Part shown: one piece after another, positions 1 through 64,000 of the stretch | Position numbering within the stretch: position 1 is the first letter of the stretch | Layout of the letters: the number at the start of each line of letters is the position of its first letter | Assembly: GCA_041651115.1 (NCBI GenBank) | Contig: JBAZJY010000003.1 | Location: 3,188-67,187, forward strand | Length of the DNA stretch: 64,000 bases | Direction of reading: 5' to 3' | Origin: Candidatus Omnitrophota bacterium | Lineage (GTDB): Bacteria; Omnitrophota; Gorgyraeia; Gygaellales; Profunditerraquicolaceae | Translations under genes and position numbers: made by a program | The notes under the pieces: generated by a model | The model's database searches: none | What the model saw: only the letters and a program-made list of their open reading frames with translations | Told to the model about the DNA's origin: nothing

Positions 1-523
1 ACCTCAAAAACTTCCAGCGCCCGGACGATCCTGCGCGTGTCATTAGGGTGGATTTTTTGCGCCGCTTCAGGATCAATTTTTGCCAGCCGCTGATGAAGAA
101 AATTACTGCCGTGCATTTTGGCTTCTTTATAAAGCTGCTTACGCAGCCGGCTGTCTTGCGCCTTAACATTAAATATACCGTCAACCACGATTGACATATA
201 CAAGCCTGTCCCCCCGACAAACAGCGGGATCCTGCCGCGGCCGATGATCTCTTTGATCTTTTTTATGGCGCTGCGGCGATAATCGGATACGTTGTATTCT
301 TTTGAAGGAGCGGCTATAGCAATAAGATGATGCGGGATCTTCTTTCTTAAATTTGCCGATGGCTGCGAAGAAATTATCTCCAAGCCCTTGTAAACCTGCA
401 TAGAATCACAAGAGATTATCTCGGCATTGATTTTTTTCGCCAGGCAGGCGGCAATTTCGGTTTTTCCTACGGCAGTTGGGCCGGTAAGAAAAATAATTCT
501 ATTTTTTCGTTTGTGATCTGTCA
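1..523 (-). CDS. miaA: tRNA dimethylallyltransferase MiaA (N-terminal part; C-terminus lies beyond window start)
   Basis: Reverse-complement translation from ATG at 523 gives MTDHKRKNRIIFLTGPTAVGKTEIAACLAKKINAEIISCDSMQVYKGLEIISSQP... The P-loop GPTAVGKT and DSMQVY motif are typical of MiaA. Not in the supplied ORF track because it runs off the window edge. Confidence 0.85.
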
Positions 524-1306
524 TTAAGGAAAGATTTTTGTGGGGTAGCCTTCCGCGGAAAGCCTGGCTTCCAATTCCAAAGCCTCTTGCCGGCTGGCCA
601 GCTTGCCTGATCTTACCCGGTAAACCGGCGCTCCCTGTGAAACCGCTTCTTCAATAAAAGCAGAATAGCCGCTGCGTTCCAGCCGGCGAATGAGATTTTC
701 AGCATTAGCCTTGCTGGCAAAAGAGCCCACCTGCACGGAATAATAGAAGTCATTATTTACCAATAAAAAAGCCTCCCAGCCGGGTTCAACATTCAAGGGA
801 AATTCCCGGCTAAGCCGGTCAAGATAATCCTTGGCAGCAGCGGTATTGCCAAGCTTGGCTTCGCATTGGCTTAAACGGGAATAAACAACCGCTTTTAAAT
901 TTAGCGCATCCTGCCCTGCCAACAGCTCAAGATAACCGTTCTTTGCTTTTTGGAAATCTCCCCGGAAAAAATATGTATCGCTAAGCCCCAGCCGCGCCTG
1001 GGGCGCGTAGCGGCTGGACTTAAGCTCATTAATGATTATTTCAAAAATATCCGACGCGCGCAGGAAATTGCCGTCTTTAAGATAGCTCAAACCGAGAATA
1101 TAATACAGCGCGTCCGCGTCTCTGTCGTTTCCTGCGGAGGCAAGCATCTTTTCGCCTCTGGTTATGGCTGCTCTGTAATCGCCGCTCATCAGATCGGCCT
1201 TAAGCGGATCAAGGTCTAATGCGTAAGCGGGCGTAGAAATCATAAATAATAAGAGCGCCAAATATAAAAAAACATTATCATTGCGAGCGAAGCGAAACAA
1301 TCTCAC
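524..1306 (-). CDS. TPR-repeat protein with C-terminal SPOR (peptidoglycan-binding) domain, signal peptide
   Basis: N-terminal hydrophobic signal (LYLALLLFMISTPAYA). Several TPR-like helical repeats. C-terminal YYSVQVGSF..A..L...L...GY..FI......YRVRSG segment is typical of SPOR domains. Confidence 0.65.
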   Translation of the reverse strand: MRLFRFARNDNVFLYLALLLFMISTPAYALDLDPLKADLMSGDYRAAITRGEKMLASAGNDRDADALYYILGLSYLKDGNFLRASDIFEIIINELKSSRYAPQARLGLSDTYFFRGDFQKAKNGYLELLAGQDALNLKAVVYSRLSQCEAKLGNTAAAKDYLDRLSREFPLNVEPGWEAFLLVNNDFYYSVQVGSFASKANAENLIRRLERSGYSAFIEEAVSQGAPVYRVRSGKLASRQEALELEARLSAEGYPTKIFP

Positions 1307-2445
1307 TTTTTCCCTCTTGATATTTTTTTCTGCAGCTCCAGTATCAACGCGTGCCTTCTTTCCTTTTCCTGCTTCGGCACATCATCTCCCAGCTTAAGGC
1401 TTGCGGTATTCGGCCGGGGTGAATATTTAAAGATGTATGCCGTGTCAAAGCCAACGCCCTTTACAAGATTATAGGTATGCTTAAAATCCGCTTCTGTTTC
1501 TGTCGGAAAACCTACGATGATGTCGGTTGTCAACTTAGGGCTATCTACGATTTTACGATAATTATCCGCCAATGCCAAATAGAATTTTGCCGTATAGCCG
1601 CGGTTCATCAATTTAAGTATCTTGTCCGACCCTGACTGCGCCGGAAGATGCAAATATTTTTTCAGCTTATCGCAAGCTGCCATTGCCTTGAATAATTCAA
1701 CGTCCGCGTCTTTCGGATGAGAGGTGATAAAACTGAATTCCTTCAGCCCCGCAATGGAATTAACGCGCTCAAGCAGCTTAATAAAATCAATATTCCCGTC
1801 TTGATAGGCATTAACGTTTTGGCCTAAAAGAGTGACCTTAACAATACCTTTATCCAGCGCAAGTTTTATTTCATCCAGGATATCTGCGTGCTTACGGTGC
1901 CTTAACCTGCCGCGCGTATAAGGCACAACGCAGTAAGAGCAGAAATTCGAGCAGCCTTCTGAAATAACCACAAAGGAATGCTCTTTATCTTCGTAAAAAC
2001 CCGTATGATAAATTTCCTCTGGCCTGTTCCCGCCTTCCGTTTCCCAGATTTTTACCTCATATAGGCTTTTACCTGTCGCCTGACACCTGTCGCCTGACAC
2101 CTTCTTTATGATTCCCGGGATCTTATGAATATCGGATGGCCCAACTACAAAATCCACGGCTGGACAACGCTCGAAAACCCTATCCTGATAATTCTGCGCC
2201 ATGCAACCAATGAGCCCGATAACCGGGATTCCCTGTTTCTTGAACCTTCCGATCTCGCTCCAAACCTTATCCTCGGCATGTTGCCGGACTGCGCAGGTGT
2301 TAAAGATAAGAATATCCGCCTTTTCCGGGACGCCTGCCAGTTGAAAACCGGAATCCTTCAGCAATCCGGCAACCACTTCCGAATCGCGTAGATTCATTTG
2401 ACAGCCAAAACTGCGAAGATAAACCTTTTTCTTATCTTCTTTCAT
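1303..2445 (-). CDS. radical SAM methylthiotransferase, MiaB/RimO/MtaB family (UPF0004 MTTase domain + radical SAM; TRAM domain apparently absent)
   Basis: N-terminal YLRSFGCQMNLRDSEV...NTCAVRQHAEDK (MTTase domain). CSNFCSYC radical SAM CxxxCxxC. 380 aa ends with a 4-nt ATGA overlap onto the next gene, so it is short rather than frameshifted. Adjacent to miaA. Contains an in-frame 2x14-nt repeat insert (VSGDRCQATGKS) at 2071-2103. Confidence 0.75.
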   Translation of the reverse strand: MKEDKKKVYLRSFGCQMNLRDSEVVAGLLKDSGFQLAGVPEKADILIFNTCAVRQHAEDKVWSEIGRFKKQGIPVIGLIGCMAQNYQDRVFERCPAVDFVVGPSDIHKIPGIIKKVSGDRCQATGKSLYEVKIWETEGGNRPEEIYHTGFYEDKEHSFVVISEGCSNFCSYCVVPYTRGRLRHRKHADILDEIKLALDKGIVKVTLLGQNVNAYQDGNIDFIKLLERVNSIAGLKEFSFITSHPKDADVELFKAMAACDKLKKYLHLPAQSGSDKILKLMNRGYTAKFYLALADNYRKIVDSPKLTTDIIVGFPTETEADFKHTYNLVKGVGFDTAYIFKYSPRPNTASLKLGDDVPKQEKERRHALILELQKKISRGKK

Positions 2446-5188
2446 GTTTATTCTTTTTTAAAAACCAACTGCGGCCCCACTTCTCAATTTCCACAATAAT
2501 GTAAATAAACAAGCCTATCAAAAAAATCCGCGCCCAAGCACTCAGCGAAATCGGAGCGCTATGAAAAAAACGATTCATAGCAGGAGTATACGTAAAAAGC
2601 GTCTGTAAACCGACCATAGTTAAAACACCGAAGACCAGCCAGCGGTTCGAAAATACCCCCAAAGCAAACATTGACTTCGACAGTGACCGACAGTTAAAAA
2701 GATAAAAAAGCTCTCCTATAACCAAAACACCAACGGCTGCGGTGCGCGCTTCTTCAATACTGAATCCGTTATTTCTTTCGTAGAAAAATAGCCCAAAAAC
2801 GCCAAGAGCTAAAAGCACGCCAACAGAGATTGTCCGCGTAATAAGATCCCCGGTCATAATCGGCGTTTTAGGATCACGGGGTAGACGTTGCATCAGATCA
2901 GGTTCCTTGGACTCAAAAGCTAACATCATGCCCAAACATAAAGCGGTAGTCATATTTATCCAAAGTAACTGCACCGGCGCGACAGGAAGCACCATACCTG
3001 CAAAAATGGCAACCATGATAGCAAGGGCTTCGCCTAAATTCGTCGGCAATGTCCAGACAATGAACTTTTTTAAATTATCAAAGACACATCGCCCTTCTTC
3101 GACCGCGGCTTCAATGGAAGCGAAATTATCATCAGTTAAAACCATATCCGCCGCTTCTTTTGCGACCTCTGTACCTGTGCGCCCCATGGCAATGCCTATA
3201 TTAGCTTGTTTAAGCGCCGGAGCATCATTGACGCCGTCTCCGGTCATAGCTACAATAAAACCTCTTGCTTGGATCGCTTTAACAAGCCGCAATTTTTGTT
3301 CCGGAGTCACGCGGGCAAAAACGCTGACCCGATCAACAGATTCCTGTAATTGCTTGTCATCCATATTTTCAAGTTCGCTTCCGCTCAGCGCTGCGAGGTC
3401 TTTAATTAATTCTTCTTCTCCAAGCCGACTTTTAAGGTTTAATTGTTCAGCAATGGCTTTGGCCGTCAGAATATGGTCTCCGGTTATCATCTTAACCAAT
3501 ATCCCGGCCGAATGACAACGTCGTACAGCCTCAATCGCTTCCTTGCGCGGAGGATCTATCATTCCCTGTAATCCTAAAAATGTCAGAGATTCAGTAATAT
3601 CACCGTGATCAATACTATCTTTCTGCGAAGAAATACTGCCACGGGCAAAAGCAAGCACCCTCAAGCCCTTTGCTGCCATAATTTCAACCTGACGCTCAAT
3701 AAGGGCGCGTTTTAAAGGACGGATTTCGCCATTTCCATCGAGATAATTAACGCATTTGGCTAAAATCTTTTCTACCGAACCTTTTAAATAAACAAGCCTA
3801 TTCCCGTTGGGTAAAATATGAAAAGTTACCATATATTGGTATTCCGATTCAAACGGAATAGAATCCTTGCGTGGCAACGAAGGCATGCCCTCGGGAAACA
3901 AGCGTTTGCCTTTATTCGCAGAAACAATAAGAGCCGCCTCTGTCGGGTCACCTTCCACCTGGAATAATCCTTGCCGTTCCACAATCCTGCTGTCGTTGCA
4001 CAATAAGCCTGCACTCAAGCATTCCTTCAGAGCTACATAAGCGGTGGCATCGGAGTTACGCGAAAGCTCTTGAATAGAACCTTCAAAACTATATCCCACC
4101 CCTGAAACTTGATAAGTTTTCCCTGCGCTAAAAATTTCCTGCACAGTCATTTGATTCTCAGTCAGTGTTCCGGTTTTATCAGAACAAATAACTCCGGTAC
4201 TGCCAAGTGTCTCCACTGCCGGTAGCTTACGAATGATAGCGCGGCGCTTAGCCATTCTTGCCACACCTATCGCAAGAGTTATTGTTACAGCTGCAGGCAG
4301 CCCTTCAGGGATAGCCCCTACCGCAAGCGCGACTGCGGCCATAAACATTTCCGCGGCCGATTCCCCTCTAAGGACGCCCACAACAAAAGTAAGTACAGCC
4401 AAGCCCATAATAACGAATAAAAGGTAATGGCTAAAGTGGGCTATTTTAGCGGTAAGGGGCGTCTCTAAATTTTCAGCCGTACTAACCAATTCTGAAATCC
4501 GTCCGACTTCGGTTGAGTCTCCGGTGGCGGTAACAACAGCTTTACCCCGGCCATAGGTAACAAAGGTTGAGGCATAAAGCATATTTAATCTATCCGCTAA
4601 AACAGTTTTTGAATCCAAAGGATTAATTTGCTTCTCAACTGGGACAGATTCACCGGTAAGAGGAGATTCGTTAGTTTGCAGGTCCCTCATAGAAATAAGA
4701 CGCATATCGGCTGATACCTTATCGCCAGATGCAATCATAACAACGTCTCCGGGTACCAACTCGGTAGATGCAATATGCTGTTCCTCACCGTCTCTTAATA
4801 CGGAAACAGAAGATGTCATAAAACGAGAAAGGGCTTCAAGGGCTTTTAAAGCCTTGGATTCCTGCAGAAAACCAACGATGGCATTAATAAGAACAACTCC
4901 AAAGATTACTGAAGCCTCAACCCATTCTTTTAAAAAAAGCGTAGTCACTACCGCCGCCAGAAGAATGTACACAAGGGGCTGATGGAATTGTATTAGAAAA
5001 CGTAGCCACAATGGCATGCCTTTTTTGGGGGTGATTTGATTTAAACCAAAACGTTCCATGCGCCTCTTAACCTCACCCAAGGATAAACCAACAGAAACAT
5101 CAACTTCAAGCCGTTTGATAACTTCATCAGCTGACAATGAATGCCAGGATTCTTTAGTAAGGCTTGAAATTTCACTAATCATAAACAA
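2432..5188 (-). CDS. cation-transporting P-type ATPase (type II, Ca2+/Mg2+-ATPase-like)
   Basis: 918 aa. CSDKTGTLT phosphorylation motif, TGDGVNDAPALKQANIGIAMG hinge motif, 10 predicted TM segments, N-terminal cation ATPase domain. Confidence 0.85.
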   Translation of the reverse strand: MFMISEISSLTKESWHSLSADEVIKRLEVDVSVGLSLGEVKRRMERFGLNQITPKKGMPLWLRFLIQFHQPLVYILLAAVVTTLFLKEWVEASVIFGVVLINAIVGFLQESKALKALEALSRFMTSSVSVLRDGEEQHIASTELVPGDVVMIASGDKVSADMRLISMRDLQTNESPLTGESVPVEKQINPLDSKTVLADRLNMLYASTFVTYGRGKAVVTATGDSTEVGRISELVSTAENLETPLTAKIAHFSHYLLFVIMGLAVLTFVVGVLRGESAAEMFMAAVALAVGAIPEGLPAAVTITLAIGVARMAKRRAIIRKLPAVETLGSTGVICSDKTGTLTENQMTVQEIFSAGKTYQVSGVGYSFEGSIQELSRNSDATAYVALKECLSAGLLCNDSRIVERQGLFQVEGDPTEAALIVSANKGKRLFPEGMPSLPRKDSIPFESEYQYMVTFHILPNGNRLVYLKGSVEKILAKCVNYLDGNGEIRPLKRALIERQVEIMAAKGLRVLAFARGSISSQKDSIDHGDITESLTFLGLQGMIDPPRKEAIEAVRRCHSAGILVKMITGDHILTAKAIAEQLNLKSRLGEEELIKDLAALSGSELENMDDKQLQESVDRVSVFARVTPEQKLRLVKAIQARGFIVAMTGDGVNDAPALKQANIGIAMGRTGTEVAKEAADMVLTDDNFASIEAAVEEGRCVFDNLKKFIVWTLPTNLGEALAIMVAIFAGMVLPVAPVQLLWINMTTALCLGMMLAFESKEPDLMQRLPRDPKTPIMTGDLITRTISVGVLLALGVFGLFFYERNNGFSIEEARTAAVGVLVIGELFYLFNCRSLSKSMFALGVFSNRWLVFGVLTMVGLQTLFTYTPAMNRFFHSAPISLSAWARIFLIGLFIYIIVEIEKWGRSWFLKKNKHERR

Positions 5189-5207
5189 TCCCCTATTCCT
5201 TTTACGT

Positions 5208-6686
5208 TCAGGTCTTTACCACTGATAATGTTTTTTGCAATCTCTTAAGATCATTATCATTTGCAAGCACCAATAAGACGTCGCCCCCTTCGATTACCGT
5301 AGAGCCGTTCGGGACAATAAAGGTATCTTCGCGTGAAATAATAACGACAAGGGCCTTAGGAGGAATATTGATTGCGGCGATAGATTTTCCGACAACATGC
5401 GAATTATACGGCACGATCATGTCGGTAAGCGAAGCATCAATGGCCTCCGAATATTCAAACTCAATAGGGTATTTCTTCTTTGGGTCAAACGGAGCATTAA
5501 CTTTAAGTATTTTTGATATACCCGGTATAGATGTTCCCTGAAGCAGCACAGAGGTTAAAACAACGAAAAACACTATATTAAATATCGCATGCGCCTGCGC
5601 TATCCCGGCCAGAAGCGGGAATGTCGCTAAAATAATCGGCACAGCGCCACGTAATCCTACCCAGGATATCATTGCCTTTTCCGCAAAATTGAATTTAAAC
5701 GGCAACAGGCATAAGAATACGCTGACCGGCCGCGCAAAAAGAATAAGTATAGCGGCTACCAGCAAACCGCTTACAATGATCGGCACTATCCGGGAAGGGA
5801 AAACAAGCAGGCCCAGCGTCAAAAACATCGCAATCTGCATTAACCAGGCAATCCCTTCATAAAAACGGACGATTGACCGCTTATTGACAAAATCACTCCT
5901 ACTCATCATTAACCCCAGCAGATAAACCGCGAGAAATCCGTTTCCCTTGATTAAAGTAGTAAGGGCGTAGGTAAAAACTACTAAGGCAATGGTCAAAACC
6001 GGGTATAATCCCTCATATTCAAGCTTACTCTTATTAATAAGGAAAATGCTTACCCGGGACATAAAATATCCCATCAACAGCCCGACACCCATATTAAGAA
6101 CAAAAAACGGGATCAAATTCAACACGGGAGAGCCAGGATTAATCAAAAGCCCGATACAGCCGATGGTAAGAAAAACAGCCATCGGGTCATTGCTGCCTGA
6201 TTCAAGCTCCAGGAGAGGCTTTAAGTTACCTTTAAGGGATATTTTCCGTGATCTGAGAACGCTGAAAACCGCCGCGGCATCAGTTGAGGATACAATTGAA
6301 CCAAGCAATAGCCCTTCAAGCAGTGAAAATTTAAGGATCAAAACCGCGGAAAAGCCGACAATTACAGCCGTAATAAGCACTCCGGCAGTTGATAAAATTA
6401 AACCCGGGGCGAGCAGCGGCTTAACGGATTTCCATGGCGTGTCCAAACCTCCGGAATAAATAATAAAGATCAGCGCGACGATACCGATTGATTTTGCGAT
6501 ACCATAATCGTTAAAATATATCCTGCCGATCCCCTCAGAACCTGCCAGCATTCCGATAACAAGAAACAGCAATAAGGCAGGCAGAGCAAACCTATCGGAT
6601 ATTTTACTTGCCAATACGCTGATAAGCGTTAAGACTGCAGCCCACAATATAATTGTTTCCATCGTCATGGTAATCGTTATTCCCAC
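5208..6686 (-). CDS. K+/H+ antiporter, CPA1 family with C-terminal TrkA_C/RCK_C domain (NhaP2/CvrA-like)
   Basis: About 12 TM helices followed by a soluble C-terminal domain (VVGKSIAAINIPPKALVVIISREDTFIVPNGSTVIEGGDVLLVLANDNDL) typical of TrkA_C. Confidence 0.7.
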   Translation of the reverse strand: MGITITMTMETIILWAAVLTLISVLASKISDRFALPALLLFLVIGMLAGSEGIGRIYFNDYGIAKSIGIVALIFIIYSGGLDTPWKSVKPLLAPGLILSTAGVLITAVIVGFSAVLILKFSLLEGLLLGSIVSSTDAAAVFSVLRSRKISLKGNLKPLLELESGSNDPMAVFLTIGCIGLLINPGSPVLNLIPFFVLNMGVGLLMGYFMSRVSIFLINKSKLEYEGLYPVLTIALVVFTYALTTLIKGNGFLAVYLLGLMMSRSDFVNKRSIVRFYEGIAWLMQIAMFLTLGLLVFPSRIVPIIVSGLLVAAILILFARPVSVFLCLLPFKFNFAEKAMISWVGLRGAVPIILATFPLLAGIAQAHAIFNIVFFVVLTSVLLQGTSIPGISKILKVNAPFDPKKKYPIEFEYSEAIDASLTDMIVPYNSHVVGKSIAAINIPPKALVVIISREDTFIVPNGSTVIEGGDVLLVLANDNDLKRLQKTLSVVKT

Positions 6687-7858
6687 ATCTCAAATATGTT
6701 TTTGAAAATTCCCCGTACAGCGCTCCGGGGGCTAGACTTAAATGCGTTCTTAAAACTATTGATCCTTGCCCTTATGAACTTTAATCGTAAAATATAGTCC
6801 GCTCTAACATTTAATACATAATGCCCGCATTTATCACAATCTGTCTTTTCGATCACGGTGCCTGTTTTATGTATGTTTTTAGATATCCTGCGAAACTCTC
6901 TGTACATATCCGAGAACCATATTTTACTGAACTTAGATAAACAGTTATCCCCCATCACCAAACCGGAGCCGCAACACGGAAATACCAAACCTGATGAATC
7001 TATCCTGGTAAATAGCCACCCTATGTAACATGGAGTGCTGATTGTTGTTTTCCCCCCGGCAAGGTCTTTATCTTCCTGATTGCCACAATTAAAATAATGC
7101 GATTTTAAAAGTTCGGGAATTGAATTATTGATAAAGTATTTTGCGGCTAATTTTTCCGCCTCCAAAAGGTCTTTCTGAAGATGCGAATGTTGTTCGCTAT
7201 TTAATCTCAAAGATGAGAGCTCTGAATTTAACCATATCGGGCGGATATTGATATTTTTAACTCCGGTATCAACGGCAAAGCGCACCATATTAGTCGTTTC
7301 CGAATAATTAATATTGTTTATCACGGAATGCAGCGTAATCTTGGCTTTCTTTGATTTAGAAAGGATGGAGATACGCCGTTTCAGCCGGTAAAAATCTTCA
7401 GCGGAATGCCGCGGGTGGACCTTGCACCAAACATCGGGTGTCCCCGCGTGCAAGCTTATCCAGAATCGTACGTTTGGCATAGCTAGTTCATCAATCATCC
7501 CTTCCGTAAGGTGTATGCCGCTTGTTACTAAAATACACTCCATCCCGAGAGAAACAACGAATTTTATCATCTTCCCGATTTCCGGGTTTAGGAGCGGCTC
7601 CCCCTTCCCTACTATCTGTATTTTTTTCGTGCCAAGCATGTGCAATTCCCATGCCAATTTCTTAAAAGTTTCAAAAGAGAGGAATGCCTGGCCATTAGCT
7701 TGGTTGTTCCGGCTTGGGAGCAAGGGAGAAAAATTATAGCATAGCATACAGCCAACGTCACATAGCTCCGAAACCTCAATCTGCGCGCTTCTGGGGCCGC
7801 AGAATGCTGAATTGTTGCTTACCATCCCCATAAATGTTTTTAATTTTGTAAACCGCAT
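6677..7858 (-). CDS. radical SAM / SPASM-domain protein (peptide- or protein-modifying maturase-like)
   Basis: CDVGCMLC (CxxxCxxC) near N-terminus. C-terminal Cys-rich region CYIGW...PCCGSG...CDKCGHY consistent with SPASM auxiliary clusters. No adjacent small precursor ORF seen. Confidence 0.6.
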   Translation of the reverse strand: MRFTKLKTFMGMVSNNSAFCGPRSAQIEVSELCDVGCMLCYNFSPLLPSRNNQANGQAFLSFETFKKLAWELHMLGTKKIQIVGKGEPLLNPEIGKMIKFVVSLGMECILVTSGIHLTEGMIDELAMPNVRFWISLHAGTPDVWCKVHPRHSAEDFYRLKRRISILSKSKKAKITLHSVINNINYSETTNMVRFAVDTGVKNINIRPIWLNSELSSLRLNSEQHSHLQKDLLEAEKLAAKYFINNSIPELLKSHYFNCGNQEDKDLAGGKTTISTPCYIGWLFTRIDSSGLVFPCCGSGLVMGDNCLSKFSKIWFSDMYREFRRISKNIHKTGTVIEKTDCDKCGHYVLNVRADYILRLKFIRARINSFKNAFKSSPRSAVRGIFKNIFEMWE

Positions 7859-7865
7859 AATTTTC

Positions 7866-9758
7866 TTATATTTTTCCCTGTTTCCCGGTTGAACGCGAAG
7901 CAGCTTCTATTTGACGATTAATCTCGGAGACTCTGCCCGCATAATCGCCATATTCCGTTAAAAGCTCTTTATATATCTTTAACGCCTCCGTCGGCTCGCC
8001 TTCCTGACGATAAATATCAGCCAGGCTCATGCTGGAATGATATACCCGCCCGCGGTCAGCAGGGTCTTTTTCAAGGCTGATGAGAAATGCCTCCCTTGCT
8101 TCTTTTAATTTACCGATTTCCCGGTAAGCCTGGCCGATATTTATATAGATGTCAGCGGTTTTTTGCGGATCATCATTATATTCTACCAGGAGCTTCCCGT
8201 ATATTTTCAATGCTTCCATTTGCTTATTTTCCTGGCGATCAATTCCGGCCATGGCCAGCTTAGGCCAATAGAGTTTCTCGCGGGTCCCAGGGCCTTTGGC
8301 AATACTCAAGCGAAACGCATCCCTTGCTTCTTTTAATTTACCCATGTCTATATGGACATAACCGATGCTCAAATAAGTATCTGCGATTTTATCCGATAAA
8401 CCGCTATATTCGCTTAAAAATCCTTCATAGACCTGTAAGGCTTCCGCCAATTTACCTTCGCGGCGATAGATATCGGCCAGGCACATCCTTACCCAATATA
8501 CCCGCTCACGATCATTAACGTCATTATCAATACTAAGAAGGAATGCGTCCCTTGCCTCTTTTAACCTATCCATTTCCAGGTAAATCTGCCCGATTGCGGC
8601 ATAAGCGTCTGCCAGCTTGCGCGGAGCATCTTTATATTCGGTCAATATCCGGCCGTAAGTTTTTAATGCCTCCTGCCAGTTTCCCTGCCGTAGGCGGATA
8701 TCAGCCAATGTCATTTTTATCCTATATGCCCATTCGGGATCGCCGGGTTGCATCTCTAAACTTAGCTGGAATTCCTTAGCTGATTTTTCTAATTCGCCTC
8801 CGGCTAAATATACCTGCGCAAGCTCCTCATGTAACCAGGCAAGCTGGTCTTTAGGCAAATGCTTATTTTCCAGGAGCCCGGACAATACGTCCGCTGCTGC
8901 CTTAAAATCTTTATCCAGGCGATAGATCGCGGCAATCTTAACATAAGGAAAGAGGTCGTTTATGCCGTCACGGATATAGCGGGCAGCCAATAACCGATAG
9001 ATCTCTATTGCTTTCGCGGAATTGCCGCGCATATACTCTCTTTCCGCAAGCTGCGGCAAAACGTAAGTGCTCCTGTTCTTCGGGTCGGAAAAATGCACAA
9101 TACCTGACCAAACAGGCAATGCGGCAAGAATAAATAATACCGCCTGAAGAATCCTGTTTGCCTTGAGTACAGCCGCGGCTTTTTTTAATAATACTTTTCC
9201 CCTCGTATAAATCAAACCGTTGTTTTCCTCTATGTACCTCCTCTGCGCATCCGTCAGCCCTGAAGCATAAAAAAACAGCGCGCCCTGCACCTTGGCTTTG
9301 CTAAAGTTAACGCCTGCAACATTCGCGCCTGTCAGGTCAGCCCCGGAAAAATCCGCTCCGTCAACAACGGCATTTGCCAGGTCCGCATCGCGTAAGTCTG
9401 CGCCTGAAAAATCCGCTTCCCATGCGTTTATGCCGGCAAGAGAAGCTGCGCGCAGCATGCATCCGGCAAAACTTGTCTGCAGCGCGCGGCAGCCGGATAA
9501 TCTTGCTTCTTCCAGGATCACGCCGTACAGCCTTGCCCTACTCAAGTCCGCTTCCCGCAGGTCTGCGCCGCGCATAGTTACTCCCGATAGTATCGCCGAC
9601 TCAAAATTAGAGCCGGTAAGAGTAGCGGCGTCCATATCTACCCTTAACAAGCTTACCCTGCTAAAAACCATGCCCGCGAGCTTTGCCTTACGCAAATCAA
9701 CGCCAACCATCCGGGCTGCGCCACTGTGTTTATTTAGAGGATCAATGTTTATTCTCAT
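7866..9758 (-). CDS. pentapeptide-repeat / transmembrane / TPR-repeat protein
   Basis: N-terminal tandem A(D/N)LxxA pentapeptide repeats (ADLREADLSRARL...ADFSGADLRDADLANAVVDGADFSGADLTGANVAGVNFSKA). One TM helix (ILQAVLFILAALPVWSGIV). About 10 TPR repeats (repeated EAL.IY..LL.EY, DKIADTYLSIG, KLKEARDAF). Confidence 0.6.
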   Translation of the reverse strand: MRINIDPLNKHSGAARMVGVDLRKAKLAGMVFSRVSLLRVDMDAATLTGSNFESAILSGVTMRGADLREADLSRARLYGVILEEARLSGCRALQTSFAGCMLRAASLAGINAWEADFSGADLRDADLANAVVDGADFSGADLTGANVAGVNFSKAKVQGALFFYASGLTDAQRRYIEENNGLIYTRGKVLLKKAAAVLKANRILQAVLFILAALPVWSGIVHFSDPKNRSTYVLPQLAEREYMRGNSAKAIEIYRLLAARYIRDGINDLFPYVKIAAIYRLDKDFKAAADVLSGLLENKHLPKDQLAWLHEELAQVYLAGGELEKSAKEFQLSLEMQPGDPEWAYRIKMTLADIRLRQGNWQEALKTYGRILTEYKDAPRKLADAYAAIGQIYLEMDRLKEARDAFLLSIDNDVNDRERVYWVRMCLADIYRREGKLAEALQVYEGFLSEYSGLSDKIADTYLSIGYVHIDMGKLKEARDAFRLSIAKGPGTREKLYWPKLAMAGIDRQENKQMEALKIYGKLLVEYNDDPQKTADIYINIGQAYREIGKLKEAREAFLISLEKDPADRGRVYHSSMSLADIYRQEGEPTEALKIYKELLTEYGDYAGRVSEINRQIEAASRSTGKQGKI

Positions 9759-11442
9759 TTTTATAAACCAGAATTTCTTTATCGTCCGATCTTATTTTCT
9801 GCACTAATCTGATTTTAGGAAAGATGCCGATCAAAACATCTATATGGTTTTTCTTCAACCGATAGGCAGCCGGCATTTCTTTGTCCGGATAAGATCCATC
9901 AATCACCGCAAAATATTCCGCGCAATGAAAGTCAGCCCTATTTGCCTCGTTTAGATCACGCAAAAATTCGTCATACTCCAGCCATTTATTGCCGCGGCCT
10001 ACGGAGCGCACAAACAGGTAAAAATCGCAGTTGGAAATATTTATATTATCACGATAACGGATCAAATCTACCACTTTAGATTTATTATTATATGCCTGGA
10101 GCAGCATGCTTAAATAAGCGCCGCACTCCGGGGGGTTATCATCGGTAATGTAATAGACTACTCCGGCCCTGTATCTTTTCCCCCGGTTGGCCTGATTAAG
10201 GTATTCTGCGGCAGAATACCAGGGGCGCCACTGTTTCAGCGGAAAAGGCATACATTCAACGAACGTATATCTATCTATTGCCCGCGCCAAACCCGATCGT
10301 TCAAAAAACGGCGCTGCCGCAGGAAGCAAGACCGGAGTGAAACGCAGGAACGTAAATATGCTGAAAAATAAAAAAACAACGGCCAATGCCGATCTTAAGG
10401 CCTTCGGCCGCACGTAAGACAGCCCCAATCCGCTGATAATGCCGAAAAAAGGCACATAAGGAACGGCGTATTGGAAGAATCTGGCTGTCATAATGGTCAG
10501 GATGCAAAAAGGCACGATAAACCATACAAGCAGAAGCAATTTATGCCATTTATTTTTATGCTCCCGGAAAAAATAAAAAGCGCCGGTGACGAACAAAATA
10601 ACATTTATAAGGCCAAGATGGTAATTCTTTATCGCGGTCAAATGGTATGCCAGAAAAGAGAGTTGATACGGATGGCTGACTCTCACCCCGTCCTGATTGC
10701 TCAAGAACAGGCGCGCTATACCGTCTCGATCCATACACGAAGGATGGATCAGATAATTCTTATAGTATACCAGCAAAACCAGCAGAAAGCTTAACAGCAA
10801 CGCGATAATCAGGTTGTTGCGGCCGGCTTTGTTGGCTGTTACCGGGATAAACAGATAAAAGAATACCGCGCACAACGGCCCGACAATAAAAAAGATTATG
10901 CTTTGTTTTATCAGCAGGCCTGCCGCAAGCAAAATACCGAACCAAAGCGAATATACAAGGCTGTTAAATCCGCTTGTCCTGATTAAAAAATAGAATATCC
11001 ATACGGACATCGCCGCCTGCGCCAGCTCCAGATCAAAAACCCGCGAGGCTGCATAGATAACCGGATAGAACCCAAGGATCACCGCGCTCAATAAGCCGGC
11101 TGTCCGGTCTTTAATATATTCGCCGATCTTATAGGCGCCGCATAGTAACAGGGCAAGGAACAGGCTTGAAGTCAGAAAAAAATATTTATACCCAAAGACG
11201 ATCCGGATCAAGGCGGAAATTAAATAATAAAGCGGCGGATAGCTGGGCTCAGCGGTTAAGGCGTCCAGAAAACTGTCCTGATGGTTGCCGGTCAGGACCT
11301 TGTACATGCGCGCCCCCTGGCTGGCATGGTAAGCAGTATCCTTCCACGCAAATACGTCGTAATACTGCATAAATATATAATTGGAAAAAACAAAAAAACC
11401 GATAATGGAAAACAATAATACCAGTGCGAGTTTTCTGCTCAT
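9742..11442 (-). CDS. GT-C fold membrane glycosyltransferase, ArnT/PMT-like (COG1807; GT39/GT83)
   Basis: Multi-pass membrane protein. N-terminal periplasmic loop with HASQGARM...EPSYPPLYYLISAL, like the ArnT/PMT DE...YPPL signature region. C-terminal soluble domain. Confidence 0.55.
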   Translation of the reverse strand: MSRKLALVLLFSIIGFFVFSNYIFMQYYDVFAWKDTAYHASQGARMYKVLTGNHQDSFLDALTAEPSYPPLYYLISALIRIVFGYKYFFLTSSLFLALLLCGAYKIGEYIKDRTAGLLSAVILGFYPVIYAASRVFDLELAQAAMSVWIFYFLIRTSGFNSLVYSLWFGILLAAGLLIKQSIIFFIVGPLCAVFFYLFIPVTANKAGRNNLIIALLLSFLLVLLVYYKNYLIHPSCMDRDGIARLFLSNQDGVRVSHPYQLSFLAYHLTAIKNYHLGLINVILFVTGAFYFFREHKNKWHKLLLLVWFIVPFCILTIMTARFFQYAVPYVPFFGIISGLGLSYVRPKALRSALAVVFLFFSIFTFLRFTPVLLPAAAPFFERSGLARAIDRYTFVECMPFPLKQWRPWYSAAEYLNQANRGKRYRAGVVYYITDDNPPECGAYLSMLLQAYNNKSKVVDLIRYRDNINISNCDFYLFVRSVGRGNKWLEYDEFLRDLNEANRADFHCAEYFAVIDGSYPDKEMPAAYRLKKNHIDVLIGIFPKIRLVQKIRSDDKEILVYKNENKH

Positions 11443-11490
11443 TCCTGCCCCTTAAGGTAAGCGTAACTGCCCATACAGCGCCCGAGCCGG

Positions 11491-13140
11491 TCAATAAACC
11501 CGGAAAACAATATTCTCTTCGTCTTCATATATAAGCCGGTAATTTTCTTTATAGAGTCTGATGCGGCCGCGCGCCTCTAAAGGAATAAGGTATTTATGTA
11601 TCACGATATATTTGACTTTATTGACGGACAACTGCAGCTTCTGCAGGCTTAAGTCGTTTAATTCCAGGCGGCTGATAAGCGGTTTGCCTACCCGGCGCGA
11701 AATATAGCCCTGGACTATCGGGAGAGCGTGAAAAGTCTGATACATCATATATCTTGCCGCATACATATAATTATAAGCGGGTAAATCCAAAATGCCGAAT
11801 TTTTCAGTATCCTTGCCGATCGTTTTATAGGCAGGCGGACAATATACCGGCGTTATTGCCGCGCATACCGAGTAATAATCGCAGAATAATAACAGGCTAA
11901 CCAGAAAAAATGCCAGACCCCTCCTTATCAACTTAAAGCCATAAGCCCGATACAGGTATTTTATGGCAAAAGAAACTATGACCGCCCAAAACAGATAAAC
12001 GTAAACTATGGCCCGTGACGGTGTATGCATTACCGATAACAGGGGGATGTGTTTCATCAGCGCGTAAGGAAGCGGTATAGAGCTTTGCCAGCCAAATATA
12101 TGCACGGAAGTACCCATGGACAAGGCTAAAAACGGCAGAGCGGCAAGAAAATATTTTGCGGCTTGCTTTTTTATTCCTTTAAACGCCAGAATAACAAGAA
12201 CAATGCTTATAATGCCCAGATAACCGGTCTGTTCCCACGGATTGCCGGTAAACCTGGTGTTTATGTATTGAAATATACTACTGTCGGCAAGCGCATGGTA
12301 CGGATGCGGCACTATCAAGGCCAAAAGGTCAATTACAAATATATCCGGATTACGCAAGCCGGCTGTCTCAGGGTGGTTCAGGCCTACTTTCGCCATCTTA
12401 AACAGCCACGGCCCAAGAATTAATACGGCAGGCAAAAGAGTTAAAACGGATTTTTTTAAGGCATCGGGAAGGAAAAATCTTCTTCTCCTAAAAACCAGGT
12501 ACACATAACCAAGGCAGACAAAGATAACGCCCAAAACAAAATAATAAAGACTGCTGACGCTGTTTAATGCGAAAAACAGGCCGGCAAGAAATAAATCTTT
12601 TTTGGAATTATAACGCAAGGCCTTTATGAAATACAGGACAAAAAACGGTATGAATTGGATCGTTGCCAGCTCTATGTGGTGCAGGGAATGCGCAAAATGC
12701 GAAGGGTTAAAAGCAAAAATAAAGCCCCCGACCGCGGCCGCAAACGGATCCTTTGTCAAATACCTGACTAAAAGGAAAGCGCCGATACCGGAAAGCACGA
12801 ACGTTGACAATATCAGCAGATTATAGGCAAATACCGGGCTTATGAATTGCTTTAATATTACGGCGATAAAAAGGTTATAAAAAGAAAATGCCTGGAATAA
12901 CAATGAACTGCCTTCCGGATAAAATATATAATTTGAAAAGGCCATGCTCCCGGAATGCCCTACAAACACCTTATTCGCCCACCATATATCCCAGAAATGC
13001 GACAGATTGTCTTCCGCAGGCCCGATCAGCGAAAGTGCGATCTCCTTAAGGCAGGGAGAAAAAAAGACCGCAGTAAAAAAACAATATGCCAGGATAGCGG
13101 CTAAAAAAACGTATCTACTGCTGACGGATTTTTTGGGCAT
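11491..13140 (-). CDS. polytopic membrane protein, probable GT-C type glycosyltransferase (YfhO/ArnT-like)
   Basis: More than 10 TM segments plus a ~120 aa C-terminal soluble domain. Sits between a GT-C and a GT2 gene. No sharp motif recognised. Confidence 0.35.
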   Translation of the reverse strand: MPKKSVSSRYVFLAAILAYCFFTAVFFSPCLKEIALSLIGPAEDNLSHFWDIWWANKVFVGHSGSMAFSNYIFYPEGSSLLFQAFSFYNLFIAVILKQFISPVFAYNLLILSTFVLSGIGAFLLVRYLTKDPFAAAVGGFIFAFNPSHFAHSLHHIELATIQFIPFFVLYFIKALRYNSKKDLFLAGLFFALNSVSSLYYFVLGVIFVCLGYVYLVFRRRRFFLPDALKKSVLTLLPAVLILGPWLFKMAKVGLNHPETAGLRNPDIFVIDLLALIVPHPYHALADSSIFQYINTRFTGNPWEQTGYLGIISIVLVILAFKGIKKQAAKYFLAALPFLALSMGTSVHIFGWQSSIPLPYALMKHIPLLSVMHTPSRAIVYVYLFWAVIVSFAIKYLYRAYGFKLIRRGLAFFLVSLLLFCDYYSVCAAITPVYCPPAYKTIGKDTEKFGILDLPAYNYMYAARYMMYQTFHALPIVQGYISRRVGKPLISRLELNDLSLQKLQLSVNKVKYIVIHKYLIPLEARGRIRLYKENYRLIYEDEENIVFRVY

Positions 13141-14416
13141 CTATTTTTTCCCTGTTAAAAACTCTGATAAAATCAAGAATATAGCGGGCAGCAAGAATCT
13201 CCCGTTTAAAATATAACTTACTTTCATATCTCTCGCTCCACCATATCGGGATCTCTTTTATCTTGTAGCCATGCCTGATCGCCCTTAATAATAATTCCGT
13301 ATCCCAAAATACCCCTCTTCTTAACGACCGGTCGTAACCCATTTCTTCAACCAGCGCCAGGATAACTTCTTTTTTGAAAGCCTTAAAGCCGCACATATGG
13401 TCGGCTATTCCGGTATGAAACATCAGCCGGATAAAAAAATTATATGCGCGGCTGATCGACAGCCTGAAAAGGCTCCTTTTCCTTTTTGCACCGGCAAGAT
13501 ACCTGCTTCCGGTAACAATATCATATCCGCAAACCACCTGGTCAATCAGGTCTTTCAGGAATCTTAGGCTCCTTACGGCATCTACATCAACAAACGCGAT
13601 AATATCGCCACCGGCTTTTTTAAACGACTGCGCCAGATTTTCCCTGCGCGTCGGCCCGATATCGTAATTAAGCAGGCTGACCTTGCGGTTAGAGCGCTCA
13701 ATAGCGCGGCTGATCAGTTCGGTCTGGTCCCTTGAAGCGTCATTTACGATAAATATCTCGTAATCAACGGGGATCTTCCTTATTATATATTCCAACGTAT
13801 GGATCGATCGCTTAAGCGTGCTTTCTTCGTTGAATATGGGGACAAACACGGATACGTGGTGTTTTTCGCCCGACCTGTAATCAACTTTATGTTTTACCGC
13901 TAAAATGGTCGTGCCGAAATTAAGGCGCAGGCCGGACATCCGGAAAAATAATTTATCCAGCCAGCCTGGCAATGGCCGGTGTTTCAAGCCGAAAATTTTC
14001 CGTAAGGATAAGACCGGGACCAGGAACCAAAATAGATGCGTTATTTCAAAGCCGGAAAAATCATTGGCGCTGTACCTGCGGCGGTGGCCGAGAAGCCTGT
14101 CATATTTTCCGTAAAGCCACTTATAGGCAGGGACCGTAATCACGATCTTTTTCCTTGCGACCCTGAGCAGCTCGTTTATGGCCTGCTTATGCGGCCCGAT
14201 GAACTCAAGCGCATCGGAACAAATAACGGTATCAAATGAATCATCGCCAAAGGGCAGCTTTGAAAATTCTCCGCCGATATTTACCGCGTTATCTATAATG
14301 CATCCGTATCCGACACTTAGACAGGAACCCTCAACCATTGATTCCAGGAGTTTGCGCTTATACGTGAAATAAAAATTGGGGCGGCCTTTCAGCCATTCGG
14401 CGTTAAGCTTGTCCAA
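13115..14416 (-). CDS. family 2 glycosyltransferase (polyprenyl-phosphate sugar synthase / Dpm1-ArnC-like) with degenerate N-terminal methyltransferase-like segment
   Basis: VSVFVPIFNEESTLKRSI...YEIFIVNDASRDQT...GSRYLAG is a GT2 Rossmann with DxD. N-terminal KLPFGDDSFDTVICSDALEFI resembles Methyltransf_11 motifs II/III but the GxGxG motif I is missing. Confidence 0.6.
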   Translation of the reverse strand: MDKLNAEWLKGRPNFYFTYKRKLLESMVEGSCLSVGYGCIIDNAVNIGGEFSKLPFGDDSFDTVICSDALEFIGPHKQAINELLRVARKKIVITVPAYKWLYGKYDRLLGHRRRYSANDFSGFEITHLFWFLVPVLSLRKIFGLKHRPLPGWLDKLFFRMSGLRLNFGTTILAVKHKVDYRSGEKHHVSVFVPIFNEESTLKRSIHTLEYIIRKIPVDYEIFIVNDASRDQTELISRAIERSNRKVSLLNYDIGPTRRENLAQSFKKAGGDIIAFVDVDAVRSLRFLKDLIDQVVCGYDIVTGSRYLAGAKRKRSLFRLSISRAYNFFIRLMFHTGIADHMCGFKAFKKEVILALVEEMGYDRSLRRGVFWDTELLLRAIRHGYKIKEIPIWWSERYESKLYFKREILAARYILDFIRVFNREKIDAQKIRQQ

Positions 14417-14446
14417 CGAAGGCTCCTTAAGCGGGTTTTATATAAA

Positions 14447-14488
14447 GAATAACCCCGCACTCAATTTTCTAAAGGAGTGCGGGGTTAT
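14447..14488 (-). terminator. hairpin terminator downstream of the 14514..15191 gene
   Basis: Perfect 15-bp inverted repeat AATAACCCCGCACTC / GAGTGCGGGGTTATT with a 12-nt loop, followed on the minus strand by a T-rich stretch. Confidence 0.5.
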
Positions 14489-14513
14489 TGTGAAGTATCC
14501 TGTAAATATCAAA

Positions 14514-15191
14514 TTATTTTTTCTTTACCTTATCAATAAGCTCTGATACGGCTTTCCCGGCGATATCCTTGCATCCGAGGCCGAATGCCAAAGCAGACCC
14601 AAGGCCAAGAGCGCCAAGGACGATGCTTAAGATCAGCTGCAGGGTGCGCGCGCCGATATTCAATTGCTCAAGCGCCATAATAATGGCAAAGATCATTACT
14701 ATCGCTTCCACGACCTTGCCTAAGAGCTTTTCTTCTGAAAGCCCGGCGTTCGTGGCGATAGTCACGACGATGTTCTTTAAAAGCGTGGCTATGAACATAC
14801 CAAGGATCAAAATGAACACCGCTGCGATGATGCTGGGCACGTAAAGCACAATCCGGTTCAAGAGGTCAGCGGCAATGGTCAGGCCAACAGCGTTGACAGC
14901 AACCATAAAGGTAATCAACATCGTCAGCCAATAGACTATTACCCCCAACATCTCGGAAAGCGAATACTTTATCCCGCCTTTAGCAAGCAGGCTTTCCAGC
15001 TCAATACGGTCAGAGAGGTCGTCAAGCTTGACTACTCTCAGGATCCTCGTGACGACGGTCTTTAAGACTTTTGCCACCAACCAGCCGATAACGAGAATTA
15101 CAAGCACCAGCAAAACGTTAATCATGAACTGCCCGATCTGTTCCAACATCAGCTTGGCGGGTTCAAGTAACACAATTTGCCAAGTACTCAT
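14514..15191 (-). CDS. small membrane protein with conserved TM-helix repeats (MscS-associated TM_helix family)
   Basis: Four or five TM helices with repeated LL...A.L......I....L...I pattern. Strong SD (GGAGGTGGAGG) 5 nt upstream of the ATG at 15191. Confidence 0.45.
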   Translation of the reverse strand: MSTWQIVLLEPAKLMLEQIGQFMINVLLVLVILVIGWLVAKVLKTVVTRILRVVKLDDLSDRIELESLLAKGGIKYSLSEMLGVIVYWLTMLITFMVAVNAVGLTIAADLLNRIVLYVPSIIAAVFILILGMFIATLLKNIVVTIATNAGLSEEKLLGKVVEAIVMIFAIIMALEQLNIGARTLQLILSIVLGALGLGSALAFGLGCKDIAGKAVSELIDKVKKK

Positions 15192-15270
15192 CCTCCACCT
15201 CCTTTGGTTTTATTAAAACGCCATCGGGTTAACTCTATCATAATCATCAAGTTATGTCAAGAAAAATCGG

Positions 15271-16236
15271 TTATCTGCGATAAAAAATCAGGCAGGATTT
15301 CTTTTTAACTGCGGATACGCCTTTAGGCAGGTCTACGACCGAGCCATCGGGCCGGCTTAAAATCAAATCATTTATTTCTTCGGTATGTTTAAAAGTGAGC
15401 CTGCGCGTGTCGCCGCTTACGCGGCTGAAACTGCGGCGCAGGATGAGATTTTGCATTGCCGGATGCAGCTTGAGGAACCGGGGCAGCCGGATTTTTGTTC
15501 CTAATCGCTTTAGCGCCTTTTGCGCGGCTGCGAAAAGATAATCATAATCATATCCGGCGCTTAAAGCAGTGCTGCTGAGGACTTCCTTGATATTTGCATT
15601 ATATTCTTTTTCCAATAAAGGCAGGAGCCGGTTGCGCAGCCTATTCCTTAAATAAATATCTTCCTTATTTGTTTCGTCAATGCGGAAGCTGATCTTATTT
15701 TTTTTCAGGAATGCTTCTATTTCTTTGCGCTTTACTTCCAAAAGCGGCCGGATAAGCGTAAACCCGGAGAATTTCCTTTTCGGCAGGATCGCTGATAATC
15801 CATAGAGCCCGCTGCCCCGGATCAGCCGCATCAAAACGGTTTCTGCCTGGTCATCAAGGTTATGCCCAAGGCAGATCTTCCTTGCCTTTACCTTGCCGGC
15901 TGCTTCAAATAGGAATTCCAGCCTTGCCTTACGGCAGGCTTCTTCTAACGAAACATTTTTTAGCGTCTTTTTTACATCAAATTTGGCAATTATAGCCGGA
16001 ATGCCAAGCTTTATTGCCAACGCCTTGACAAACTCCGCGTCTTTATGGGAATTCCTGCGCAGCATATGGTCCAAATGCGCAATATACAGCTTAATACACA
16101 GCTCATCCTCAAGGCCCTTAAGCAAATAAAGCATGGCCACAGAATCCGGGCCGCCGGAAACCGCGACAATCACCTTTTCCTTTTTATCGATAAGCCGGTA
16201 TTTTTTTATAGTGTTTCTGACTTTACCGGTGAGCAT
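15271..16236 (-). CDS. tilS: tRNA(Ile)-lysidine synthetase TilS
   Basis: PP-loop VAVSGGPDSVAMLYLL (SGGxDS). CLGHNLDDQAETVLMRLIRG. About 320 aa. Confidence 0.8.
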   Translation of the reverse strand: MLTGKVRNTIKKYRLIDKKEKVIVAVSGGPDSVAMLYLLKGLEDELCIKLYIAHLDHMLRRNSHKDAEFVKALAIKLGIPAIIAKFDVKKTLKNVSLEEACRKARLEFLFEAAGKVKARKICLGHNLDDQAETVLMRLIRGSGLYGLSAILPKRKFSGFTLIRPLLEVKRKEIEAFLKKNKISFRIDETNKEDIYLRNRLRNRLLPLLEKEYNANIKEVLSSTALSAGYDYDYLFAAAQKALKRLGTKIRLPRFLKLHPAMQNLILRRSFSRVSGDTRRLTFKHTEEINDLILSRPDGSVVDLPKGVSAVKKKSCLIFYRR

Positions 16237-16238
16237 AA

Positions 16239-17024
16239 TTACCTGGCAGCGAACATATCTTCAAGCTTGGCTTGGGGATGCCTGTAGCGCTTCCTGCCCG
16301 TAGTATTCTTACCGTATTGGATCGCCTGCTCCGGGCACCAGTGAAGGCAGGCAAGGCATTGCTCGCATTTATGCAGCCATACCGGTTTTCCATCAATCAT
16401 CGTGATGTTGTTTACCGGGCAAACTTTGGCGCAAATAGCGCAGCTGGTGCATTTTTCATTCGCCCAAAAACCCTTGTCCATTGCCGGTATTTTCGGGGAC
16501 ATCAATCTATACAAAATTCCGGAAAAGATCAAGTTAAACAATAACGGGCCTTTTTCAATCAGGCCTTTCTTCCTCTGCCTGACTGCCTCGGCAATTACCT
16601 TGATCTTTTCTTTCTCTTTCTCAAACATACCTTCCTGTTGCTCTGCCGGTATGGCTTCATAAAGCGGCGTATAGTTGCCGGGCATGCGGATACCGTACCC
16701 CAAAGCTAATTCCATTCCAACCGCCTTAAGCGCCTTTGCAGTCTGGATAAGCGAGCCGGCAGCAGTGCCGCCGTAAGTAGCCACGCTAAAAATATACTTA
16801 TTCTTATCGGCGACTAATGTATCGATGAATCGTTTTACGATCAGCGGCATACCGAACATATAAACGGGATAGACAATACCGATGCAATCAGCGTTCACGG
16901 CAGCCTTGCTGTTGATTGCCCTGGCAATACTCACTGCCTCTGCCTGGCCCAATTCGTTAGCCAGATCGCGGGCTACTTTAAGGCAATTTCCGGTCCCTGT
17001 AAAATAAAAAATGGTTGTATTCAT
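16239..17024 (-). CDS. flavodoxin-like / 4Fe-4S ferredoxin fusion protein (EFR1-like)
   Basis: N-terminal FYFTGTGNCLKVARDLANEL flavodoxin fold motif. C-terminal CTSCAICAKVCP and CEQCLACLHWCP are two CxxCxxCxxxCP ferredoxin motifs. Confidence 0.6.
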   Translation of the reverse strand: MNTTIFYFTGTGNCLKVARDLANELGQAEAVSIARAINSKAAVNADCIGIVYPVYMFGMPLIVKRFIDTLVADKNKYIFSVATYGGTAAGSLIQTAKALKAVGMELALGYGIRMPGNYTPLYEAIPAEQQEGMFEKEKEKIKVIAEAVRQRKKGLIEKGPLLFNLIFSGILYRLMSPKIPAMDKGFWANEKCTSCAICAKVCPVNNITMIDGKPVWLHKCEQCLACLHWCPEQAIQYGKNTTGRKRYRHPQAKLEDMFAAR

Positions 17025-17030
17025 AAGTTC

Positions 17031-17125
17031 GTTATTAAGTGGCGGAGAGTGGCCCCGCTTGCGCGGGGCTGCCGTTACTATACGACGCCACTTGTTGCGT
17101 TATTAAGTGGCGGAGAGTGGATTTC
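17031..17125. repeat. two tandem copies (17030-17052 and 17097-17119) of a 23-nt repeat CGTTATTAAGTGGCGGAGAGTGG, each with downstream hairpins. Resemble tRNA 3'-end/att-like fragments.
   Basis: Identical 23-mers at 17030 and 17097. On the minus strand they read ...CCACTCTCCGCCACTTAATAACG, similar to the tRNA 3' end CCTCTCGCCGCCACTAAT at 17200. The CTCCGCC part is complementary to the GGCGGAG 5' end of the partial tRNA at 17388-17426. Confidence 0.5.
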
Positions 17126-17199
17126 CAGCCGCCGTTATTTTAACGTCCGGCGGCGCAGTCCCCTGCTTCTTAGGGGAAAACCACCGGATAACAAATTAG

Positions 17200-17273
17200 T
17201 GGCGGCGAGAGGATTTAAACCTCTGACTTATCGGGTATGAGCCGACTACTCTATCGGGCTGAGTTACGCCGCC
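17200..17273 (-). tRNA. tRNA with CAT anticodon (elongator Met or Ile2/lysidine type). No encoded CCA.
   Basis: Minus strand: GGCGGCG-TA-ACTC-AGCCCGATA-GAGT-A-GTCGG-CTCATAC-CCGAT-AAGTC-AGAGG-TTTAAAT-CCTCT-CGCCGCC-A. It folds as a cloverleaf with a 7/4/5/5 bp stem pattern. The D-loop has GA instead of GG18-19 and the T-loop has U56 instead of C56, an apparent A19-U56 covariation. About 125 nt upstream of tilS in the same orientation. Confidence 0.75.
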
Positions 17274-17387
17274 AAAATCTACTATTATAATCCAGGCGCA
17301 TGTCCTTGCTCGCTTTGCTCGCAAGGATTAATTCGGCCAGCAAACTTATGTTTGCTATCGCTCCACAAGTTTGGGCCTCATTTAAGT

Positions 17388-17426
17388 ATGAGCCGCGTGC
17401 TCTATCAGGCTGAGCTACTCCGCCAA
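17388..17426 (-). pseudogene. tRNA(CAT)-like 5' half fragment (acceptor, D-arm, anticodon stem 5' strand and loop only)
   Basis: Minus strand: GGCGGAG-TA-GCTC-AGCCTGATA-GAGC-A-CGCGG-CTCATAC, then no complementary CCGCG or T-arm. About 80% identical to the 5' half of the intact tRNA 115 nt downstream. Confidence 0.45.
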
Positions 17427-17429
17427 ATT

Positions 17430-18026
17430 TTATTTTTTCTTGCGCAGCTGGTATTCTACATAACCGGCAAGGACTTCCGCTACCTTTATCGGAGGCTGCA
17501 CAACAAAATAACGGCTCATTATCGCGTGGGCGATCTCATGGCCAAGCACTTCTTTTGTAAAATTATCCGGAGAAGTATAAATCGTGTTTAAGTCGGCAAC
17601 AAAAAGCGTATGGTTTTCCGGTTCCCTGCCGAAAAACTCCTTATAAAGGTTGCTCAATTGCGCTTCATTGCGGCAAACCTTGATATTGCCGTGAAAACTG
17701 TAAATATGCATATCCAATATATCGGATACCCTTAAAAAAAGCGTATCGACCATATCGGCAAGGCTATCAGCAGAACCACCCGCATAATCAGAGCCCCATT
17801 TTTCAGTAGAGCCGCCGGTAAGGACTCTATCCTCTACTCCGATGTTCAGCTTTTGGCTAAGCTCCGCAGGGTCAACCTGTGAAGCGTAATACACGGTAAA
17901 ATATTTGCCCTCTACGCGGCGCGCCGAACCAAAACCGTCATCAAAACCATAAACCATTCCGGCTGCGGCAGGCACGAGCAGCAAAACGAGGCATATTATA
18001 CAATAAAACCGGGATTTCGGCATCAA
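17430..18026 (-). CDS. secreted protein with HExxH motif (putative small zincin-like metallopeptidase)
   Basis: Signal peptide (CIICLVLLLVPAAAG). HEIAHAIM motif near C-terminus. Otherwise unrecognised. Confidence 0.4.
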   Translation of the reverse strand: MMPKSRFYCIICLVLLLVPAAAGMVYGFDDGFGSARRVEGKYFTVYYASQVDPAELSQKLNIGVEDRVLTGGSTEKWGSDYAGGSADSLADMVDTLFLRVSDILDMHIYSFHGNIKVCRNEAQLSNLYKEFFGREPENHTLFVADLNTIYTSPDNFTKEVLGHEIAHAIMSRYFVVQPPIKVAEVLAGYVEYQLRKKK

Positions 18027-18736
18027 GATTTAAAATACCGGATTATTCTGTCTAATTCGTCGGATATCCTTTTAATATCGGTTAAGTGGCTACGCTTGTG
18101 CTCCGGAAGCTCACCCTCGGAAAGCTTATCCATTTTTTCTTTCAAAGAACCGAAATTAAGCTTAAGCAAATTGATCTGCTCCCTGTTCTTTGCGATCATG
18201 CTATTGAATGCGTTTGTCACGTCCTGCAGCTGGTCAAGCTTGCGGGTCTGGAATTCCGAACAATAATCGCCTCCCTCTACTGCCTTTAGCACTTTTTTAA
18301 ACCGAAAAAGCGGGCCGGCGATCTTATGCGAAATAAACAATGTCACGGCGATCGTAGCAATGCCGACAATTATCCCTACCACCACTACCGTTTGAACCAG
18401 CACCGGCAGGATAAAGTCTGCGGTGGAACGCACCAGCACGCGCGAATGCACAACCGAAACCGTGGTAGAGCGCATTGCCAGGAGGTAAACGCCGCCTACG
18501 GTAAGGATACCTCCCAAGAAAACCAGGGAGCAGAACTTTAAAATAAAATCCGTCTGGAATTTTTTACCGATAAAATAATTCCCGCGCTTGTAAGTTTTGG
18601 CTGCTTCCGCCATCTTAGTCTCCCTCTGCACAGAAAGTGCGCACCAAACCATTCCAGCAGTAAGCGACACTTGCCCATCCTCTAGGGCAAGGTGCCTATT
18701 GGTTTGGGTGTTATTTATTATCTGCTTTAAGGTCAA
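18023..18736 (-). CDS. two-TM membrane protein with HAMP domain and C-terminal coiled coil (real start probably internal ATG near 18613)
   Basis: TM1, periplasmic segment, TM2 (VVVVGIIVGIATIAVTLFISHKIAGPL), then an LFRFKKVLKAVEGGDY...NAFNSMIAKNRE HAMP-like amphipathic helices. No kinase or MCP output domain. The first 41 codons overlap the upstream gene. Confidence 0.45.
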   Translation of the reverse strand: MTLKQIINNTQTNRHLALEDGQVSLTAGMVWCALSVQRETKMAEAAKTYKRGNYFIGKKFQTDFILKFCSLVFLGGILTVGGVYLLAMRSTTVSVVHSRVLVRSTADFILPVLVQTVVVVGIIVGIATIAVTLFISHKIAGPLFRFKKVLKAVEGGDYCSEFQTRKLDQLQDVTNAFNSMIAKNREQINLLKLNFGSLKEKMDKLSEGELPEHKRSHLTDIKRISDELDRIIRYFKS

Positions 18737-19313
18737 GCAGGTTCAAGTTCAGCTTGGTGTCGGCTTGGCTGCGCAACGAAGCCATCCAATCACCCAGTAT
18801 ACGGCTCTCTTTTACGCGGGTAAGCTCCCATTTGATCTGATTATAGAGCTGATCATAGGGCTTATCGGTTTTCCCCTCTTCTTTTAACTTATTATATACT
18901 GCTTCGATCTCTTTATCCGTAACAACTACCGCTCCGGCAACCTCTTTTGCTTTCCTGTCCAGGGTCAATTTTAAAAGCGACTGCTCCCAGAAGCGCTCCA
19001 CCATTTTAAGGAAGTCCTTATCCCTGTCAATGCCCTTTGCCTCGGCATCCTGGAGGATAACCTTGCGGTTGATCAGCATATTCAGGAATTCCTTCCGGGA
19101 ATCGGGAGTATCGATCCTGCCGTAGGCTGAAAGCTTGAATTCTTCGTCAAATTCTTCCTTTGTAATTTCATAATTATTGATCTTGGCAAGGATCTCTTTG
19201 TTTTTAGGCGCTTGCTTTGCGCATCCGCAGATAACAAATACTACCAATAATAAAAAGGCAATTAATCTCTTCATTGCCGGCTCCTTTCCTGGTAAATTTA
19301 CATCATTATACAA
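18711..19313 (-). CDS. lipoprotein with SurA N-terminal-like chaperone domain
   Basis: MKRLIAFLLLVVFVICGC lipobox-like signal. KINNYEITKEEFDEE...RKVILQDAEAKGI resembles the SurA_N / PpiD N-terminal chaperone module. Confidence 0.45.
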   Translation of the reverse strand: MYNDVNLPGKEPAMKRLIAFLLLVVFVICGCAKQAPKNKEILAKINNYEITKEEFDEEFKLSAYGRIDTPDSRKEFLNMLINRKVILQDAEAKGIDRDKDFLKMVERFWEQSLLKLTLDRKAKEVAGAVVVTDKEIEAVYNKLKEEGKTDKPYDQLYNQIKWELTRVKESRILGDWMASLRSQADTKLNLNLLDLKADNK

Positions 19314-19352
19314 TACCTCGCTAGAATTTACTATTAAAAAATCATGCGGGTT

Positions 19353-22300
19353 TTACTTCAAAAACGGCAGCAAGCCTTCATGGCCGAGGATGTTTATCCG
19401 GCCGTCAATAAACTCATAGGCGTCTTCTTCAAGTATGAACTGATCAAAAGCAGAATAATCAGCGCTTACCAGAGGATGATAGAAATAAACCACCGGCATA
19501 AGGGTAAAAGTATTTATCCGGTATAAAGCCATATCTGTCTCGCTAAGCACCGGCTTAAGCAGCGCGTCAGCAGTTGCCAATTGAGAGATAACCGCAGGTA
19601 ATGATCCGGTAATATTAAAATTACCCGATGTTATAGCACTTAAACCTGCCGCAGAAGCAGTCAGCGCATAGCCGGTACCTGGCAGGTTAATGAATAAGTC
19701 GCCAAAAGTAACTACTCCGCCTGAAGCAGTGTGGGTGAGCGTTCCGGAAAGAGCTGCTCCGGAAGGATTAATGCCAAGTGCAATACTCACGGAAGTCGCA
19801 TTATCCGTGCTGGCAGTATTGCCGAATTGATCTCTAAGCGTAATGGTTATTGCCGGCGCGATCAACGTATTAAAATCAACGCTGGACGGCTGCTGGCTAA
19901 ATACCATTATAGCCGCAGCAGCAGGGTTCACGGTTACTGCCAAAGGAACCGATGTAGTAACCGCACCCTGCGTTGCGGAGATCGCGGCGCTTTCCGCGTT
20001 ATATAATACTGCGCTGCCTCCGCTGGTTGAAACGCCGTTAGTAAAAGTAACCACGGTATTTGCGCCAAAACTTATTGCTGCGCCGTTCTTATCCGTGACC
20101 GTAGGAACGAAGCTGCCAATAGAATTTGCTCCGCTAAAGACCAGGGTTTTGTCTCCGGAGTAAGACAAGGCTGTGCCGCCGACCCCGTCAATTGCCGTGA
20201 TCGTCAGGAGATTGGCTGCCCCGGCATTCTGTGAGCCGGAGCCGGAGACTACGAAATGGTCCACCAGGTTCCAGTTAGTATTATTGCCGCTGTCTTTTGA
20301 GCTTGTTGCCGTTATCACAGAAGCGTTGATATTATTTGAATCTTTTACATCTACAAAAGAAACACTGCGGCTTCCTTGCGGATCGATCAGCCATTGCGAG
20401 CCGCTTACTGAACTGCGCAGGATGATCAGGTTACCCGATGTGCCGGTAAGTGTCAACGCTCCGTTAATAGTCAGCGTTGTGCCTGCGGTAAAGGTAACCT
20501 GATTACCCGCGGATACGGTAAAGCTTCCGGTAACAAGCTTATCGCTTAACGAGGCAAACGTCGCCTTGTTGGTATTGGTATCATTAATGCTCAAATTAAA
20601 GTAGTCCGTTGCCCCGAAATCTTTGATCGTAATGGTTTCCGCGATATTCCTGCCTACATATTCCCAGGTTCCGGAGTCAGTATCATTCACTGTCCAGGAT
20701 ACGGTTTCTATTCCCTGCAGCCGCAAGGTACCGTTATTCACGAAAGAAGTGGTAGTGGTAATATTAAATCCGTTAAGATAAAGCACCCCCGAGCTGATCG
20801 TCAGGGTGCCGTTTATATCCAGGTTATTATTGATCAGCGTAACTACCGCTCCGCCGGATTTATTAATCACTAAATCCTGGAAATCGTCGCCTGCAGCAAC
20901 GCCGCCTGAATCAAGCGTAGAATTAATTGAACCGTCAAACGTAACTATGCTATCCTGGGAATTAAACGTTGCGGAATTTGACCAATTACCGGCAACGTTA
21001 ATACTAAAATCGGACGCACTTGTATTAAGTGTGCCGCCTGAGATCGTCAAATTGCCGTCTACATCAAGATTACCGGCAAGGGTTGAGGTACCACCGGTGA
21101 ATTCAATATTATCAAATGCCATAGTGGTTGAGGTCCCCTGTCCGTCTATAGTATTCGCGCCGTTAAAGACCACAAGCGAATTATTGGTAGTAGCGTCCAC
21201 TGTTCCCGCGATATAAGTCCAGGCTCCTGCGCCTGCCCCATTTATGCGGATCGTACCTGCCAGCGTTAAAGTGCCTGCGCTCTTATTAATCGTCAAATCA
21301 GGCAGCTCGCCGGCGCTGACCGTAGCATTGCCGGTAAAAAGCTGGTTGGCAGATCCCGTGATCTGAAGCAGCGCAGAGCCGCCATCAGTCAAACTTCCCT
21401 GGATCAGATCTCCCTGCACATTAATAGTTCCGGTATTGATCGTTCCATCGGTATAGGTAAAAGTACCGGTTATAGTAAGCGTAGTGCCGCTTGCGATTAC
21501 CCTGGTCCCGGCATTATTGAAAGTCACATTATTCAGGGTATGCGAACCCGTAATAGTCATACCGCCGTCAAATACCAGCGTGCTTGAGCCGGTATTCAGC
21601 GTCCCTGCCGTATATGTCCAGGCATTCGCGCCCTGCCCATTGGTACGGATAGTGCCGGCGAGGAAAAGCGTACCGCTGGCCTTGTTGATCGTAACATCGG
21701 GTAATTCGCCTGCCGTTGTAGTGGCGCTGCCGGTAAAAGTCTGATCAGAAGCGCCGTCAATAATCAGCGTAGCTGTGCCTCCGTCAAACGTGGATAATTG
21801 AACAATATTCCCGCGCGCGGAAACTGTGCCGGAATTAATACCGCCGTCGGTCAACGTAAGAGTTCCCATAATAATAATCGTATCTGCTGCAGCTACTGTC
21901 TTGTTTGCGGTAGAATTAAAATTTACATTGTGGAATGTTTCGGTGGTAAGCACATTGATCGTGGCGCCTGCGCCGCTAAAAGTAACGCTGCTGGTACCCT
22001 CGTTAAACGCGCCTGCGCCGGAAATAGTAAAATTATTGGCAATGTCAAGATTAGCTGAACCCGCGTTAAATATGCCTGTGCCTGAAGCAGCAAAGTTATT
22101 CGCTATGTTTATATTGCCGGTACCTGCATTGAAAGTGCCGCCGGAAACGCTAAAATTACGGCTTACTGTCAAAGTTTGACCGCCTAAATTAACCGTACCT
22201 CCTGCCTGGCTGAAATCCCTGACTGAAAGCGAACGCTCAAAAGTAATAGTGCCTGTATAACCCGAACCGATCAACAGGTCGCGGATCGTGCCGGCAAAGG

Positions 22301-24035
22301 CTGCGTCTACAATAGAATCTTTGGTTGAGGTAGCGTCAAAGGTCGCGTCAGTAGTAGAGATTGGCAGGGTATTGCCTGACCAGTTATCCGCGTCAGACCA
22401 GTTATTGGTAGTACCGCCGCCGTCCCAGGTAGGGTCAATTTCAAAATTAACGTTGTTTCCCGCGTCAACGCCGATCGGGATAATAACGGTATTTAACGCG
22501 TAGGCATCACGGATATTCACTCTTTCAAGGAGATATCCTGCAGCCTGAAGGTCCAGATACCAATATTCGCCTGCCTGGCTTGAACGCAGTTTAATGAAAA
22601 ATTCTTCAGGGCCGATATCAACAGCGCCGATTATACTCAAGCTTCCTTTAAAAGTATATGTCTTTCCCGCTTCAAAATATATTTCTTTATCGGGGATCGC
22701 TAAATTGAGATTATAAAAAGTAATATTTCCGTAAAGATATACGGGTTCATTTCCTAAAAAGCTTACTTCTGCTGCCTCTAATGTAAGGCTTGAGCCTTTA
22801 TCATAGAGGATCGCGCCGAATCCATCCGGAGGACCGCGCAGCAACACACTTGTGCCGATGCCTAAGCTTTCCAATATATCTATGTTGCCTAATGACCGGA
22901 TAAAATGAATATGCTCCGCGTCAATTGCGATAGGAAAACCTGCTGCGCCAAGGCTCCTGGCAGTGATATTTACTTCACTTGCCCGGATAACCACAGCTAA
23001 AGTTGCCACGTCAGCTAAAGGATCGCTGTTTAAAGTCGTCTTTATGTTTTCAGCTTCAATAACTACTTCTCCGCCAACAGCTTCTATTAAGCCATCCTGG
23101 ATTACGTCTGCTGCCTTTATATAAACCGCTCCGGCCCCTGCTTCTAACGCCCCGGCATTAATCACCGGAGCGCCTTCGGCTACCAGCTCAATTATCCCAT
23201 TATTGCTTACAAGGTTAGTTGCCTGGATTATACCTGAATTATTGATCGCGTGATCAAAGATATGATTCAAAGCTTTGACGGCTAAAATTACTTTGCCTCC
23301 CGGATTAAGGATTGTCCCGCTATTGCGAACGGCCGAGCTTAATTTTTCGCCGTCAAAGCCAAATATTTCTTCTTTTACAGCTTCATCGATCACTACGGAA
23401 ATCATGCCGGCAGTATCAAGATTAAGGGTGATCTTCTCTCCGGCTGCCAGGACTACCGAGCCTAATGTCGTTTCAATGGTGCCGGCATTAGCTACCGCAG
23501 AGCCCAATAAAACCGCCTGTCCGCCTTCCCTTATTTTTATGTAGCCGTTATTTATTACCGGCTTGCCTACTTTATCTACCCATTTAGTAAAAATATAATT
23601 TGAAGAAAGGAAATCGCTGTTTTGTATATTTAATGTGGAAGCGATAATGCCTGCGGCATCTATCCTTGCCAATGGGCCGATATTTATGCCGTTGGGATTG
23701 ATCAGATAAATTATGCCGTTTGCGCTAAGCGTGCCGAATATGCCGCTTATTTGGTCGCCCAAAACGCGGTTCAAGGCAGCAGAGGTTGCGGACGGCTGAT
23801 AAAAATAAACCGATTCGCCGGCTGCAATGCTAAAACTGTTATAATCAATGATTAATTTATCGGAAGGAGTGGTGATCTTAAGGATGTTCGGTTCGGAGCG
23901 GTCAAAACTGGCGCTACCCTCAATTATGCTTTCTCCTTCAGGAAGGGCAAAAGCAGAATTCAGGCTGATAAGCCAAAGGCTTACCAGTGCCAGTATCCAT
24001 ACGCTTATCTTTTTAACTCTATGCACCCTCAACAT
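19353..24035 (-). CDS. two-partner secretion exoprotein TpsA (filamentous-haemagglutinin family), 1560 aa, beta-helical with internal tandem repeats
   Basis: Signal peptide. N-terminal TPS domain (IIDYNSFSIAAGESVYFYQPSATSAALNRVLGDQISGIFGTLSANGIIYLINPNGINIG) with the NPNGI motif. Long Gly/Thr/Asn-rich beta-helix region with two ~133-aa tandem repeats. C-terminal 50 aa shared with the 24980..26581 protein. Confidence 0.8.
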   Translation of the reverse strand: MLRVHRVKKISVWILALVSLWLISLNSAFALPEGESIIEGSASFDRSEPNILKITTPSDKLIIDYNSFSIAAGESVYFYQPSATSAALNRVLGDQISGIFGTLSANGIIYLINPNGINIGPLARIDAAGIIASTLNIQNSDFLSSNYIFTKWVDKVGKPVINNGYIKIREGGQAVLLGSAVANAGTIETTLGSVVLAAGEKITLNLDTAGMISVVIDEAVKEEIFGFDGEKLSSAVRNSGTILNPGGKVILAVKALNHIFDHAINNSGIIQATNLVSNNGIIELVAEGAPVINAGALEAGAGAVYIKAADVIQDGLIEAVGGEVVIEAENIKTTLNSDPLADVATLAVVIRASEVNITARSLGAAGFPIAIDAEHIHFIRSLGNIDILESLGIGTSVLLRGPPDGFGAILYDKGSSLTLEAAEVSFLGNEPVYLYGNITFYNLNLAIPDKEIYFEAGKTYTFKGSLSIIGAVDIGPEEFFIKLRSSQAGEYWYLDLQAAGYLLERVNIRDAYALNTVIIPIGVDAGNNVNFEIDPTWDGGGTTNNWSDADNWSGNTLPISTTDATFDATSTKDSIVDAAFAGTIRDLLIGSGYTGTITFERSLSVRDFSQAGGTVNLGGQTLTVSRNFSVSGGTFNAGTGNINIANNFAASGTGIFNAGSANLDIANNFTISGAGAFNEGTSSVTFSGAGATINVLTTETFHNVNFNSTANKTVAAADTIIIMGTLTLTDGGINSGTVSARGNIVQLSTFDGGTATLIIDGASDQTFTGSATTTAGELPDVTINKASGTLFLAGTIRTNGQGANAWTYTAGTLNTGSSTLVFDGGMTITGSHTLNNVTFNNAGTRVIASGTTLTITGTFTYTDGTINTGTINVQGDLIQGSLTDGGSALLQITGSANQLFTGNATVSAGELPDLTINKSAGTLTLAGTIRINGAGAGAWTYIAGTVDATTNNSLVVFNGANTIDGQGTSTTMAFDNIEFTGGTSTLAGNLDVDGNLTISGGTLNTSASDFSINVAGNWSNSATFNSQDSIVTFDGSINSTLDSGGVAAGDDFQDLVINKSGGAVVTLINNNLDINGTLTISSGVLYLNGFNITTTTSFVNNGTLRLQGIETVSWTVNDTDSGTWEYVGRNIAETITIKDFGATDYFNLSINDTNTNKATFASLSDKLVTGSFTVSAGNQVTFTAGTTLTINGALTLTGTSGNLIILRSSVSGSQWLIDPQGSRSVSFVDVKDSNNINASVITATSSKDSGNNTNWNLVDHFVVSGSGSQNAGAANLLTITAIDGVGGTALSYSGDKTLVFSGANSIGSFVPTVTDKNGAAISFGANTVVTFTNGVSTSGGSAVLYNAESAAISATQGAVTTSVPLAVTVNPAAAAIMVFSQQPSSVDFNTLIAPAITITLRDQFGNTASTDNATSVSIALGINPSGAALSGTLTHTASGGVVTFGDLFINLPGTGYALTASAAGLSAITSGNFNITGSLPAVISQLATADALLKPVLSETDMALYRINTFTLMPVVYFYHPLVSADYSAFDQFILEEDAYEFIDGRINILGHEGLLPFLK

Positions 24036-24103
24036 CTTAAGCTCCTGTCTGATTGTATCCCCTTTTTTCTACACTATTTAGATGCTTCAGGAGCTAAAAT
24101 GTT

Positions 24104-24886
24104 TCAGGATTTTTTGCGGATAAAATCCGCTATTTTCACCTCCAATTCAATCGGCAAGTCACGGCATTCCAAGAACTTAGCGACTTTGATCGCTTTAGAG
24201 TATTTGCTCAGGAATAATTTGCATGGCCGGCAGTCTTTAATATGCCTATCAAAGGCTTTTTTGCGGGTCTTGCCTAAAGAACCGCGGCTATAGTTATATA
24301 CGAACCCTTCCCAGATGCTGCAGCGGGGGTTTTCCTCTTCATTTTTCTCCAGTTTATCCTTAAAATAATCCTTTGTTTCCGCGGCAAGCATCATCTCTGC
24401 CCTGCGCAGCCTTGTCCTGAATGATGCTTCCTTAAGCTTTAAAACCGCAGCCGCGGCTTCACCCGGCATACGTTCAACATAGTGCAGCACCAAAGGCATA
24501 CGGTATTCAATCGGCAGCTGCTTGATCGCGTTATCAACCCGCTGCCGGAATTCGACATCAAGCGCCTGTTCATCAGGCATTTTTGACCAGTTAACGAACA
24601 GCCCGGAAAGCTCCTTCTTTGTCCCGTCTTTAAAACCGTCAATCAGCTTGAAGCGGCTTGAACGCTTTCGCAGATACATCAACGCTTCATTATAGGCGAT
24701 CTTATATATCCAGGTAGAAAGGTATTCGCGGTTCTTCAGCTCTTTAATGTTATCAATGATCTTCACGAATACGGACTGCACCACGTCTTCAGCATCAGTC
24801 TGATTCCTGGTAATGCTCAAGGCAAGGCCGTAGATCTTATTTTTATAGTTCTTGAAGATCTCTTCTATTTTGATTCGTGGCTTCAT
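24104..24886 (-). CDS. ECF-type sigma-70 factor fused to a C-terminal zf-HC2 anti-sigma domain
   Basis: Region 2 (DAEDVVQSVFVKIIDNIKELKNREYLSTWIYKIAYNEALMYLRKR). Region 4 (LPIEYRMPLVLHYVERMPGEAAAAVLKLKEASFRTRL). Then FDRHIKDCRPCKLF, the HxxxCxxC anti-sigma zinc finger. No TM segment. Confidence 0.7.
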   Translation of the reverse strand: MKPRIKIEEIFKNYKNKIYGLALSITRNQTDAEDVVQSVFVKIIDNIKELKNREYLSTWIYKIAYNEALMYLRKRSSRFKLIDGFKDGTKKELSGLFVNWSKMPDEQALDVEFRQRVDNAIKQLPIEYRMPLVLHYVERMPGEAAAAVLKLKEASFRTRLRRAEMMLAAETKDYFKDKLEKNEEENPRCSIWEGFVYNYSRGSLGKTRKKAFDRHIKDCRPCKLFLSKYSKAIKVAKFLECRDLPIELEVKIADFIRKKS

Positions 24887-24929
24887 AATACCTAATTATA
24901 TACCGCGTTAAAGAAAATGCTACAAAAAA

Positions 24930-24975
24930 AAGAGGGGACGTTTCTAAGGAAACGTCCCCTCTTTTTTAAGAGCTT
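24930..24975 (-). terminator. rho-independent terminator after the 533-aa tpsA gene
   Basis: Perfect hairpin AGAGGGGACGTTTC-(loop)-GAAACGTCCCCTCT flanked by an A-tract on one side and a T-tract on the other. On the minus strand it is followed by TTTTTTTT. Confidence 0.65.
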
Positions 24976-24979
24976 AGTT

Positions 24980-26581
24980 TTACTTTATGCCTTCAAGGAT
25001 CGGAAGCAAGCCCTGATGGCCTTTGATGTTGAGCGAACCTTCAATGAAGTCATAGGCGCCTTCTTCAAGGACAAATTCATCAAACCCGTTCATTGCCGAA
25101 GCAGTGATCGGATGATAGAAATATACCAATCTCGGGTCAACCGCATTATACTGCCAAACGGCAAACTGCTCGTTATAAGGCAAGCCTTCCTTGCCCCACA
25201 AATCGCTCGCAGAAACCCGGGGAGTAGGATCCGGCTCAGGCGGTAAATCCGGGTAGGTGGCAAAGCTTGAGGCAAAACGTATTACAGCATCATCAAAATC
25301 CTGATCCCCGCCGTTGGGATAATCCTCAAACCCATATATGACTCCAGTCTCTTTTACATGATCCTGTTTTGAACCGCTGTTAAGGGAAGATTCTTCATAC
25401 CAGATATAATCATTCTTCCCGTTCTGGAAAATACAATACAGCTTAAACTCAGTGGCATCTAAAGAAGTCTGACCTGTTCCAGAACCACTCTTGATATCTT
25501 TTCCCGGAAGAGCCTGAGCAAAAGGCACGCGCGTAAGCACACCATTATCATAATAGTAATAGCCGAGTTCAATCAATTTAAAACCCCTTGAACCGCTCAA
25601 ATACTCCCATGAAAACACGCCTAAGCTATCTATCTCGCTGCTGTTAAAGCCGGAAACCAGCATGCCGGTATTTGTGACGTCATCAATTATCGGGTCGCCT
25701 TCTGCCACCAACTCGATCACGCCGTTATGATTTACAAGGTTGATTGCCTGAATAACTCCGGTGTTATTAATCGCATAATCAAAAATACCATTAAGGATCT
25801 CAGCATTTAAAATAACTTTCCCGCCGTCAGCACGGATCACACCGGAATTTTTTATCGCACATTTCATACCCAGTACGTCATTCTTCACCACATCATCGAT
25901 GACTACGGATATCGTGCCCGCAGGATCAAGGTTAAGGGTCATTTTTTCTCCTGCTGCCAAAACTACGGTGCCGAGATCAGCAATGATCACCCCGCGGTTT
26001 TCAACTGCCTGCGACAAAAGGCAGACATAACCGCCGTTATTAACATTAATATTGCCTTCGTTAATAATGGAGCCGTCTACTCCGACCTTTTTTAAAAAAT
26101 TATACGCCCCAAGACGGAAATCCGCATCGCTAATCTCAAGGGTAGAAGCAACTAATGCGGGGGCGTCAACGCGTGAACCTGCGCCAAAGATTACACCATT
26201 AGGATTAACTACAAAGATCTTTGCGGTTTCAGAATAGAGCGTACCGAGGAAATTCGTAGGGCTGCCGTTTGCAATACGGTTTAAAACTGTTGAGCCTCCG
26301 TAAAAATTTACCGCTTGGCCTGAATCAGTATCAAAGGTACCCCAATTAATAATTGCGTTGGCTGAAGGATTAGTAATCACGACATCAACTTTAGTATCGG
26401 GAACAGTAGTGACAACAGCTAAACCACTGGTAATATCATCTCCACTTGCCCCGGACGGCAAACAAAACGCCAATGCAGGAGTAATTAAAGTAAGGATTAT
26501 TGCAGCTAAGATTCTTTTATGACGGGCCATTTTGAAGGTCTCCTTATAGTTATGAAAACGCTTTCTTTTTAGCACGAACAA
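24980..26581 (-). CDS. second TpsA-family exoprotein, 533 aa (TPS domain + distinct middle + shared C-terminal tail)
   Basis: Signal peptide. TPS domain (IINWGTFDTDSGQAVNFYGGSTVLNRIANGSPTNFLGTLYSETAKIFVVNPNGVIFG). Region through NHNGVIELVAEG collinear with the large TpsA. Last ~50 aa (VYFYHP...FDEFVLEEGAYDFIEGSLNIKGHQGLLP) about 60% identical to the large TpsA C-terminus. Confidence 0.75.
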   Translation of the reverse strand: MFVLKRKRFHNYKETFKMARHKRILAAIILTLITPALAFCLPSGASGDDITSGLAVVTTVPDTKVDVVITNPSANAIINWGTFDTDSGQAVNFYGGSTVLNRIANGSPTNFLGTLYSETAKIFVVNPNGVIFGAGSRVDAPALVASTLEISDADFRLGAYNFLKKVGVDGSIINEGNINVNNGGYVCLLSQAVENRGVIIADLGTVVLAAGEKMTLNLDPAGTISVVIDDVVKNDVLGMKCAIKNSGVIRADGGKVILNAEILNGIFDYAINNTGVIQAINLVNHNGVIELVAEGDPIIDDVTNTGMLVSGFNSSEIDSLGVFSWEYLSGSRGFKLIELGYYYYDNGVLTRVPFAQALPGKDIKSGSGTGQTSLDATEFKLYCIFQNGKNDYIWYEESSLNSGSKQDHVKETGVIYGFEDYPNGGDQDFDDAVIRFASSFATYPDLPPEPDPTPRVSASDLWGKEGLPYNEQFAVWQYNAVDPRLVYFYHPITASAMNGFDEFVLEEGAYDFIEGSLNIKGHQGLLPILEGIK

Positions 26582-26776
26582 AAGAAAGTTTACCCAATGG
26601 AAACGGCTTTGTCAAGGCGATATTTTAATGAGGCCATGGCTTATTGAGCGAATAAAAACGAGCGAAAATAAGCCATTGGGCCGAATTGAGATCCTTAAGT
26701 TTTGATTTAGCGAAATCCCGCAGCTGCGAGTAGATTTCTACAAAATCTACGAGCTGCTTGCTGTCGGGATCTATCC

Positions 26777-28480
26777 CTAGAACGTTTTGGAAACTTCCGC
26801 CCAGGTTTGCACGCCTTTTCCGTCAGACGGCTTCTGGTCCAGAGGCCAGGCAAATTCTACGCGCGCGCTGAAATCTTCCGGTAAATTAATGCGCAAACCG
26901 CATCCCGCGCCTCTTAAGGTCTTATTCTTCTGTTCTCCTGCCTGCGGCCTTCTTAACCTGACATTTGCCCAGTCATAAAAAGTAACGATCCTTACCGCAT
27001 CATAGATTTTTGCCTTTGAAAGCGGGAATCCGATGGACTTCGGCACAAAATACGGCGGGATTGACCATTCCCAGGTCATGGAATAACCATTATCGCCTAC
27101 TGCTTCCGCAGCCGGATAACCGCGCACGTTGACAATGCTGCCGATCTGAAACTGTTCTGTAGAAGTAAGGATATTGGGGGTAAGCTGTATCTGGTTTTTC
27201 CAGTATATGGAAGAATCAAACGGCAGTTTCTGGCGATGTAAAAGGTTTATTATCTCTTTGGTAAACTCCCCGCCTGCGCCGTCGCGGGACGCGCGGGTAT
27301 CGCGCTTCTTCAAGCCTGCCATAATATCCGGGATGCCATAATCAAATTCTGCCATAAGCAGCGTGCGGCTTAACCTGGTGGTAACATCCCAGTCAAAGCC
27401 TATGCGGCTGATGCGCAGCCGGTCGCGGCTGGTTTCCTCTCCTGCCTGGAAATTAAAAACATCCTTGTAATCAAAACCAAGGTTTAAGACTAAATTGCTA
27501 TTCTCGTTATTGACTAATATCTGCTGGGCATAAACGCCATAGATCCGGCTCTTGCCGCGGACATTCAGGTCCTCAAATTCTTTTTGCAGCTTGATCCGTG
27601 AGTTTGCGGCTACAAAGCCGATATTCAGGTCTCTGGTTACCGGCAGGATATAACGGCCGCTCAACAAAACATAATTTTCGCCTTCCGAGCCCTGATAATT
27701 AACCTCCAGGCTGTCGTCAAAGCCTAAAAGGTTATTATGCGTAAGCGTAGTTTTAAAACGATTGTAATTAATATAGCGCGAGCCAAAATTATCCCAGGCA
27801 AGGCCCAAATGTATGGGCAGGCGGTCCTTTACCTCTACCAGCACATCGGTTGTCCCGGGGTCTTTGCCCGGAGCAATGACTGCCTTAGCGTTACGGTCTG
27901 CCTGTTCATTGATCAGGCTTAAGCCTTCGCGCAATTTTTCGTAATTAAAAGGCTGCCCCTTTTTAAGCGCGATCTTACGCTGATACAGGGAAGATTTAAA
28001 GAACCGGTTACCTTTTATTTCTACGTCGCCGGTAATTCCTTCCAGGACTTTTACTTCAAGGTTTCCGCTTTCAATTTTTTGCGGGGGCAGGTAGGCGCGG
28101 GAAGTAACAAAGCCTTTCCTGCGGTAGATATCGGTGATCATGTCTACCATCTTCTGCATATCCTTAAGCATAAGCTCTTTGTTTTTGAATTCCGCGGTAA
28201 CCGCATTGATCTCGTCTTCCGTAATAAGCGTAGCGCCGGTTACGGTAATACTCGTAACCATGACTTTTTCGGTTGACTCCGGGAGCCGGGGCTGCGCAGC
28301 CTGAGGCTCTTCCTCAATTTCCGCCTTTGGGCTGGGCTTATCAAACTTTTCCTGCAACCGTATTTCCTTGTCAATCTTACGCTGGGACGTAGAAATCGTG
28401 CCCGCCTCGTCAGCGGCATATACAAAACCAAACGCAAAGATAAAAACTAAACCTAAAAGAATCGCGGGCGCCTTTTTCAT
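26777..28480 (-). CDS. TpsB outer-membrane transporter (ShlB/FhaC family; POTRA domains + 16-strand beta-barrel)
   Basis: Start assigned to the internal ATG at 28480 (MKKAPAILLGLVFIFAFGFVYA signal peptide; AGGAGG SD 8 nt upstream; ATGA overlap with the upstream stop). POTRA-like VTSITVTGATLITEDEI...DIYRRKGFVTSRAYLPPQKIESGNLEVKVLEG. Ends ...WAEVSKTF with the aromatic terminal residue typical of OMPs. Confidence 0.8.
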   Translation of the reverse strand: MKKAPAILLGLVFIFAFGFVYAADEAGTISTSQRKIDKEIRLQEKFDKPSPKAEIEEEPQAAQPRLPESTEKVMVTSITVTGATLITEDEINAVTAEFKNKELMLKDMQKMVDMITDIYRRKGFVTSRAYLPPQKIESGNLEVKVLEGITGDVEIKGNRFFKSSLYQRKIALKKGQPFNYEKLREGLSLINEQADRNAKAVIAPGKDPGTTDVLVEVKDRLPIHLGLAWDNFGSRYINYNRFKTTLTHNNLLGFDDSLEVNYQGSEGENYVLLSGRYILPVTRDLNIGFVAANSRIKLQKEFEDLNVRGKSRIYGVYAQQILVNNENSNLVLNLGFDYKDVFNFQAGEETSRDRLRISRIGFDWDVTTRLSRTLLMAEFDYGIPDIMAGLKKRDTRASRDGAGGEFTKEIINLLHRQKLPFDSSIYWKNQIQLTPNILTSTEQFQIGSIVNVRGYPAAEAVGDNGYSMTWEWSIPPYFVPKSIGFPLSKAKIYDAVRIVTFYDWANVRLRRPQAGEQKNKTLRGAGCGLRINLPEDFSARVEFAWPLDQKPSDGKGVQTWAEVSKTF

Positions 28481-29238
28481 CGCTGTCCCTCCTTTTTGTC
28501 TAAACTTGTAATTTCGCTTTTTATGCAAACTTCAAGAATGTCACCTTTAATTTCTGTTGTTATTTCATCGGCTGCCAGCTTAACGCCTTTTTTCTCATAA
28601 GCCTGCGTAAGCGCGCCGGCTATCTGGTTGATATCGTCTTCAGTCAGCCAGTGCCCTTCAAGCGGCGGAATGATCTCCCCGATTTCTTTTTCATTGAGCA
28701 ATTCGGCGCCTTTTATGCTGATTTTTTTAACGAATACTTTGTCCGGGCTATTGATCTTTTGCCTTAGCGCCGCCTCTTCTTCAAGCAACTCCTCAAACCG
28801 CGCTATTTCGCCGGCGGTTTTTTGCGCAAAGCAAAGAGGTATACCGCCATCGATAATATTGGCAATCCTTTTTGCAAATAAAGCATAACCTACGGCAAGC
28901 GCGTTCAGGCAGGCGATCAAAGAAACTGCCGCGGCAATGTCTTTAACCAGCTTTATCAGGATATGATACTTGCGGGTAGTCATATCAATCATCATTTCAA
29001 TTGCCGTATTGAAGATCTCCGCCATAAATACGAGAGTGATGGTAATGCATAGCGCGATCAATTCAAGGCCGTTTAATCCAAAATAGACGCCCAAAAGGAA
29101 TGCCGCGACCCCGAGCATGAACATGATGCGCATATTGCGGTGATAAAGGAACAGATAGCCGACGCCTTGCGCTGCCAGCCGCATGCTTTGAAAAAATCCC
29201 GTGAAACGGAAGATATGCTTAAGTACCCGCTTTTTCAT
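28477..29238 (-). CDS. prokaryotic diacylglycerol/undecaprenol kinase (DgkA) fused to a C-terminal POTRA-like periplasmic domain
   Basis: N-terminal 125 aa has three TM helices and the DgkA signature EIFNTAIEMMID plus KDIAAAVSLIACLNALAVGY. C-terminal 125 aa (VFVKKISIKGAELLNEKEIGEII...DDINQIAGALTQAYEKKGVKLA...GDILEVCI) is collinear with the POTRA_2 region of the adjacent TpsB. Start TAATG overlaps the acsE stop. Stop overlaps the tpsB start. Confidence 0.6.
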   Translation of the reverse strand: MKKRVLKHIFRFTGFFQSMRLAAQGVGYLFLYHRNMRIMFMLGVAAFLLGVYFGLNGLELIALCITITLVFMAEIFNTAIEMMIDMTTRKYHILIKLVKDIAAAVSLIACLNALAVGYALFAKRIANIIDGGIPLCFAQKTAGEIARFEELLEEEAALRQKINSPDKVFVKKISIKGAELLNEKEIGEIIPPLEGHWLTEDDINQIAGALTQAYEKKGVKLAADEITTEIKGDILEVCIKSEITSLDKKEGQR

Positions 29239-30026
29239 TATTTTTTTCTATACGCGTCCAAATAAGAATCGCAATAAATATGCTTATTGAGGATCAATTC
29301 CGCGGTTATCGCTGAATCTACAAGCTCTTTATCTTTAGGATCCATTATAGCAGCATCTAAGCCATAAGCAACTGCCATTGTTAAGAACGTGCGGTTGATC
29401 AAACCACGCACACAGCTGCCCTGCGATACGTTGCTTAAGCCCAGGATTGTCTTGGGCGAAGGCTCGGAGATAATCTTAAATTCACGGATAGATTCCAGAA
29501 TGTCTAGCATCTGCGGCTGGGCAACGTTCACCGGCAGCACGATCGGATCAAGAAAAAGGTCATCAATAGCAAAACCCTGGTCAACGCAGGTAGAGACAAT
29601 AGTTGCTGCCAGTTCCAGGCGCTGGTCTTTATTCTGCGGAATGCCTTTTGCGCTTATGGTGATGCCGATCAGCCTGGCCTTATATTGCTTTGCCAACCCT
29701 ACCAAAACCTCTAATTTGTCCGGATCAGCAGTAGTAGAATTGATGATCGGCCTGCTCTTTATCACTTTTAAGCCGGACTCAATGACTTTAGGCTTGCTGG
29801 AATCAAGCGCCAGCGGCTTATCGGTTACTTCCTGTATGGTTTCCACCAGCCACTGAATATCGGAAACCGGGTCGCGCGACACCGGGCCGCAATTCACATC
29901 TAAAGCGTCTGCGCCTGCCTCAACCTGTTCAAGCGCGCATTTTTGTATGGCTGACTTATCGTGCTCCTTGATCGCTTTGCCGATATTCTGATACATCCCA
30001 TTGATCAGCTCGCCGATTATGAACAT
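29238..30026 (-). CDS. acsE: methyltetrahydrofolate:corrinoid/iron-sulfur protein methyltransferase AcsE (pterin-binding MeTr)
   Basis: MFIIGELINGM...DVNCGP...INSTTAD...LGLSNVSQ...IYCDSYL matches AcsE/MeTr. Start placed at ATG 30026 (AAGGAG SD 7 nt upstream) rather than the TTG at 30056, which lies inside a palindromic repeat. Confidence 0.75.
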   Translation of the reverse strand: MFIIGELINGMYQNIGKAIKEHDKSAIQKCALEQVEAGADALDVNCGPVSRDPVSDIQWLVETIQEVTDKPLALDSSKPKVIESGLKVIKSRPIINSTTADPDKLEVLVGLAKQYKARLIGITISAKGIPQNKDQRLELAATIVSTCVDQGFAIDDLFLDPIVLPVNVAQPQMLDILESIREFKIISEPSPKTILGLSNVSQGSCVRGLINRTFLTMAVAYGLDAAIMDPKDKELVDSAITAELILNKHIYCDSYLDAYRKK

Positions 30027-30040
30027 ATAGCTCCTTAGAT

Positions 30041-30117
30041 TAGGGACGGTTCTCAACTCAAAGCTAAAGTGTCCCCCCTACGGGGACACTTTACGATTGG
30101 CTTGAGAACCGTCCCTA
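30041..30117. repeat. ~76-bp nested palindromic intergenic element, copy 1 (REP/MITE-like)
   Basis: TAGGGACGGTTCTCA...GTGTCCCC-CCTAC-GGGGACAC...TGAGAACCGTCCCTA. 15-bp perfect terminal inverted repeats plus an inner 8-bp hairpin. A second copy with identical termini is at 61018-61093. Confidence 0.6.
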
Positions 30118-31073
30118 AACAGGTTATCGATATATTTTTTTATTTTCTCAATTGCGACCGGATGTCTCATCACCAGGATATCCGCGCCTGCCTGGACCAG
30201 CGCGGCTGCGGTTACAGCTTCCCAGGTCACGCCCCGCTCCATTTCCGGGCCCCATGCCGGCATTTCTGCAACAGGCAATTTCGCTTCTTTTGCCCGCCAT
30301 GATTCCTGACCCACAAAACAGATAAACGGGCTGGCAACGGTTTTATCTCCGGCTAAAGCTGCCAGACGGCTGCGTTCCATAATTGAATAAGCATACTCAA
30401 GCCCATACCCCAGGGCGCCGATCGTCGGGTTGATCACGATCCGCTCTAAGGGCAATCCCATATCTGAAATCAAGATATTCAACTGCTTGGCAATATTTAT
30501 GTCTATGGGCGATTCGGCAATAATGCTGTGGCCGTCAGCCAGGACCGCGGCTGCCAGCGTTTTATAATTATCCTGCACAGCGCTCCCGATCAAGCAGCGT
30601 TCACCTTTGGCAGCTTCACAACAGGCAGGCAAAACCTGATTATCTTTGGCATCATCCCCGCATCCGGTGATCACCAGCGGCACAGTTATCTTTTTCAATA
30701 GTTTTTTAATAAAGTCTGCTGCCTCGGCAGGCCCCTTATTGCCGGATTCAGGATGCGTTCCCTGTAATTTTACGCAAAGCAGCTCGGCCTTATATTCGCG
30801 CACGCATTTCTCCGCCCAGGCAAAGGGATCCTTTAGAACTTTTCCGTAGGCACAAGCTAATGCTTCCGGCCAGTCATTCGGAAGTATATCCCAAACCTCA
30901 TAAGCGATCACCGGCTTATTGGGGATCGCGCCTTCTGCGAATAAATACGGTAAGGCTTTTTGGCCGCCGACCTTGACCTGCCGGCTGCGTGAACCGCCCT
31001 CTTGCTTTGTCGCTCCGATAGTTACCGTAAAAACTTCACCCGACCATTTTTCCAGCATCAACTCAGTTGCCAT
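30078..31073 (-). CDS. acsD: corrinoid iron-sulfur protein small subunit AcsD (CdhD-like, TIM-barrel)
   Basis: 331 aa. WSGEVFTVTIGAT...VITGCGDDAKDNQVLPACCEAA... Collinear with CFeSP small subunits. The last ~13 codons overlap the palindromic element. Confidence 0.7.
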   Translation of the reverse strand: MATELMLEKWSGEVFTVTIGATKQEGGSRSRQVKVGGQKALPYLFAEGAIPNKPVIAYEVWDILPNDWPEALACAYGKVLKDPFAWAEKCVREYKAELLCVKLQGTHPESGNKGPAEAADFIKKLLKKITVPLVITGCGDDAKDNQVLPACCEAAKGERCLIGSAVQDNYKTLAAAVLADGHSIIAESPIDINIAKQLNILISDMGLPLERIVINPTIGALGYGLEYAYSIMERSRLAALAGDKTVASPFICFVGQESWRAKEAKLPVAEMPAWGPEMERGVTWEAVTAAALVQAGADILVMRHPVAIEKIKKYIDNLFRDGSQANRKVSP

Positions 31074-31815
31074 TCTTAATTTCCCCCCATATCTTGTTTA
31101 ACGCGCGCAAGCTTAAACTATCGGTTTCCAATTTCCATAACGAAGTTCCGTTAAGGCTGATTTTAGCAATCTCCTCATCCAAAGGCAGGTTACCTATATA
31201 TTGCAGGCCTAAGGCTTCAAGTTTTTCTTTTTCCATTTTGCCGTTCCAGCGGTTTATGATCAGCTGCTTGGCCCTAGCCTTAATGCCTAACTGCCCTACT
31301 AAAAGCGCGATCCTTGCCGCAGCCTTCAGCCCTACTCCGGTTGCGTCTGAAATCACCAACAGCACATCCGCGCTTCTTGTGGTGCGCCGCGAGAGATGTT
31401 CCAGGCCCGCCTCGTTATCCATAACCACAAAATCATAATCATCCGTCAGCTTGCTCATTACCGACCTTAAAATGTTATTCACGTAACAATAACAACCCGG
31501 GCCTTCGGGCTTGCCCATTGTAATAATATCAAAGCCGTCTTCTTCCTGAACTGCCGATTGCACGCGGTATTCAACAAAGCGATCCTTGGTCCATCCTTGC
31601 GGTATTTTATCCGGATGCGCCGCGACTTGATCAAGAATATCCCCGATGGTTTCTTTTACTTCCACGCCGAGGCTTTCCGCCAGGTTTGAATTCGGGTCGG
31701 CATCCACTGCCAAAACCGAACCCAAACCAGCCTCCTTGATTAACCTGACAAGAAGGGCAGCAATCGTAGTTTTACCCGTACCGCCTTTACCGGCAAGGGC
31801 GATCGTATAGCTCAT
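31063..31815 (-). CDS. CooC/AcsF-type P-loop ATPase (Ni-insertion accessory protein of CODH/ACS; MinD/ParA fold)
   Basis: IALAGKGGTGKTTIAALL deviant Walker A. 250 aa. Located inside the acs cluster. Confidence 0.7.
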   Translation of the reverse strand: MSYTIALAGKGGTGKTTIAALLVRLIKEAGLGSVLAVDADPNSNLAESLGVEVKETIGDILDQVAAHPDKIPQGWTKDRFVEYRVQSAVQEEDGFDIITMGKPEGPGCYCYVNNILRSVMSKLTDDYDFVVMDNEAGLEHLSRRTTRSADVLLVISDATGVGLKAAARIALLVGQLGIKARAKQLIINRWNGKMEKEKLEALGLQYIGNLPLDEEIAKISLNGTSLWKLETDSLSLRALNKIWGEIKNGN

Positions 31816-33731
31816 AATTTAACACTGGGGAATCTGGCCAGGTCCGTATGCGGAAAAAATAAAGCCGCCACATATTCATCCATATACGCCGGTTCAGTGG
31901 ATAATTCCAGGTAAGTCATTTTCCGGGCGATTTCTTCTGCCTGCCTCATTGCTTCATAAGATAAAATTATTGCCCTGGCCCCGGAAAGCGAGCTATTGCC
32001 GACAAAAACGATCCGGCTGCGCTGGATATCCGGCAGTAATCCGATGTTTATGGCGTTATTGATGTCAACTGAAGTGCCAAAGCCTCCGGCAATGAATAAT
32101 TTCTTCACGTCATTAAGGTCAATGTCCATGCGCCGCAGCAACACCAGCATAGCCGAATAGATCGCGGCCTTGGCGCGCTTAAGATTATCTATATCAACTT
32201 CCGTAATTACTATATCTGAAGTTGAATCCGCGTCTTCCTTAAATACCACGACGAATTCCCTGCCCATTTCCGACTGGCGGATACGCTTATGTTTAAGATC
32301 CTTGATCTTACCGCCCTTATCCAATATTCCGGCAGCCAGCATTTCCGCGATCAAGTCAATATAGCCTGAGCCGCAGATACCTTTGGCTTTCATCCCGCCG
32401 ATCGTCTCATAAGAAATGTTAAAATCTTTACCGGAAATCTTTACTTTTTGCACCGCGCCTTTTGTCGCGCGCATGCCGCAGCTAACACCGCTTCCTTCAA
32501 ACGCCGGCCCGGCAGACGCAGCACAACTGACCATAAAATCCCTATCTCCCAGGACGATCTCTCCGTTGGTGCCGATATCAATAAGGATGCTTAAATCATC
32601 CGCCTTATCTATGCCGCAGGACAATACTCCGCTGGTTACGTCTCCGCCCACATAACTTGCCACGCCCGGCACGCAGGTTAACAAGCCGCGCGGGTTTATT
32701 TTTACGCCGGCTTCTGTGGCGCGCAAAGGCGGGATAAAATTCGCTGCCGGCACATACGGCTCTTTCCTGATATAGGTCGGGTCAATGCGTAAAAGCAGAT
32801 GCATCATTGTGGTATTACCGGCGCACAACACGCAGGTAACGTCGTTTAAGTCTATGCTATGCTCGGCGATCAACTCCTGGCTCATACGGTTCATTTCTTC
32901 TGCCACGGCGCAATGCAGCTTTTCCAGGCCGTCCGGCTCGCGGGCATAGATTATGCGCGTGATCACATCGCTGCCAAAAGTCGCCTGCTTGTTATAAGCT
33001 ACCTTGGTGCCCAGGACCTTGCTTTTATTTAAATCCACAAGCTGGCCGGTAACCGTAGTTGTGCCGATATCAAAACACATCCCAAAATTCCTCTGTGAAG
33101 TATCTCCCGGCTCGATCTGAATGATCTCTGTCACGCCGTTACGCCTGGCAAGGGTTACCGTAATCTTCCATCCGGAAGAACGCAGCAACTCACTTAAATT
33201 GCGAATACTGACAATGCCGGTCTGGATGATCAAGGCATTGGGAAGCATTTTATTTATCTGCCGGTACAACCGCTCCAGATCGCTGACCTTATCATCCAGG
33301 TCAGGAGCCGGAAGCTCAAGATAGAACTTTGAAGTAAACGGAAGATTGCTAAATGCCTGCTCTGCCAGCCCGGGCTTTACCGGTTCAATATCCTCAATAT
33401 CGGAATAAGTATTTTTCAGCTCTTGATCGCTGACTTTTTCAAAATCCGCTGCCGATTCCGGAGGGATTTCAACTTCCAGATCGCCCTGGACTTCAGAAAG
33501 GCAGGCAAGATATACGCCCCTTGCTTTTTCTTCGCTGCTTAAAAGACCGGTTGCCTGCATCAGGACACTGCCTTTTTTCAAAACTACTTTGCAGCGGCCG
33601 CATACGCCGTCTCCGCCGCAGACTGAATTAAGCGGCACTCCCGCGGAAACCGCCGCGGAAAGAATGGTAGTATCCTTTTCCACTTCCACGGTTTTGTTAT
33701 AAGGATAGAATGTAACTTTGAATTTACTCAT
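31812..33731 (-). CDS. reductive activator of corrinoid Fe-S protein (RACo): N-terminal [2Fe-2S] ferredoxin + ASKHA-type ATPase
   Basis: Start assigned to ATG at 33731 (MSKFKVTFYPYNKTVEV...). CGGDGVCGRCKV plant-type ferredoxin cysteines. About 600 aa ATPase body. Gene order acsC-RACo-cooC-acsD-acsE. Confidence 0.7.
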   Translation of the reverse strand: MSKFKVTFYPYNKTVEVEKDTTILSAAVSAGVPLNSVCGGDGVCGRCKVVLKKGSVLMQATGLLSSEEKARGVYLACLSEVQGDLEVEIPPESAADFEKVSDQELKNTYSDIEDIEPVKPGLAEQAFSNLPFTSKFYLELPAPDLDDKVSDLERLYRQINKMLPNALIIQTGIVSIRNLSELLRSSGWKITVTLARRNGVTEIIQIEPGDTSQRNFGMCFDIGTTTVTGQLVDLNKSKVLGTKVAYNKQATFGSDVITRIIYAREPDGLEKLHCAVAEEMNRMSQELIAEHSIDLNDVTCVLCAGNTTMMHLLLRIDPTYIRKEPYVPAANFIPPLRATEAGVKINPRGLLTCVPGVASYVGGDVTSGVLSCGIDKADDLSILIDIGTNGEIVLGDRDFMVSCAASAGPAFEGSGVSCGMRATKGAVQKVKISGKDFNISYETIGGMKAKGICGSGYIDLIAEMLAAGILDKGGKIKDLKHKRIRQSEMGREFVVVFKEDADSTSDIVITEVDIDNLKRAKAAIYSAMLVLLRRMDIDLNDVKKLFIAGGFGTSVDINNAINIGLLPDIQRSRIVFVGNSSLSGARAIILSYEAMRQAEEIARKMTYLELSTEPAYMDEYVAALFFPHTDLARFPSVKL

Positions 33732-35065
33732 GCCATATTCTTTAAAAATGACGGCAGACCGGCAGCTTCCTTTGGCCCGACAATGATCTCCCATCCGGAT
33801 TTATCCTCCAGCTCGCCGCTCATCATTGCTACGTAACCGGGGATGATCAACCGTTTATGGGAAACCGTATCCTTGATCCCGAATTTATTCATTGAATCGG
33901 CGATCTTTTCAGGAGTGAATTTTTCCGCTGCCCAGGCAGTTAAAACCGACATGCCCTCCGTATCCACGCTAATGATATACGACGGGATCTTGCTGGCTTC
34001 AACTTCGCCTAAGACTGTAAAATAGGAAAGCGAAAAGTTAGTAGTCACTAAAACCGGAGATTTATCGTTTACGCTGCCTACCGGATAAACCTTGGGCTCG
34101 ATCTGCAGAGGTTTTTGCGGGTCAGTGTAGATATTCTGGCGTAAAGTTAAAAGCGCCAGCGCCTGCTGGGGCTCTGCGCCTTTAAGCAGCACAATACCGG
34201 CGTACTTAGCAATATAACCGGATGCTTCTATCGCCTCTTCATACGGGTCAACGGATGAAGTCATTGTCATTACCGGATACCCTAAACTGCGATTGGATTT
34301 TTTTAAGGCCTGCCTTCTTATTTGCGTCAGGTCCCAGATCTTTTCTGCCGGAGATTTTATGCCGGTATCTAAAACCAGTTCACTTACGCCCTGGTTATTC
34401 AATTCTTTTGTAATCGCGGTTAAACTATCCAGGTCATGGGCGCTTACCGCAAGCGCGGTATTGAATTCTTTGGCGAGCTTCCCCATTTCCGCGGCATTAG
34501 AGGCATTCGCATAACAAACCAGCGGCTTTCGCGCTTTAGACAATTCAAGCGCAGGCCGCAACGCGCTCAGATCTCCGGAGATCAGGGCAATGTTCAGCTT
34601 GGTCGCCTTTAAAACCAGCTCCGCTGCTTTAACAAACCTGTCTTTAGTGCTATTTTGCTTTATCGCCACGAGGTTCACATCCAGCTTCTGGCCCACGCGC
34701 TCAAATGCCAGGCGGTTTATCTTTTCCAGCTTCTTGCTGATCTCTCCGTCCGTTAAGCTGTCGTCAATGATAAAGCCAATGCCGCATGGCCGGTGGAATT
34801 TTTCTTCGTGCCGGAAAAGCACTGATTCATTGCCGATCTCAAGTTTGTTTTCGCCCTCGCCGACAGTAACCAACTTGATCGGCGGCTGCGAAGATGCCTC
34901 AAGGACTTTTTTTGCCTCTGCGCTTAAAAACGGGCATTTATCAATGCTCACTGCTTTTTTGGCAAGCTGCATTGCAAAGGCAAGGCAAGTGACAAAGCCG
35001 CATTCGCGGCAGTTGGTTTTCGGCAATAACTTGTAGATGTCCAATCCGGAAAGAGCCATGCGCAA
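33728..35065 (-). CDS. acsC: corrinoid iron-sulfur protein large subunit AcsC ([4Fe-4S] domain + TIM barrel + B12-binding Rossmann domain)
   Basis: MALSGLDIYKLLPKTNCRECGFVTCLAFAMQLAKKAVSIDKCP is the N-terminal CxxCxxxxC...C cluster motif of CFeSP large subunits. 445 aa. Confidence 0.8.
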   Translation of the reverse strand: MRMALSGLDIYKLLPKTNCRECGFVTCLAFAMQLAKKAVSIDKCPFLSAEAKKVLEASSQPPIKLVTVGEGENKLEIGNESVLFRHEEKFHRPCGIGFIIDDSLTDGEISKKLEKINRLAFERVGQKLDVNLVAIKQNSTKDRFVKAAELVLKATKLNIALISGDLSALRPALELSKARKPLVCYANASNAAEMGKLAKEFNTALAVSAHDLDSLTAITKELNNQGVSELVLDTGIKSPAEKIWDLTQIRRQALKKSNRSLGYPVMTMTSSVDPYEEAIEASGYIAKYAGIVLLKGAEPQQALALLTLRQNIYTDPQKPLQIEPKVYPVGSVNDKSPVLVTTNFSLSYFTVLGEVEASKIPSYIISVDTEGMSVLTAWAAEKFTPEKIADSMNKFGIKDTVSHKRLIIPGYVAMMSGELEDKSGWEIIVGPKEAAGLPSFLKNMA

Positions 35066-35076
35066 TCCTCCTAAGA

Positions 35077-35742
35077 TTACTTATTAATCAAGCTCGCAAA
35101 ATACCCCGCGCCAAATCCATTATCTATGTTGACTACCGTAACTCCCGGAGAGCAGCCGTTAAGCATTGAAAGCAATGCCGCAAGCCCCCCGAAACTCGCT
35201 CCATAACCGCAGCTCGTCGGAACGGCGATCACCGGCGAACTTACCAGGCCGCTGACTAAACTTGCCAGCGCGCCTTCCATACCGGCGACCACGACGATCA
35301 CCTTGGCCTTCTTTAAATAGTCCAGATTATGCATCAGCCTGTGCACGCCGGCAACCCCGACATCATAAAGCTTGACCGCGCGGTTACCCATTACTTCAAG
35401 CGTGACAAAGGCTTCATCGGCTATGGGAATGTCGGAAGTGCCCGCGGAAATAACTACCGCCAACCCCTTAGCGGGCCTTTTAACTGCGACAGAATATCCC
35501 AACCTGGCGGAAATATTATATTTTAGGCGAGGAAAACTTTTTTTCAGGTAAGCGTAAACCGGCTTATCCAGCCGGGTAAGTAACAAATCCTGCTTATTGG
35601 CAATAAGCTTGCGGCAAATTTCCCTGATATGCTCTCTTGTCTTACCAGCGCAATATATGACTTCAGGAAAACCCCTGCGCCTATGCCGGTCAATATCCAC
35701 TTTGGCAAAGCCAAGGTCGCAGAAACCAGTTTCAGAAACCAT
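35077..35742 (-). CDS. larB: LarB-like PurE-fold carboxylase (pyridinium-3,5-biscarboxylic acid mononucleotide synthase family)
   Basis: DLGFAKVDIDRHRRRGFPEVIYCAGKT N-terminal motif. Flavodoxin-like PurE fold (VVISAGTSDIP...VVAGMEGALASLV). 11 nt upstream of acsC. Confidence 0.55.
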   Translation of the reverse strand: MVSETGFCDLGFAKVDIDRHRRRGFPEVIYCAGKTREHIREICRKLIANKQDLLLTRLDKPVYAYLKKSFPRLKYNISARLGYSVAVKRPAKGLAVVISAGTSDIPIADEAFVTLEVMGNRAVKLYDVGVAGVHRLMHNLDYLKKAKVIVVVAGMEGALASLVSGLVSSPVIAVPTSCGYGASFGGLAALLSMLNGCSPGVTVVNIDNGFGAGYFASLINK

Positions 35743-36053
35743 TAAAATCCCCGGAAAATGATCACCAGTATTGCCGCGATGATTAAAGCGGACAGGATAT
35801 AAAAATCGTTAAAATAGAAGAAATCCCCGACCTTTTCTCCGAAACTCGCCTTCAGGAGAGCGCTACTCTTCTGCGCATGCGGTTTGGAATTCTTTTTGAA
35901 CTCTTCAACCTGATAGCGCTTGAACCTTAAATATACGCCGCCGATCTTATAGGCAGGCAAGATCTGGCTTTCAGCCAAGTCAATGACTTCCTTTTCCGAT
36001 ATATCAAGGAATAGCGACACTTCCCTTATAGTCAAAAGTTTTTCTTCAGACAT
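35742..36053 (-). CDS. small protein: N-terminal excisionase-type HTH (HTH_17) + C-terminal TM helix
   Basis: LLTIREVSLFLDISEKEVIDLAESQILPAYKIGGVYLRFKRYQVEEF HTH. C-terminal FYILSALIIAAILVIIF membrane anchor. Stop/start overlap with larB. Confidence 0.45.
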   Translation of the reverse strand: MSEEKLLTIREVSLFLDISEKEVIDLAESQILPAYKIGGVYLRFKRYQVEEFKKNSKPHAQKSSALLKASFGEKVGDFFYFNDFYILSALIIAAILVIIFRGF

Positions 36054-36089
36054 ATTAATAGTAAATAATCGCGGCGTTTATGAGTTAAT

Positions 36090-36179
36090 CCCGTAGCTAT
36101 TTCGAAAAATACCTGTATGCTACGGGATAAGTTCGGACATATAAGTTATGTTCGCTTCGCTCCATAACTTCTTATGTCC
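36090..36179. promoter_or_regulatory. two intergenic palindromes (CCCGTAGC...GCTACGGG and GGACATATAAGTTATG...CATAACTTCTTATGTCC), candidate operator sites
   Basis: Inverted repeats between the bactofilin-HTH gene stop and the HTH-TM gene start. No U-tract after either, so not classical terminators. Confidence 0.3.
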
Positions 36180-36183
36180 TTAC

Positions 36184-36696
36184 TTATTTTCCTACTTTTC
36201 CCGAAGCGACCCACGAATCAATCGCCTTCCTCTCGAATTTCCAGTTCTCGCCTTCCTTGAACCCGGGGACTTTACCGGAATTGGCCCATTCAAACACCGA
36301 ATTCAGGTCCACTTCAAGGTAGCGCGCCAGTTCTTCGGAGTTCAGGAAATCGTGCAGCATCAAACAGCGGCCTTCAAGTATTGCGCCTTCTGCGACGTTG
36401 AGTTTCGCCGGGTATATGTCTCCCTCAACGATCGCGCTGGGCAAGAGGGTCAATCTTTCTTTCGCGGTGATCTTACCTTTTACCCTGCCGCCGATAACGA
36501 TGTTGTCGCCGATAATGTCGGCGAAAACTATCGCCGAATTCCCGACGGTAAGGTTGCCTTTAGTATCAAGGTTGCCTTCAAACTTGCCGTTGATACGCAG
36601 GTTAACCGGGTCCTTAAAACTTAAGGTGCCCTGCATTGCCGCGTCTACATCAAGGACTTTCTCTTCCGGTTTCTTATTAAACGCCATTGCCCTCAC
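36184..36696 (-). CDS. bactofilin (DUF583) polymer-forming protein fused to a C-terminal excisionase-type HTH (HTH_17) domain
   Basis: Bactofilin beta-helix repeats (GNLTVGNSAIVFADIIGDNIVIGGRVKGKITAKERLTLLPSAIVEGDIYPAKLNVAEGAILEG). C-terminal LNSEELARYLEVDLNSVFEWANSGKVPGFKEG.NWKFERKAIDSWV HTH. Confidence 0.6.
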   Translation of the reverse strand: MRAMAFNKKPEEKVLDVDAAMQGTLSFKDPVNLRINGKFEGNLDTKGNLTVGNSAIVFADIIGDNIVIGGRVKGKITAKERLTLLPSAIVEGDIYPAKLNVAEGAILEGRCLMLHDFLNSEELARYLEVDLNSVFEWANSGKVPGFKEGENWKFERKAIDSWVASGKVGK

Positions 36697-37144
36697 CTCC
36701 TTTAATTTTTTCTTCTTTTCCGAGTATCATGCCGTCAACATAACGTAGAAAGAAAAGAACCATAAGCGTAAGGATGGTAGTAACAATAGCCGCGCTGTAG
36801 AAACCGCAGCCCACGGCAAGGCCGATGCCGGCAACCGTCCAAAGGCTGGCAGCCGTGGTCAGGCCTTTTACGCCCTGCCCCTGCGTGATTATTGCGCCTG
36901 CGCCCAGGAATCCTACTCCGGTAATCACTCCGGCGGCAATGCGCGCCGGGTCAAGCGCTACTATATTTTTATATATATCAAAAATATACAGCGATGTCAA
37001 CATTATAAGGCAAGAGCCGAGGCATACCAAAATATGCGTGCGCAATCCGGCTGTGCGGCGGTGTAACTGCCGCTCAAGGCCGATCAGGCCGCTCAATGCC
37101 ACTGACATGACTAACCGCGCTGTGACCTGAAAATCCGTAAGCAT
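36677..37144 (-). CDS. MgtC/SapB family membrane protein
   Basis: LIGLERQLHRRTAGLRTHILVCLGSCLIM...AAGVITGVGFLGAGAII is the MgtC signature. 155 aa. Confidence 0.7.
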   Translation of the reverse strand: MLTDFQVTARLVMSVALSGLIGLERQLHRRTAGLRTHILVCLGSCLIMLTSLYIFDIYKNIVALDPARIAAGVITGVGFLGAGAIITQGQGVKGLTTAASLWTVAGIGLAVGCGFYSAAIVTTILTLMVLFFLRYVDGMILGKEEKIKGGEGNGV

Positions 37145-37159
37145 AAGTACCTCGCTTTC

Positions 37160-38131
37160 TTAAAAGTCTAACTCCGATTTATGCCCTCTTTTAAATAACT
37201 GAAAACCCAAGCCGGCCACCATTGCCGCGTTATCCATGCATAACTGCCGGGAAGGAAAATGCAGGCTGACCTTGCGGCTTTGCGCATGCAGGGAAAATTT
37301 TTCCCTTAAGTAGCTGTTTGCCGCCACCCCGCCGCCAATCACCAACCGGTTAATTTTTTTCATCCTGCAGGCAAGCAGAGATTTTTCTACCAGCGTATCG
37401 GTTACTGCCTCCTGGAACGAAGCGGCAATATCACAGACAGTTTGCCGACTTAGGGTTTTTTCTGCCTTTACGCGGTAAAGAACCGCGGTTTTTATGCCGC
37501 TGAAACTAAAGTCAAGTTGGCCATGCGTGCCCGAACAACGGAATTTTATCTTTTTAGGGTTGCCTTTTTTTGCCAACTGCTCGATCAACGGGCCGCCGGG
37601 ATAACCCAATCCGAGGAGCTTGGCAATTTTGTCAAATGCTTCTCCGCAGGCGTCATCCTGCGTTGCGCCGAGTGTTTTGATATTGTCAAAATCCTTCACC
37701 AGAAAAAGGCTGGTGTGGCCGCCGGAAACGATCAGGGCAATAAATGGCAGCTGGATCGGTTTCCTGTCCAAGGCACTGGCATAGATATGCGCGTAAATAT
37801 GGTCAACAGCTAAAAGCGGCGCGCCTAAACTAAAAGCTATTGCCTTGGCAAATGATGTCCCCACCAAAAGCGACCCCGGCAAGCCCGGCCCTGCAGTTAC
37901 GCTAACCAGCCCGATATCTTTAAGTTTTATCCCTGCCTCTTCTACTGCCGAATCAACGACCTGGGTTATCGTCTCCAGCTGCATGCGTGAGGCGATCTCC
38001 GGGATAACGCCTCCATACTTGGCGTGAAATTTAATGCTTGAACTGACTACGTTAGAGAGGATGTCTCTGCCGTCTTTTACGATCGCCGCGGATGTTTCAT
38101 CGCAGGACGTCTCAATGCCTAATACGCGCAT
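37160..38131 (-). CDS. tsaD: tRNA N6-adenosine threonylcarbamoyltransferase TsaD (Kae1/YgjD)
   Basis: MRVLGIETSCDETSAAIV...SGGHTSL...GGVAAN. ASKHA fold. 323 aa. Confidence 0.85.
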   Translation of the reverse strand: MRVLGIETSCDETSAAIVKDGRDILSNVVSSSIKFHAKYGGVIPEIASRMQLETITQVVDSAVEEAGIKLKDIGLVSVTAGPGLPGSLLVGTSFAKAIAFSLGAPLLAVDHIYAHIYASALDRKPIQLPFIALIVSGGHTSLFLVKDFDNIKTLGATQDDACGEAFDKIAKLLGLGYPGGPLIEQLAKKGNPKKIKFRCSGTHGQLDFSFSGIKTAVLYRVKAEKTLSRQTVCDIAASFQEAVTDTLVEKSLLACRMKKINRLVIGGGVAANSYLREKFSLHAQSRKVSLHFPSRQLCMDNAAMVAGLGFQLFKRGHKSELDF

Positions 38132-38934
38132 TATTTTATCAGCTCCGATACAAAAACGAACCTGTAGCCTTCTTTTTCCATCTGCGGCATTAACTCCTTC
38201 AAAACCTGCAAGGTAAGCCTGCGGTCATGGCCAATGCCGATTGCCTTGCCATAGAGGCGCGCTTTCTTTTTTAGTTGGTTAACCTGATTTTTTATATATT
38301 CGGCGTCTTCTTTATTATCAAGGAACACGTTCCTGCGCGCATAGCCTACCTCCATCGTGCCAGCCAGGCCAGCAGCAACATTTCCTGAAGTAACATAGCT
38401 ATCAAGGAAATATAAGCCGCGCCTCTTTAATTCGGCGAAAATAACGGTCATTGTCCGCATATCACTTACCGCTGCGGAACCCATATGATTGGAAATGCCC
38501 CTGGCGGAATTCACACTGTCAAGGTCTAAGGCAAGGATCTGCCTGATCGTCGGCTCATCCATTCCTGTCATGATCGTGTTCTGCTCAAGATGGGATTTTT
38601 CCTGCGGTTCCATCGGGAAATGCAGGATCACCTCCTGGCCCAAGGCCCGCGCTTCCTGGCTGATCTTGACGGAATAGGGCAGATTCGGCAGTATTGCCAA
38701 TGTGACGCGCTGCTTGATCTGCTTTAATAAGGCTAAATTATTCTGATTATACCCCCAATCGTCTATGACAATGGCGATCTTGCCGATTTGCGCGGCAGGC
38801 GCAGGACGCCGCTTTACTTTCATTATCTTTTTTTTCGGCCGGGAAAAAAGCAGCGCGAAAATCGCGATTGCTTCAATGACAACAACCAGCGCCAGGATAA
38901 CAACCAGTTTTTTATATTTATTACGATGCGCCAT
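38131..38934 (-). CDS. divergent polysaccharide deacetylase (YibQ family) with N-terminal membrane anchor
   Basis: IAIVIDDWGYN...LPNLPYS...ILHFPMEP is the YibQ-like motif series. Confidence 0.55.
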   Translation of the reverse strand: MAHRNKYKKLVVILALVVVIEAIAIFALLFSRPKKKIMKVKRRPAPAAQIGKIAIVIDDWGYNQNNLALLKQIKQRVTLAILPNLPYSVKISQEARALGQEVILHFPMEPQEKSHLEQNTIMTGMDEPTIRQILALDLDSVNSARGISNHMGSAAVSDMRTMTVIFAELKRRGLYFLDSYVTSGNVAAGLAGTMEVGYARRNVFLDNKEDAEYIKNQVNQLKKKARLYGKAIGIGHDRRLTLQVLKELMPQMEKEGYRFVFVSELIK

Positions 38935-40216
38935 GTGCCTTATCGCCGGTGTCTTGCTGATAGACCTTTATTGCTTTCAACGCGTCTATCGCAGCCATAA
39001 GCTGCTTATCGGACTTATAATCCATAACAGGCGCGGCTTCTTTTTCTTCAGGCTTGGCTTCAAGTTGTTCAAAGACGTCTTCGGTCTTAACAGCCGGCTG
39101 TTCCTGTTTCTCTTCTTTTTTTAGCGGCTCGCTCTCTACCTCGATATCCGGCATTATGCCGATACCCTGTATCGGCCTGTCTAAAGGAGTAAAATAACGG
39201 CTGGTAGTAAGTTTTATTGCTGACCCGTCGCCCAGCGGGATCACCGTCTGCACAAAACCCTTGCCGAAGGATTTTTTCCCCAGGATCACTGCGCGCTTAT
39301 AGTCCTGAAAACATCCGGCAACGATTTCGCTTCCGGAAGCAGAGCCCTCGTTGATCAATACGGCAATGGGAATATCCTGGTATATCCGGCGGCCATGAGC
39401 AAAAAACTGCAGGTTCTGCGAATCCTTACGGCCTTTAGTGGAAACGATGAGCTTGCCTTCCGGTATGAATTTTTCGCTGACCTTCGCGGCAATATCCAAC
39501 AGCCCTCCGGGGTTATTGCGCAGGTCAAGCACCAGCGCGCTCATTCCTTCTTTGCTCAATCTATCCAGTACTTTATCCATATCCCCGGGAGTATTTTCCC
39601 GGAATTCAATTAATCGGATATAGGCAATGCCGTCCTCAAGTATCCTGGCATCTTTAATATCCCGGATCTTGATGATGTCGCGGACAATCCTGAATTCCAA
39701 AACCTTTTTTTCCGATTCACGCCAGATCGCCAGGTCAACCGCCTCTCCGGGCTTGCCGCGCATTTTTTTCACTGCGTCGGTAAGGGTAATGTCACGCGTC
39801 AACTCATTATTGATCTTAACGATCCGGTCTCCGGCTTTTATCCCGGCTTTCCACGCCGGCGTATCTTCAATCGGCGTGATTATCGTCAGCAACCCGTCTT
39901 TAATGGAAATCTCAATGCCCAGCCCGCCGAATTGCCCCTCTGTATCAATCTTAAGTTCGTTATAGTCATTCGGGTCAAGGAACTGGCTGTGCGGGTCAAG
40001 CGCAGAAAGCATTCCTTTTAACGCGCCGTAGATCAGGTCTTTGCCGGATACATTGTCTACATATTCATCCTCAACGATCACCAGCGCATTAGAAAAAAGC
40101 TCAACCTGCTTAAGCATGTCGTCTTTCTTCTTTTTATCTATCCCGGAAACCGCAAAAGACGTCGCGACGAGGATAGCGCTGCAAAGCGCCGCTGCGCCAA
40201 GGATCTTTTTAAACAC
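38921..40216 (-). CDS. ctpA: carboxyl-terminal processing protease (S41 family, PDZ domain), secreted
   Basis: Signal peptide. PDZ (GIKAGDRIVKINNE). S41 catalytic region (VLINEGSASGSEIVAG..., KSFGKG). Confidence 0.8.
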   Translation of the reverse strand: MFKKILGAAALCSAILVATSFAVSGIDKKKKDDMLKQVELFSNALVIVEDEYVDNVSGKDLIYGALKGMLSALDPHSQFLDPNDYNELKIDTEGQFGGLGIEISIKDGLLTIITPIEDTPAWKAGIKAGDRIVKINNELTRDITLTDAVKKMRGKPGEAVDLAIWRESEKKVLEFRIVRDIIKIRDIKDARILEDGIAYIRLIEFRENTPGDMDKVLDRLSKEGMSALVLDLRNNPGGLLDIAAKVSEKFIPEGKLIVSTKGRKDSQNLQFFAHGRRIYQDIPIAVLINEGSASGSEIVAGCFQDYKRAVILGKKSFGKGFVQTVIPLGDGSAIKLTTSRYFTPLDRPIQGIGIMPDIEVESEPLKKEEKQEQPAVKTEDVFEQLEAKPEEKEAAPVMDYKSDKQLMAAIDALKAIKVYQQDTGDKAHGAS

Positions 40217-41639
40217 TTTCCAGCCTCCGCTTTAGCATTTCCTGCACTACCTTTGGGTTTGCCTTGCCGCCGGTCTTTTTCATCACTTGCCCGACAAGGA
40301 ACATCAAGGCATTGGCTTTTCCCGAACGGTAATCCGCAACTGACTTGGCGTTCTCAGAGATCGCTGCCTCCATCTCTTTCTCTAGTGCGCCTTCGTCAGA
40401 AATCTGCGCCAGGTTCTTTTCCTGAATAATAAGCGCCGGCGGCTTACCAGTAGCAGCCATTTCAGCCAACACTTCTTTTCCTTTAAGATTAGAGATTACC
40501 TGCTTATTCTCCACAAGGTCGATCAATTCCAGAAAGTCACCTGTAGAAATTTTAATTTCCGAAATTTCAATGTTATTGCTGCCGGCTATTCCGGCCAATG
40601 GCCCGATTAACCAATTGGCTACCGATTTCTTATTTTTACCTTGCCTAAGGCGATCTTCGGCATAATCAGCGTTGTCTTTAGTTGAAACTAAAATCCCGGC
40701 ATCATATTCGGAAAGGCCGTATTCTTTCATAAAGCGCAATGCCTTTGCCTTAGGCAACTCCGGGATCTGTTTACGAATTGCCTCGATCTGATCCTTGGCG
40801 ATGATAAACGGCGGCAGGTCAGGTTCCGGAAAATAACGGTAATCCTTTGCCTCTTCCTTTGTGCGCATAGGGAATGTTTTCATTGCCTTGACATCCCAGA
40901 GCCTTGTCTCCTGGATGATCGTTTCCCCGTTTTCCAGCGCATGCTCCTGCCTTTCTATCTCATAAGCAAGCGCATCCTTAACACCCTTAAAAGAATTCAT
41001 ATTTTTCAGCTCGGCCTTTGTGCCTAACCGTGTCTGGCCTTTTTTCCTGATGGAAATATTGGCATCGCAGCGCAAAGACCCCTTTTCCATATCGCAGTCG
41101 GAAACGTCAAGGTACTCAATAATACTCTTTAACGCAGAAAGATATTCGTACGCTTCCTGCGCCGAGTTGATATCCGGCTCAGTAACGATCTCCAAGAGCG
41201 GTATGCCGGCGCGGTTTAAGTCAACCTGGCTTGAATTTGCAGCGTGGATAAGCTTGCCTGCGTCTTCTTCCAGATGCGCGCGCTTGATGCGGATGCGCTT
41301 AGGCGTATTGCCAACGTTAATATCTAAAAATCCGTCTTTAGAAACCGGCAGGTCATACTGCGAGATCTGATAATTTTTCGGAAGGTCAGGATAGTAATAA
41401 TGCTTGCGGTCAAATTTAGTATATTCCTGCACGCTGCAGCCTAATGCCAATCCGACTTTAATGGCGTATTCCAACGCGGTCTTATTTAATACCGGTAGCG
41501 ACCCCGGAAATCCCAGGCAAACCGGGCAAACCTGAGAGTTGGGCTCAGCGCCGAATTCAGTGGAACAGCCGCAAAAAGCCTTGGTCTTAGTACTTAGATG
41601 AATATGGACCTCAAGTCCGATTACTGCTTCGTATTCCAT
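40209..41639 (-). CDS. gatB: Asp-tRNA(Asn)/Glu-tRNA(Gln) amidotransferase subunit B
   Basis: MEYEAVIGLEVHIHL...CGCSTEFGAEPNSQVCPVCLGFPGSLPVLN is the canonical GatB N-terminus. C-terminal GatB/YqeY domain. Confidence 0.9.
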   Translation of the reverse strand: MEYEAVIGLEVHIHLSTKTKAFCGCSTEFGAEPNSQVCPVCLGFPGSLPVLNKTALEYAIKVGLALGCSVQEYTKFDRKHYYYPDLPKNYQISQYDLPVSKDGFLDINVGNTPKRIRIKRAHLEEDAGKLIHAANSSQVDLNRAGIPLLEIVTEPDINSAQEAYEYLSALKSIIEYLDVSDCDMEKGSLRCDANISIRKKGQTRLGTKAELKNMNSFKGVKDALAYEIERQEHALENGETIIQETRLWDVKAMKTFPMRTKEEAKDYRYFPEPDLPPFIIAKDQIEAIRKQIPELPKAKALRFMKEYGLSEYDAGILVSTKDNADYAEDRLRQGKNKKSVANWLIGPLAGIAGSNNIEISEIKISTGDFLELIDLVENKQVISNLKGKEVLAEMAATGKPPALIIQEKNLAQISDEGALEKEMEAAISENAKSVADYRSGKANALMFLVGQVMKKTGGKANPKVVQEMLKRRLESV

Positions 41640-41642
41640 ATT

Positions 41643-43103
41643 TTATAACTTTGGTTTTTGCAAATGCCACGCCGTGCCTTGTTCATAAGCATGGGCCGCG
41701 CGTAAAATGGCCTCTTCGTTAAAAGGCCTGGCCAAGATCTGCAAGCCGACAGGCAGCCCGGCCTTCGTAAAGCCGCATGGTAGGGATATTGCCGGAATAC
41801 CTGCCAGGTTCACGGATATCGTATAGATATCCGACAAATACATACTTAAAGGGTCTTGCGCCTTCTCCCCGATCTTAAACGCCGGAGTAGGTGAAGTAGG
41901 GGTAATAATACAGTCAAAATCAGCGAACACAGCGTCAAAATCCTGTTTGATCAGAGTCCTCACCTTTAATGCGCGTAAATAGTAAGCATCGTAATAGCCG
42001 TGTGAAAGCGCGAATGTTCCCAAAAGAATCCTGCGTTTTGCCTCTTCGCCAAAACCCTGGCCGCGCGTTCTTTTATACATCTCAATCATGCTCTGGCCAT
42101 GCGCAGCAGTATTTTTGGCGCGATAGCCGTATTGCACGCCGTCAAAACGGGCGAGATTAGAGCTCGCCTCGGCAGTGGCAATAATATAATAAACCGGAAC
42201 AGCATATTCGGTATGGGGCAAAGACACCTGCTTGCAAGAAGCGCCCAAACTTTTTAATTTTTCAACTGCTTCTTCAACAATGCTCCTTACTTCCGGGTCC
42301 ATTCCATCAATAAAATATTCTTTAGGCAATGCGATCTTCATTCCCTTAATATCATTGGTCAGCGATCTTGTGTAATCCGGCACCGGCAGGTCGACAGAAG
42401 TAGAATCGTTTGTATCATGGCCGGAAATAACATTCATTAGCAGCGCCGAATCGCGCACATCTTTGGTGATCGGGCCGATCTGATCAAGGCTTGAGGCAAA
42501 TGCGATCAAGCCGTAACGGGAAACCCTGCCGTATGTCGGCTTCAACCCAACCACTCCGCAGAAGGCTGCCGGTTGGCGGATGGAACCGCCGGTATCAGAG
42601 CCTAATGCCATAATTGCTTCATCCGCGGCAATTGCCGCAGCAGATCCACCGGATGAGCCGCCGGGCACGCGCTCCAAATCCCAGGGGTTGCGCGTGGGGC
42701 CAAAACAGGAATTCTCCGTAGATGAACCAAACGCAAATTCATCCATATTTGCCTTGGCAGCTAAAACTACTGCTCCTGCACTTTTAAGTTTTTTTATGAC
42801 TGTCGCATCATAAGGAGGCTTAAATCCGGCAAGGATCTTTGAGCAGCATTCGGTATTCTGGCCGTCGGTGCAGATATTGTCCTTGATGGTAACGGGGATG
42901 CCGCTTAGGTGATAGGTGTCAGGTGTCAGGTGTTGGGCGTCAGGTGATAGGCCCAAGGGATCAGAAAGCCTGACATAGGCCTTAACCTTAGGATCGGTTT
43001 TTTTAATACATCGTTCTAAATCTGCAATAACATCCCGGGAGGTTATTTCTTTTTTCCCTAATTTCCCTAAAAATTCATGCGCAGTTAATCTATTTAGTTC
43101 CAT
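41643..43103 (-). CDS. gatA: Asp-tRNA(Asn)/Glu-tRNA(Gln) amidotransferase subunit A (amidase signature)
   Basis: [13 protein letters not shown] amidase signature. 486 aa. Contains an in-frame heptamer-repeat-derived insert ([13 protein letters not shown]) at 42908-42952. Confidence 0.9.
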
Positions 43104-43152
43104 TATATTCTTTCTAACCTGACACCTAACACCTAAGACCTAACACCTATCA
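43104..43152. repeat. tandem heptanucleotide repeats (mRNA strand GATAGGT GTTAGGT CTTAGGT GTTAGGT GTCAGGT) filling the gatC-gatA junction
   Basis: Five tandem GTYAGGT units on the minus (mRNA) strand between the gatC stop (43150) and the gatA start (43103). Each unit carries an SD-like AGGT(G). Confidence 0.65.
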
Positions 43153-43437
43153 TTCAATGACTTTCGGCACGATGAAAAACGTATCGCGTTTTTCCGGCGC
43201 GTTTGCCAGCGCCTTTTGGCTGGACAGGGAAATCCCCGGATGATCTTGCCGCAATACATTGCTTAACGGAAGGATATGGCTTGTCGCTGCGATATTATCC
43301 GTGTTTACGCCTTTTAGCTTATCAATAAAATCAAGTATACTGCTAAGCTGCCCGGAGATCTTCTCCAATTCCTGCGGCTCAAGCTCAATGCGGCTTAAAT
43401 GCGCGACATATTCAACTATTTCTTTATTTATTGCCAT
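43150..43437 (-). CDS. gatC: Asp-tRNA(Asn)/Glu-tRNA(Gln) amidotransferase subunit C
   Basis: 95 aa. IEYVAHLSRIELEPQELEKISGQLSSILDFIDKL is the typical GatC sequence. Confidence 0.8.
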   Translation of the reverse strand: MAINKEIVEYVAHLSRIELEPQELEKISGQLSSILDFIDKLKGVNTDNIAATSHILPLSNVLRQDHPGISLSSQKALANAPEKRDTFFIVPKVIE

Positions 43438-43473
43438 ATTTACCTCGGTTTTAAGCCTTTATAATACCATCAC

Positions 43474-45177
43474 TTGCTTAAAAAGTCTATACAAAAATGC
43501 TGCTTGGAAATAAGCCGGTTTGGTGGTAATATGTCCGGTAAGATGCTCTCTCGTGGCTCTAAAATATATCTTTTTGGTCTATTGGCGATTATAGCATTCT
43601 GCGGTATCAATAATTATATCTGGTTGAGCCTGAACCAGCACCCTCCTGTTGACGATGAAGCCTTCCACCTGATCGCCAGCCTGCGCTACATGGACATCTT
43701 ATCTAATTTGCCCGCGTATACATTTCGCGAATTTGTCCAGGTGGACCAACTTTACCCTCCGCTGACCCCGCTGGTTGCCAGCTTGTTCGGGTTGGCCTTC
43801 GGCAGGAACACTATTACCCTGATCATGTCTAACGTGTTCTTTCTCATAGGCACTCTTATATCTTTGTATCTTATCGGGATAAAGGCAGGAAACAGAAAAG
43901 CCGGCTTGCTGGCTGCCCTCTTGTTGTGTCTCTACCCCATGTTTTTCCATCTAAGCCGGATGTTCATGTTTAGCGCGACGTTCTGTTTTACGGTAACTGC
44001 CGGCATTACTGCTTTATATTATTCCGAAGGCTTCAGAAAAACAGGCGCGAGCCTCTTATTCGGCTTATTCCTGGGCCTCGGCCTGCTTACAAAACAAACC
44101 TACCTGGTATTTATAGCCGGGCCGCTGCTTTTTTTAGTATCGGGGTCTTTCCCTAACGCGAATACCGTCGTAAGAAAAAAGATAGTCGGAAATCTGATAC
44201 TTTCTATTATCATCGGGGCTATCATGGCCTCCTGGTGGTACATCCCAAATCTAACAAACATGCTGCCGCTGGCGATAGACTCGGCTACAGACCCATTATT
44301 AGTGCCGCACGACATACCGATATTTTCATTTCGTTCGCTTTTCTTTTATCTTCGCGTATTGATCACCGAACAGATATTATTGTTTTTCTTTGCGTTGTTT
44401 GTGATATCCCTTTATTCGCTTTCTAAAAAGAAAAAGACTGAATTATTTTTCCTGTGCCTGGCATGGATTATTGTTCCTTACATCTTTTTTACCTTTGTCA
44501 AAAACAAATTCTGGTATTACACATTGCCGTATTTGCCGGCCATTGCCCTGATTTCCGCTTACGGCGTCACGAAGATAAAAAGGGCTATTTTTAAAAAAAT
44601 AACTGTTTTTTTAATACTCGCGATCGGCCTTTTCCAGTTCTTTATTATTTCTTATACCAAATATAAGCATACGCGGCTGCATCTTAATCTTTACGGGTAC
44701 AGGTTCAATATCTTGCTTGTTCCCACCGCGGATATCCTGGGCGGGGTGAAGTATTTTCCCCGCAAGGGCAAATGGAAACAAAAAGCCATAATTGAGTGCA
44801 TATTAAAGGAAACTACCAAGGCAAAGCCACTGGTAGGAGTCATTAGCTTTGACCCGAACCTGGAAGAAAGAAAAGATCCGCAAAAATCTATTATTATGAG
44901 CAGGTTGAGCAGTTACACCGGCACTGATTTTGAGAGCTTACGCTACCATTTGCTGCTAAGCAATATTCCTTTAAAGATCATCCATCTCCATGATATTTTA
45001 CCGGCAGAGAAAAGGAAAAAACTGGATTTCATAGTCAGCCCCATAGAATTAAAACACGCGCCTGACTACGGGATCCGGGCAGAAGATTTCACGGTCGTAA
45101 GAGAATTTGTCATGCCGGACAAGAGCAAGGTCTATCTGTATAAATCAAAGAAAATAGCCAACGGAAGAAAAGCATAG
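43474..45177 (+). CDS. GT-C fold membrane glycosyltransferase, ArnT/PMT-like (COG1807). True start probably the internal Met near 43531.
   Basis: HPPVDDEAFHLIASLRYMD...VDQLYPPLTPLVASL is the DE/YPPL signature loop of ArnT/PMT-type enzymes. About 12 TM segments. One of only two plus-strand genes. Confidence 0.55.
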   Translation: MLKKSIQKCCLEISRFGGNMSGKMLSRGSKIYLFGLLAIIAFCGINNYIWLSLNQHPPVDDEAFHLIASLRYMDILSNLPAYTFREFVQVDQLYPPLTPLVASLFGLAFGRNTITLIMSNVFFLIGTLISLYLIGIKAGNRKAGLLAALLLCLYPMFFHLSRMFMFSATFCFTVTAGITALYYSEGFRKTGASLLFGLFLGLGLLTKQTYLVFIAGPLLFLVSGSFPNANTVVRKKIVGNLILSIIIGAIMASWWYIPNLTNMLPLAIDSATDPLLVPHDIPIFSFRSLFFYLRVLITEQILLFFFALFVISLYSLSKKKKTELFFLCLAWIIVPYIFFTFVKNKFWYYTLPYLPAIALISAYGVTKIKRAIFKKITVFLILAIGLFQFFIISYTKYKHTRLHLNLYGYRFNILLVPTADILGGVKYFPRKGKWKQKAIIECILKETTKAKPLVGVISFDPNLEERKDPQKSIIMSRLSSYTGTDFESLRYHLLLSNIPLKIIHLHDILPAEKRKKLDFIVSPIELKHAPDYGIRAEDFTVVREFVMPDKSKVYLYKSKKIANGRKA

Positions 45178-45227
45178 ACAAAGCTGAAAAAATATGTAGA
45201 ATATCATCGTTAATATAACCCACTGCG

Positions 45228-48200
45228 ATGAAGACAAATACAGCAATAAGAAAACCTGAATACCAGCTTGATCCAAACGGCGAGTTTGTGATTGAAAACT
45301 TCAATTTTTCCAAGCCGTTTGCCAACTTTTTTCCCGGTATTGCCGGCCCATACGGCATACCGATTTGGGCGTTTTACGTTAACCGCGGCCAGGCAATCTC
45401 CAGTTTCGGCACAAAAGATAAAGATAACGCCTTTCTTGAATTCCAGCCGGCAAACAAGGCCTGGGAAACTACCCCCCTGCGCGGCTTTCGCACGTTCATC
45501 AAAACCTCAAACCGTAAAAACGAATACTTTTACGAGCCGTTTGCCAACGGGACGGTGAATCTTGGCTTTGCGCTGTCCAACCGCATGGCAATTACTTCCT
45601 GGAACTTGAAGCTTGAAGAGATCAACGCTACTTTAGGCTTAAAAATAAACGTTGAATACTTTACCATTCCCAATGATAATTTCGGCGCATTAGCCAGGGC
45701 CGTGACTATCACTAATACCGGTAAAAAAACAAAAAAAATCAGCCTGCTCGACGGACTGCCGCAGATAGTGCCGTTCGGAACAAATAATTTTTTCCTGAAG
45801 GAAATGAGCCGCACCATCGAAGCATGGATGAATATTTTAAACCTTGAAAACGGCGTGCCCTTCTATAAATTGGCAGTCGACCCGGTAGACAAGCCGGAAG
45901 TAGTCCACATTAGAGAAGGGAACTTTTATCTCGGGTTCCACTATCATAAAGGTAAGCCCGAGATCATAAAACCGATCGTAGATCCCCGCTCTATATTCGG
46001 CCCGGTAACCGACTTTACCTGCCCTTACTTATTCCTGCACGCGAAAAAGTTCCGCTATCCAGGCGAACAACTGATAAAAAGCCAGACGCCGTGCGCGTTC
46101 TCATTGCTGGACTTTGAATTGGCGGCAGGCGGACAAAAATCATTCTATGCTGCCGCAGGCTATATGCCCAGCGAGGCAACCCTGAATGCCGCCGCAAAAA
46201 AAATAATCGCAGCCGGATATCTGGCCGATAAATGCGAAGAAAATAAACAGCTTATCAATTCGCTTCAGGACAATATAAATACCGAAAGCAGCTTGCCTGA
46301 ATTTGACCTCTATGCCCGCCAGACCTATCTGGATAACCTGCTGCGCGGAGGCTATCCCGTAACTTTTAAGTCCAAATACGGCAGCGCGATATTCTACCTT
46401 TATTCACGCAAGCACGGCGACCTGGAGCGCGATTATAACAAATTCCAGCTCCAGCCTGCTTATTTTTCGCAAGGCAACGGTAACTACCGCGACGTTAACC
46501 AGAACCGGCGTTCTGACGTCTGGTTTAATCCTGAGATCAAAGACGAAAATATCGTCGGCTTCTTTAACCTTCTGCAACTCGACGGGTTTAACCCCCTGGT
46601 GGTCAAAGGCTCGACATTCATTGCCAGGAATGTGCAGGATATAAAAACAGCGTTAGCGAGGCTAACAAGCCAGGAAAATTTGAATAAGATCGCCGGCATT
46701 ATAAACAAGCCGTTCTCTCCCGGAGAACTGATACTCCACATTGAAGAAAGTAAAATAAAACTTAATCTCTCATATGATGAATTCCTTGATATCCTCCTTC
46801 CGCTCTGCGACAAAAATCAGGAGGCAGAGCACGGGGAGGGATTTTGGACAGACCATTGGACTTATAATTTAGACCTTCTGGAAAATTACCTGGGGGTTTA
46901 TCCGGAGAACTTGAAAGAGATTATTTTTGAGAAAAAAGACTTCACCTTCTACGATAACGCCGAGGTCGTACGGCCGCGGAATAAAAAATACGTTATTTAT
47001 AAAGGAAGCGTCAAGCAATTGCATTCTGTCGGGATCGACCCGGTAAAAAAAGAAATGATCCGCAAGCGCCACAGCCAGCCCAATACTGTCCGGGCGGGCT
47101 TCGGCGAAGGCCAGATCTACCGGACAACATTGATCAATAAATTATTAAGCCTGGCAGCGGTCAAGGCTGCTTCGCTTGACCCTTTTGGCGTGGGCGTAGA
47201 AATGGAAGCTAACAAGCCGAACTGGTACGACGCGCTTAACGGCCTTCCTGCGCTATGCGGCTCATCTGTTTGCGAAACCATGGAATTAAAACGCCTTGTC
47301 CTTTTTATTATCTCCGCTATAACGCAATCCGGAAAAAGTAAAATTACCGTTACGGAAGAGATTTACGGGTTGCTCAGCGCCATTGACGGATTGATCCGGG
47401 AATATTTCACTTCCGGCAGCCAAAATAAAGATTTTACCTTCTGGGATAAAAGCCATAGCCTGATGGAGGAATACCGGCTGAAAACGAAAACCGGATTAAG
47501 CGGCGCGGAAACAGAAATCCCTGCCGCCGGCCTTTCTTCCATTATGAAAGAGATCCTGAAAAAATTAAACGAAGGCATTGAGAAGGCGCTGGATAAAAAG
47601 ACAAATATTTACTGCGCCTATTTTATAAACGAAGTGGTTAAATACGAACTTACGGCGGATAATTTTGTAAGGCCGCTTGCGTTCAGGCAAAAAAGGCTGC
47701 CCCTGTTCCTGGAATCGCAAGTCCACGCTTTAAAACTGGCTAAAAATAGCGCTGCGGCAAAATTCCTTTATGAGCCGGTTAAGGCCAGCCCCCTCTATGA
47801 TAAAAAACTTAAGATGTATAAGGAAACCGCGGACTTAAGCCAAATGCCGGAAGAGATCGGCAGATGCCGGATATTCACTCCGGGATGGCTGGAAAATGAA
47901 TCTATCTGGCTGCATATGGAATACAAATATTTACTGGAGATTTTGCGCGCCGGGCTATATGAAGAATTCTATAAAGAATTCAGGAATATCCTTATCCCGT
48001 TCATGGACCCGCAAATTTACGGCCGCAGCATCCTGGAAAATTCTTCGTTTATCGCAAGCAGCGCCTTTCCGGATAAAAATATACACGGGCAAGGCTTTGT
48101 TGCCAGGCTTTCCGGATCAACCGCGGAATTTCTAAGCATCTGGCTGGCGATGAACAGCGGCCTAAAACCGTTCTTCCTGAATGAGAACGGCGAATTAAAC

Positions 48201-48464
48201 CTGCGTTTTGCACCGGTACTGCCCGGCTGGTTATTTGATAAAAAAGGTGATTATAAATTCAATTTCTTCGGTAAAACCCTGGTGACTTATCACAATAAAA
48301 AAAGAAAGAATACTTTTGGCAAAGACTGCGCGCAGATCAAACGGATCAGCCTCACGGAAAACTCCGGGAAACTCACTGAGTTTGCCCAAAAGATCATCCC
48401 CGCCCCTTACGCTGAAAAAATCAGGAACCTGGAAGTAAAATCAATAGAGATATACTTGGAATAA
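45228..48464 (+). CDS. large cytoplasmic glycoside hydrolase/phosphorylase-like protein ((alpha/alpha)6-barrel; cellobiose-phosphorylase/GH94-like N-terminus). Tentative.
   Basis: 1078 aa, no signal peptide. N-terminal FVIENFNF..PFANFFPGIAGPYGIPIWAFYVNRGQ resembles the N-terminal beta-sandwich of GH94/GH65-type phosphorylases. Family assignment not secure. Confidence 0.3.
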   Translation: MKTNTAIRKPEYQLDPNGEFVIENFNFSKPFANFFPGIAGPYGIPIWAFYVNRGQAISSFGTKDKDNAFLEFQPANKAWETTPLRGFRTFIKTSNRKNEYFYEPFANGTVNLGFALSNRMAITSWNLKLEEINATLGLKINVEYFTIPNDNFGALARAVTITNTGKKTKKISLLDGLPQIVPFGTNNFFLKEMSRTIEAWMNILNLENGVPFYKLAVDPVDKPEVVHIREGNFYLGFHYHKGKPEIIKPIVDPRSIFGPVTDFTCPYLFLHAKKFRYPGEQLIKSQTPCAFSLLDFELAAGGQKSFYAAAGYMPSEATLNAAAKKIIAAGYLADKCEENKQLINSLQDNINTESSLPEFDLYARQTYLDNLLRGGYPVTFKSKYGSAIFYLYSRKHGDLERDYNKFQLQPAYFSQGNGNYRDVNQNRRSDVWFNPEIKDENIVGFFNLLQLDGFNPLVVKGSTFIARNVQDIKTALARLTSQENLNKIAGIINKPFSPGELILHIEESKIKLNLSYDEFLDILLPLCDKNQEAEHGEGFWTDHWTYNLDLLENYLGVYPENLKEIIFEKKDFTFYDNAEVVRPRNKKYVIYKGSVKQLHSVGIDPVKKEMIRKRHSQPNTVRAGFGEGQIYRTTLINKLLSLAAVKAASLDPFGVGVEMEANKPNWYDALNGLPALCGSSVCETMELKRLVLFIISAITQSGKSKITVTEEIYGLLSAIDGLIREYFTSGSQNKDFTFWDKSHSLMEEYRLKTKTGLSGAETEIPAAGLSSIMKEILKKLNEGIEKALDKKTNIYCAYFINEVVKYELTADNFVRPLAFRQKRLPLFLESQVHALKLAKNSAAAKFLYEPVKASPLYDKKLKMYKETADLSQMPEEIGRCRIFTPGWLENESIWLHMEYKYLLEILRAGLYEEFYKEFRNILIPFMDPQIYGRSILENSSFIASSAFPDKNIHGQGFVARLSGSTAEFLSIWLAMNSGLKPFFLNENGELNLRFAPVLPGWLFDKKGDYKFNFFGKTLVTYHNKKRKNTFGKDCAQIKRISLTENSGKLTEFAQKIIPAPYAEKIRNLEVKSIEIYLE

Positions 48465-48465
48465 G

Positions 48466-51243
48466 TTAGAACTTGCGGCGGTAATAAAGGCGGAAGATGT
48501 GCTCTGTGTCCAGGGTTTCTACGCTGCTGCCATAAGGATCCCATCCGACGTTAAGCAAACCTCCCTCATAGGGGTTACGGCTTGCTTCGCCGTATTGGAA
48601 AACAAAATTTTCCAATTCCGACTTACGGTACATCAGCTCAATGAACGCGTTGTGATGGCTGTATAATTTTGTGCTGCCGGCGATCAATTTATCAAGGTCC
48701 TGCCAACGGGAATAAATATATTTAAAGAAAATACCTAATTTCGGAGTAGGCGAATAAGAAACCTCCAGGCCGATATGGTTCAAGTTACCGTCTACCTGCC
48801 CTGCTTTTTCATATGAATTGCGCGTATAATCAAGGTAAAACTGCCATTTCTCCGAAGGAGTAAGAGTCAGGCCGGTGCGGAATATATTATAAAAATCATA
48901 GGGCGGCTTTGGAAAAAACTGCTGACTGTAAAGGAACGCGCGCTCTTGCCGGTATTGGTTATCGTATTCGGAAAATGTCGAGCCCATATCCGTACTTGAT
49001 AATATCGACCTTGGAAACCCGTCATAACCAAGGGTATAATCATTGGTATATTCCCAGATGCCGTTTACCGTCATCCAATCATTAAGGGCATATTCAAGCC
49101 CCAGGGAACCGGTTTTTAGCGTAGGATCCAGGCCGTCGGTAATTTCGGAATTGGCATAATACTGCCGCGTCAGCGGATCAAAAAGGAACGGATCAAGGCC
49201 TGCCGTTGTCCTCGGCAGCTTATTATAAATACCTAACATCTTCGTCGTCAATTTTTCGTTTGCCTGCCATGTCAATTCATCCCGCACGACATTCTCAATA
49301 AATTTCCCGTTTGTCCCATGGACATTGCGCACGTCAAAGAGATTATCCACCTGCTTATCCCATAACTGAGATTCTATGCGCAGGCCAATAGTGTTACGGC
49401 CGATATCAATGCCGTTACCGACTTTGCGATTCTTTACATCATCCCAAGTCAATAGTTTGCCTTCCCCCTGGTCTCCTTCATAGAAAAACCGGAACGGCTG
49501 CCGGAAATTCAAGTGCCTTCCCCACCATTCGTCATCGCGCGTTTCCACATAAGAAGACAGGGACTGATCAAAAGACTCATCCATGCGGGATACGAAGAAC
49601 CGGAATTTGTTAAAGAAGCGGTCTTTCTCATCCGGCTGTATTCCGTCATAACCATATTTAGTGTTAATAACGCTGGCAAAGGGAAATCTTCCGATAAGCG
49701 AAAAATAGTACGCATTGCCGCCTTTTTCGGATTTGAATTGGTCGTCGCTCAAGTCATAGTATGATTTTGATGCGGCAACTTCTGCGCTGGCCATGATGCC
49801 GTTAATCGGCTCATAGTTTATGTCTCCGCCGGCAACGTAATTCTTTGCATCGGTCCGGTACTCTTTCTCCGTCTCAAATCCTAAGCGGGCGGTATAAGTG
49901 GCGCCGATATTAAGGCTATCCCAGATTCGGTGTTTTAGCCGCGTAGCGGAAATAATATTATCTGCATCCGAATAATCCTGCCAAAGGTCCTTTGGGGTCG
50001 CAAAATTGGAAACTATGGACGTCCCTTCCCACGGGGTCAGCTGAAGATCCAAACCCCGCAGTCCGGTCAGGCGTTGGCCCTCGCTGTCGCGCGTATAAAA
50101 AGAAAGTGTATTGTCCCAGTAGCCCCTGGTGAAATCAACCGGCGTAAGCCCGGAATTCCTTCTGCCCGGAGTCCACCTGCGTATCCACGGGCTGTCTTCC
50201 CACCACTGCCGGTTATTGGACAGCCTTAAAGGATCGTCAAACGTCGAAGCCTGGTTCTCGTAGGCAAGCGGATAAAATTTGGCGCTAAAAATATCGCTAT
50301 TATAACCAGCCCATAATTCGCGTACCGGCTGGAATTGATAATAGATTTTCGTTGCGGGAATGGTAAAACTGTCGGAAACAGGAATAGTATAATCACCGGC
50401 CTTGGTAAACGCGTCTGTACGTCCGTCTTTAACTTTTATTTCGGGGAGGTTAAATGAATTACCCAGGCTGGTTGTATAGGCTTTCTCATTAATCGTATAA
50501 CCCGTATTGGACCAATATTTTAATTCTACTTCGGCGGTATCGCCAAATGCGCTGGAGACAGTGGTCTTAGCGCTCTTACCAGTAAAGCTCCAGGGATCGA
50601 CGACCACATTACTATAAAAACTAAGGCCTTCTTCGTTATTTCCTTTTTCCAGCTTTACCGCCATACGGTCGTATATCCGCGGATCGTATGTATTTTCCTT
50701 ATTATCGAAAGCAGAATCTGAATTCCTGCGGTAATTACGCTCATTCAAATCCCAGTTCGCCCTCTTCCATACGGCATCGCCGGAATCCATACCAACCCTT
50801 ATCTGCGCTTCTCCGGTAACCTTTACGCCGGCGATCTCTAAAGCTTCGTCAACTGCCTCATCTTTGGCAGCGGGCTTAACAACGGGAGCTGCCGGTTTAG
50901 CTTGAGCCTTGGGAGCCTCTTTATAATTATTCAACGCCTGTTCCATAGCGTCGTATTTATCGGCTTTGAATTGCGCGGGAACTGCTTCCAGCTGCTGCGC
51001 AGGTTCAGATGATGCGGAAAAAATATCGTTTATGTATCTTAAAGCAGTCTTATTGGAAGAGTCTAGACTAAGCGCTTTTTTAAACTCGGTAAGCGCGTCA
51101 TCGTATCTTCCTTGACGGTAGAATTGAATGCCTAATTCGCAGAGATATTCTACCGTAGCGGGGGCACTATGGGCGGGCTCGATACAGATAAAACCTGATA
51201 TCCAAATTACTACTAAAGCTAGGGAAAATAATTTCTTGAGCAT
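48466..51243 (-). CDS. large outer-membrane beta-barrel protein with N-terminal TPR module (BcsC/PgaA-like exopolysaccharide export porin architecture)
   Basis: Signal peptide. N-terminal TPR-like helices (YLCELGIQFYRQGRYDDALTEFKKALSLD). Long region of alternating amphipathic beta-strands ending ...HIFRLYYRRKF (terminal Phe). Converges stop-to-stop (1 nt gap) with the plus-strand gene. Confidence 0.5.
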   Translation of the reverse strand: MLKKLFSLALVVIWISGFICIEPAHSAPATVEYLCELGIQFYRQGRYDDALTEFKKALSLDSSNKTALRYINDIFSASSEPAQQLEAVPAQFKADKYDAMEQALNNYKEAPKAQAKPAAPVVKPAAKDEAVDEALEIAGVKVTGEAQIRVGMDSGDAVWKRANWDLNERNYRRNSDSAFDNKENTYDPRIYDRMAVKLEKGNNEEGLSFYSNVVVDPWSFTGKSAKTTVSSAFGDTAEVELKYWSNTGYTINEKAYTTSLGNSFNLPEIKVKDGRTDAFTKAGDYTIPVSDSFTIPATKIYYQFQPVRELWAGYNSDIFSAKFYPLAYENQASTFDDPLRLSNNRQWWEDSPWIRRWTPGRRNSGLTPVDFTRGYWDNTLSFYTRDSEGQRLTGLRGLDLQLTPWEGTSIVSNFATPKDLWQDYSDADNIISATRLKHRIWDSLNIGATYTARLGFETEKEYRTDAKNYVAGGDINYEPINGIMASAEVAASKSYYDLSDDQFKSEKGGNAYYFSLIGRFPFASVINTKYGYDGIQPDEKDRFFNKFRFFVSRMDESFDQSLSSYVETRDDEWWGRHLNFRQPFRFFYEGDQGEGKLLTWDDVKNRKVGNGIDIGRNTIGLRIESQLWDKQVDNLFDVRNVHGTNGKFIENVVRDELTWQANEKLTTKMLGIYNKLPRTTAGLDPFLFDPLTRQYYANSEITDGLDPTLKTGSLGLEYALNDWMTVNGIWEYTNDYTLGYDGFPRSILSSTDMGSTFSEYDNQYRQERAFLYSQQFFPKPPYDFYNIFRTGLTLTPSEKWQFYLDYTRNSYEKAGQVDGNLNHIGLEVSYSPTPKLGIFFKYIYSRWQDLDKLIAGSTKLYSHHNAFIELMYRKSELENFVFQYGEASRNPYEGGLLNVGWDPYGSSVETLDTEHIFRLYYRRKF

Positions 51244-51285
51244 ATTTGCTATATATTATAGCGGCTGCTCCAATATGTCAAGAAA

Positions 51286-51335
51286 AAAATAGGGACAGAG
51301 ACTACTTTTCCGTACGAAAAGTAGTCTCTGTCCCT
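51286..51335 (-). terminator. rho-independent terminator
   Basis: 19-bp perfect hairpin AGGGACAGAGACTACTTTT-CCGTACG-AAAAGTAGTCTCTGTCCCT. Flanked by an A-run upstream and a T-run downstream, so it could terminate in both directions. Lies after the 51345..51677 ORF. Confidence 0.65.
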
Positions 51336-51344
51336 ATTTTTATT

Positions 51345-51677
51345 CTATTTTATCAGCCCTTGCTGCGCTGCGAAAAGGCTGATCTTAAGCGAATGCACAA
51401 AAAGTATAAGGAACAACTTGCCGTTACTGACTGCGCAGACGCTCCCTTTTATCTTACAAAAAAACTTCTCTTTCTGCTCCCGGCTGTTATGCTCTTTTAC
51501 CACATGTACATATGGCTGAGGCCGCGAAACATCGGAGTCCGGGATCTCTTTTACCATGCACACAAAGTGCCGGTTAATCACGCTGCGCACACCTTCCCTG
51601 TCTACGACCTCAGAGCTGGTGATGATCTTGCGCCGCTTGTCATCCGAAGTTAAATTTTTGAATAATAGATTTCTCAC
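51345..51677 (-). CDS. hypothetical small protein (110 aa)
   Basis: ORF on the dominant coding strand followed by a strong terminator. Mixed charged composition. No motif recognised. The overlapping plus-strand ORF 51246..51653 has unprotein-like composition. Confidence 0.35.
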   Translation of the reverse strand: MRNLLFKNLTSDDKRRKIITSSEVVDREGVRSVINRHFVCMVKEIPDSDVSRPQPYVHVVKEHNSREQKEKFFCKIKGSVCAVSNGKLFLILFVHSLKISLFAAQQGLIK

Positions 51678-51829
51678 TTTGCGCCTCTTTTCTTAAGCTG
51701 ACTATTATAATCCTTAAGAGAAGTATAGCTTCGCAACCTGGCGCAAACAAGGCAATAACGCGGATTTTAGAAAGCGCTTCCAAATCTTAATGTTTGATGC
51801 TGAAGTTTAACTTTATTATTTACAACGAG

Positions 51830-52432
51830 TTACACGAGGCGGGATTCCTTGCCTTGCGACAGCCTTTTAATATTAGGTTTATGCCGCAAGATCACTAATA
51901 GCGAGAGCACAACACTAAGAGAAACTACAATAACGGATTGTTTGAATGACAACGCCAGTACCGGAAGGGCAATTACGCTGACTATCGAAGCCAGGGAAAC
52001 AATACGAGAAACTATAAAGGTAAGCAGCCATACAAGCAGGGTTATCCCTAAAACAATCCTTAGTCCGGGTATTTTAAGGGCAAGCCCGATCAAGACTCCC
52101 AAGGTAGTAGCCATGCCCTTCCCGCCCTTAAACCCTAAGAAAACAGTCCAGATATGCCCGACTACGCAGCTTAGGCCAAAACTTATCCACAACAATTCTC
52201 CGGAAAAATATCCGCCCACAAACGCCACAGCCGCAACGCCCTTAAGCGCATCCAGAATTAAAACAAGTATGCCCGGGCCTTTGCCTAATACGCGAAATGC
52301 ATTGGTCGCCCCGATATTCCCGGAACCGAACTTGCGGATATCGATCCCTTTTAATACCCTGCCGAAAATATAAGCAGTAGGTATTGAGCCGATAAGATAA
52401 CTAATGAGTATTCCGGTGATTATCCGCAGCAT
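51830..52432 (-). CDS. plsY: glycerol-3-phosphate acyltransferase PlsY (acyl-phosphate dependent)
   Basis: LIGSIPTAYIFGRVLKGIDIRKFGSGNIGATNAFRVLG is the PlsY signature. 200 aa. Confidence 0.85.
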   Translation of the reverse strand: MLRIITGILISYLIGSIPTAYIFGRVLKGIDIRKFGSGNIGATNAFRVLGKGPGILVLILDALKGVAAVAFVGGYFSGELLWISFGLSCVVGHIWTVFLGFKGGKGMATTLGVLIGLALKIPGLRIVLGITLLVWLLTFIVSRIVSLASIVSVIALPVLALSFKQSVIVVSLSVVLSLLVILRHKPNIKRLSQGKESRLV

Positions 52433-52964
52433 AGAGAATTTTAAACCCCCTCATCACGTAATCAATCCCTGAAATAAGCGTTAAACCCGCTGCCAGCCAC
52501 CAAAAGATATAAGCTGAATTCCATTGCAACAGGACCACAAGCACTGCCGACATCTGAAAAGTAGTGGTAAGTTTTCCCCAGCGCGTGGGAAAGATCGCGA
52601 TATTCTGTTTCACAAGATAAATCACCAGCGCGCCGATAAGAATGATCGTATCGCGGCTGATTACGATCAATACCACCCACAAAGGAAACCTGATCGCAAA
52701 GTTTTCAATAAAAGCTAAACTTATGAATGCGGTCATCAACAGCAGCTTATCGCCTAATGGATCAAGGATCAGCCCGGCCTTTGACTGCTGGCCGGACTTG
52801 CGGGCAATATAGCCGTCTGCCGCATCGGAGATCACCCCTAAAATAAAGATCGCCAGGGCGACAAATCTTAAGTATGGCCTTTCCGGAGAATAATAGATCA
52901 GGCTGGCAAAGAAAAACGGAACGCTTAAAATACGGAACGTGGAAATCTTATTGGCAAAATTCAC
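52401..52964 (-). CDS. pgsA: CDP-diacylglycerol--glycerol-3-phosphate 3-phosphatidyltransferase (CDP-alcohol phosphatidyltransferase family)
   Basis: DAADGYIARKSGQQSKAGLILDPLGDKLL matches the CDP-OH transferase motif D..DG....(8)G..LD...D. Start assigned to the GTG at 52964, which overlaps the lepB stop as GTGA. The upstream 27 codons of the tracked ORF lie inside lepB. Confidence 0.75.
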   Translation of the reverse strand: MNFANKISTFRILSVPFFFASLIYYSPERPYLRFVALAIFILGVISDAADGYIARKSGQQSKAGLILDPLGDKLLLMTAFISLAFIENFAIRFPLWVVLIVISRDTIILIGALVIYLVKQNIAIFPTRWGKLTTTFQMSAVLVVLLQWNSAYIFWWLAAGLTLISGIDYVMRGFKILYAADNHRNTH

Positions 52965-53566
52965 TTTATTATCCTTACCCTTTGCGGCGGCCAATATACT
53001 ACCATTGCCTGCCCCAGGATATTCTCCGCCGGAACAAACCCCCAATAACGGCTGTCTTGCGAAGAAGCAGAGTTATCACCCAAAACAAAATAGCTGTCCT
53101 TCGGGACAGCGATCTTTACCCCTTCCGGCGCGAAATCACCCCGGTTATAGTAATACCTCTGGCTAAAGCCATAATCAATAAGCGGATGGTTATTGATATA
53201 TATGGTGCCGTTCTTGATCTCAACCGTATCTCCGGGCAAACCCACCAGCCGTTTTATGAAATCTTTTTTCGGGTCGTCAGGATAAATAAAAACTACGATA
53301 TCCCCTCTTTTCGGTATGCGTACTTTCGGTATCCTGAAGTTGATAAAAGGTACCTTTGCCCCGTAAATGAATTTATTGACCAGGATAATATCTCCCTCTA
53401 AAAGCGTCGGCCGCATTGAACCGGTGGGTATCTTAAAAGCCTGCACTACGAACGTGCGGATGAACATCGCCAAAATAAAAGCGATAAGAATAGACTCTGC
53501 CCATTCACGGACAACCGATTTCTTTTTTATGCCTGCGCTTTCATGCCCTGTAGCTTTGTCGCTCAT
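52961..53566 (-). CDS. lepB: signal peptidase I (S26)
   Basis: SMRPTLLEGDIILVNK (catalytic Ser box) and GDNSASSQDSRYWGFVPAENILGQA (box E). Confidence 0.85.
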   Translation of the reverse strand: MSDKATGHESAGIKKKSVVREWAESILIAFILAMFIRTFVVQAFKIPTGSMRPTLLEGDIILVNKFIYGAKVPFINFRIPKVRIPKRGDIVVFIYPDDPKKDFIKRLVGLPGDTVEIKNGTIYINNHPLIDYGFSQRYYYNRGDFAPEGVKIAVPKDSYFVLGDNSASSQDSRYWGFVPAENILGQAMVVYWPPQRVRIIK

Positions 53567-55359
53567 ATTTTTAATACCTCCAAAAATGCCTCTTGCGGGA
53601 TTTCTACCCTGCCGAATTGCTTAAGCCGCTTCTTGCCTTCCTTCTGCTTATCCCAAAGTTTACGTTTACGGGTGATATCCCCGCCGTAGCATTTGCTGGT
53701 TACTGCCTTTGCCAGCGCCCGGATCTTCTGCGAAGCAATAATCTGGCTGCCTACCGCTGCCTGGATCACAACTTCAAATACCTGCCGCGGGATCAACTCT
53801 CTAAGCTTGTCAACTAAGGCATGCGCCTTATGCGCAGCCTTATCCTTATGCATTAAAGAAGAAAACGCGTCGCAAACAATGCCGTTTAAAAGAATATCCA
53901 GTTTTACCAGCTTAGTCGGCAGATAATCGCTGAATTCATAATCAATAGAACCGTAGCCCTTGGTCAGTGATTTCATCCGGTCATAAAAATCCACGATGAT
54001 CTCCGAAAGCGGGATCTCAAATACCACCTTCACCCTATCCTCTCCCAGATAATCGCTGGAACGGAATGTCCCCCGCCGCGATTTAGCCAGTTCGCATACC
54101 AGGTCAATGGTATCCACGGGAATGATCATCAATAAATTCACATAAGGCTCATACGCCTCTAAAACGTCCTGCGGCGAGAATTTTGCCGGGGTATCTACCT
54201 CAATGACCGCGCCGTCCCTGCCTTTTACTTTATAGACTACATTCGGGACAGTAAGTATCAAATTTAAATTATATTCCCGCTCTAATCGTTCCTGCACGAT
54301 CTCCATATGCAAAAGGCCTAAGAATCCGCAGCGGAAACCAAAACCGAATGACTGTGAATTTTCCGGCTCAAATACGAACGAGGCGTCGGATAATTTCAGC
54401 TTATCCATTGCCTCGCGCAGGTCGGGAAAATCCGCGGCATTCACCGGATAGATGCCGCAGAAAACCAAAGGCTTAAGGATTTTGTAACCGGGTAGAACAC
54501 CGTCGCAAGGATTGCGGTTATCGGCGATCGTGTCGCCGATGATGATCTCGCGCGCGTCGCGGATATTGGCGGTAAAATAACCTACTTCGCCTGCGGTCAA
54601 ACTGCCGACTTTCGTATATTTGAGGTTTGCCAGAACGCCCAATTCTTCGATTTTATAAATCGTCCCGGAATGCATCATTTTAAGCGGGGTATTCGGCATA
54701 ACTTCTCCGTCCACTACCCTGACAAAAACTACCACTCCCTTAAAAGGATCATAACGGCAGTCAAAAACCAGCGCCTTCAAAGGCCGGCTGTTCTCCCCTG
54801 CCGGTTCAGGCACCACCTCAATGATCCGCTCTAAGATATCTTCAATGCCGATGCCTTCTTTGGCGGAAGCAAGAATAATCTCTTCTTCCTCAAACCCCAG
54901 GACAGTATTGATCTGCCGTTTTACACGCGGCAGATCAATGGCAGTCAAGTCGATCTTATTGATCACCGGGATTATTTTCAGGTTATTTTCCCGCGCCAGA
55001 TAATAATTCGCCACTGTCTGCGCTTCAATACCCTGGCCTGCATCCACGACCAGCACCGCGGCTTCGCAGGCAGCTAAAGATTTAGAAACTTCGTAAGTAA
55101 AATCTACGTGGCCGGGGGTATCAATGAGGTTCAGGATATAATCTTTACCGGTTTTTTTAGAACGATAGGCAAGCCTGACCATTGAGGCCTTAATGGTAAT
55201 GCCGCGCTCTCGCTCAAGGTCCATATCGTCTAAAAGCTGGGCGCGCGACGTCCGCTTATCTACCGCCCCGGTCAATTCAAGGATACGGTCGGCAAGTGTA
55301 GATTTGCCGTGGTCTATATGGGCGATTATTGAAAAATTACGGATCAAAGATTTATCCAT
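53563..55359 (-). CDS. lepA: translation elongation factor 4 (LepA/EF4)
   Basis: IRNFSIIAHIDHGKSTLADRIL G-domain plus the LepA-specific C-terminal domain. 598 aa. No SD visible upstream of the ATG. Confidence 0.9.
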   Translation of the reverse strand: MDKSLIRNFSIIAHIDHGKSTLADRILELTGAVDKRTSRAQLLDDMDLERERGITIKASMVRLAYRSKKTGKDYILNLIDTPGHVDFTYEVSKSLAACEAAVLVVDAGQGIEAQTVANYYLARENNLKIIPVINKIDLTAIDLPRVKRQINTVLGFEEEEIILASAKEGIGIEDILERIIEVVPEPAGENSRPLKALVFDCRYDPFKGVVVFVRVVDGEVMPNTPLKMMHSGTIYKIEELGVLANLKYTKVGSLTAGEVGYFTANIRDAREIIIGDTIADNRNPCDGVLPGYKILKPLVFCGIYPVNAADFPDLREAMDKLKLSDASFVFEPENSQSFGFGFRCGFLGLLHMEIVQERLEREYNLNLILTVPNVVYKVKGRDGAVIEVDTPAKFSPQDVLEAYEPYVNLLMIIPVDTIDLVCELAKSRRGTFRSSDYLGEDRVKVVFEIPLSEIIVDFYDRMKSLTKGYGSIDYEFSDYLPTKLVKLDILLNGIVCDAFSSLMHKDKAAHKAHALVDKLRELIPRQVFEVVIQAAVGSQIIASQKIRALAKAVTSKCYGGDITRKRKLWDKQKEGKKRLKQFGRVEIPQEAFLEVLKI

Positions 55360-55360
55360 A

Positions 55361-55500
55361 TGGTAATTTTAGGTTAAGTTATTAGGTTAAGGTTAAGAGG
55401 CCAGTATGGTAAATAGGTTAGGGTTAAGTATCAATGGCCTAAACTTAACCCTTAAACCATACCGGCTTCCTGCCCCTAACCCTAACCATAACCTACAGAT
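55361..55500. repeat. ~135-nt imperfect inverted repeat built from telomere-like heptamers (GGTTAAG/GGTTAGG ... CCCTAACC) between cmk and lepA
   Basis: Left arm GGTTAAGTTATTAGGTTAAGGTTAAG...GGTTAGGGTTAAGT. Right arm ACTTAACCCTTAAACC...CCCTAACCCTAACC is its approximate reverse complement. Immediately adjacent to the lepA start codon. Confidence 0.55.
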
Positions 55501-56146
55501 ATCCCGAAAGTGCTTTCACAACTTCTTCTATACTCATTTCCGTCGTATCTATGTAAATTGCGTCGTCTGCTTTCTTAAGCGGCGAATGCGAGCGCGTTGA
55601 ATCGATCGTGTCGCGGTTACACAGGTCAGCCTGAACGTCTTCTAAGGTAACGGCCTGGCCTGCGGCAATAAGTTCCTTATGCCGCCTTACTGCCCGCTCC
55701 TCAAACTGCGCGTCCACATAAAATTTCCTGTCTGCTGCGGGAAAAACCACGGTCCCGATATCGCGGCCGTCAAGCACGCTGTCTTTATAGGCCCCCAGCC
55801 GCCTTTGCAGCTTAACAAGGATCTCCCGCACTTCTTTTATCTTGGCTACGTCAGAAACAACGGCAGTAACCCGCGGCTCTCTGATCTCCTGCGAAACGTC
55901 GCGGCCGTCTAAAAATACTTTTAGCGGGCCTGCGCCGGGGTCATTTACCAGGTCGATATCGCTGGCTGATGCCATTTTCACTACCGCGGCAGCATCTTTA
56001 ATGTCAATCCCGGATTCAATCGCCTTTAATGCCAGGGCGCGGTACATTGCCCCGGTGTCAATATAAAGAAAGCCCAGTTTCTGGGCCAATAATTTCGCGA
56101 CTGTGCTCTTGCCCGCGCCTGCCGGGCCGTCAATGGCAATGATCAC
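55493..56146 (-). CDS. cmk: cytidylate kinase
   Basis: IIAIDGPAGAGKSTVAKLLAQKLGFLYIDTGAMYRA is the canonical Cmk N-terminus. Confidence 0.85.
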   Translation of the reverse strand: MIIAIDGPAGAGKSTVAKLLAQKLGFLYIDTGAMYRALALKAIESGIDIKDAAAVVKMASASDIDLVNDPGAGPLKVFLDGRDVSQEIREPRVTAVVSDVAKIKEVREILVKLQRRLGAYKDSVLDGRDIGTVVFPAADRKFYVDAQFEERAVRRHKELIAAGQAVTLEDVQADLCNRDTIDSTRSHSPLKKADDAIYIDTTEMSIEEVVKALSGYL

Positions 56147-56970
56147 AAATTGTCCCTTTTTTTCTTTGCCGATTTAAGGATTTTATTCAGGTTATTGATA
56201 TCTTTTGCCGCGATTGCTTTTTTTATCGCCGCGATATTTTTTTCCAGCGACCTGACCGCAAAAAGCAGGTTCTTGCGGTTGCTCAAAAAAATACTGCTCC
56301 AGATCTCACTGTCAGATGCGGCGATGCGCGTAGTATCACGCAATCCGCTTGCGGCAAATTTAAAATATTGCTGCGGCACGCTGTTGATCAATGAAAACGC
56401 GGCAATATGGGGCAGGTGGCTGACAAAAGAAAGCGCGCGGTCATGGCTTGCGGAAGGCATGACAATGACCTTTGCTCCGAGGCAAACCCATAACTTTCTC
56501 ACCTTTAATAGGACCTTTTTATCTGTCTTTGGCGTAGGGGTCAATATGCAGGTTGAGCCTTTGAACATCCCGGGATCTGAATTAGTAATGCCGCGCTTCT
56601 CCGATCCGGCCATCGGGTGGCTGCCCACATACCGGGGAAAGACCCGGCTAAGCTTTGTTACGATCGCCTGTTTTGTGCTTGCCACATCAAAGACAATGCA
56701 TTCCGGGCCGATAAGTTTGGCGATCTGCGGAGCAAGCCTTAATACGCTGCCTACGGGCACAGCAATGATCACCAGGTCTGCGCCGCGGATAACACTTAGG
56801 TCCTGCGACCCCTTATCAATGGCCCTACGGCGTTTTGCCAGCAACAGATTCTTCTTATGACGGCTGGTGCCCACGACCGTACCCGCCAGATTATTTTTCT
56901 TTATTGCCGCAGCAATCGAACCGCCGATCAGGCCAACTCCGATAACCGCGACTTTTTTAAATAGTCTCAT
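56143..56970 (-). CDS. tyrA: prephenate/arogenate dehydrogenase
   Basis: VAVIGVGLIGGSIAAAIK Rossmann motif. GSHPMAG... consistent with the TyrA family. Confidence 0.7.
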   Translation of the reverse strand: MRLFKKVAVIGVGLIGGSIAAAIKKNNLAGTVVGTSRHKKNLLLAKRRRAIDKGSQDLSVIRGADLVIIAVPVGSVLRLAPQIAKLIGPECIVFDVASTKQAIVTKLSRVFPRYVGSHPMAGSEKRGITNSDPGMFKGSTCILTPTPKTDKKVLLKVRKLWVCLGAKVIVMPSASHDRALSFVSHLPHIAAFSLINSVPQQYFKFAASGLRDTTRIAASDSEIWSSIFLSNRKNLLFAVRSLEKNIAAIKKAIAAKDINNLNKILKSAKKKRDNL

Positions 56971-56972
56971 CT

Positions 56973-57989
56973 TTAAACTTCCCTACCTACTGCCCTTGCC
57001 ACGCTTTTCAAGCTTTCTACCAGCTGGGCAAAATTTGACGGGATCAATGACTGTACGCCGTCTGAAAGCGCGTCTTCCGGATGGCAATGCACTTCAATGA
57101 TCAAACCGTCTGCGCCGCAGGCGACTGCTGCCCTGGAAAGCGGGGCAACTAAACCCCATTTGCCTGCAGCGTGGCTCGGGTCAACGATGATCGGAAGATG
57201 CGAAAGTTGCTTGATCACCGGCACCGCGCTGATATCCAGGGTATTGCGCGTAGAATCTTCAAAGGTCCGGATGCCGCGCTCGCATAAAATAATATTAAAA
57301 TTCCCTCCGGCGGCAATATATTCCGCGGACATCAATAATTCCTTGATCGTTGAAGACAGGCCGCGCTTCAAGAGTACCGGCTTTTTCGTCTGGCCGATCT
57401 CTTTTAATAAATGGAAATTCTGCATATTGCGCGCGCCGACCTGCAGCACATCCACATAGCGCGAGACCAGGTCCACGTCTCCGGAATCCATCACCTCGCT
57501 TACCGTGACCATATCCAATTCATCGCCGGCTTTTTTCAAATACTCCAGGCCTTCTTTTCCCAGGCCCTGGAAGCTGTAAGGCGAGGAACGCGGCTTAAAT
57601 GCGCCGCCGCGCAGCACCTTTGCCCCGGCCTTTTTCACTTCTTTAGCAATATCAAAAAGGGTCTGATAATTTTCTATCGCGCAAGGCCCGGCCATCATCA
57701 CCAGCTTATTGCCGCCGATCTTTACCCCCTTACCAAGGTCAATGAGCGAACCTTCTTTGCGAAATTCCCGGGAAACCAGCTTATACGGGGCAAGCACCGG
57801 CATAACTTGTTCTACGCCGGGAAAAACTTCCAAAGGAGTAACGCGTAAAATATCCTCCGGCCCGATAACGCCGATTATCGTGCGCTCCGTGCCTTTGGAA
57901 ACATGCGGCTTAAGGCCGAGTTTCTGCACGCGCTCAATTATATGGTTTATCTGTTCATCTGTTGCGTCAGGCCTTAATACGATAATCAT
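56973..57989 (-). CDS. 3-deoxy-7-phosphoheptulonate (DAHP) synthase, type I-beta with N-terminal regulatory domain
   Basis: N-terminal ACT/ferredoxin-like domain (MIIVLRPDATDEQINHII...). Then MMAGPCAIE...KVLRGGAFKPRSSPYSFQGLG, the DAHPS/KDO8PS TIM-barrel motifs. Confidence 0.8.
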   Translation of the reverse strand: MIIVLRPDATDEQINHIIERVQKLGLKPHVSKGTERTIIGVIGPEDILRVTPLEVFPGVEQVMPVLAPYKLVSREFRKEGSLIDLGKGVKIGGNKLVMMAGPCAIENYQTLFDIAKEVKKAGAKVLRGGAFKPRSSPYSFQGLGKEGLEYLKKAGDELDMVTVSEVMDSGDVDLVSRYVDVLQVGARNMQNFHLLKEIGQTKKPVLLKRGLSSTIKELLMSAEYIAAGGNFNIILCERGIRTFEDSTRNTLDISAVPVIKQLSHLPIIVDPSHAAGKWGLVAPLSRAAVACGADGLIIEVHCHPEDALSDGVQSLIPSNFAQLVESLKSVARAVGREV

Positions 57990-58007
57990 AAATACCCCCT
58001 TATATCT

Positions 58008-58250
58008 TTACCAGACCTTCACCAAAAAAGCCATCAATGAAACTATCAAAAAGGCAATGCCAAGGCTTATCCTGCGCTTGGGATGGCCCATGAAAAATTT
58101 ATCCAGATCTATGGTCTTTGATAAAAAGTGGCTGATCGCGGAGGTTATGTGGGCGCCGAGCACGGCATCCAGGCCGAATACTAATCCGCCCAAGCCGATA
58201 AAGAAAGAAACCTTTTTGATCAAAAGCACCGTTGCTAAATTCTCATCCAT
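58008..58250 (-). CDS. hypothetical small membrane protein (80 aa, 2 TM)
   Basis: ORF on the coding strand between hisC and the DAHP synthase gene. Two hydrophobic helices. No motif recognised. Confidence 0.3.
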   Translation of the reverse strand: MDENLATVLLIKKVSFFIGLGGLVFGLDAVLGAHITSAISHFLSKTIDLDKFFMGHPKRRISLGIAFLIVSLMAFLVKVW

Positions 58251-58266
58251 TTCTTGCCCCCCCTCG

Positions 58267-59358
58267 TTATGAAATTTTCTTTAACGCCTCCACGAACTTC
58301 CGGTTTTCCTTTTTTGTACCGATGGTTACGCGGATAAAATTCTTTAAGCCGTATTGTTTCATGTCCCTGACAATCACTCCGCGCTTAAGCAGGTCCTTGA
58401 ATACAGCCGAGCCGTCCCTGCCTGTATCAACCAGTATAAAATTGGCTACTGACGGTACAAAGGCAAGCCCCATTTTCTTCAACTCCTCATAAAGGTAATT
58501 CTTACCTTCCAGTACTGCCCTGCGCGATTTCTGCAGGAATTTTTTATCGTCAAGGGCCGCTGCGGCAGCAGCCTGGGCCAAGCTATTCACGTTAAACGGC
58601 TGGCGCGCTTTTTCCATTGCCTGGATCAATTCCTGCTTGGCAACGGCATAACCAACGCGCAAGCCCGCAAGGCCGTAAACCTTAGAGAACGTCTTCAGAA
58701 TAATCACATTCCCGCCGCCAATGTGGCTGATGCTTGAAGGAAAATCATTCACGTCAATGAAAGTCTCATAAGCCTCATCAAGCACGAGTAAAACATCGTC
58801 CGGCAGGCTCTTAAGGAATTCCTGCACTTCATGGCGCGTAATATAGGTACCGGTCGGGTTATTGGGATTGGCGATAAATATTGTCTTTGTTTTCCTGTCA
58901 ATCTTTTTCCTGATCGCTTCAAGGTCAAATTTAAAATATTTCAGCGGCGCGGTGACCACCTTGCGGTTATTTACCTTGGCAATGATCGCGTATTCAAGGA
59001 ACGTGGTATCGGCGGTAACAATGTTCTCATCTTCCTCAACAAAGGTCTTGATGATAATATCGATGATCTCATCCGAGCCGTTACCCAGAAGGATATTTGC
59101 CGGTTTAAGGTTAAGGCAGCGCGCCAGCTTCTTCTTCAGGTAAAATCCTCCGGAATCCGGATAGCGGTTGATCTTACCGAGGCTTTTCCTTATTGCCTCG
59201 ATCGCCTTAGGGGGCGCCCCAAGCGGATTTTCATTAGAAGCAAGCTTGATCACGTCCTTAAGGCCGAACTCGCGCTTTGTCTCTTCAATCGGCTTTCCCG
59301 CGATATACGGAGTTATCTCAGCTATATTTTTTCTTACCAGATCTTTCATCATAATCAC
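58267..59358 (-). CDS. hisC: histidinol-phosphate/aromatic aminotransferase (class II PLP aminotransferase)
   Basis: KLASNENPLGAPPKA...YPD N-terminal motif. PLP-lysine region (TFSKVYGLAGLRVGY). GTG start at 59358 or ATG at 59352/59349. Confidence 0.75.
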   Translation of the reverse strand: MIMMKDLVRKNIAEITPYIAGKPIEETKREFGLKDVIKLASNENPLGAPPKAIEAIRKSLGKINRYPDSGGFYLKKKLARCLNLKPANILLGNGSDEIIDIIIKTFVEEDENIVTADTTFLEYAIIAKVNNRKVVTAPLKYFKFDLEAIRKKIDRKTKTIFIANPNNPTGTYITRHEVQEFLKSLPDDVLLVLDEAYETFIDVNDFPSSISHIGGGNVIILKTFSKVYGLAGLRVGYAVAKQELIQAMEKARQPFNVNSLAQAAAAAALDDKKFLQKSRRAVLEGKNYLYEELKKMGLAFVPSVANFILVDTGRDGSAVFKDLLKRGVIVRDMKQYGLKNFIRVTIGTKKENRKFVEALKKIS

Positions 59359-59386
59359 CTAATGCCTATCACCTAACACCTAATTA
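59355..59386. repeat. tandem heptanucleotide repeats (mRNA strand TTAGGTG TTAGGTG ATAGGCA TTAGGTG AT) at the pheA-hisC junction
   Basis: Same GTYAGGT family as at the gatC-gatA junction. Gives AGGTGAT SD-like motifs 4-8 nt before the hisC start codons. Confidence 0.65.
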
Positions 59387-60445
59387 TTCCCCCACCGGAT
59401 ATGATCCGAGGACCTTCATGAATTTACATTTTCCTTCCAGCTCTTGCAGCGCTTTTTTTACCCTGATTTCGCTTACATGCCCCTGAAGATCAACGTAGAA
59501 ATAATAGTCCCATGCCTTTTTCTTGGAAGGCCGTGACTCGATCTTTGTCAGGTTAAGCTTATATTTTTTAAAAGGTAAAAGCATGTCATGCAGCGCGCCG
59601 ACTTTGTCCTTAATAGAAAACATTATTGACGTGCGGTCATTGCCGGTTGCCGGGACGTCGGATTTTCCGATCACAAGGAACCGGGTGATGTTATGCGGAG
59701 AATCTTCTATGCCGGAAGCGATTACCTTGAGCTTATATATTTTTGCCGCCAAGAGCGAAGCAATACAGGCGCTGCCTTTTTCTTTCGCAGCGATCTGCGC
59801 GGCGCGAGTGGTACTGGAAACCTCTATTTTCTGCGCGCAGGCAAGGTTCTTCTCAAGCCACAGCCGGCATTGCCCGAATACGTTCGGATTGGAATACACT
59901 TTTTTAATTTTATTTTTTGGGCAATTCGCCAAAAGATTATGCGATATATCAAGGATTATCTGGCTGCAGATCTTTAGATCCGAGTCAATGAACATATCCA
60001 ACGTATAGCTGATCGCTCCTTCAATGGAATTTTCTATCGGCACCACACCGTAATCGGCATTACCTCTTTCCACTTCCAAAAATACCTCGCCGATAGAATC
60101 ACAGGCAAGATACTCTACCTGCGTGCCGAATCTTTTTATTGCCGCAAGATTGCTGAAAGATGCCTCGGGCCCCATATAAGCGACCTTCATCGCCTTACCT
60201 AGCGCAAGGCTGGACGACATGATCTCCCGGTATATTGCTTCCAAAGCCCCGGTGCCAAGCGGCCCCCTGCCAAGCGATGCTACTTTTTTCAAGACTTCTC
60301 TTTCGCGGTCAGGCGAATAAACGCTTTTTCCGGAGCTGATCTTTACCTTAGCAATGCCGGAGCTGACCTTGGCGCGCGCGTTCAAAAGCCCGATGATCTT
60401 TTTATCAATGCCGTCAATTTCCTTCCGTAGCTTTTGCAGGCTCAT
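59384..60445 (-). CDS. pheA: bifunctional chorismate mutase / prephenate dehydratase with ACT domain
   Basis: N-terminal chorismate-mutase helix (LRKEIDGIDKKIIGLLNARAKV). PDT domain. C-terminal ACT (IMFSIKDKVGALHDMLLPF). Confidence 0.8.
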   Translation of the reverse strand: MSLQKLRKEIDGIDKKIIGLLNARAKVSSGIAKVKISSGKSVYSPDREREVLKKVASLGRGPLGTGALEAIYREIMSSSLALGKAMKVAYMGPEASFSNLAAIKRFGTQVEYLACDSIGEVFLEVERGNADYGVVPIENSIEGAISYTLDMFIDSDLKICSQIILDISHNLLANCPKNKIKKVYSNPNVFGQCRLWLEKNLACAQKIEVSSTTRAAQIAAKEKGSACIASLLAAKIYKLKVIASGIEDSPHNITRFLVIGKSDVPATGNDRTSIMFSIKDKVGALHDMLLPFKKYKLNLTKIESRPSKKKAWDYYFYVDLQGHVSEIRVKKALQELEGKCKFMKVLGSYPVGE

Positions 60446-61010
60446 CTTTCTTCTCCTCTACCTTTTCTTCTGCCTTTTCCTCTATTATTTTTGGCTCGGA
60501 AAAATCTTCCATCTTAGGCAAGTCTTCCAGGGACTTTAAACCGAAATGTTCCAGGAATTGCCGTGTTGTCCCGTATACGATCGGCCGTCCGGGCGCGTTC
60601 TTTCTACCGGTGATACGGATCAACCCCTTTTCAAGCAGGCTGGACATTACGCCGTCAACGTTCACGTTCCTTAAAGATTCAATTTCAATCTTTGTCAACG
60701 GCTGTTTATAGGCAATGATCGCCAGTGTTTCAAGCGCCGGCTTGGAAAGTTTTTCTGCCCTGCGCTGTTTATACATTTTTCTTAAAAACGGCGCCAGCGC
60801 AGGCGGAGTGATCATCCTGAAACCCCCGGCAACCTCGGTAATGCGGATGCCGCGGTTTGATTCTTCATATCCGGCGTTGAGCTCGGCAACGACCTTGCGC
60901 ACCCCATTGGCGTCAAGGCCGTCAACAACGTCTTTTATCTGTTCGATAGTCAGCGGCTTTTCGCTGATAAAAAGCATTGCCTCAACTACAGCGTGCGTAT
61001 TTTCCAGCAT
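60414..61010 (-). CDS. scpB: segregation and condensation protein B
   Basis: VEAMLFISEKPLTIEQIKDV and two winged-helix repeats. 198 aa. Confidence 0.8.
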   Translation of the reverse strand: MLENTHAVVEAMLFISEKPLTIEQIKDVVDGLDANGVRKVVAELNAGYEESNRGIRITEVAGGFRMITPPALAPFLRKMYKQRRAEKLSKPALETLAIIAYKQPLTKIEIESLRNVNVDGVMSSLLEKGLIRITGRKNAPGRPIVYGTTRQFLEHFGLKSLEDLPKMEDFSEPKIIEEKAEEKVEEKKDEPAKATEGN

Positions 61011-61017
61011 ATCTCTT

Positions 61018-61093
61018 TAGGGACGGTTCTCAGACCAAGGGAAAAGTGTCCCCATTCGGGGACATTTTTCTCCTTGGCCGAGAACCGTCCCTA
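61018..61093. repeat. ~76-bp nested palindromic intergenic element, copy 2
   Basis: TAGGGACGGTTCTCA...GTGTCCCC-ATTC-GGGGACAT...GAGAACCGTCCCTA. Fills the gap between the ruvA stop (61091) and the scpB start (61010). Termini identical to copy 1 at 30041-30117. Confidence 0.6.
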
Positions 61094-61717
61094 TCCCATT
61101 TTCCTCTGTTTATATACCTCATTAAGCAGCTCTTCAGTGGTCTCGATATCCGGCGATCTTTCCAGCGCTTTCCTGACCATGGCCTGGGCTTCCGATTTCT
61201 TATATTCCAGCTGGGTCAATACTGCCATCGCTTCTTCCTGAATATCGCGGGTTTCCGCCCCCGGCTCTCTCCTGCCGGCATCCTGGATCAGGCCGAACTT
61301 GCCGACTTTATTTTGCAGCTTGGCAACGATCTCTTTTGCCCGCTGTTGGCCGATACCGGGTAAAGATTTCAGGAAGTCAATATTTGCTTCATCTATTGCC
61401 TGCGCAATCAATGATATCGGCTTATTAAGCGCCCTGACTGCCGCGCGCGGCCCGATGCCTGAAACCGTAATGAATGCTTCAAAAAATTCTTTTTCTATTT
61501 CATTTAAAAAACCTATCAATACCGGGATGCTGCGCGAAGGCTCGACCTGGTGATAATGGTAAGTAATCAGGCTTACCGGCCCCTCGCCCGGCACATTCTC
61601 GTCAATATTCTGCATCACTGCCTGCGGGATAAGCACCTCATAGCAGAACCCGCCGGCTTCAAGGATAAGAAAGCCGCTTCCCCTCTCGATTATTTTTCCC
61701 GAAATGCGCGCGATCAT
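61091..61717 (-). CDS. ruvA: Holliday junction branch-migration complex subunit RuvA
   Basis: MIARISGKIIERGSGFLILEAGGFCYEVLIP N-terminal OB fold. HhH motifs (LPGIGQQRAKEIV). Confidence 0.85.
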   Translation of the reverse strand: MIARISGKIIERGSGFLILEAGGFCYEVLIPQAVMQNIDENVPGEGPVSLITYHYHQVEPSRSIPVLIGFLNEIEKEFFEAFITVSGIGPRAAVRALNKPISLIAQAIDEANIDFLKSLPGIGQQRAKEIVAKLQNKVGKFGLIQDAGRREPGAETRDIQEEAMAVLTQLEYKKSEAQAMVRKALERSPDIETTEELLNEVYKQRKMG

Positions 61718-62196
61718 AGCTTAAATTTTATGATATTTGAATGCGCGATTGCCAGCGCCAGGGCATCGGTCACATCCAGGTATTCCGGCAGCTTCTTAAG
61801 ATTAAGCAAATTTGCCACCATTCTCTGGACCTGATACTTTGATGCCATGCCGTTTCCGGCAATTGCTTTTTTTATGCGCGTGGCCGCGTATTCAACTACC
61901 GGCACGCCTGCTTCAGCCGCTGCCAGGTATATTACGCCCCTGGCGTGGCCCAATAAATACGACGTAGTTGGATGATGATAATGCGCAAATAATTTTTCCA
62001 ACACCATCACATCCGGCTTGGTTTCCGAGATAAGGTCGGTTATGCCCCGGAATATTTTGCTTAAACGCTGCGATAAAAGCTGCTTGGCAGAAGTCTTGAT
62101 GATGCCTGCTTCAAGCAGCTGCGGGCTGCTACGCTGGAAATCCACAATGCCGTAGCCGGTGATTGTCAGCGCCGGGTCAACCCCTAATATCCTCAT
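61714..62196 (-). CDS. ruvC: Holliday junction resolvase RuvC
   Basis: MRILGVDPALTITGYGIV catalytic Asp motif. 160 aa. Confidence 0.85.
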   Translation of the reverse strand: MRILGVDPALTITGYGIVDFQRSSPQLLEAGIIKTSAKQLLSQRLSKIFRGITDLISETKPDVMVLEKLFAHYHHPTTSYLLGHARGVIYLAAAEAGVPVVEYAATRIKKAIAGNGMASKYQVQRMVANLLNLKKLPEYLDVTDALALAIAHSNIIKFKL

Positions 62197-62954
62197 TCTT
62201 CAGATGACGCAGCGATCTGCTCCATTATCTCATCCGGTATGTCAAAATTAGCATAGACCTGTTGGACATCATCATGCTCTTCCAGCGCGTCAATAAGCGT
62301 TAATACCTGCTTCGCTTCATTACCCGCGACCTTCACGCTTGAAGAAGGTATCATCGTCAGTTCTGCGTCCTGCCACTTTATGCCTTTATCCTGTATCGCC
62401 TTTTTTACATTTTCCAGGTCCTGCACGGCGGTAGTGATTTCATAATTCTTATCATCGGATTTGAAATCCTCTGCGCCTGCTTCAAGGGCGATATTCATCA
62501 GTTCGTCCTCTTTAGCCTGCGATTTCTCAATCAGGATATAACCTTTCTTGGCAAACATCCAGCTTACCGCGCCGGCGCCTGCCATATTCGCGCCTTTTTT
62601 GGACATTATGTTACGGATCTCCGCGGTGGTGCGATTCTTGTTATCGGTCAGCGCCTCGATCAATATTGCCACGCCGCCCGGGCCATAGGCTTCATACATA
62701 ACTGTCTCGTATACAACGCCGGGAAGCTCGCCGGTACCGCGCTTAATCGCCATTTTAACGTTGTCATTGGGCATATTAGCTTCTTTTGCCTTTTGCATGA
62801 CTGCGCGTAATTTAGGATTGGTATCGGGGTTACCGCCGCCTTCACGGGCAAGCACGGTAAGCTCTTTAATGATCTTCGTATAGGTTGCCCCTTTTTTGGC
62901 GTCAGCCGCCATTTTTTTACCCTTATTTGTTTTCCATTTAGAGTGACCTGACAT
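62193..62954 (-). CDS. yebC: YebC/PmpR family DNA-binding transcriptional regulator
   Basis: MSGHSKWKTNKGKK...AKKGATYTKIIKEL is the YebC signature. AGGAGG SD upstream. Confidence 0.85.
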   Translation of the reverse strand: MSGHSKWKTNKGKKMAADAKKGATYTKIIKELTVLAREGGGNPDTNPKLRAVMQKAKEANMPNDNVKMAIKRGTGELPGVVYETVMYEAYGPGGVAILIEALTDNKNRTTAEIRNIMSKKGANMAGAGAVSWMFAKKGYILIEKSQAKEDELMNIALEAGAEDFKSDDKNYEITTAVQDLENVKKAIQDKGIKWQDAELTMIPSSSVKVAGNEAKQVLTLIDALEEHDDVQQVYANFDIPDEIMEQIAASSEE

Positions 62955-62989
62955 CTGTTCCTCCTATTTTTTGTTTTTAATTAATAGAC

Positions 62990-63320
62990 AAGCAGGATAA
63001 GCCGGGTTCTGTGTGGGATGCGAATATCCGCTTCCTAAAGTGGCCATTCCTCTAAACCCCGGCGTTGCCGCCGGGATCAAGCAGCCTACCCGAGACTATT
63101 AACGGAGAGGCACTCCTCGTCTCTTATTCGGCCTTGCTCCTCGTAGAGATTGCTCGTTTCACCCCCGCCGTTTTGAGGCGGCGGGACTCGTCTCTGTAGC
63201 TCTGATCCTCACCCCGGCAATACTGCCTGAGCGGACGGGTGTTACCCGCTACGGTGCCTTCTGGAGCCCGGACTTTCCTCCCCCGCAGCTTAAACTGCGG
63301 GGGCAGCCACATCCTGCCTG
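62990..63320 (-). ncRNA. rnpB: RNase P RNA (bacterial type A)
   Basis: Minus strand contains GGAAAGTCCGGGCTCC (P4 5' strand), a P3 hairpin CCCGCAG..CTGCGGG, GGGTAGGCTGCTTGA and 3' ACAGAACCCGGCTTATC. The P1 strands GCAGGAT/ATCCTGC pair. The ORF 63124..63312 in the track is therefore spurious. Confidence 0.8.
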
Positions 63321-63321
63321 C

Positions 63322-63735
63322 CTAAACCTTTTTCCTTACGGCTTTTTTAACCGCTTCATTAGCCAATTTATCCGCGCCGCGGTTTTCCTCGCGCGGAATG
63401 TGTTTTATGGAAACCTTCTTGAATCCGGACAGCAAATGCACTGCCTGATTATACAAACCGATGATGCTTTGGCTTTTAACCTTATATTCTTTATTCAACT
63501 GGCGGCAAAGAAGCTGGCTGTCCGATTTGATATTTACCGCTTCCGCCTTGTTAACCAATGCTTCCTGCAGCGCGTAGATGAGCGCCGTATATTCGGCAAA
63601 ATTATTCGTTGCCTCTCCGATATATTCCGAAATGTTTTTTACGACTTCACCTTCCCGGCAGATGACTACGCCAATACCCGCAGGCCCCGGGTTATTCTTT
63701 GAAGCGCCGTCAATATAGATATCAAGCAGTTTCAT
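63322..63735 (-). CDS. rnhA: ribonuclease H (RNase HI-like)
   Basis: IYIDGASKNNPGPAGIGVV...NNFAEYTALIYAL...D are the DEDD RNase H catalytic motifs. 137 aa. Confidence 0.75.
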   Translation of the reverse strand: MKLLDIYIDGASKNNPGPAGIGVVICREGEVVKNISEYIGEATNNFAEYTALIYALQEALVNKAEAVNIKSDSQLLCRQLNKEYKVKSQSIIGLYNQAVHLLSGFKKVSIKHIPREENRGADKLANEAVKKAVRKKV

Positions 63736-64000
63736 CGTCTATATACAATATCCGGTTGCACATTTCGCAAGTAATAATATGGTCATACATTTTTATTAAA
63801 TTTATCACCTGCGGGGGCACGTACATATTGCATCCCTGGCAGGAATTATTTTTTGCCAGGACGATCGCCAAACCGTCACGATTGGCGAGGATCCTTTCAT
63901 ATTGAGTGATTATCTTTGGATCGATCGCCGGCGCGATCTGCTTGCGCTGGCCGTCTAAAACGCTGACCCGGTCGTCAATCTCTTTTACCCTTACCTGGAC
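63725..64000 (-). CDS. C-terminal part of a COG1579-type zinc-ribbon domain protein (partial; N-terminus beyond window end)
   Basis: Reverse-strand translation ...DGLAIVLAKNNSCQGCNMYVPPQVINLIKMYDHIITCEMCNRILYIDDETA has a CxxC...CxxC zinc ribbon. An 11-nt overlap with the rnhA start (ATGAAACTGCTTGA) suggests coupling. Confidence 0.5.

Follow-up and report, generated by a model that had tools for sequence, protein, structure and literature searches.

Does a run of five adjoining genes in a metagenome-assembled genome of Candidatus Omnitrophota encode a glycosylation pathway, and if so, what does that pathway modify? The genes lie within a 64-kb stretch of DNA, all of which was analysed (hereafter the window), and were originally predicted to form a self-contained, lipid-carrier-dependent pathway, possibly acting on a protein or peptide. 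A GT2 glycosyltransferase of the polyprenyl-phosphate sugar synthase type beside two GT-C enzymes is a signature of lipid-carrier-dependent extracytoplasmic glycosylation, and on balance we read the five genes as an island for envelope glycosylation, of the type 'polyprenyl-phosphate sugar synthase plus GT-C transferase'; most likely it is a known type of system assembled from uncharacterized families.

All five open reading frames are present as described, consecutive and co-oriented on the minus strand (Table 1), and the tight or overlapping junctions are real (7858/7866, 9742/9758, 11442/11491 and 13115/13140). It is important to note that co-orientation and close spacing are not distinctive here and set no limits to a cluster. 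Between 524 and 43103, open reading frames of 150 aa or more lie almost without exception on the minus strand, and tight overlaps run on past the island: the radical SAM gene runs with its stop into the beginning of a Na+/H+ exchanger gene (6677/6686), and 19 nt beyond the exchanger comes a P-type ATPase gene. Promoter-like and terminator-like sites occur at numbers near expectation (25 against a shuffle mean of 24.3, and 23 against 16.0, sd 3.8, respectively), and neither scan placed a site at any cluster boundary. Because spacing and orientation are nearly universal on this stretch, the grouping of the five genes rests on their functions and on synteny elsewhere. The genes that surround the island are unrelated housekeeping genes.

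Table 1. Genes of the island and features of their products, with positions in the 64-kb window.
Feature	Length or residues	Position (nt)	Strand	Remark
MT-GT2 (GT2 protein with methyltransferase-like domain)	433 aa	13115-14416	minus	ORF
Methyltransferase-like domain of MT-GT2	1-180	14416-13877	minus	degenerate
GT2 domain of MT-GT2	~186-400	13861-13217	minus	D277-V-D
DUF6311 GT-C	549 aa	11491-13140	minus	ORF
C-terminal alpha/beta domain of DUF6311 GT-C	~120 aa			periplasmic
PMT_2-type GT-C	566 aa	9742-11442	minus	ORF
C-terminal domain of PMT_2-type GT-C	~190 aa			periplasmic; after the hydrophobic part
Penta/TPR protein	630 aa	7866-9758	minus	ORF
Pentapeptide-repeat beta-helix	~1-175	9758-9234	minus	predicted cytoplasmic
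TM helix of Penta/TPR protein		9164-9093	minus	
TPR solenoid	~400 aa	9071-7866	minus	predicted periplasmic
Radical SAM/SPASM enzyme	393 aa	6677-7858	minus	ORF
C33xxxC37xxC40 motif of radical SAM enzyme	33-40	7762-7739	minus	
SPASM-region cysteines of radical SAM enzyme	277, 295, 296, 306, 341, 344			

Pfam matched Radical_SAM, SPASM, Pentapeptide and Glycos_transf_2 where these had been anticipated. PMT_2, expected of both GT-C proteins, was matched above its cut-off by the 566-aa protein, while the 549-aa protein had no Pfam or NCBIfam match in the scans run here.

The 433-aa GT2 protein (Glycos_transf_2, 69.7 bits) has DPMS (7e-12), ArnC (9e-11) and GtrB (3e-10) as its best solved homologues and PgfS, ArnC (1e-17), Dol-P-hexose transferase and AglJ as its best NCBIfam matches, in agreement with the Dpm1/ArnC kind of GT2 first proposed. 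All of these NCBIfam matches are far below the curated equivalog cut-offs, and a score of 65 bits, where the cut-off is 500, means that the protein is not an equivalog of PgfS, its top match. It also carries an N-terminal methyltransferase-like domain that was absent from the earlier description. These ~180 residues align with methyltransferase models over the C-terminal half alone (Methyltransf_11 is confined to profile positions 49-89, Pfam), and ~45 residues after motif I are missing relative to an intact MT-GT2 fusion in another locus (L053). Hydropathy predicts no TM helix; judged by its sequence, the protein is a putative polyprenyl-phosphate monosaccharide synthase, cytoplasmic or peripheral.

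For the exact 549-aa protein and most of its homologues a precomputed database entry gives DUF6311 (PF19830), an unstudied family that archaea also carry (L079, L082). That entry, the structural matches of an AlphaFold model (pLDDT 89.9, pTM 0.90) and a profile-profile link to a PMT_2-like set (hhalign, probability 78%, E 2e-5) together identify it as a GT-C protein. Foldseek searches of the model against the PDB returned STT3, AglB and PglB at E 1e-9 to 1e-5, DPY19 at 6e-8 and ArnT at 6e-6, as well as AftA and Pmt4, with TM-scores of about 0.5. As modelled, the protein is polytopic and clearly of the GT-C fold, nearest in structure to OST/DPY19 and then to ArnT. In an alignment of 33 DUF6311 sequences the acidic motif G40-P-A-E-D44-N is invariant, located in the first extracytoplasmic loop. 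The second GT-C protein passes the PMT_2 threshold marginally (30.4 bits, cut-off 26.1), and its 52% identical orthologue in the same position in L006/L089 scores under that threshold; it has ~10 hydrophobic segments within residues 1-375 by hydropathy, no NCBIfam match, ArnT included, and no solved homologue by sequence. Thus the PMT_2, Foldseek and hhalign results bear out two GT-C-fold membrane enzymes adjoining the GT2 gene, but the label 'ArnT-like' proved too specific, as neither matches the ArnT model and the DUF6311 model is nearer to OST/DPY19.

The 630-aa protein matches Pentapeptide (115 bits) and many TPR models, TPR_12 and TPR_2 among them (Pfam), and has one hydrophobic segment (about residues 203-221 by hydropathy; TM helix about residues 199-222) just behind a K/R-rich stretch. 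By the positive-inside rule this stretch would place the TPR solenoid in the periplasm, and we regard the protein as a putative single-pass scaffold or acceptor-binding adaptor. Full-length orthologues occur in two other lineages: P0139 (46%), the sole one in the protein database, and a 540-aa ORF of L089 (44%). In two of the three lineages that have it (the window and L089) the gene adjoins GT-C genes, and in L090 it adjoins DegT aminotransferases and a B12-radical SAM gene instead. The architecture is rare, and DUF6311 genes are not generally accompanied by it.

The conserved core of the island is the MT-GT2 and DUF6311 GT-C pair, which recurs across phyla, at 7 or more of 70 loci. In L001/L025 MT-GT2 immediately precedes the DUF6311 gene (71% and 56% identity, the former for MT-GT2), and the order is the same in L034, L038, L042, L050, L053 and L056; in L078 (GT2, MT, DUF6311) and L082 the DUF6311 gene has unfused methyltransferase or GT2 genes beside it, and in L079 a methyltransferase gene alone is upstream of it. 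The search for synteny thus found the pair to be widespread and the block of GT2, GT-C, GT-C and Penta/TPR to be kept in one relative (L006/L089), at 44-81% identity (about 81% for MT-GT2) and with a different downstream neighbour. Across 70 genomes the genes immediately upstream of DUF6311 include 10 GT1/GT4, 10 GT2, 9 methyltransferase and 9 PMT_2 genes, and those immediately downstream 5 PMT_2 and 3 GT87; these neighbourhoods are rich in glycan genes, and genes for Wzx-like, Wzt, deacetylase and sulfotransferase proteins are seen near DUF6311 genes as well.

The radical SAM gene had been counted as part of the string, but it is absent downstream of Penta/TPR in L089. Its product exceeds the Pfam cut-offs for both Radical_SAM (50.8 bits) and SPASM (25.7 bits), with an atypical pattern of SPASM-region cysteines (the family's CxCxxC lacks its first Cys) and a predicted helical tail at the C-terminus. 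Its family profile finds BtrN (2e-21), PqqE (6e-15), BlsE (1e-14) and DesII (5e-11) in the PDB, and a fold search is mixed (SkfB, SuiB, BlsE, DesII, anSME), the RiPP maturases SkfB and SuiB leading by a narrow margin. The sugar-modifying enzymes BtrN, BlsE and DesII (twitch/SPASM) are thus its best solved profile matches and also rank high by fold, and the lack of an RRE and the glycan gene context add to this likeness; identity to them is 13-18%, peptide maturases are similar by fold and the SPASM cysteines differ. The CxxxCxxC motif begins at residue 33, which leaves no room for an N-terminal RRE, and there is no adjacent ORF for a precursor peptide, nor one that fits the gene junctions of the island. 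A 62-67% identical orthologue (L007) directly follows a weakly PMT_2-like membrane protein, among GT2, methyltransferase, B12-radical SAM and epimerase genes. The homologues at 31-35% identity are also in glycan clusters: the one in L008 belongs to a polysaccharide cluster that includes Bac_transf, GT1 and GT2, and near the one in L009 are an epimerase gene and a PMT_2 gene. A homologue at 25% sits in a non-glycan context, among housekeeping genes. In a full-library search the best-scoring relatives include giant multi-radical SAM fusions with B12-radical SAM domains, and one relative (P0267) is a fusion that includes a GT2 domain.

Could the radical SAM gene simply be an unrelated neighbour, for example a cofactor or metalloenzyme maturase, of a unit of two to four genes (GT2 and DUF6311 GT-C, perhaps joined by the second GT-C and Penta/TPR)? 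Its absence from L089 fits this, as do the generality of tight spacing and co-orientation here, its equal linkage to the Na+/H+ exchanger gene, the distant homologue among housekeeping genes and its top NCBIfam match, a tungsten-enzyme maturase; but that match, at 77 bits, falls far short of the cut-off of 380, and the gene order in L007, the glycan clusters around the 31-35% homologues and the GT2 fusion all run counter to it, and we consider it improbable. Context and domain fusions suggest instead that the radical SAM enzyme belongs to the island as an accessory and lineage-specific component, for which sugar tailoring is more likely than peptide maturation. The original argument from a SPASM maturase to a peptide or protein target finds no backing in the same evidence: a nearest syntenic relative without the gene, relatives (to ~30% identity) in sugar and polysaccharide clusters, fusions with B12-radical SAM or GT2 domains, and no RRE or precursor ORF.

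We hypothesize that the cytoplasmic GT2 domain, as its homology suggests, uses a nucleotide sugar to load polyprenyl phosphate with a single sugar, with the degenerate methyltransferase-like domain probably structural, and that a transporter encoded elsewhere flips the lipid-linked sugar. 'Self-contained' was too strong a description, as there is no flippase candidate in the cluster or elsewhere in the 64-kb window, and no sugar-nucleotide genes either. Both GT-C-fold enzymes would then use the lipid-linked sugar in the periplasm, their presumed donor, where the ~400-aa TPR solenoid may organize them or hold the acceptor. For the radical SAM/SPASM enzyme, a variable add-on, the most likely role is not peptide maturation but tailoring, with the sugar, the lipid-linked donor or the glycan as its substrate.

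An ArnC/ArnT-like modification of lipid A or LPS core, altering surface charge and resistance to cationic peptides, seems very unlikely. Both ArnC matches of the GT2 and the place of ArnT among the structural matches of the DUF6311 model would be consistent with it, and Omnitrophota appear to be diderm, with Omp85-type (TpsB) proteins encoded in the window. Yet the cluster has no homologues of ArnA, ArnB, ArnD, ArnE or ArnF, the window has no candidate for a small four-TM flippase and neither GT-C matches the ArnT model, while two GT-Cs, a TPR protein and a radical SAM enzyme would be superfluous in an Arn pathway, and the DUF6311 family extends to archaea, which have no lipid A.

The island resembles three-component systems (GtrA/GtrB/Gtr*, CsbB/GtcA/YfhO and Citrobacter ORF15/14/12; PMC11127046, PMC8035078) in that a GT2 related to GtrB, DPMS and ArnC adjoins GT-Cs, and such systems can contain enzymes that tailor the lipid-linked donor, e.g. 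DprE1/E2 and the ORF13 epimerase (PMC11127046). Unlike them it has no flippase gene, its GT-Cs belong to two different families, one of them the uncharacterized DUF6311, its Penta/TPR membrane protein and radical SAM/SPASM enzyme have no counterpart, and its GT2 differs from GtrB and ArnC in lacking TM helices and carrying a degenerate methyltransferase domain. The parts list of Streptococcus mutans Pgf (PgfS, PgfE and PgfM1/PgfM2; one GT2, one epimerase and two GT-Cs in an operon; PMC12041528) is the same, a GT2 synthase, a sugar-tailoring enzyme and two GT-Cs. The Pgf GT-Cs are of the YfhO family, however, its tailoring enzyme is an NAD epimerase rather than a radical SAM enzyme, and its substrates are adhesins with Ser/Thr-rich regions encoded in the operon, no such substrate being seen in the island.

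That the TPR domain instead recruits periplasmic or surface proteins for O- or N-glycosylation by the GT-Cs, with the radical SAM enzyme maturing the same target or the Penta/TPR protein, is in our view unlikely, if not without attraction. The best matches of the DUF6311 model, OST (STT3, AglB, PglB) and DPY19, all modify proteins, PgfS belongs to a protein-glycosylating system with two GT-Cs (PMC12041528), RiPP maturases come first in the radical SAM fold search, and a TPR on the active-site side of a GT-C is a hallmark of the TMTC protein O-mannosyltransferases (PMC7801869). TM-scores of about 0.5 cannot tell acceptor types apart, though; a WWD motif is missing from both GT-Cs and a Ser/Thr-rich tail from the Penta/TPR protein, and DUF6311 neighbourhoods resemble polysaccharide loci. 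The radical SAM enzyme, too, points away from proteins, being missing from the closest syntenic relative, without RRE or precursor ORF, and with relatives beside, or fused to, sugar enzymes. We slightly favour a surface glycan or glycolipid over a protein as acceptor of the island, while the DUF6311 GT-C, whose structural neighbours by model are mostly protein-glycosylating enzymes, may have a protein acceptor.

TMTC1-4/TMEM260 and bacterial PMT_2-TPR fusions (PMC7801869, PMC10214176) likewise combine a PMT-clan GT-C with a large extracytoplasmic TPR, as predicted here, although the island has its TPR on a separate polypeptide together with a cytoplasmic pentapeptide-repeat domain. In L001, a 682-aa protein with a TPR C-terminus and a weakly GT-like N-terminus, itself reminiscent of such fusions, adjoins the GT2 and DUF6311 pair.

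All five ORFs of the island were recovered on the minus strand, with the positions and junctions originally predicted, and Pfam confirmed the expected annotation (Radical_SAM plus SPASM, Pentapeptide plus many TPR, PMT_2, and Glycos_transf_2). Two of the products, of 549 aa and 630 aa, have NCBI entries with 100% identity, and the deposited call for the radical SAM gene begins 9 codons later than the ORF used here. It is important to note that tight spacing and co-orientation are no evidence of an operon in this Omnitrophota genome. Between 524 and 43103 the minus strand carries nearly every ORF that reaches 150 aa, the cumulative GC skew declines monotonically over the whole 64 kb, and because of this extreme strand bias gene orientation in the window carries no operon information. 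Scans for promoters and terminators found about as many sites as expected in shuffled sequence, and none of them marked where an operon starts or ends. The radical SAM gene itself overlaps by 10 nt the next gene, a Na+/H+ exchanger, which is followed by a P-type ATPase, and the other flank of the island holds an MscS-like channel, TilS, and a flavodoxin/ferredoxin protein (Pfam).

The island is a variant on a kind of system already known, and its building blocks are uncharacterised families. Its original reading as a lipid-carrier-dependent glycosylation pathway stands at the core, where a GT2 of the polyprenyl-phosphate-sugar-synthase type is encoded beside GT-C enzymes, but not where the pathway was called self-contained, the GT-Cs ArnT-like, or the target possibly a peptide. 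The GT2 (in the 433-aa protein) has as best NCBIfam matches PgfS, ArnC, Dol-P-hexose transferase, and AglJ, all far under equivalog cut-offs, and as best solved homologues DPMS, ArnC, and GtrB; the next GT2 enzymes score about three orders of magnitude worse in E-value. Each of the enzymes named loads one sugar onto polyprenyl phosphate. The predicted Dpm1/ArnC likeness is borne out by the nearest solved structures, as a subfamily resemblance only; a DVD motif is present, and no TM helix is predicted. From sequence comparison we accept the protein as a putative member of the polyprenyl-phosphate monosaccharide synthase class, and assign no specific sugar because scores lie far under equivalog cut-offs and a TM helix is lacking. 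The N-terminal ~180 aa of the same protein align with class-I methyltransferase models (Pfam) over their C-terminal half only. Aligned with an intact methyltransferase-GT2 (MT-GT2) fusion (locus L053) and a stand-alone methyltransferase (L078), this domain has lost ~45 residues after motif I, which takes out the usual position of the acidic SAM-ribose ligand; given these lost residues, it is probably not catalytic.

Gene order in relatives was expected to link the radical SAM, pentapeptide and GT-C genes, and it does so in part. In the closest relative, two contigs of one organism (L006/L089) keep the order GT2 (81%), DUF6311 GT-C (72%), PMT_2-type GT-C (52%), and pentapeptide/TPR protein (44%), but the last is followed, after ~450 nt, by an alpha/beta-hydrolase lipoprotein and not by a radical SAM gene. 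The PMT_2-type GT-C, used as query in a metagenome scan, brought up one locus only, which belongs to the L006 organism, and a tblastn search with the five proteins across 79 DUF6311 loci turned up no second instance of the complete cluster. The next relative (L001/L025, DUF6311 56%) has, in this order, a 682-aa membrane protein with C-terminal TPRs, a degenerate MT-GT2 (71%), the DUF6311 protein, and a methyltransferase. The 682-aa protein of L001 was negative against a PMT_2-like set (hhalign, probability 2%), and NCBIfam gives a weak hint of a GT-like N-terminus.

Immediate neighbours of DUF6311 genes were surveyed at 70 of the 79 species-representative loci. Upstream proteins match GT1/GT4 (10), GT2 (10), methyltransferase (9), and PMT_2 (9), downstream ones PMT_2 (5) and GT87 (3), and a GT2 lies within three genes at 22 of the 70 loci. 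By domain-wise phmmer, an MT-GT2 fusion is directly upstream of DUF6311 at seven loci (L025, L034, L038, L042, L050, L053, L056), in MAGs labelled Planctomycetia, Chrysiogenales, and Omnitrophota. Unfused methyltransferase and GT2 genes flank DUF6311 in L078 and L082, while L079 has the methyltransferase only, upstream; the MAGs of L079 and L082 are archaeal, of DPANN type. From this adjacency across loci it follows that the conserved unit is MT-GT2 plus DUF6311 GT-C, a recurrent pair which suggests that the transferred sugar may be methylated. The second GT-C and the pentapeptide/TPR protein are lineage-specific additions. Genes for Wzx-like, Wzt, deacetylase, acetyltransferase, and sulfotransferase proteins occur at other DUF6311 loci. 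Overall, the family resides in polysaccharide-type loci.

Both membrane proteins of the island belong with the GT-C enzymes, without being ArnT-like in particular. The 566-aa protein passes marginally against Pfam PMT_2 (PF13231; 30.4 bits, gathering threshold 26.1). The 549-aa protein had no Pfam or NCBIfam match in our own scans; PF19830.5 (DUF6311) is listed in the protein database for the exact protein and most of its homologues, although our hmmscan against a Pfam copy stayed empty even with E up to 10. A homologue search whose scoring covered only the 8,000 candidates sharing most words gave 178 matches, most with the precomputed PF19830/DUF6311 label, and the family has a wide distribution that takes in Omnitrophota, Ignavibacteria, Zixibacteria, and alphaproteobacteria, as well as some archaea. 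A full-text literature search found no paper naming it. The AlphaFold model of the 549-aa protein is confident (pLDDT 89.9, pTM 0.90), and its top Foldseek matches in the PDB are GT-C enzymes only, in the order STT3, AglB, PglB (E 1e-9 to 1e-5), DPY19, then ArnT (6e-6), AftA, Pmt4, and ALG6. A profile of the DUF6311 alignment matched no PDB sequence; fold search alone worked. The two island families are linked by hhalign (probability 78%, E 2e-5), with their acidic loop motifs paired. In an alignment of 33 DUF6311 sequences G40 and D44 are invariant, within a consensus GPPEDN that reads PAEDN in the window protein, and the motif with D44 falls in the extracytoplasmic loop directly after the first TM helix. 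An acidic extracytoplasmic-loop motif of this kind is what the GT-C of three-component (Gtr-type) systems has. The DUF6311 family is hereby given a fold and a likely role.

Two more specific identities for these enzymes were considered. For oligosaccharyltransferase, the likeness to STT3/PglB/AglB is at the level of fold only (TM ~0.5, identity 10-14%); neither island GT-C contains a WWD string of the WWDYG-type motif, and since that motif is missing the 549-aa protein is not an oligosaccharyltransferase and this identity was rejected. As for ArnT, fold and PMT_2 support GT-C for both proteins, but neither matches the NCBIfam ArnT model and ArnT ranks only 20th by fold. No homologues of ArnA, ArnB, ArnD, ArnE, or ArnF occur among the five ORFs (Pfam), and with neither Arn partners nor an ArnT-model match an Arn-type lipid A pathway was rejected.

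The radical SAM/SPASM enzyme had been taken as a hint of a protein or peptide target. Both of its domains exceed Pfam cut-offs; it carries C33xxxC37xxC40 (residues 33-40) and six cysteines in the SPASM region, without the first Cys of the family's CxCxxC. A word-indexed search gave 17 homologues, in contexts of several kinds. In L007 (62-67%) the gene directly follows a 528-aa membrane protein (weak PMT_2, E 9e-4), with GT2, methyltransferase, B12-binding radical SAM (B12-rSAM), and epimerase genes around; in L008 (35%) it is in a polysaccharide cluster with Bac_transf, GT1, GT2, and several radical SAM genes; in L009 (31%) it adjoins an epimerase and a PMT_2 protein; and in L091 (25%) it is among housekeeping genes. 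Several genes of L007 (ENA contig_43869) are fragmented, with a transketolase in 3 pieces, the B12-rSAM in 2, the membrane protein downstream of the radical SAM gene split in 2, and the radical SAM orthologue itself truncated and with a frameshift; sequencing errors are the likely cause, and gene lengths there are therefore untrustworthy. The split membrane protein looked PIG-V/GT-C-like by eye, found no Pfam or NCBIfam support, and was not counted.

In a full HMMER search, 146 of 1.84 billion representatives matched with E no higher than 1e-30. Once the orthologue is set aside, the best relatives are 900-2000 aa long and contain the radical SAM/SPASM domain two to four times; such giant fusions look unusual. 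Among these database proteins P0258, P0259, P0261-P0264, and P0267 are tandem arrays with ~30% identity to the island enzyme, often with a B12-rSAM module (Pfam), and P0267 has an additional N-terminal GT2 domain (Pfam), which as a predicted domain fusion is a Rosetta-stone link of the family to glycosyltransferases. In profile comparison with solved structures BtrN, PqqE, BlsE, and DesII are closest, while SkfB, SuiB, BlsE, DesII, and anSME are indistinguishable by fold; because the fold search cannot tell enzymes acting on peptides from those acting on sugars, an argument for a sugar enzyme from structure alone was withdrawn.

Several features of peptide maturation are missing. Only 32 residues precede the CxxxCxxC motif, which leaves no room for an RRE; the junctions beside the gene (7 nt and a 10-nt overlap) leave no space for a precursor peptide ORF; and no PqqD-like gene occurs in the island (Pfam). 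Nor is co-location with the proposed partners conserved, the gene being absent beside the four-gene block in L089. The step from SPASM maturase to peptide target is not supported, given the lack of RRE and precursor, this absence in L089, and relatives near or fused to glycan genes; a peptide target is the less likely reading. Contexts, fusions, and missing RiPP features, taken together, favour a putative sugar-tailoring role, and would tie a radical SAM/SPASM clade to the chemistry of glycans, not of peptides. In locus L022 the DUF6311 GT-C is adjoined by another radical SAM gene (394 aa), with only the core in common with the island enzyme (28% over 127 aa) and no SPASM match; Radical_SAM matches occur in 2 of 67 downstream neighbours of DUF6311.

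The 630-aa protein scores 115 bits against the Pentapeptide repeat model (PF00805) in 5 stretches, with tandem A(D/N)LXX repeats. Its single hydrophobic segment (about residues 203-221) comes after a stretch rich in K/R, and the positive-inside rule would then put the pentapeptide beta-helix in the cytoplasm and the ~400-aa TPR region in the periplasm. The only full-length orthologue in a collection of 5.8 billion proteins is P0139 (46%), with DegT-type sugar aminotransferases on one side and a B12-rSAM on the other; a further one, an ORF in L089 (44%), was found separately. Context is sugar-related in all three lineages and a GT-C adjoins in two of them, and the neighbour survey of DUF6311 loci showed that the protein is not a general partner of that family. 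By analogy with the TPRs that TMTC enzymes carry on their luminal side (PMC7801869), the protein may plausibly serve as a scaffold or bind the acceptor.

It is tempting to combine these elements into a fuller scheme, which we consider rather unlikely as a whole: the radical SAM clade would be glycan-dedicated, tailoring a Pol-P-linked sugar or the nascent glycan by epimerisation, oxidation, deoxygenation, or C-C/C-methyl chemistry, after which the pentapeptide/TPR protein, as a transmembrane adaptor, would organise the two GT-Cs that install the sugar on the Omnitrophota surface. We know of no characterised precedent for a radical-SAM-tailored lipid-linked donor pathway. If the enzyme does act on a lipid-linked sugar, the known repertoire of three-component glycosylation systems would be widened; if not, the locus is an ordinary, variable surface-glycan island. 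Omnitrophota are uncultured, very small, possibly host-dependent bacteria, and the island provides a concrete, testable parts list for one of their envelope modifications.

That list is incomplete. No flippase of GtrA, SMR, or MATE type is among the five ORFs, and a hydropathy screen of the whole window for small flippases (ORFs of 80-200 aa with at least 3 hydrophobic segments) gave only two ORFs, which by eye look like MgtC and PlsY. No sugar-nucleotide genes were found. With flippase candidate and sugar-nucleotide genes both missing, the pathway is not self-contained as had been proposed. Its logic is the same as that of three-component extracytoplasmic glycosylation (PMC11127046, PMC8035078), and its parts resemble those of the Pgf operon (GT2, epimerase, two GT-Cs; PMC12041528), although it differs from both in its other GT-C families, degenerate methyltransferase fusion, lack of a flippase, pentapeptide/TPR protein, and radical SAM enzyme. 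Its variable composition fits the report that Omnitrophota genomes carry surface-glycan genes among hypervariable cargo (bioRxiv 10.64898/2026.06.07.730766).

Other features of the window are listed in the table. A third GT-C gene and the two genes after it, which are convergent, may form a second GT-C-centred glycan locus. A two-partner secretion locus lies ~5 kb upstream of the island; a link between the island and its exoproteins was considered, and nothing was found in support. The adjoining 253-aa ORF overlaps the start of the TpsB gene by ~50 nt and may be explained as a TpsB start called too far upstream, as a remnant, or as a genuine fusion. Beyond it are Wood-Ljungdahl-type genes, which point to an anaerobic metabolism of acetogenic type in this bacterium.

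Coordinates of features in the window and of the radical SAM gene in locus L022
Feature	Coordinates	Strand	Description
Two-partner secretion locus	19353-28528	-	
TPS exoproteins, 1560 aa and 533 aa	within 19353-28528	-	TPS secretion domains
ECF-type sigma factor gene	24104-24886	-	between the two exoprotein genes
TpsB/ShlB-type transporter	26777-28528	-	POTRA domains
253-aa ORF	28477-29238	-	prokaryotic diacylglycerol/undecaprenol kinase domain (residues 21-121) and POTRA_2 fragment (170-218)
Wood-Ljungdahl-type genes	29238-35065	-	CdhD-like CODH/ACS subunits, pterin-binding methyltransferase, RACo corrinoid activase, CooC/ParA-like ATPase
Third PMT_2-type GT-C	43474-45177	+	PMT_2 33.4 bits; weak ArnT match, 24 bits
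1078-aa protein	45228-48464	+	no Pfam match; NCBIfam GH149 beta-1,3-glucan phosphorylase, E 1e-35, 123 bits against a cut-off of 1150
925-aa protein	48466-51243	-	one N-terminal TPR as sole Pfam match
Radical SAM gene of L022 (another Omnitrophota MAG)	6146-7330 (L022)	+	directly downstream of the DUF6311 GT-C

Follow-up and report, generated by a model that had tools for sequence, protein, structure and literature searches.

A tRNA(CAU) gene of an uncultured Omnitrophota bacterium, represented by a MAG, lies nested between pieces of a second tRNA(CAU) allele, with an orphan 5' half on one side and copies of the 3' end on the other. The locus was analysed within a window of 64 kb (the whole stretch of DNA studied), and the nested layout is recurrent across the phylum and not a one-off scar. 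Partial tRNA genes normally flag kilobase-scale islands; here a small covarying hairpin element separates the partial and complete copies. The explanation that we tentatively favour is a family of miniature insertion/repeat modules that would target tRNA loops, combined with replacement of the tRNA gene. If mobile, such modules would give selfish DNA a new means of residing in an essential gene while sparing its host; if functional, they would constitute a new tRNA-derived regulatory or processing module. Orphan halves of this kind can also mislead tRNA annotation and island finders.

The intact tRNA(CAU) gene and its elbow pair

The genes considered here are the following.
15271-16236, minus strand: tilS, short form (321 aa), with the Pfam PP-loop and TilS substrate-binding domains
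16239-17024, minus strand: gene for a Flavodoxin_5 and 4Fe-4S dicluster protein, between the tRNA and tilS (Pfam, synteny)
17200-17273, minus strand: intact tRNA(CAU), allele 'type B' (GGCGGCG...), identified by ARAGORN, Rfam, fold and tilS linkage in relatives
17430-18026, minus strand: gene for a 198-aa protein, the last gene of the TPS block, with no Pfam match

A single tRNA was called by ARAGORN in the 64-kb window, tRNA(cat) at 17199-17273 on the minus strand, and the Rfam tRNA family (RF00005) scored it at 62.5 bits against a gathering score of 29; both programs thus recovered the intact tRNA(CAT) gene that a preliminary description of this DNA had reported. Its minimum-energy fold is a clean cloverleaf (z = -3.7), and CCA is not encoded. 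The Rfam alignment reads AGCCCGAUA (G18 A19) in the D loop and UUUAAAU, with U54-U55-U56, in the T loop. The CAU anticodon sits in an elongator-type body, in which G1-C72 is paired, C11-G24 is present and the 29-41 pair is C-G, not G-C. By the established criteria for initiator tRNAs, only two of the initiator's three G-C pairs are found and initiator features are absent. The A73, U12-A23 and C29-G41 elements match those of E. coli tRNA-Ile.

The tRNA(CAU) gene was located upstream of tilS in all 27 related tilS loci obtained, and no related locus of sufficient length breaks the linkage, at TilS identities down to 39%. These loci include L003-L010, the GTDB genomes L055, L085, L087, L111, L115 and L122, and the metagenome contigs L134, L135, L141, L143, L145, L147 and L148. 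Because of this linkage in all 27 loci, tRNA-Ile2 is the likely identity, and the intact gene is most likely a candidate tRNA-Ile2, the putative substrate of the TilS encoded approximately 1 kb downstream. The same candidate identity had been proposed earlier and is well supported by the conserved linkage and the absence of initiator features; the accompanying distance of 125 nt from tilS was wrong, as the tilS start lies 964 nt from the tRNA and the flavodoxin/4Fe-4S gene, the next gene at 176 nt downstream of the tRNA, stands in between. The same order of tRNA, flavodoxin/4Fe-4S gene and tilS was found in L003. The tilS product is 100% identical to an NCBI Omnitrophota TilS and lacks the long C-terminal extension. 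A short TilS without the second C-terminal domain belongs to type II (PMC12514573) and therefore cannot read the acceptor stem with that domain. The elongator-type CAU tRNA and its conserved chromosomal linkage with tilS resemble the known pair of tRNA-Ile2 (CAU, lysidine-34) and TilS, from which the present gene differs in its A19-U56 elbow pair and in an anticodon loop that ends in C38.

The G19-C56 elbow pair is otherwise near-universal in tRNAs. The intact tRNA(CAU) carries a Watson-Crick A19-U56 pair instead, which covaries with the G19-C56 pair of L144: among the 27 tRNAs, A19/U56 was found in 26, G19/C56 in one (L144) and a mixed combination in none. The earlier reading of A19-U56 as a compensated change was therefore correct. 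The tRNA-Thr, tRNA-Gly and tRNA-Tyr genes on contig L148 have normal GG/TTC loops. A19-U56 thus appears to be a trait of the candidate tRNA-Ile2 across Omnitrophota, and a literature search on 'A19-U56' found no paper. The phylum appears to carry this pair in its TilS-substrate tRNA while other tRNAs keep G-C, and the swap would offer a natural experiment on the readers of the elbow pair, for which the short TilS, the synthetases separating Ile2 from Met, RNase P and the ribosome are candidates.

Fragments of a second allele around the intact gene

The pieces of the second copy and the sequences between them are arranged as follows.
17030-17052, minus strand: second type-A 3'-end copy, positions 60-73 plus trailer, equal to 23-mer copy 2
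17053-17097, minus strand: spacer of a 68-nt tandem unit (fold z = -4.1; promoter scan)
17098-17124, minus strand: first type-A 3'-end copy AAAUCCACUCUCCGCCAC (positions 57-73) plus 9 nt of trailer, holding 23-mer copy 1 (17098-17120)
17125-17199, minus strand: trailer 'Y' (sequence, homologous trailers, fold z = -3.0)
17386-17424, minus strand: orphan 5' half, standard positions 1-38 of a type-A tRNA(CAU) (GGCGGAG...)

The orphan 5' half, which a repeat analysis of the window returned as direct repeat D1, had been described as degenerate. The half is present, but it is not degenerate, as 39 of its 39 nt are identical to the first 39 nt of tRNA(CAU) in L003, L005, L087 and L111. It ends exactly after the anticodon loop CUCAUAC, at its 3' edge, and the stop codon of the 198-aa gene lies 5 nt before it. 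The two tandem 23-nt repeats reported downstream proved to be exact copies of CGTTATTAAGTGGCGGAGAGTGG (17030-17052 and 17098-17120; shuffles predict 0 matches). The upstream copy is longer, reaching AAATCCACTCTCCGCCAC (17124-17107), the equivalent of positions 57-73 of the type-A tRNA, and the second lies 5 nt ahead of the flavodoxin/4Fe-4S start codon, at the place taken in L003 by the 3' end of the intact tRNA. Trailer Y consists, in order, of GGUGGUUU (type-A T-arm positions 49-56), the hairpin UCCCCUAAGAAGCAGGGGA, CUGCGCCGCC and the hairpin GCCGCCG/CGGCGGC, and has homologues in L020, L141, L144 and L132. In the spacer of the 68-nt unit, AAGUGGCG pairs with the preceding CGCCACUU, and UAUAG, GGCAGCC and the GNRA hairpin CCCCGCGCAAGCGGGG come next; the promoter scan returned a promoter-like TTAATA-18-TATAGT at 17106-17077. 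Units of 68-69 nt homologous to the 3' unit of the window occur in tandem, across lineages, in L143 and L138.

The type-A pieces keep their original order, with positions 1-38 upstream of the intact gene and positions 49-56, 57-73 and 60-73 downstream of it. The arrangement is nested and not serial, since the type-A 3' fragments follow the intact type-B gene. C38, A57/58 and position 60/61 mark the repeat boundaries, from which the repeats reach G1 or position 73 and beyond. Judged by their sequences, the orphan 5' half and the 3' copies derive from a second allele (type A) and the intact gene is of type B, which upholds the earlier view that the fragments belong together and differ from the intact gene. 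The 3' half of the intact gene fits neither type cleanly. Orphans that resemble each other and not the live gene were found in the window, L141 and L144; in most loci, the orphan halves follow the sequence type of their neighbour.

Chimeric joins made by the assembler at repeats would be a very improbable source of this structure. Several contigs do end inside repeats (L020, L076, L133, L136, L140, L142 and L146), and L002 ends inside the tRNA. Against such joins, the structure is internal to a 198-kb contig, and the independently assembled Logan contig L002, from another run, is identical base for base from tRNA position 46 through both 23-mers to the next gene. The same architecture was also present in the assemblies of many projects and assemblers.

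The hairpin element and its recurrence across Omnitrophota

The interval between the intact tRNA and the orphan 5' half is occupied by three elements, and two further copies of the X core were located elsewhere in the window.
17274-17303, minus strand: AT-rich linker L (CAUGCGCC...UAUAAUAGUAGAUUUU), abutting G1 of the intact tRNA (homologous linkers elsewhere)
17304-17328, minus strand: P3 hairpin (UCCUUGC...GCAAGGA), following X in all copies (alignment A1, fold)
17329-17385, minus strand: X core, an outer helix P1 enclosing hairpin P2 (covariation on alignment A1, covariance model R1 at 95.4 bits, fold)
26616-26698, plus strand: X core between a TPS-domain gene and a ShlB/FhaC gene, antisense to both (R1 at 35.1 bits, E = 5e-6)
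36104-36192, minus strand: X core that immediately follows the stop codon of a bactofilin/HTH gene (R1 at 28.2 bits, E = 2e-4)

The X core starts with TTA directly after C38, and its P1 helix is formed by UUAAAU..GAG..GCC and GGC..CGA..AUUAA. On alignment A1, 98.4% of the cells were paired and 12 of the 23 pairs were changed on both sides; when the partners of the X helices were slid as a control, pairing fell to 23-44%. The linker holds a TATAAT box 10 nt before the tRNA gene, with a putative promoter role. A search of 16900-17550 against Rfam at permissive E-values returned nothing apart from tRNA, and Rfam at gathering thresholds on six related loci returned only tRNAs and one group I intron (L148).

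The C38|TTA junction is shared by at least 20 further contigs (L063, L076 and 18 metagenome contigs). In 13 of the 18 metagenome contigs, a complete tRNA follows 77-184 nt past the junction and a conserved hairpin spacer fills the gap. These counts cover versions with an intact junction; decayed versions fall outside the sample because the search pattern demanded an intact junction. Another scan, with a 15-mer of the D arm across genomes, is not a census; it gave at least 120 matches, mostly noise, and 110 of the 120 listed were chance matches in coding DNA. The orphan and X are absent, with the tRNA and tilS retained, from approximately half of the related loci (L003, L005, L007, L009, L055, L085, L087, L111 and L115). 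Where they occur, lineages that share 55-65% TilS identity have kept both X and the orphan half, in which compensatory changes are seen. For many orphan-X units the start immediately follows the upstream gene's stop codon, the D arm of many orphans is one base longer (CTTGAG, CTTAAG or CTTTAG), and the degenerate acceptor strand of L134 is uncompensated by its 3' mimic. Viral contigs probed with the junction, the X loop and the P1/P3 junction gave 0, 0 and 12 matches, respectively; a viral origin was rejected, as all 12 were chance matches according to the covariance model.

The X core is also dispersed. The window contains three copies, L009 has an inverted pair after tilS (5964, plus strand; 6096, minus strand; model R1), and a further core was detected in L148 with the same model; the hits lie at unrelated intergenic sites in both orientations. 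On L148, a reverse-oriented X-P3-L stands between an intact tRNA-Gly and a second copy of that gene's positions 54-73. This second junction falls in the T loop and reads, on the bottom strand, ACTCGAAC|TTAA, compared with CTCATAC|TTAA in the window. In L143, a third X lies inside a tRNA copy, with tRNA sequence on both sides, and small accessory-gene cassettes are flanked by X copies or repeated tRNA sites. Solitary X cores have no tRNA fragment attached, and the X core may therefore be an ordinary REP-like hairpin trapped here.

A decayed tandem tRNA array, suggested in the preliminary description as one possibility, would have arisen by local duplications, random loss in the outer copies and gene conversion. 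Tandem orphan units do exist in L133, L136 and L146, as do tandem 3' units, and the tracking of the neighbour's type by most orphans is what gene conversion would give. Random loss does not explain why the C38|TTA breakpoint is identical everywhere and always fused to the same covarying element, nor why type-A 3' fragments lie downstream, and not upstream, of the intact type-B gene; the same module and layout also recur at tRNA-Gly. We consider such an array improbable.

Possible origins of the modules

A classical integrase scar, left by an island or prophage that entered the tRNA gene and was excised or decayed, with the TPS block as the island, is unlikely, and a one-off integration/excision scar, as first suggested, does not fit the finding of the same junction and spacer in more than 20 contigs with no integrase or cargo between the partial and complete copies in any of them. 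Integrated genomic islands and prophages are reportedly bordered by partial tRNA gene copies, and the anticodon loop and the T loop/3' end are said to be sublocations used by tyrosine integrases. The fragment boundaries here fall at the same sites, and the duplicate runs from the loop to the terminus, as gene restoration expects. A partial tRNA copy together with a complete one is what integration usually leaves behind, and the documented elements measure 9 to more than 100 kb, carry an integrase and normally leave the 3' part as a distal orphan (van der Gulik et al. 2023, PMC9897764). The present 'element' differs in that it consists of 77-184 nt of conserved hairpins (in the window, a gap of 112 nt that contains no ORF), contains no recombinase or cargo, and has its orphan as a 5' half upstream of the gene, which is the reverse of the usual order. 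In the 3' repeats the trailer is duplicated in tandem along with the tRNA end, and they are not a core site around foreign DNA.

The proposal that the TPS island starts at the tRNA locus holds in part. The TPS block (17430 to approximately 28500) occupies the place where relatives have DAGK adjoining the tRNA, which, like the small accessory genes between repeated tRNA/X sites in L143, would agree with integration. Its far end, however, has no tRNA repeat, and no other tRNA fragment was found elsewhere in the 64 kb. The 23-mer, which had been proposed to mark a distal att site, had no further copy in the 64-kb window at up to three mismatches. In L007, where a 45%-identical homologue of the 198-aa protein holds the same position, the TPS block stands next to an undisturbed tRNA without fragments.

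For the loop-targeting modules that we favour, we infer mobility, a target motif, a responsible enzyme and an order of events along the following lines. The modules would be miniature, non-autonomous, structure- or site-specific insertion/repeat elements of Omnitrophota, inserting into the 7-nt loops of tRNA genes on the 3' side of a motif resembling CTCRWAC, which is derived from two tRNA targets only. Each would bring along, or be rescued by, a new copy of whatever tRNA or tRNA segment it displaces, and the cell would thereby keep one intact gene beside an orphan fragment. Unequal crossing-over would then produce the tandem arrays, and gene conversion would keep the orphans similar to the live gene. 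In the window, the resident type-A gene would have been broken, with X-P3-L attached to the 3' edge of the orphan half's anticodon loop and hairpin modules at the T loop and the 3' end, and the type-B copy would do the work. Against insertion, integrative intermediates in the form of 140-180-bp DNA circles are physically implausible, and neither presence/absence polymorphism nor a circular form of the module was seen. A single ordered history covering every fragment in the window could not be reconstructed.

The X core shares several features with REP/REPIN (RAYT) sequences, MITEs and IS200/IS605-derived PATEs: it is a short imperfect palindrome with a conserved asymmetric internal loop (GAG/CGA), is intergenic, occurs in both orientations and as an inverted pair (L009), often follows stop codons, and is conserved within a lineage. 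Three cores were counted in the 64 kb. It differs from REP-like elements in that no RAYT/Y1 transposase was identified, and Pfam detected no transposase, integrase or RAYT in the 26 ORFs scanned of the 52 window ORFs of at least 90 aa. We know of no report of REPs joined to the boundary of a tRNA loop and accompanied by a duplicated piece of the tRNA, and a search of the literature on REP-like modules at such boundaries found nothing comparable.

The conservation of X and the orphan half across lineages fits functional selection at least as well as selfish spread. On a less probable reading than the one favoured, the orphan half with X-P3, together with the downstream 3' mimics and hairpins, would be selected parts of transcripts. 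Possible roles are an RNase P/Z-type processing leader or trailer of an mRNA-tRNA-mRNA co-transcript, a promoter or terminator of the flavodoxin-tilS operon, or a tRNA-Ile2 sensor acting through AUGAGCC, which is complementary to positions 30-36. Besides the compensatory changes, such selection is suggested by two mutually exclusive pairings in the orphan-X unit (GGCUCAU/AUGAGCC versus P1) and by the complementarity of the orphan 5' and downstream 3' strands despite a differing live gene (A6-U67 in the window and L141; B-type orphans in L144). A complement after each 3' mimic (CGCCACUU/AAGUGGCG) followed by the GNRA hairpin, the promoter-like sequence inside the unit upstream of the operon, and the start of many units directly after a stop codon point the same way. 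A selected function is harder to reconcile with the absence of orphan and X from about half of the related loci, the copy number (from one to three or more), the extra D-arm base and the uncompensated acceptor decay in L134. The X cores also lie in both orientations relative to flanking genes, the same module is antisense at tRNA-Gly, and there is no match to an Rfam family.

A bolder proposal, possible although doubtful, has two forms. X-P3-L may be a new miniature element that reads tRNA loops (CTCRWAC^) as folded DNA or RNA and regenerates the segment from loop to terminus, perhaps even by an RNA-mediated route, which the matching of repeat ends to mature tRNA ends would permit; or the orphan half with X and the ACCA-ended 3' mimics may be co-evolving functional RNAs that control the processing or expression of tRNA-Ile2/tilS.

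Disrupted tRNA genes were also compared. Group I introns, archaeal bulge-helix-bulge (BHB) introns and the split tRNA genes of Nanoarchaeum share with X an interruption at the anticodon loop (38/39, with a sequence compatible with the canonical 37/38); P1 joins the insert ends, and the third X of L143 has tRNA on either side. X-P3 differs in being approximately 80-130 nt without a group I core, and the other loci have no 3' exon and an uninterrupted gene next door. An intron reading of X, group I or BHB, was rejected, as there is no catalytic core or Rfam match, a complete tRNA and not a 3' exon follows X-P3-L, and manual inspection found no consistent BHB. A split tRNA of the Nanoarchaeum type was likewise dismissed: the downstream pieces cover positions 49-56 and 57-73 only, which leaves out 39-48, and the locus has an intact gene. 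Initiator tRNA is cut by VapC toxins at 38/39, which we take as a coincidence with the junction at C38. The true group I intron in the tRNA-Tyr gene of L148 looks quite different from X.

The intact tRNA(CAU) gene and its elbow pair

A sole tRNA was found by ARAGORN in the 64-kb window, a tRNA(cat) at 17199-17273(-), which scored 62.5 bits with the Rfam tRNA model (threshold 29) and whose minimum-energy fold was a clean cloverleaf (z = -3.7). The Rfam alignment assigned AGCCCGAUA to the D loop and UUUAAAU to the T loop, bearing out the G18-A19 and U56 reported for this gene in the preliminary description. The same combination was present in 26 of 27 tilS-linked tRNA(CAU) genes (21 distinct sequences); the one exception, at the related locus L144, had G18-G19 with C56, and mixed combinations did not occur among the 27. 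Co-change of positions 19 and 56 is what a Watson-Crick tertiary pair would predict, judged from a single switch with thin statistics. The A19-U56 pair was not genome-wide: one contig that carries such a tRNA(CAU) also has a tRNA-Thr, a tRNA-Gly and a tRNA-Tyr, all with normal loops. The elbow-pair swap appears to be phylum-wide in this one tRNA, and the layout around the gene varies on kinds of sequence already known, namely tRNA-gene-associated repeats and REP/MITE-like elements. The literal term "A19-U56" was not found in a search of 8 million papers. Elsewhere, tRNA-Pro(CGG) of Nitrosomonas sp. Nm33 (L097) combined the D loop AGCCUGAUA (A19) with the usual T loop, UUCAAAU (C56), so that its A19 is uncompensated and A19 by itself is also found elsewhere. 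The viral contig L011 (IMG/VR UViG_3300042889_000900) carried a tRNA-Phe(GAA) with the same loops as the window's tRNA, a AGCCUGAUA D loop and a UUUAAAU T loop (A19-U56):

L011, 207-281 and 506-583 (-): tRNA-Phe(GAA) and an adjoining tRNA with a UUA anticodon (labelled "Stop" by ARAGORN)

The neighbouring genes were arranged less tightly than had been described. A flavodoxin/4Fe-4S gene comes next after the tRNA, at a distance of 176 nt downstream, and separates it from tilS, for which 125 nt had been given.

15271-16236: tilS, with PP-loop and TilS domain; start 964 nt from the tRNA

The TilS of the window matched a protein of a MAG recorded at NCBI as "Candidatus Omnitrophota bacterium" at 100% identity; for the next-nearest TilS proteins, identity was 58-68%. 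Around tilS of each of four relatives with these 58-68%-identical proteins, a single tRNA(CAT) was seen, a few hundred nt before the gene. tilS was downstream of tRNA(CAU) in every GTDB locus that was long enough, down to 39% TilS identity, and also in seven metagenome contigs. The tRNA has A73, U12-A23 and C29-G41 and departs from the textbook initiator, with G1-C72 paired and C-G at both 11-24 and 29-41. Because linkage to tilS is kept in relatives and initiator features are absent, the predicted identity is likely tRNA-Ile2, in support of the candidate proposed earlier; as a gene, the tRNA is ordinary and essential. The TilS is of the short form (321 aa); short TilS, named type II, is without the acceptor-contacting domain, and in another species the D loop can act as an identity element for TilS (PMC12514573). 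The D-arm 15-mer returned mostly noise in GTDB genomes; among the matches listed, the ten within tRNAs comprised nine tRNA(CAU) genes of Omnitrophota (of which "Candidatus Aceula" is a genus) or unlabelled genomes and one unrelated tRNA-Pro.

Fragments of a second allele around the intact gene

Two allele types of tRNA(CAU), linked by compensatory changes, were distinguished among relatives: type A (GGCGGAG..., G10-C25) and type B (GGCGGCG..., A10-U25). In the window, the intact gene belongs to type B, and type A accounts for the orphan 5' half as well as for the two 3' repeats. The orphan half, read from 17424 to 17386, was identical over all its 39 nt to the beginning of the tRNA(CAU) of several relatives (39/39; standard positions 1-38), and its end coincides with the final base of the anticodon loop. 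It is a partial copy, as had been noticed, and the degeneracy attributed to it is contradicted by this match. The two 23-nt repeats were confirmed as exact copies (17030-17052 and 17098-17120), where none would be expected by chance; a third was absent from the 64 kb even with three mismatches allowed. The upstream copy extends to AAATCCACTCTCCGCCAC, positions 57-73 of the type-A tRNA, and the trailer behind the intact gene contains GGUGGUUU (type-A positions 49-56), with a hairpin and then CUGCGCCGCC after it. Since orphan half, trailer segment and 3' repeats are all type A, the type-A gene is present almost whole in ordered pieces, with the type-B gene nested within. In L003, the closest relative compared at DNA level, the same run of genes (flavodoxin-tilS-MscS) begins 24 nt after an intact type-A tRNA, which sits at the exact place of the window's last 3' repeat.

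An assembly artefact fits worse and is very improbable; L002, an independent Logan assembly of another run (SRR8542065), reproduces the window from within the tRNA across the two repeats. L002, from the same organism, stops inside the intact tRNA at about position 46, and several related contigs end within repeat units, short-read assemblies breaking at these loci. At the end of an Omnitrophota MAG contig (L065, 25-62(-)), a type-A 5' part was cut at position 33 (..GCGGCTC/TCCTCGCAAG), 24 nt from the contig end; the cut marks a further breakpoint or else the edge of the assembly.

The 3' repeats formed tandem units, in which a tRNA 3' end, a trailer, GCAG(U/C)CC and a hairpin of GNRA type lead up to the next 3' end, with these periods in the window and related loci:

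68 nt: window, L143
69 nt: L138
49 nt: L076, L122
79 nt: L134, L139
109 nt: L020

The window unit was homologous to those of L143 (AGUGGCGU..UAUAG..GGCAGYCC-hairpin-GCCACUCUCCGCC). Every 3' end can pair with AAGUGGCG after itself, and the folds were far stabler than shuffles (z = -4.1). The sole promoter-like site upstream of flavodoxin-tilS, a sigma-70-like TTAATA-18-TATAGT at 17077-17106(-) recognised by consensus match only, lies inside the 68-nt unit, and its UAUAG box is kept in the homologous L143 units. A decayed tandem array, the other reading offered for these pieces in the preliminary description, fits worse and is improbable.

Recurrence of the orphan unit and dispersal of its spacer

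By BLAST of the region against Omnitrophota loci, L063 and L076 also proved to have orphan 5' halves, and tRNA 3' ends were repeated in L020 and L076; in the window, L063 and L076 alike, the orphan ended at C38 and was followed by TTA. A metagenome scan matched the junction GATAGAGYANNCGGCTCATACTTA in 18 contigs. A complete tRNA(CAU) followed 77-184 nt after the orphan in 13 of them, the remaining five ending at the contig edge; three carried two orphan units in tandem, and no genes lay between orphan and intact tRNA in the 18 contigs. L141 was window-like (type-A orphan, type-B gene, downstream 3' copy with matching U67, then tilS), and in L144 a third allele was flanked by type-B fragments. 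The orphan halves of L134, L135, L137, L139, L142, L143, L144, L146 and L149 had a one-base D-arm insertion at the same position (CTCAG to CTTGAG, CTTAAG or CTTTAG). Shared by these orphans and never seen in the intact genes, the insertion suggests that the orphans form an old lineage, which gene conversion has homogenised only in part.

Fifteen distinct spacers between orphan and complete gene could be aligned to one common plan. The outer helix P1 opens with TTA, contains an asymmetric GAG/CGA internal loop and encloses the P2 hairpin (together the X core, 17329-17385(-) in the window). Behind it come another hairpin, P3 (UCC...GGA), then "CC-UG" and finally an AT-rich linker that runs up to G1 of the complete tRNA. 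In this alignment, 98.4% of cells were paired and 12 of 23 pairs had changed on both sides. The observed values for pairing, for two-sided changes (counted by pair or by cell) and for the covariation score were reached by none of 500 shuffles, and the number of further pair types by 29 of 500; pairing fell to 23-44% when partners were slid. The alignment is the author's own and its sequences were retrieved by the junction pattern, which biases ascertainment towards intact junctions; the covariation falls outside that pattern. RNAalifold favoured an alternative hairpin between tRNA positions 30-36 (GGCUCAU) and AUGAG at the start of X, mutually exclusive with P1.

The main rival explanation, that the units are selected RNA or promoter modules, draws on this conservation with covariation, on the alternative pairings and on orphan strands that match each other. 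It is nevertheless rather unlikely, given that units are missing from about half of the lineages, copy number is variable, many orphans have D-arm lesions and some copies are antisense. A spacer covariance model recovered all known copies (43-99 bits) and placed others away from tRNA(CAU):

Window 26616-26698 (+): X-core copy, away from the tRNA, antisense between two minus-strand TPS (two-partner secretion) genes
Window 36104-36192 (-): X-core copy, away from the tRNA, following immediately on the stop codon of a bactofilin/HTH gene
L148 13009-13343: tRNA-Gly(TCC) locus with intact gene, reverse X-P3-linker, duplicate of positions 54-73 and forward X core

The model also detected an inverted pair of X copies in the tilS-ftsH spacer of L009 and the two copies beside tRNA-Gly in L148. 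On the bottom strand, the latter locus follows the window's plan, with a fragment from terminus to 7-nt loop, X-P3-linker and the complete gene (junction ACTCGAAC/TTAA versus CTCATAC/TTAA in the window). It was the only non-CAU tRNA seen with such a layout. Nearby on this related Omnitrophota contig (L148 12685-12995), a group I intron (12711-12937; RF00028 in Rfam, 95.9 bits) splits the anticodon loop of a tRNA-Tyr(GTA) that ARAGORN did not call. In L143, X copies between short anticodon-arm fragments flank one- or two-gene cassettes; these copies belong to the window's subfamily, unlike L143's own first unit, and one lies inside a tRNA copy (positions 24-38, X, about 39-76). The cassettes, which encode a zinc-ribbon protein and a 167-aa nucleotidyltransferase-like protein with a 52-aa partner, stand before tilS and are enclosed by three copies of X and six of the 3' end (1249-3200, tRNA oriented +), a layout resembling a cassette array. 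Sequence probes gave no real match to X in viral contigs.

Integration readings and the TPS block

The finding is real and of more interest than a scar would be. The integration rule of Williams 2002 reportedly places breakpoints at the anticodon loop, T loop or 3' end; the breakpoint sites here are alike, and the duplicated part likewise spans from loop to gene terminus. Unlike under that rule, the conserved "element" is tiny, the orphan is on the 5' side, and there are tandem arrays, a dispersed core and a second tRNA target. The same features disfavour the integration and excision scar proposed in the preliminary description, and a classical island scar, which fits worse, is quite unlikely. 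The most likely reading, put forward tentatively, is that the modules form one family, are miniature and non-autonomous, target loops and are associated with a replacement tRNA or tRNA segment. Such modules would bring, or be rescued by, the replacement, and unequal crossing-over and gene conversion would afterwards shape the arrays; in the window, the type-A gene would have been broken and the type-B gene installed.

An island beginning at the tRNA had also been proposed:

17430-28530: TPS block, with ShlB/FhaC, two TPS-domain proteins (533 and 1560 aa), ECF sigma factor, SurA-like, HAMP and a 198-aa protein

In L003, L005, L009, L020 and L143, acetyl-CoA-synthase genes and DAGK are directly upstream of the tRNA. 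Because about 11 kb separate DAGK (28477-29238) from the tRNA in the window, the block is, on gene order, an insertion relative to these five loci, and its end lies 5 nt from the orphan half. The insertion adjoining the tRNA region thus stands, but nothing was found to show that the fragments are its att sites: no tRNA-derived repeat was found at the far end of the block, and L007 has the same block beside an undisturbed tRNA. The DAGK ORF reads on without a change of frame to include a partial POTRA_2 segment (aa 170-218), and this may be where the insertion joins. A full-length class A bacterial RNase P RNA was located at 62985-63320(-) in the window (195 bits).

Follow-up and report, generated by a model that had tools for sequence, protein, structure and literature searches.

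Does the block of genes at positions 17,430 to 29,238 of this DNA, from an uncultivated Omnitrophota bacterium, encode a two-partner secretion (TPS) system with accessory genes and a regulator of its own, and was it acquired as an island or inherited vertically? The window analysed is the whole stretch of 64,000 nucleotides. All eight open reading frames originally predicted in the block are present on the minus strand, and the block is a genuine two-partner (type Vb) secretion locus. We consider it fairly likely that this locus is vertically inherited and has the helper roles and regulation proposed below. Its features are:

17199..17273, minus strand: intact tRNA-Met (CAT)
17386..17424, minus strand: degenerate copy of the tRNA-Met 5' half (33/39 identical to the intact gene)
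17430..18026, minus strand: exported HExxH protein, ~190 aa (HEIAH motif)
18023..18613, minus strand: small inner-membrane protein, 196 aa (weak HAMP, synteny)
18711..19274, minus strand: SurA_N-like lipoprotein, 187 aa from ATG (SurA_N_3 match, lipobox, synteny)
19353..24035, minus strand: TpsA1, long cargo, 1560 aa (TPS, long repeat-rich passenger, shared C-terminal module)
19356-19493, minus strand: C-terminal module of TpsA1 (alignment)
24080..24106, minus strand: ECF-type promoter candidate TGAAAC-N15-GCATCT(AAAT), overlapping the sigma stop codon
24104..24886, minus strand: ECF sigma factor with C-terminal extension (Sigma70_r2, Sigma70_r4_2)
24895..24900, minus strand: perfect TATAAT hexamer, 8 nt before the sigma ATG (read from sequence)
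24924..24967, minus strand: intrinsic terminator (13-bp G+C stem plus A/U pairs, then T run)
24980..26530, minus strand: TpsA2, short cargo, 516 aa from ATG (TPS, DUF4114-like middle, shared C-terminal module)
24983-25120, minus strand: C-terminal module of TpsA2, last 46 aa (alignment)
26587..26615, minus strand: sigma-70-like promoter candidate TTGACA-17-TAAACT upstream of TpsA2 (consensus scan, position only)
26777..28480, minus strand: TpsB outer-membrane transporter, 567 aa (POTRA_2, POTRA, ShlB, Omp85 matches)
28477..29238, minus strand: DgkA-POTRA fusion protein, 253 aa (DAGK_prokar, POTRA_2)

The secretion core and its two cargoes

Profile searches with Pfam and NCBIfam bear out the predicted TPS system, with TPS matches in both TpsA proteins and ShlB in TpsB. 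The TpsB reading frame (26777-28528) matches POTRA_2, POTRA and ShlB (E 2.8e-27) in Pfam, its translation contains the VRGY loop-6 motif, and its start is likely the ATG at 28480, in an ATGA overlap with the stop codon of the gene before it. TpsB orthologues, 42-62% identical, are present in the 33 Omnitrophota genomes that form the comparison sample. In Pfam the TpsA2 reading frame (24980-26581) matches TPS (E 9.5e-22) and DUF4114, and the TpsA1 TPS domain is matched at E 1.4e-29; NPNGI/NPNGV motifs are visible in the TpsA translations. As had been proposed, the cargoes have both ends in common: roughly 310 residues at the N-terminus are 45% identical (E 8e-60), and the final 46 are 57% identical (E 1e-15). 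The suggestion that they represent interchangeable cargo modules is plausible, because tandem TpsA genes also occur at L015 and L018 (L numbers denote the loci and contigs compared). Sec would carry both cargoes across the inner membrane, and TpsB would recognise them via their TPS domains.

The shared module of ~50 residues has 219 representatives among 1.84 billion proteins, almost exclusively Omnitrophota-like metagenomic proteins, and is C-terminal in every one. It is confined to the C-terminus of TPS-domain proteins with one exception (P0313): every other one of the ~45 full-length carriers with an N-terminal signal peptide has a TPS domain. We propose that the module serves as a tag for retention or handling and remains at the transporter or in the periplasm. 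Delivery of toxins carried at the C-terminus is common among TPS systems (PMC5422565), and two cargoes with differing middles could also be expected of a contact-dependent inhibition (CdiA/CdiB-like) or cytolysin system, with toxins at the TpsA C-termini and a small downstream immunity gene. Such a system is very improbable here: Pfam gives only the TPS domain and, in TpsA2, DUF4114, with no pre-toxin VENN or toxin domain; the C-terminal residues are conserved across the representatives, not polymorphic; and the downstream genes for a chaperone-like lipoprotein, a HAMP protein and a zincin are conserved across the phylum, unlike variable immunity genes.

Vertical inheritance and the helper genes

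The block had been described as an island beside a tRNA locus. The tRNA-Met gene at 17199-17273 does adjoin it, and the degenerate 5' half-copy, beginning 6 nt past the HExxH stop codon, abuts its last gene and could be read as the attachment-site scar of an element acquired horizontally by integration at tRNA-Met. Integration, however, usually duplicates the 3' end of a tRNA, and the copy here is of the 5' half and sits on the upstream side; a search for integrase or mobility genes in and beside the block gave none, and GC content is flat across it (0.44-0.49). The order AcsE-(DgkA)-POTRA-TpsB-TpsA-SurA_N-HAMP-HExxH-tRNA-Met recurs in relatives (L002, L003, L005, L008-L010, L015, L033 and L038), with about 50% protein identity from AcsE to tRNA-Met/TilS, and the locus has therefore been inherited vertically. 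At L010 and L038 an intact tRNA-Met follows the HExxH gene at the position of the half-copy. Acquisition as an island is largely refuted by the lack of mobility genes, the flat composition and the shared order, and we regard it as extremely improbable. The helper order is found lineage-wide; the sigma gene and TpsA2 are absent from the TpsB loci of all 33 relatives.

The predicted DgkA-POTRA fusion gene exists, with Pfam matches to DAGK_prokar (E 4.5e-26) and POTRA_2 (E 1.4e-7). Residues 1-~124 form a three-helix diacylglycerol kinase, which aligns to E. coli DgkA (3ze3) and retains the E-x2-N-x3-E-x3-D and KD residues; residues ~125-138 are the leftover c-region of a signal peptide (..PLCFA↓Q); and residues 139-253 are a helix and a single ShlB-type POTRA domain, predicted to be periplasmic and similar to the N-terminus of the adjoining TpsB (E 6e-6). 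Approximately eight fused homologues exist. Standalone POTRA proteins carry a cleavable signal peptide with FAQ or YAQ at its end, of which the fused forms retain only the FAQ/YAQ c-region, 8-14 residues past the DgkA helix, the signal-peptidase-type A/C-x-A↓Q motif being kept in all of them. The POTRA gene is always directly upstream of TpsB (>20 loci). DgkA and POTRA are separate genes at L010, L013, L015 and L026, just a short DgkA-like N-terminus is left, joined to the POTRA frame, at L038, DgkA is non-adjacent or absent at many relatives' loci, and at L007 the POTRA protein is fused to a GT2 glycosyltransferase instead. DgkA can hardly be a dedicated accessory, as had been claimed; judged from these sequences, the conserved partner is a small secreted single-POTRA protein and DgkA is incidental.

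The same arrangements argue against a fusion that is functional as such, in which a lipid kinase would be tied physically to the secretion apparatus (for example for diacylglycerol recycling near the export site, or for inner-membrane anchoring of POTRA), as does the motif kept in all fused forms, which fits POTRA release. The fusion is nevertheless retained in at least four assemblies that share just 48-55% identity, its DgkA catalytic residues are intact, and in a crude TpsB tree the fused loci fall into two groups, which may mean that it arose twice; we judge a functional coupling to be rather improbable. With DgkA as a housekeeping neighbour, the POTRA protein, a putative paralogue of the TpsB N-terminus, would rely on the last DgkA membrane helix rather than a signal peptide for its export, may be released by cleavage at the C-F-A↓Q site that has been kept, and would capture or hand over unfolded cargo.

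On the other side of TpsA1, the predicted SurA_N lipoprotein (reading frame 18711-19313) matches SurA_N_3 above the Pfam cut-off (31.5 versus 27.2 bits), has a lipobox (L-x-[GA]-C) conserved among its orthologues, and contains no PPIase domain. The predicted HAMP membrane protein (reading frame 18023-18736) stands as a gene with two transmembrane helices, followed in layout by a HAMP-like domain and a coiled coil, with no output domain; the ~20-residue periplasmic loop between the helices is highly conserved, by eye, in the orthologue alignment. Its HAMP assignment is weak because it scores 20.6 bits, below the Pfam cut-off of 25, and its NCBIfam matches are HAMP regions of kinases. The secreted HExxH protein is present with its HEIAH motif, matches no Pfam family, and is modelled as a putative minimal gluzincin-like zinc protease of an Omnitrophota-specific family.

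These three genes lie directly after a TpsA gene in at least nine independent loci; in sampling from the HExxH side, they adjoin TpsA at L128 and L130 and are intact but away from any TpsA at L129. Several complete TpsA genes have no trio following. Periplasmic metalloproteases and SurA-like chaperones are general envelope factors. This background (PMC9820271), together with L129 and the TpsA genes lacking an adjacent trio, would fit a reading in which the trio and POTRA are general Omnitrophota outer-membrane biogenesis or quality-control factors merely beside TPS genes, with the sigma factor controlling other genes and TpsA1 read through from the sigma promoter. We think this unlikely, given the recurrence of the trio after TpsA, including the two cases found from the HExxH side, and the constant position of POTRA before TpsB. 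Synteny instead suggests that the single-POTRA protein and the trio form a helper set tied to TPS; of the accessory genes first called dedicated, several are kept beside TPS genes in relatives. The lipoprotein would hold cargo unfolded, and the zincin would process or release it, perhaps under control of the HAMP protein. This helper-gene set is conserved yet undescribed, and our literature search found no paper describing a TPS locus of such composition.

The sigma factor and transcription of the cargoes

The sigma gene lies between the two cargo genes, as predicted. It encodes an ECF sigma factor, but the zf-HC2 domain said to be fused to it scores under the cut-off on the single sequence (E 0.015, 15.8 versus 22.2 bits) and is anti-sigma-like by family pattern, C-x25-H-x3-C-x2-C being (nearly) invariant among 61 family members. 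The 85-residue extension has four helices and C189...H215-x3-C219-x2-C222, plus C241, and a profile of the extension alone gives three anti-sigma factors, DdvA, RsiW and RsrA, as its best PDB matches, albeit marginal ones (E 0.008-0.02); it appears to resemble a ZAS-type anti-sigma domain. No membrane helix is predicted in the fusion, and the AF2 model does not fix the docking of the extension on sigma2/sigma4 because its pTM is 0.54. There are about 100 full-length homologue clusters, the named ones from Omnitrophota except one, and paralogues at L045-L047 sit in oxidative-stress gene clusters, from which we infer a redox signal: the ZAS-like domain would probably hold sigma in check until oxidation of its zinc-binding cysteines.

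TpsA2 would be its own unit, consisting of the sigma-70-like promoter candidate (10/12 consensus matches), the gene, and the strong terminator, which is real as predicted and folds at -35.1 kcal/mol (z = -9.0) at about 24967-24924. The TATAAT hexamer is a possible promoter giving a leaderless or short-leader sigma mRNA; upstream of the sigma gene itself there is no sigma-family motif. The ECF-type candidate, the single such site within the window, is 45 nt upstream of the TpsA1 ATG and therefore supports the proposed independent control of the long cargo. TGAAAC-N15-GCATCTAAAT is found upstream of TpsA1-type genes at L044, L023, L005 and L015, and also just downstream of sigma orthologues at L045, L048, L051 and L053, these motif-bearing orthologues sitting in oxidative-stress clusters. 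L044 is the one other contig in which the sigma-TpsA1 pair recurs, with the same promoter. GCATCTAA occurs at 18 sites in 656 kb, a third of them (6/18) with a correctly spaced -35 element, and each of these six either precedes a TpsA1-type gene or closely follows a sigma orthologue. The lack of a terminator between sigma and TpsA1 would agree with read-through from the sigma promoter, but the motif precedes TpsA1-type genes even where sigma is not adjacent (L023, L005 and L015). It appears typical of the neighbouring sigma family, and TpsA1 would be transcribed from it by the adjacent ECF sigma.

Comparison with known systems

The C...H-x3-C-x2-C zinc motif and four-helix anti-sigma-like fold are those of SigR-RsrA, SigH-RshA and SigW-RsiW, and the oxidative-stress link of the paralogues is like that of SigR and SigH (PMC8999054). 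Unlike these pairs, sigma and anti-sigma domain are here one soluble polypeptide, with the extra invariant Cys241 and a score under the Pfam zf-HC2 cut-off. An anti-sigma-like domain is also fused to the sigma C-terminus in ECF48/52/53 and IutY (ECF243) (PMC8999054). Those proteins contain membrane helices, and proteolysis is believed to activate them, whereas the ~85-residue extension here has no membrane helix. VreI of Pseudomonas aeruginosa belongs to a cell-surface signalling system in which the anti-sigma factor is a separate membrane protein. As proposed here, sigma-VreI/PdtA/PdtB has an ECF sigma controlling a TPS cargo, at least in the summary of PMC5422565, where that work is cited; unlike VreI, the present regulator is a self-contained cytoplasmic sigma/ZAS fusion.

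In Pseudomonas LapD/LapG/LapA a HAMP inner-membrane protein and a periplasmic protease act with a giant surface adhesin, and the likeness to the HAMP protein, zincin and TpsA is one of analogy, with no homology claimed. LapA is exported by type I secretion, LapG belongs to the cysteine proteases, and LapD has GGDEF/EAL and a large periplasmic domain, unlike the HAMP protein here, which is without an output domain and has a loop of only ~20 residues. Burkholderia bcpAIOB, a CDI locus, is likewise a TPS locus with an extra small periplasmic lipoprotein, BcpO, required for cargo function (PMC5422565). Unlike bcpAIOB, the present locus has no toxin/immunity pair, and its lipoprotein is SurA_N-like, likened to BcpO by description only.

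The closest parallels in the core are Bordetella FhaB/FhaC and Haemophilus HMW1/HMW1B, whose cargo likewise bears a TPS domain with an NPNG motif, and which have the same TpsB layout (two POTRA, ShlB barrel, VRGY loop) and a similarly large repeat-rich passenger. Transporters that serve more than one cargo are already known. The FhaB prodomain and the HMW1 C-terminal anchor are cell-retained C-terminal parts (PMC5422565), and here too the C-terminal part plausibly stays with the cell. Classical TPS systems depend on general factors, with DegP as the chaperone (PMC5422565). FhaB is matured by SphB1. Unlike FhaB and HMW1, the Omnitrophota locus adds a free POTRA protein, a SurA_N lipoprotein, a HAMP protein and a zincin, and its C-terminal module of ~50 residues is a distinct family.

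Gene content and chromosomal setting of the locus

The block at 17430-29238 consists of eight consecutive minus-strand ORFs followed by a tRNA-Met gene at 17199-17273, an arrangement on which ORF reading and profile searches agree with the original prediction. The genes are listed below as they are read along the minus strand.

Features of the block at 17430-29238 and of its tRNA-Met end; proteins were identified by profile search
minus strand, DgkA diacylglycerol kinase fused to a single ShlB-type POTRA domain, 253 aa
minus strand, TpsB transporter (POTRA_2, POTRA, ShlB barrel)
minus strand, TpsA2, short cargo, TPS domain and DUF4114
minus strand, ECF sigma factor with an 85-residue C-terminal extension
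minus strand, TpsA1, long cargo, 1560 residues
minus strand, SurA_N-only protein
minus strand, two-TM protein with a sub-threshold HAMP match
minus strand, protein with HEIAH, without a Pfam family, 198 residues
17386-17424, minus strand, degenerate 5'-half copy of tRNA-Met, 33/39 identical to the intact gene

A two-partner secretion (TPS) core is near certain, and all three of its genes match TPS or ShlB profiles above the cut-offs. The TPS domain PF05860 scores 104.2 bits in TpsA1 and 78.6 bits in TpsA2 (cut-off 33.5), with TIGR01901 at 67.9 and 51.2 respectively (cut-off 29.1), and TpsB has POTRA_2 at residues 91-164, POTRA at 167-212 and ShlB at 225-546 (96.4 bits vs a cut-off of 22.7). 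The translations show the NPNG(I/V) motif in both cargoes (LINPNGINIG and VVNPNGVIFG) and hydrophobic N-termini ending in AFALP and AFCLP, as in Sec signal peptides. The loop-6 motif (V/I)RG(Y/F) of TpsB reads NVRGYP in the window protein and is invariant in four orthologues. The cargoes share both ends, with 45% identity in the first ~310 residues and 57% in the final 46, and none between. The predicted terminator after TpsA2 is very strong (-35.1 kcal/mol, z -9.0); the TpsB-TpsA2 intergenic region folds no better than shuffled sequences (z -1.4), indicating no terminator there, and an Rfam scan of the block found no regulatory RNA. The ORFs, profile matches, cargo identities, terminator and tRNA-Met position together confirm the initial observation. 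The domain labels also hold in general, the exceptions being HAMP and zf-HC2, which fall below curated thresholds on the window sequence. No further copies of the cargo C-terminal module, sigma, TpsB or accessory genes were found in the window.

Related loci were collected by a TpsB-alignment scan using one genome per species, which gave 33 Omnitrophota loci (designated L, some labelled Planctomycetes or Deltaproteobacteria), with four gammaproteobacterial systems at ~26% identity as outgroups. When the window proteins are mapped onto these loci the order is an optional CdhD-AcsE-DgkA, a POTRA protein of 127-160 residues, TpsB, one or two TpsA of 779 to >3300 residues, and the SurA_N, HAMP and HExxH genes (the trio). 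The conservation expected of the neighbourhood extends to this recurring POTRA-TpsB-TpsA-trio order and does not extend to the sigma gene or the TpsA2-like middle, which are found at 0/33 related TpsB loci. Tandem TpsA pairs after one TpsB are present in L015 (11787-20510) and L018 (11807-21696) with no sigma gene between; the second TpsA of L015 is split into 910-aa and 591-aa ORFs, suggesting a frameshift or assembly error.

The block had been described as an island. A mobile island at tRNA-Met would be expected to differ from its surroundings, and integrase and mobility genes are absent, GC content is flat across the window, and both the gene order and the site of the locus are kept in relatives. 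In L010 and L038 tRNA-Met lies directly after the HExxH gene, and TilS lies farther along in L038 and L130, as in the window. On this comparative evidence the block is a conserved chromosomal locus. The tRNA-Met half-copy begins 6 nt beyond the HExxH stop codon, is separated from the intact gene downstream by 112 nt, lies at the position occupied by the intact tRNA-Met in L010 and L038, and looks like a local duplication remnant. Between tRNA-Met and a flavodoxin/ferredoxin-like gene is a 23-nt direct repeat, CCACTCTCCGCCACTTAATAACG, at 17098-17120 and 17029-17051 (minus strand, 69 nt apart), both copies preceded by AACGGC(G/A)GC. A bacterial class A RNase P RNA is present at 62985-63320 (minus strand, 195 bits).

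Wood-Ljungdahl genes lie directly upstream of the block (29238-33794, minus strand) and also in L001-L003, L010, L013, L015 and L026. In the window they encode an AcsE-like pterin-binding methyltransferase, CdhD, a CooC-like ATPase and a RACo corrinoid activator. The AcsE stop codon overlaps the dgkA start, and there is a 12-bp hairpin between CdhD and AcsE at 30065-30093.

Probable envelope helpers and the cargo C-terminal module

In most relatives the POTRA protein is encoded by a separate gene and has a classical cleavable signal peptide ending in [CS]FA↓Q or AYA↓Q, followed by a SASQIQRSQEILEKEKALREKIE-like helix and a single POTRA domain. The N-terminus of the neighbouring TpsB is organised in a similar way (E 6e-6), which suggests that the protein is a detached paralogue of the TpsB N-terminal helix and POTRA1. 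In the window it is joined to DgkA (PF01219, 91.1 bits vs a cut-off of 22.3). Fused homologues are rare, with only ~8 among 5.8 billion clusters, all upstream of TpsB. An assembly or frameshift artefact was rejected: independent assemblies carry the fusion at 48-55% identity, and it contains no internal start or stop. A crude neighbour-joining tree of TpsB, without support values, places the fused loci in two groups, a hint, suggestive only, that the DgkA-POTRA fusion is recurrent.

The DgkA part is complete in the fused forms, and alignment to E. coli DgkA (3ze3) shows that E..N..E..D and KD are retained; acidic, Asn and Lys residues have catalytic roles in this enzyme. DgkA has three helices with the N-terminus inside, and from this topology the POTRA part is predicted to be periplasmic. 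Only the signal-peptide c-region is left in the fused forms (PLCFAQ, TPAFAQ, SVSYAQ), and the last DgkA helix would substitute for the signal peptide of the POTRA part. The remaining A/C-x-A↓Q site may still be cut, and we rate cleavage of the fusion slightly less likely than not. DgkA had been proposed as a dedicated accessory and is better regarded as incidental. It stands immediately upstream as a gene of its own in L010, L013, L015 and L026, is absent from many loci, and in L038 (9318-9767) is reduced to an N-terminal remnant (first codons MPTGRN..) joined to the POTRA ORF. In L010 (9143-9930), a close relative of L038, dgkA and the POTRA gene are both intact, and dgkA appears to have been deleted in L038. 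A second, independent kind of POTRA fusion is found in L007 (8697-9944), where the TPS-associated POTRA protein is joined to a GT2 glycosyltransferase, as a protein of 416 aa that retains a full hydrophobic segment and an AYA↓Q site.

The first member of the trio has a conserved lipobox and a SurA_N_3 match at residues 16-99, and a Pfam search found no PPIase/rotamase domain; the protein is SurA_N-like and no SurA orthologue. The second scores 20.6 bits against HAMP (PF00672), below the gathering score of 25. Its NCBIfam matches are confined to the HAMP regions of kinases, and its L128 orthologue has a precomputed 'HAMP (weak)' annotation. It has no output domain, and the orthologues share a strikingly conserved N-terminal segment and a ~20-residue periplasmic loop, STTVS(I/V)(I/V)NSRVVVRSTADF. 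The third combines HExxH and a downstream Glu ligand on a predicted zincin fold, and is classed as a gluzincin (clan MA). In three loci sampled from the HExxH side (L128, L129 and L130) the trio is contiguous. It follows POTRA-TpsB and a ~5-kb stretch without a called gene in L128, follows a beta-helix protein of >5000 residues in L130, and lies away from TPS genes in L129. The link between trio and TPS genes is thus strong by synteny, as judged from gene order, and not absolute; that the helpers function with the TPS system is rather likely.

A profile of the two window C-termini matches 219 representatives in a set of 1.84 billion proteins, and every match lies at the very C-terminal end. 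The module has the consensus G-PVYFYHPLT-x-xD-xxAFD-F-L-xxxAYEFI-G-LN--GH--LLPFL, and a Lys/Glu tail often comes after it. About 45 matches have a signal peptide and are apparently full length (408 to 4675 residues), and all except one have a TPS domain; the others are mostly C-terminal fragments. The exception, database protein P0313 (457 aa), has a mature N-terminus, AAELERARQLS, reminiscent of the helix in the POTRA protein and in TpsB. In L044 the TpsA1 orthologue beside the sigma gene (3538-8766) ends inside the module (..AYFYHPLTGLDIAFFEQLEKRRYAL*), and its tag is therefore truncated.

A CDI (CdiA/CdiB) toxin system was considered for the cargo-transporter pair and rejected. A Pfam search found no pre-toxin VENN or toxin domains, and the downstream genes are the conserved helpers, with no immunity gene. 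The C-terminus is conserved across the 219 representatives and not polymorphic, which disfavours a toxin. The TPS domain and the module, the portions common to both cargoes, are plausibly the parts that contact the secretion machinery. We infer by analogy that the module may be a retention or handling tag, comparable to the FhaB prodomain (PMC5422565) and the HMW1 C-terminal anchor, both established examples; a link between the module and the zincin is speculative.

The sigma factor and the predicted TpsA1 promoter

The regulator has Sigma70_r2 and Sigma70_r4_2 domains, matches TIGR02937 and has no sigma3, as in group 4 (ECF) sigma factors. About 100 homologue clusters span its full 260 residues, and all those with names are labelled Omnitrophota/Omnitrophica, bar one with the label Patescibacteria group. 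Among 61 family members the extension has an H-x3-C-x2-C motif and an upstream ligand, with C189 and C241 invariant and H215, C219 and C222 nearly so. The zf-HC2 profile (PF13490) gives 15.8 bits on the window protein, below its gathering score of 22.2, and a few homologues have a precomputed match. A fold search with the whole model returned sigma chains only (SigH, SigW, AlgU, sigma-E), uninformative on the extension, and a profile of the extension alone was therefore used. Its best three PDB matches are the anti-sigma factors DdvA (0.008), RsiW (0.017) and RsrA (0.017), with RslA fifth; the E-values are marginal (0.008-0.29), but it is telling that these matches agree. In zinc anti-sigma (ZAS) domains the His lies at the end of helix 2 and the Cys pair at the start of helix 3. 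The AF2 model (pTM 0.54, which does not fix the domain arrangement) has four confident helices in 189-259, with His215 at the end of helix 2 and Cys219 and Cys222 at the start of helix 3, a topology that fits a ZAS domain.

A metagenome scan with the sigma factor gave only eight close relatives, the others being generic ECFs. The family usually resides in oxidative-stress clusters, often with a small rhodanese gene after it (L045, L046, L047, L051). Neighbours in L045-L047 include peroxiredoxin, DJ-1, rubredoxin, rubrerythrin, flavodiiron protein, desulfoferrodoxin, glutaredoxin and a thioredoxin-reductase-like protein. Such neighbours suggest that the family has a redox role like that of SigR/RsrA, a prediction from gene context; redox gating of the sigma factor itself we put forward tentatively. 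In one family member, P0063 (392 aa), a rhodanese domain (PF00581) is part of the protein itself.

The closest homologue (60% identity), in L044, is directly upstream of a TpsA gene whose product matches TpsA1 at 70% identity in the TPS domain and at 68% in the middle; this locus is without TpsB and the trio. A 57-residue Cys-rich ORF (CPIC...CQKC, 2430-2603) overlaps the start of the L044 sigma gene and is absent from the window. The sigma-TpsA1 intergenic DNA is conserved, reading TGAAAC-ATTTTA-GCTCCTGAAGCATCT in the window and TGAAAC-TATTCT-GCTCCTGAAGCATCT in L044. The TpsA genes most similar to TpsA1 in L023, L005 and L015 have no sigma gene beside them and are preceded by the same A-rich/TGAAAC-N15-GCATCTAAAT pattern, and (T)GAAC or GAAAC-N15-17-GCATCTAAAT is found shortly after the sigma orthologues of L045, L048, L051 and L053. 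There are 18 GCATCTAA sites in 656 kb of Omnitrophota sequence, six with a properly spaced -35-like element, and all six lie upstream of TpsA1-type genes or just after sigma orthologues. The window has a single site of the TpsA1 promoter motif. Taken together, these comparisons make a good case that transcription of TpsA1 starts from the kind of promoter linked to this sigma family. The adjacent sigma factor would then recognise this promoter, with a redox signal as its putative input, and sigma-dependent transcription of TpsA1 is likely. The sigma gene, which lies after the terminator, has a perfect TATAAT separated from its ATG by 8 nt.

Comparison with known secretion and regulatory systems

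By definition, a cargo and a transporter suffice for two-partner secretion. The accessory factors in a review of TPS are few (BcpO, DegP), and an ECF-regulated TPS system enters it through citation of Llamas et al. 2009 (PMC5422565). The Omnitrophota are ultra-small and probably host-dependent, with giant ORFs proposed as adhesins whose export route is unknown (PMC10066038). No mention of the TPS pathway was found in the Omnitrophota genome papers covered, and no literature was found joining Omnitrophota with TPS, haemagglutinin or POTRA, consistent with the claim that this composition is undescribed. The earlier interpretation is partly supported, the corrections being that the locus is not an island, that DgkA is incidental, and that the sigma factor and second cargo are lineage-specific.

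The widest reading is that Omnitrophota use an expanded multi-component TPS. In it TpsB would work together with a free POTRA protein in the periplasm, a SurA_N lipoprotein serving as dedicated chaperone, the HAMP membrane protein and a minimal zincin, and a family-specific tag at the cargo C-terminus would be their target in the export, retention and release of giant surface proteins. One cargo here would also be under a single-chain redox-sensing sigma/anti-sigma protein; as a whole we regard this reading as doubtful. If true, it would define a secretion route for the giant 'adhesin' ORFs. Very large surface proteins, of over 4,600 residues, occur in the sample, and many of its large proteins are TPS cargoes with a common C-terminal tag, giving a testable export route. 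A phylum-wide locus with four extra conserved envelope proteins, one a detached copy of the cargo-binding POTRA of TpsB, would show that dedicated helpers can be recruited to the TPS pathway. The sigma/ZAS protein and its simple promoter would form a compact, possibly redox-gated switch that could be tested in vitro without culture.

Other fused sigma/anti-sigma proteins (ECF48/52/53, IutY) have membrane helices (PMC8999054), whereas the window protein is short and none are predicted. Text searches of two ECF classification papers (PMC7826278, PMC7671368) turned up neither a soluble fused-ZAS group nor the name Omnitrophica. We hold the composite explanation of the locus to be probable. Comparison with the literature places the core among TPS systems of a known kind; what is new is the conserved helper set, the C-terminal module of the cargoes, and the single-chain sigma/ZAS regulator with its promoter.
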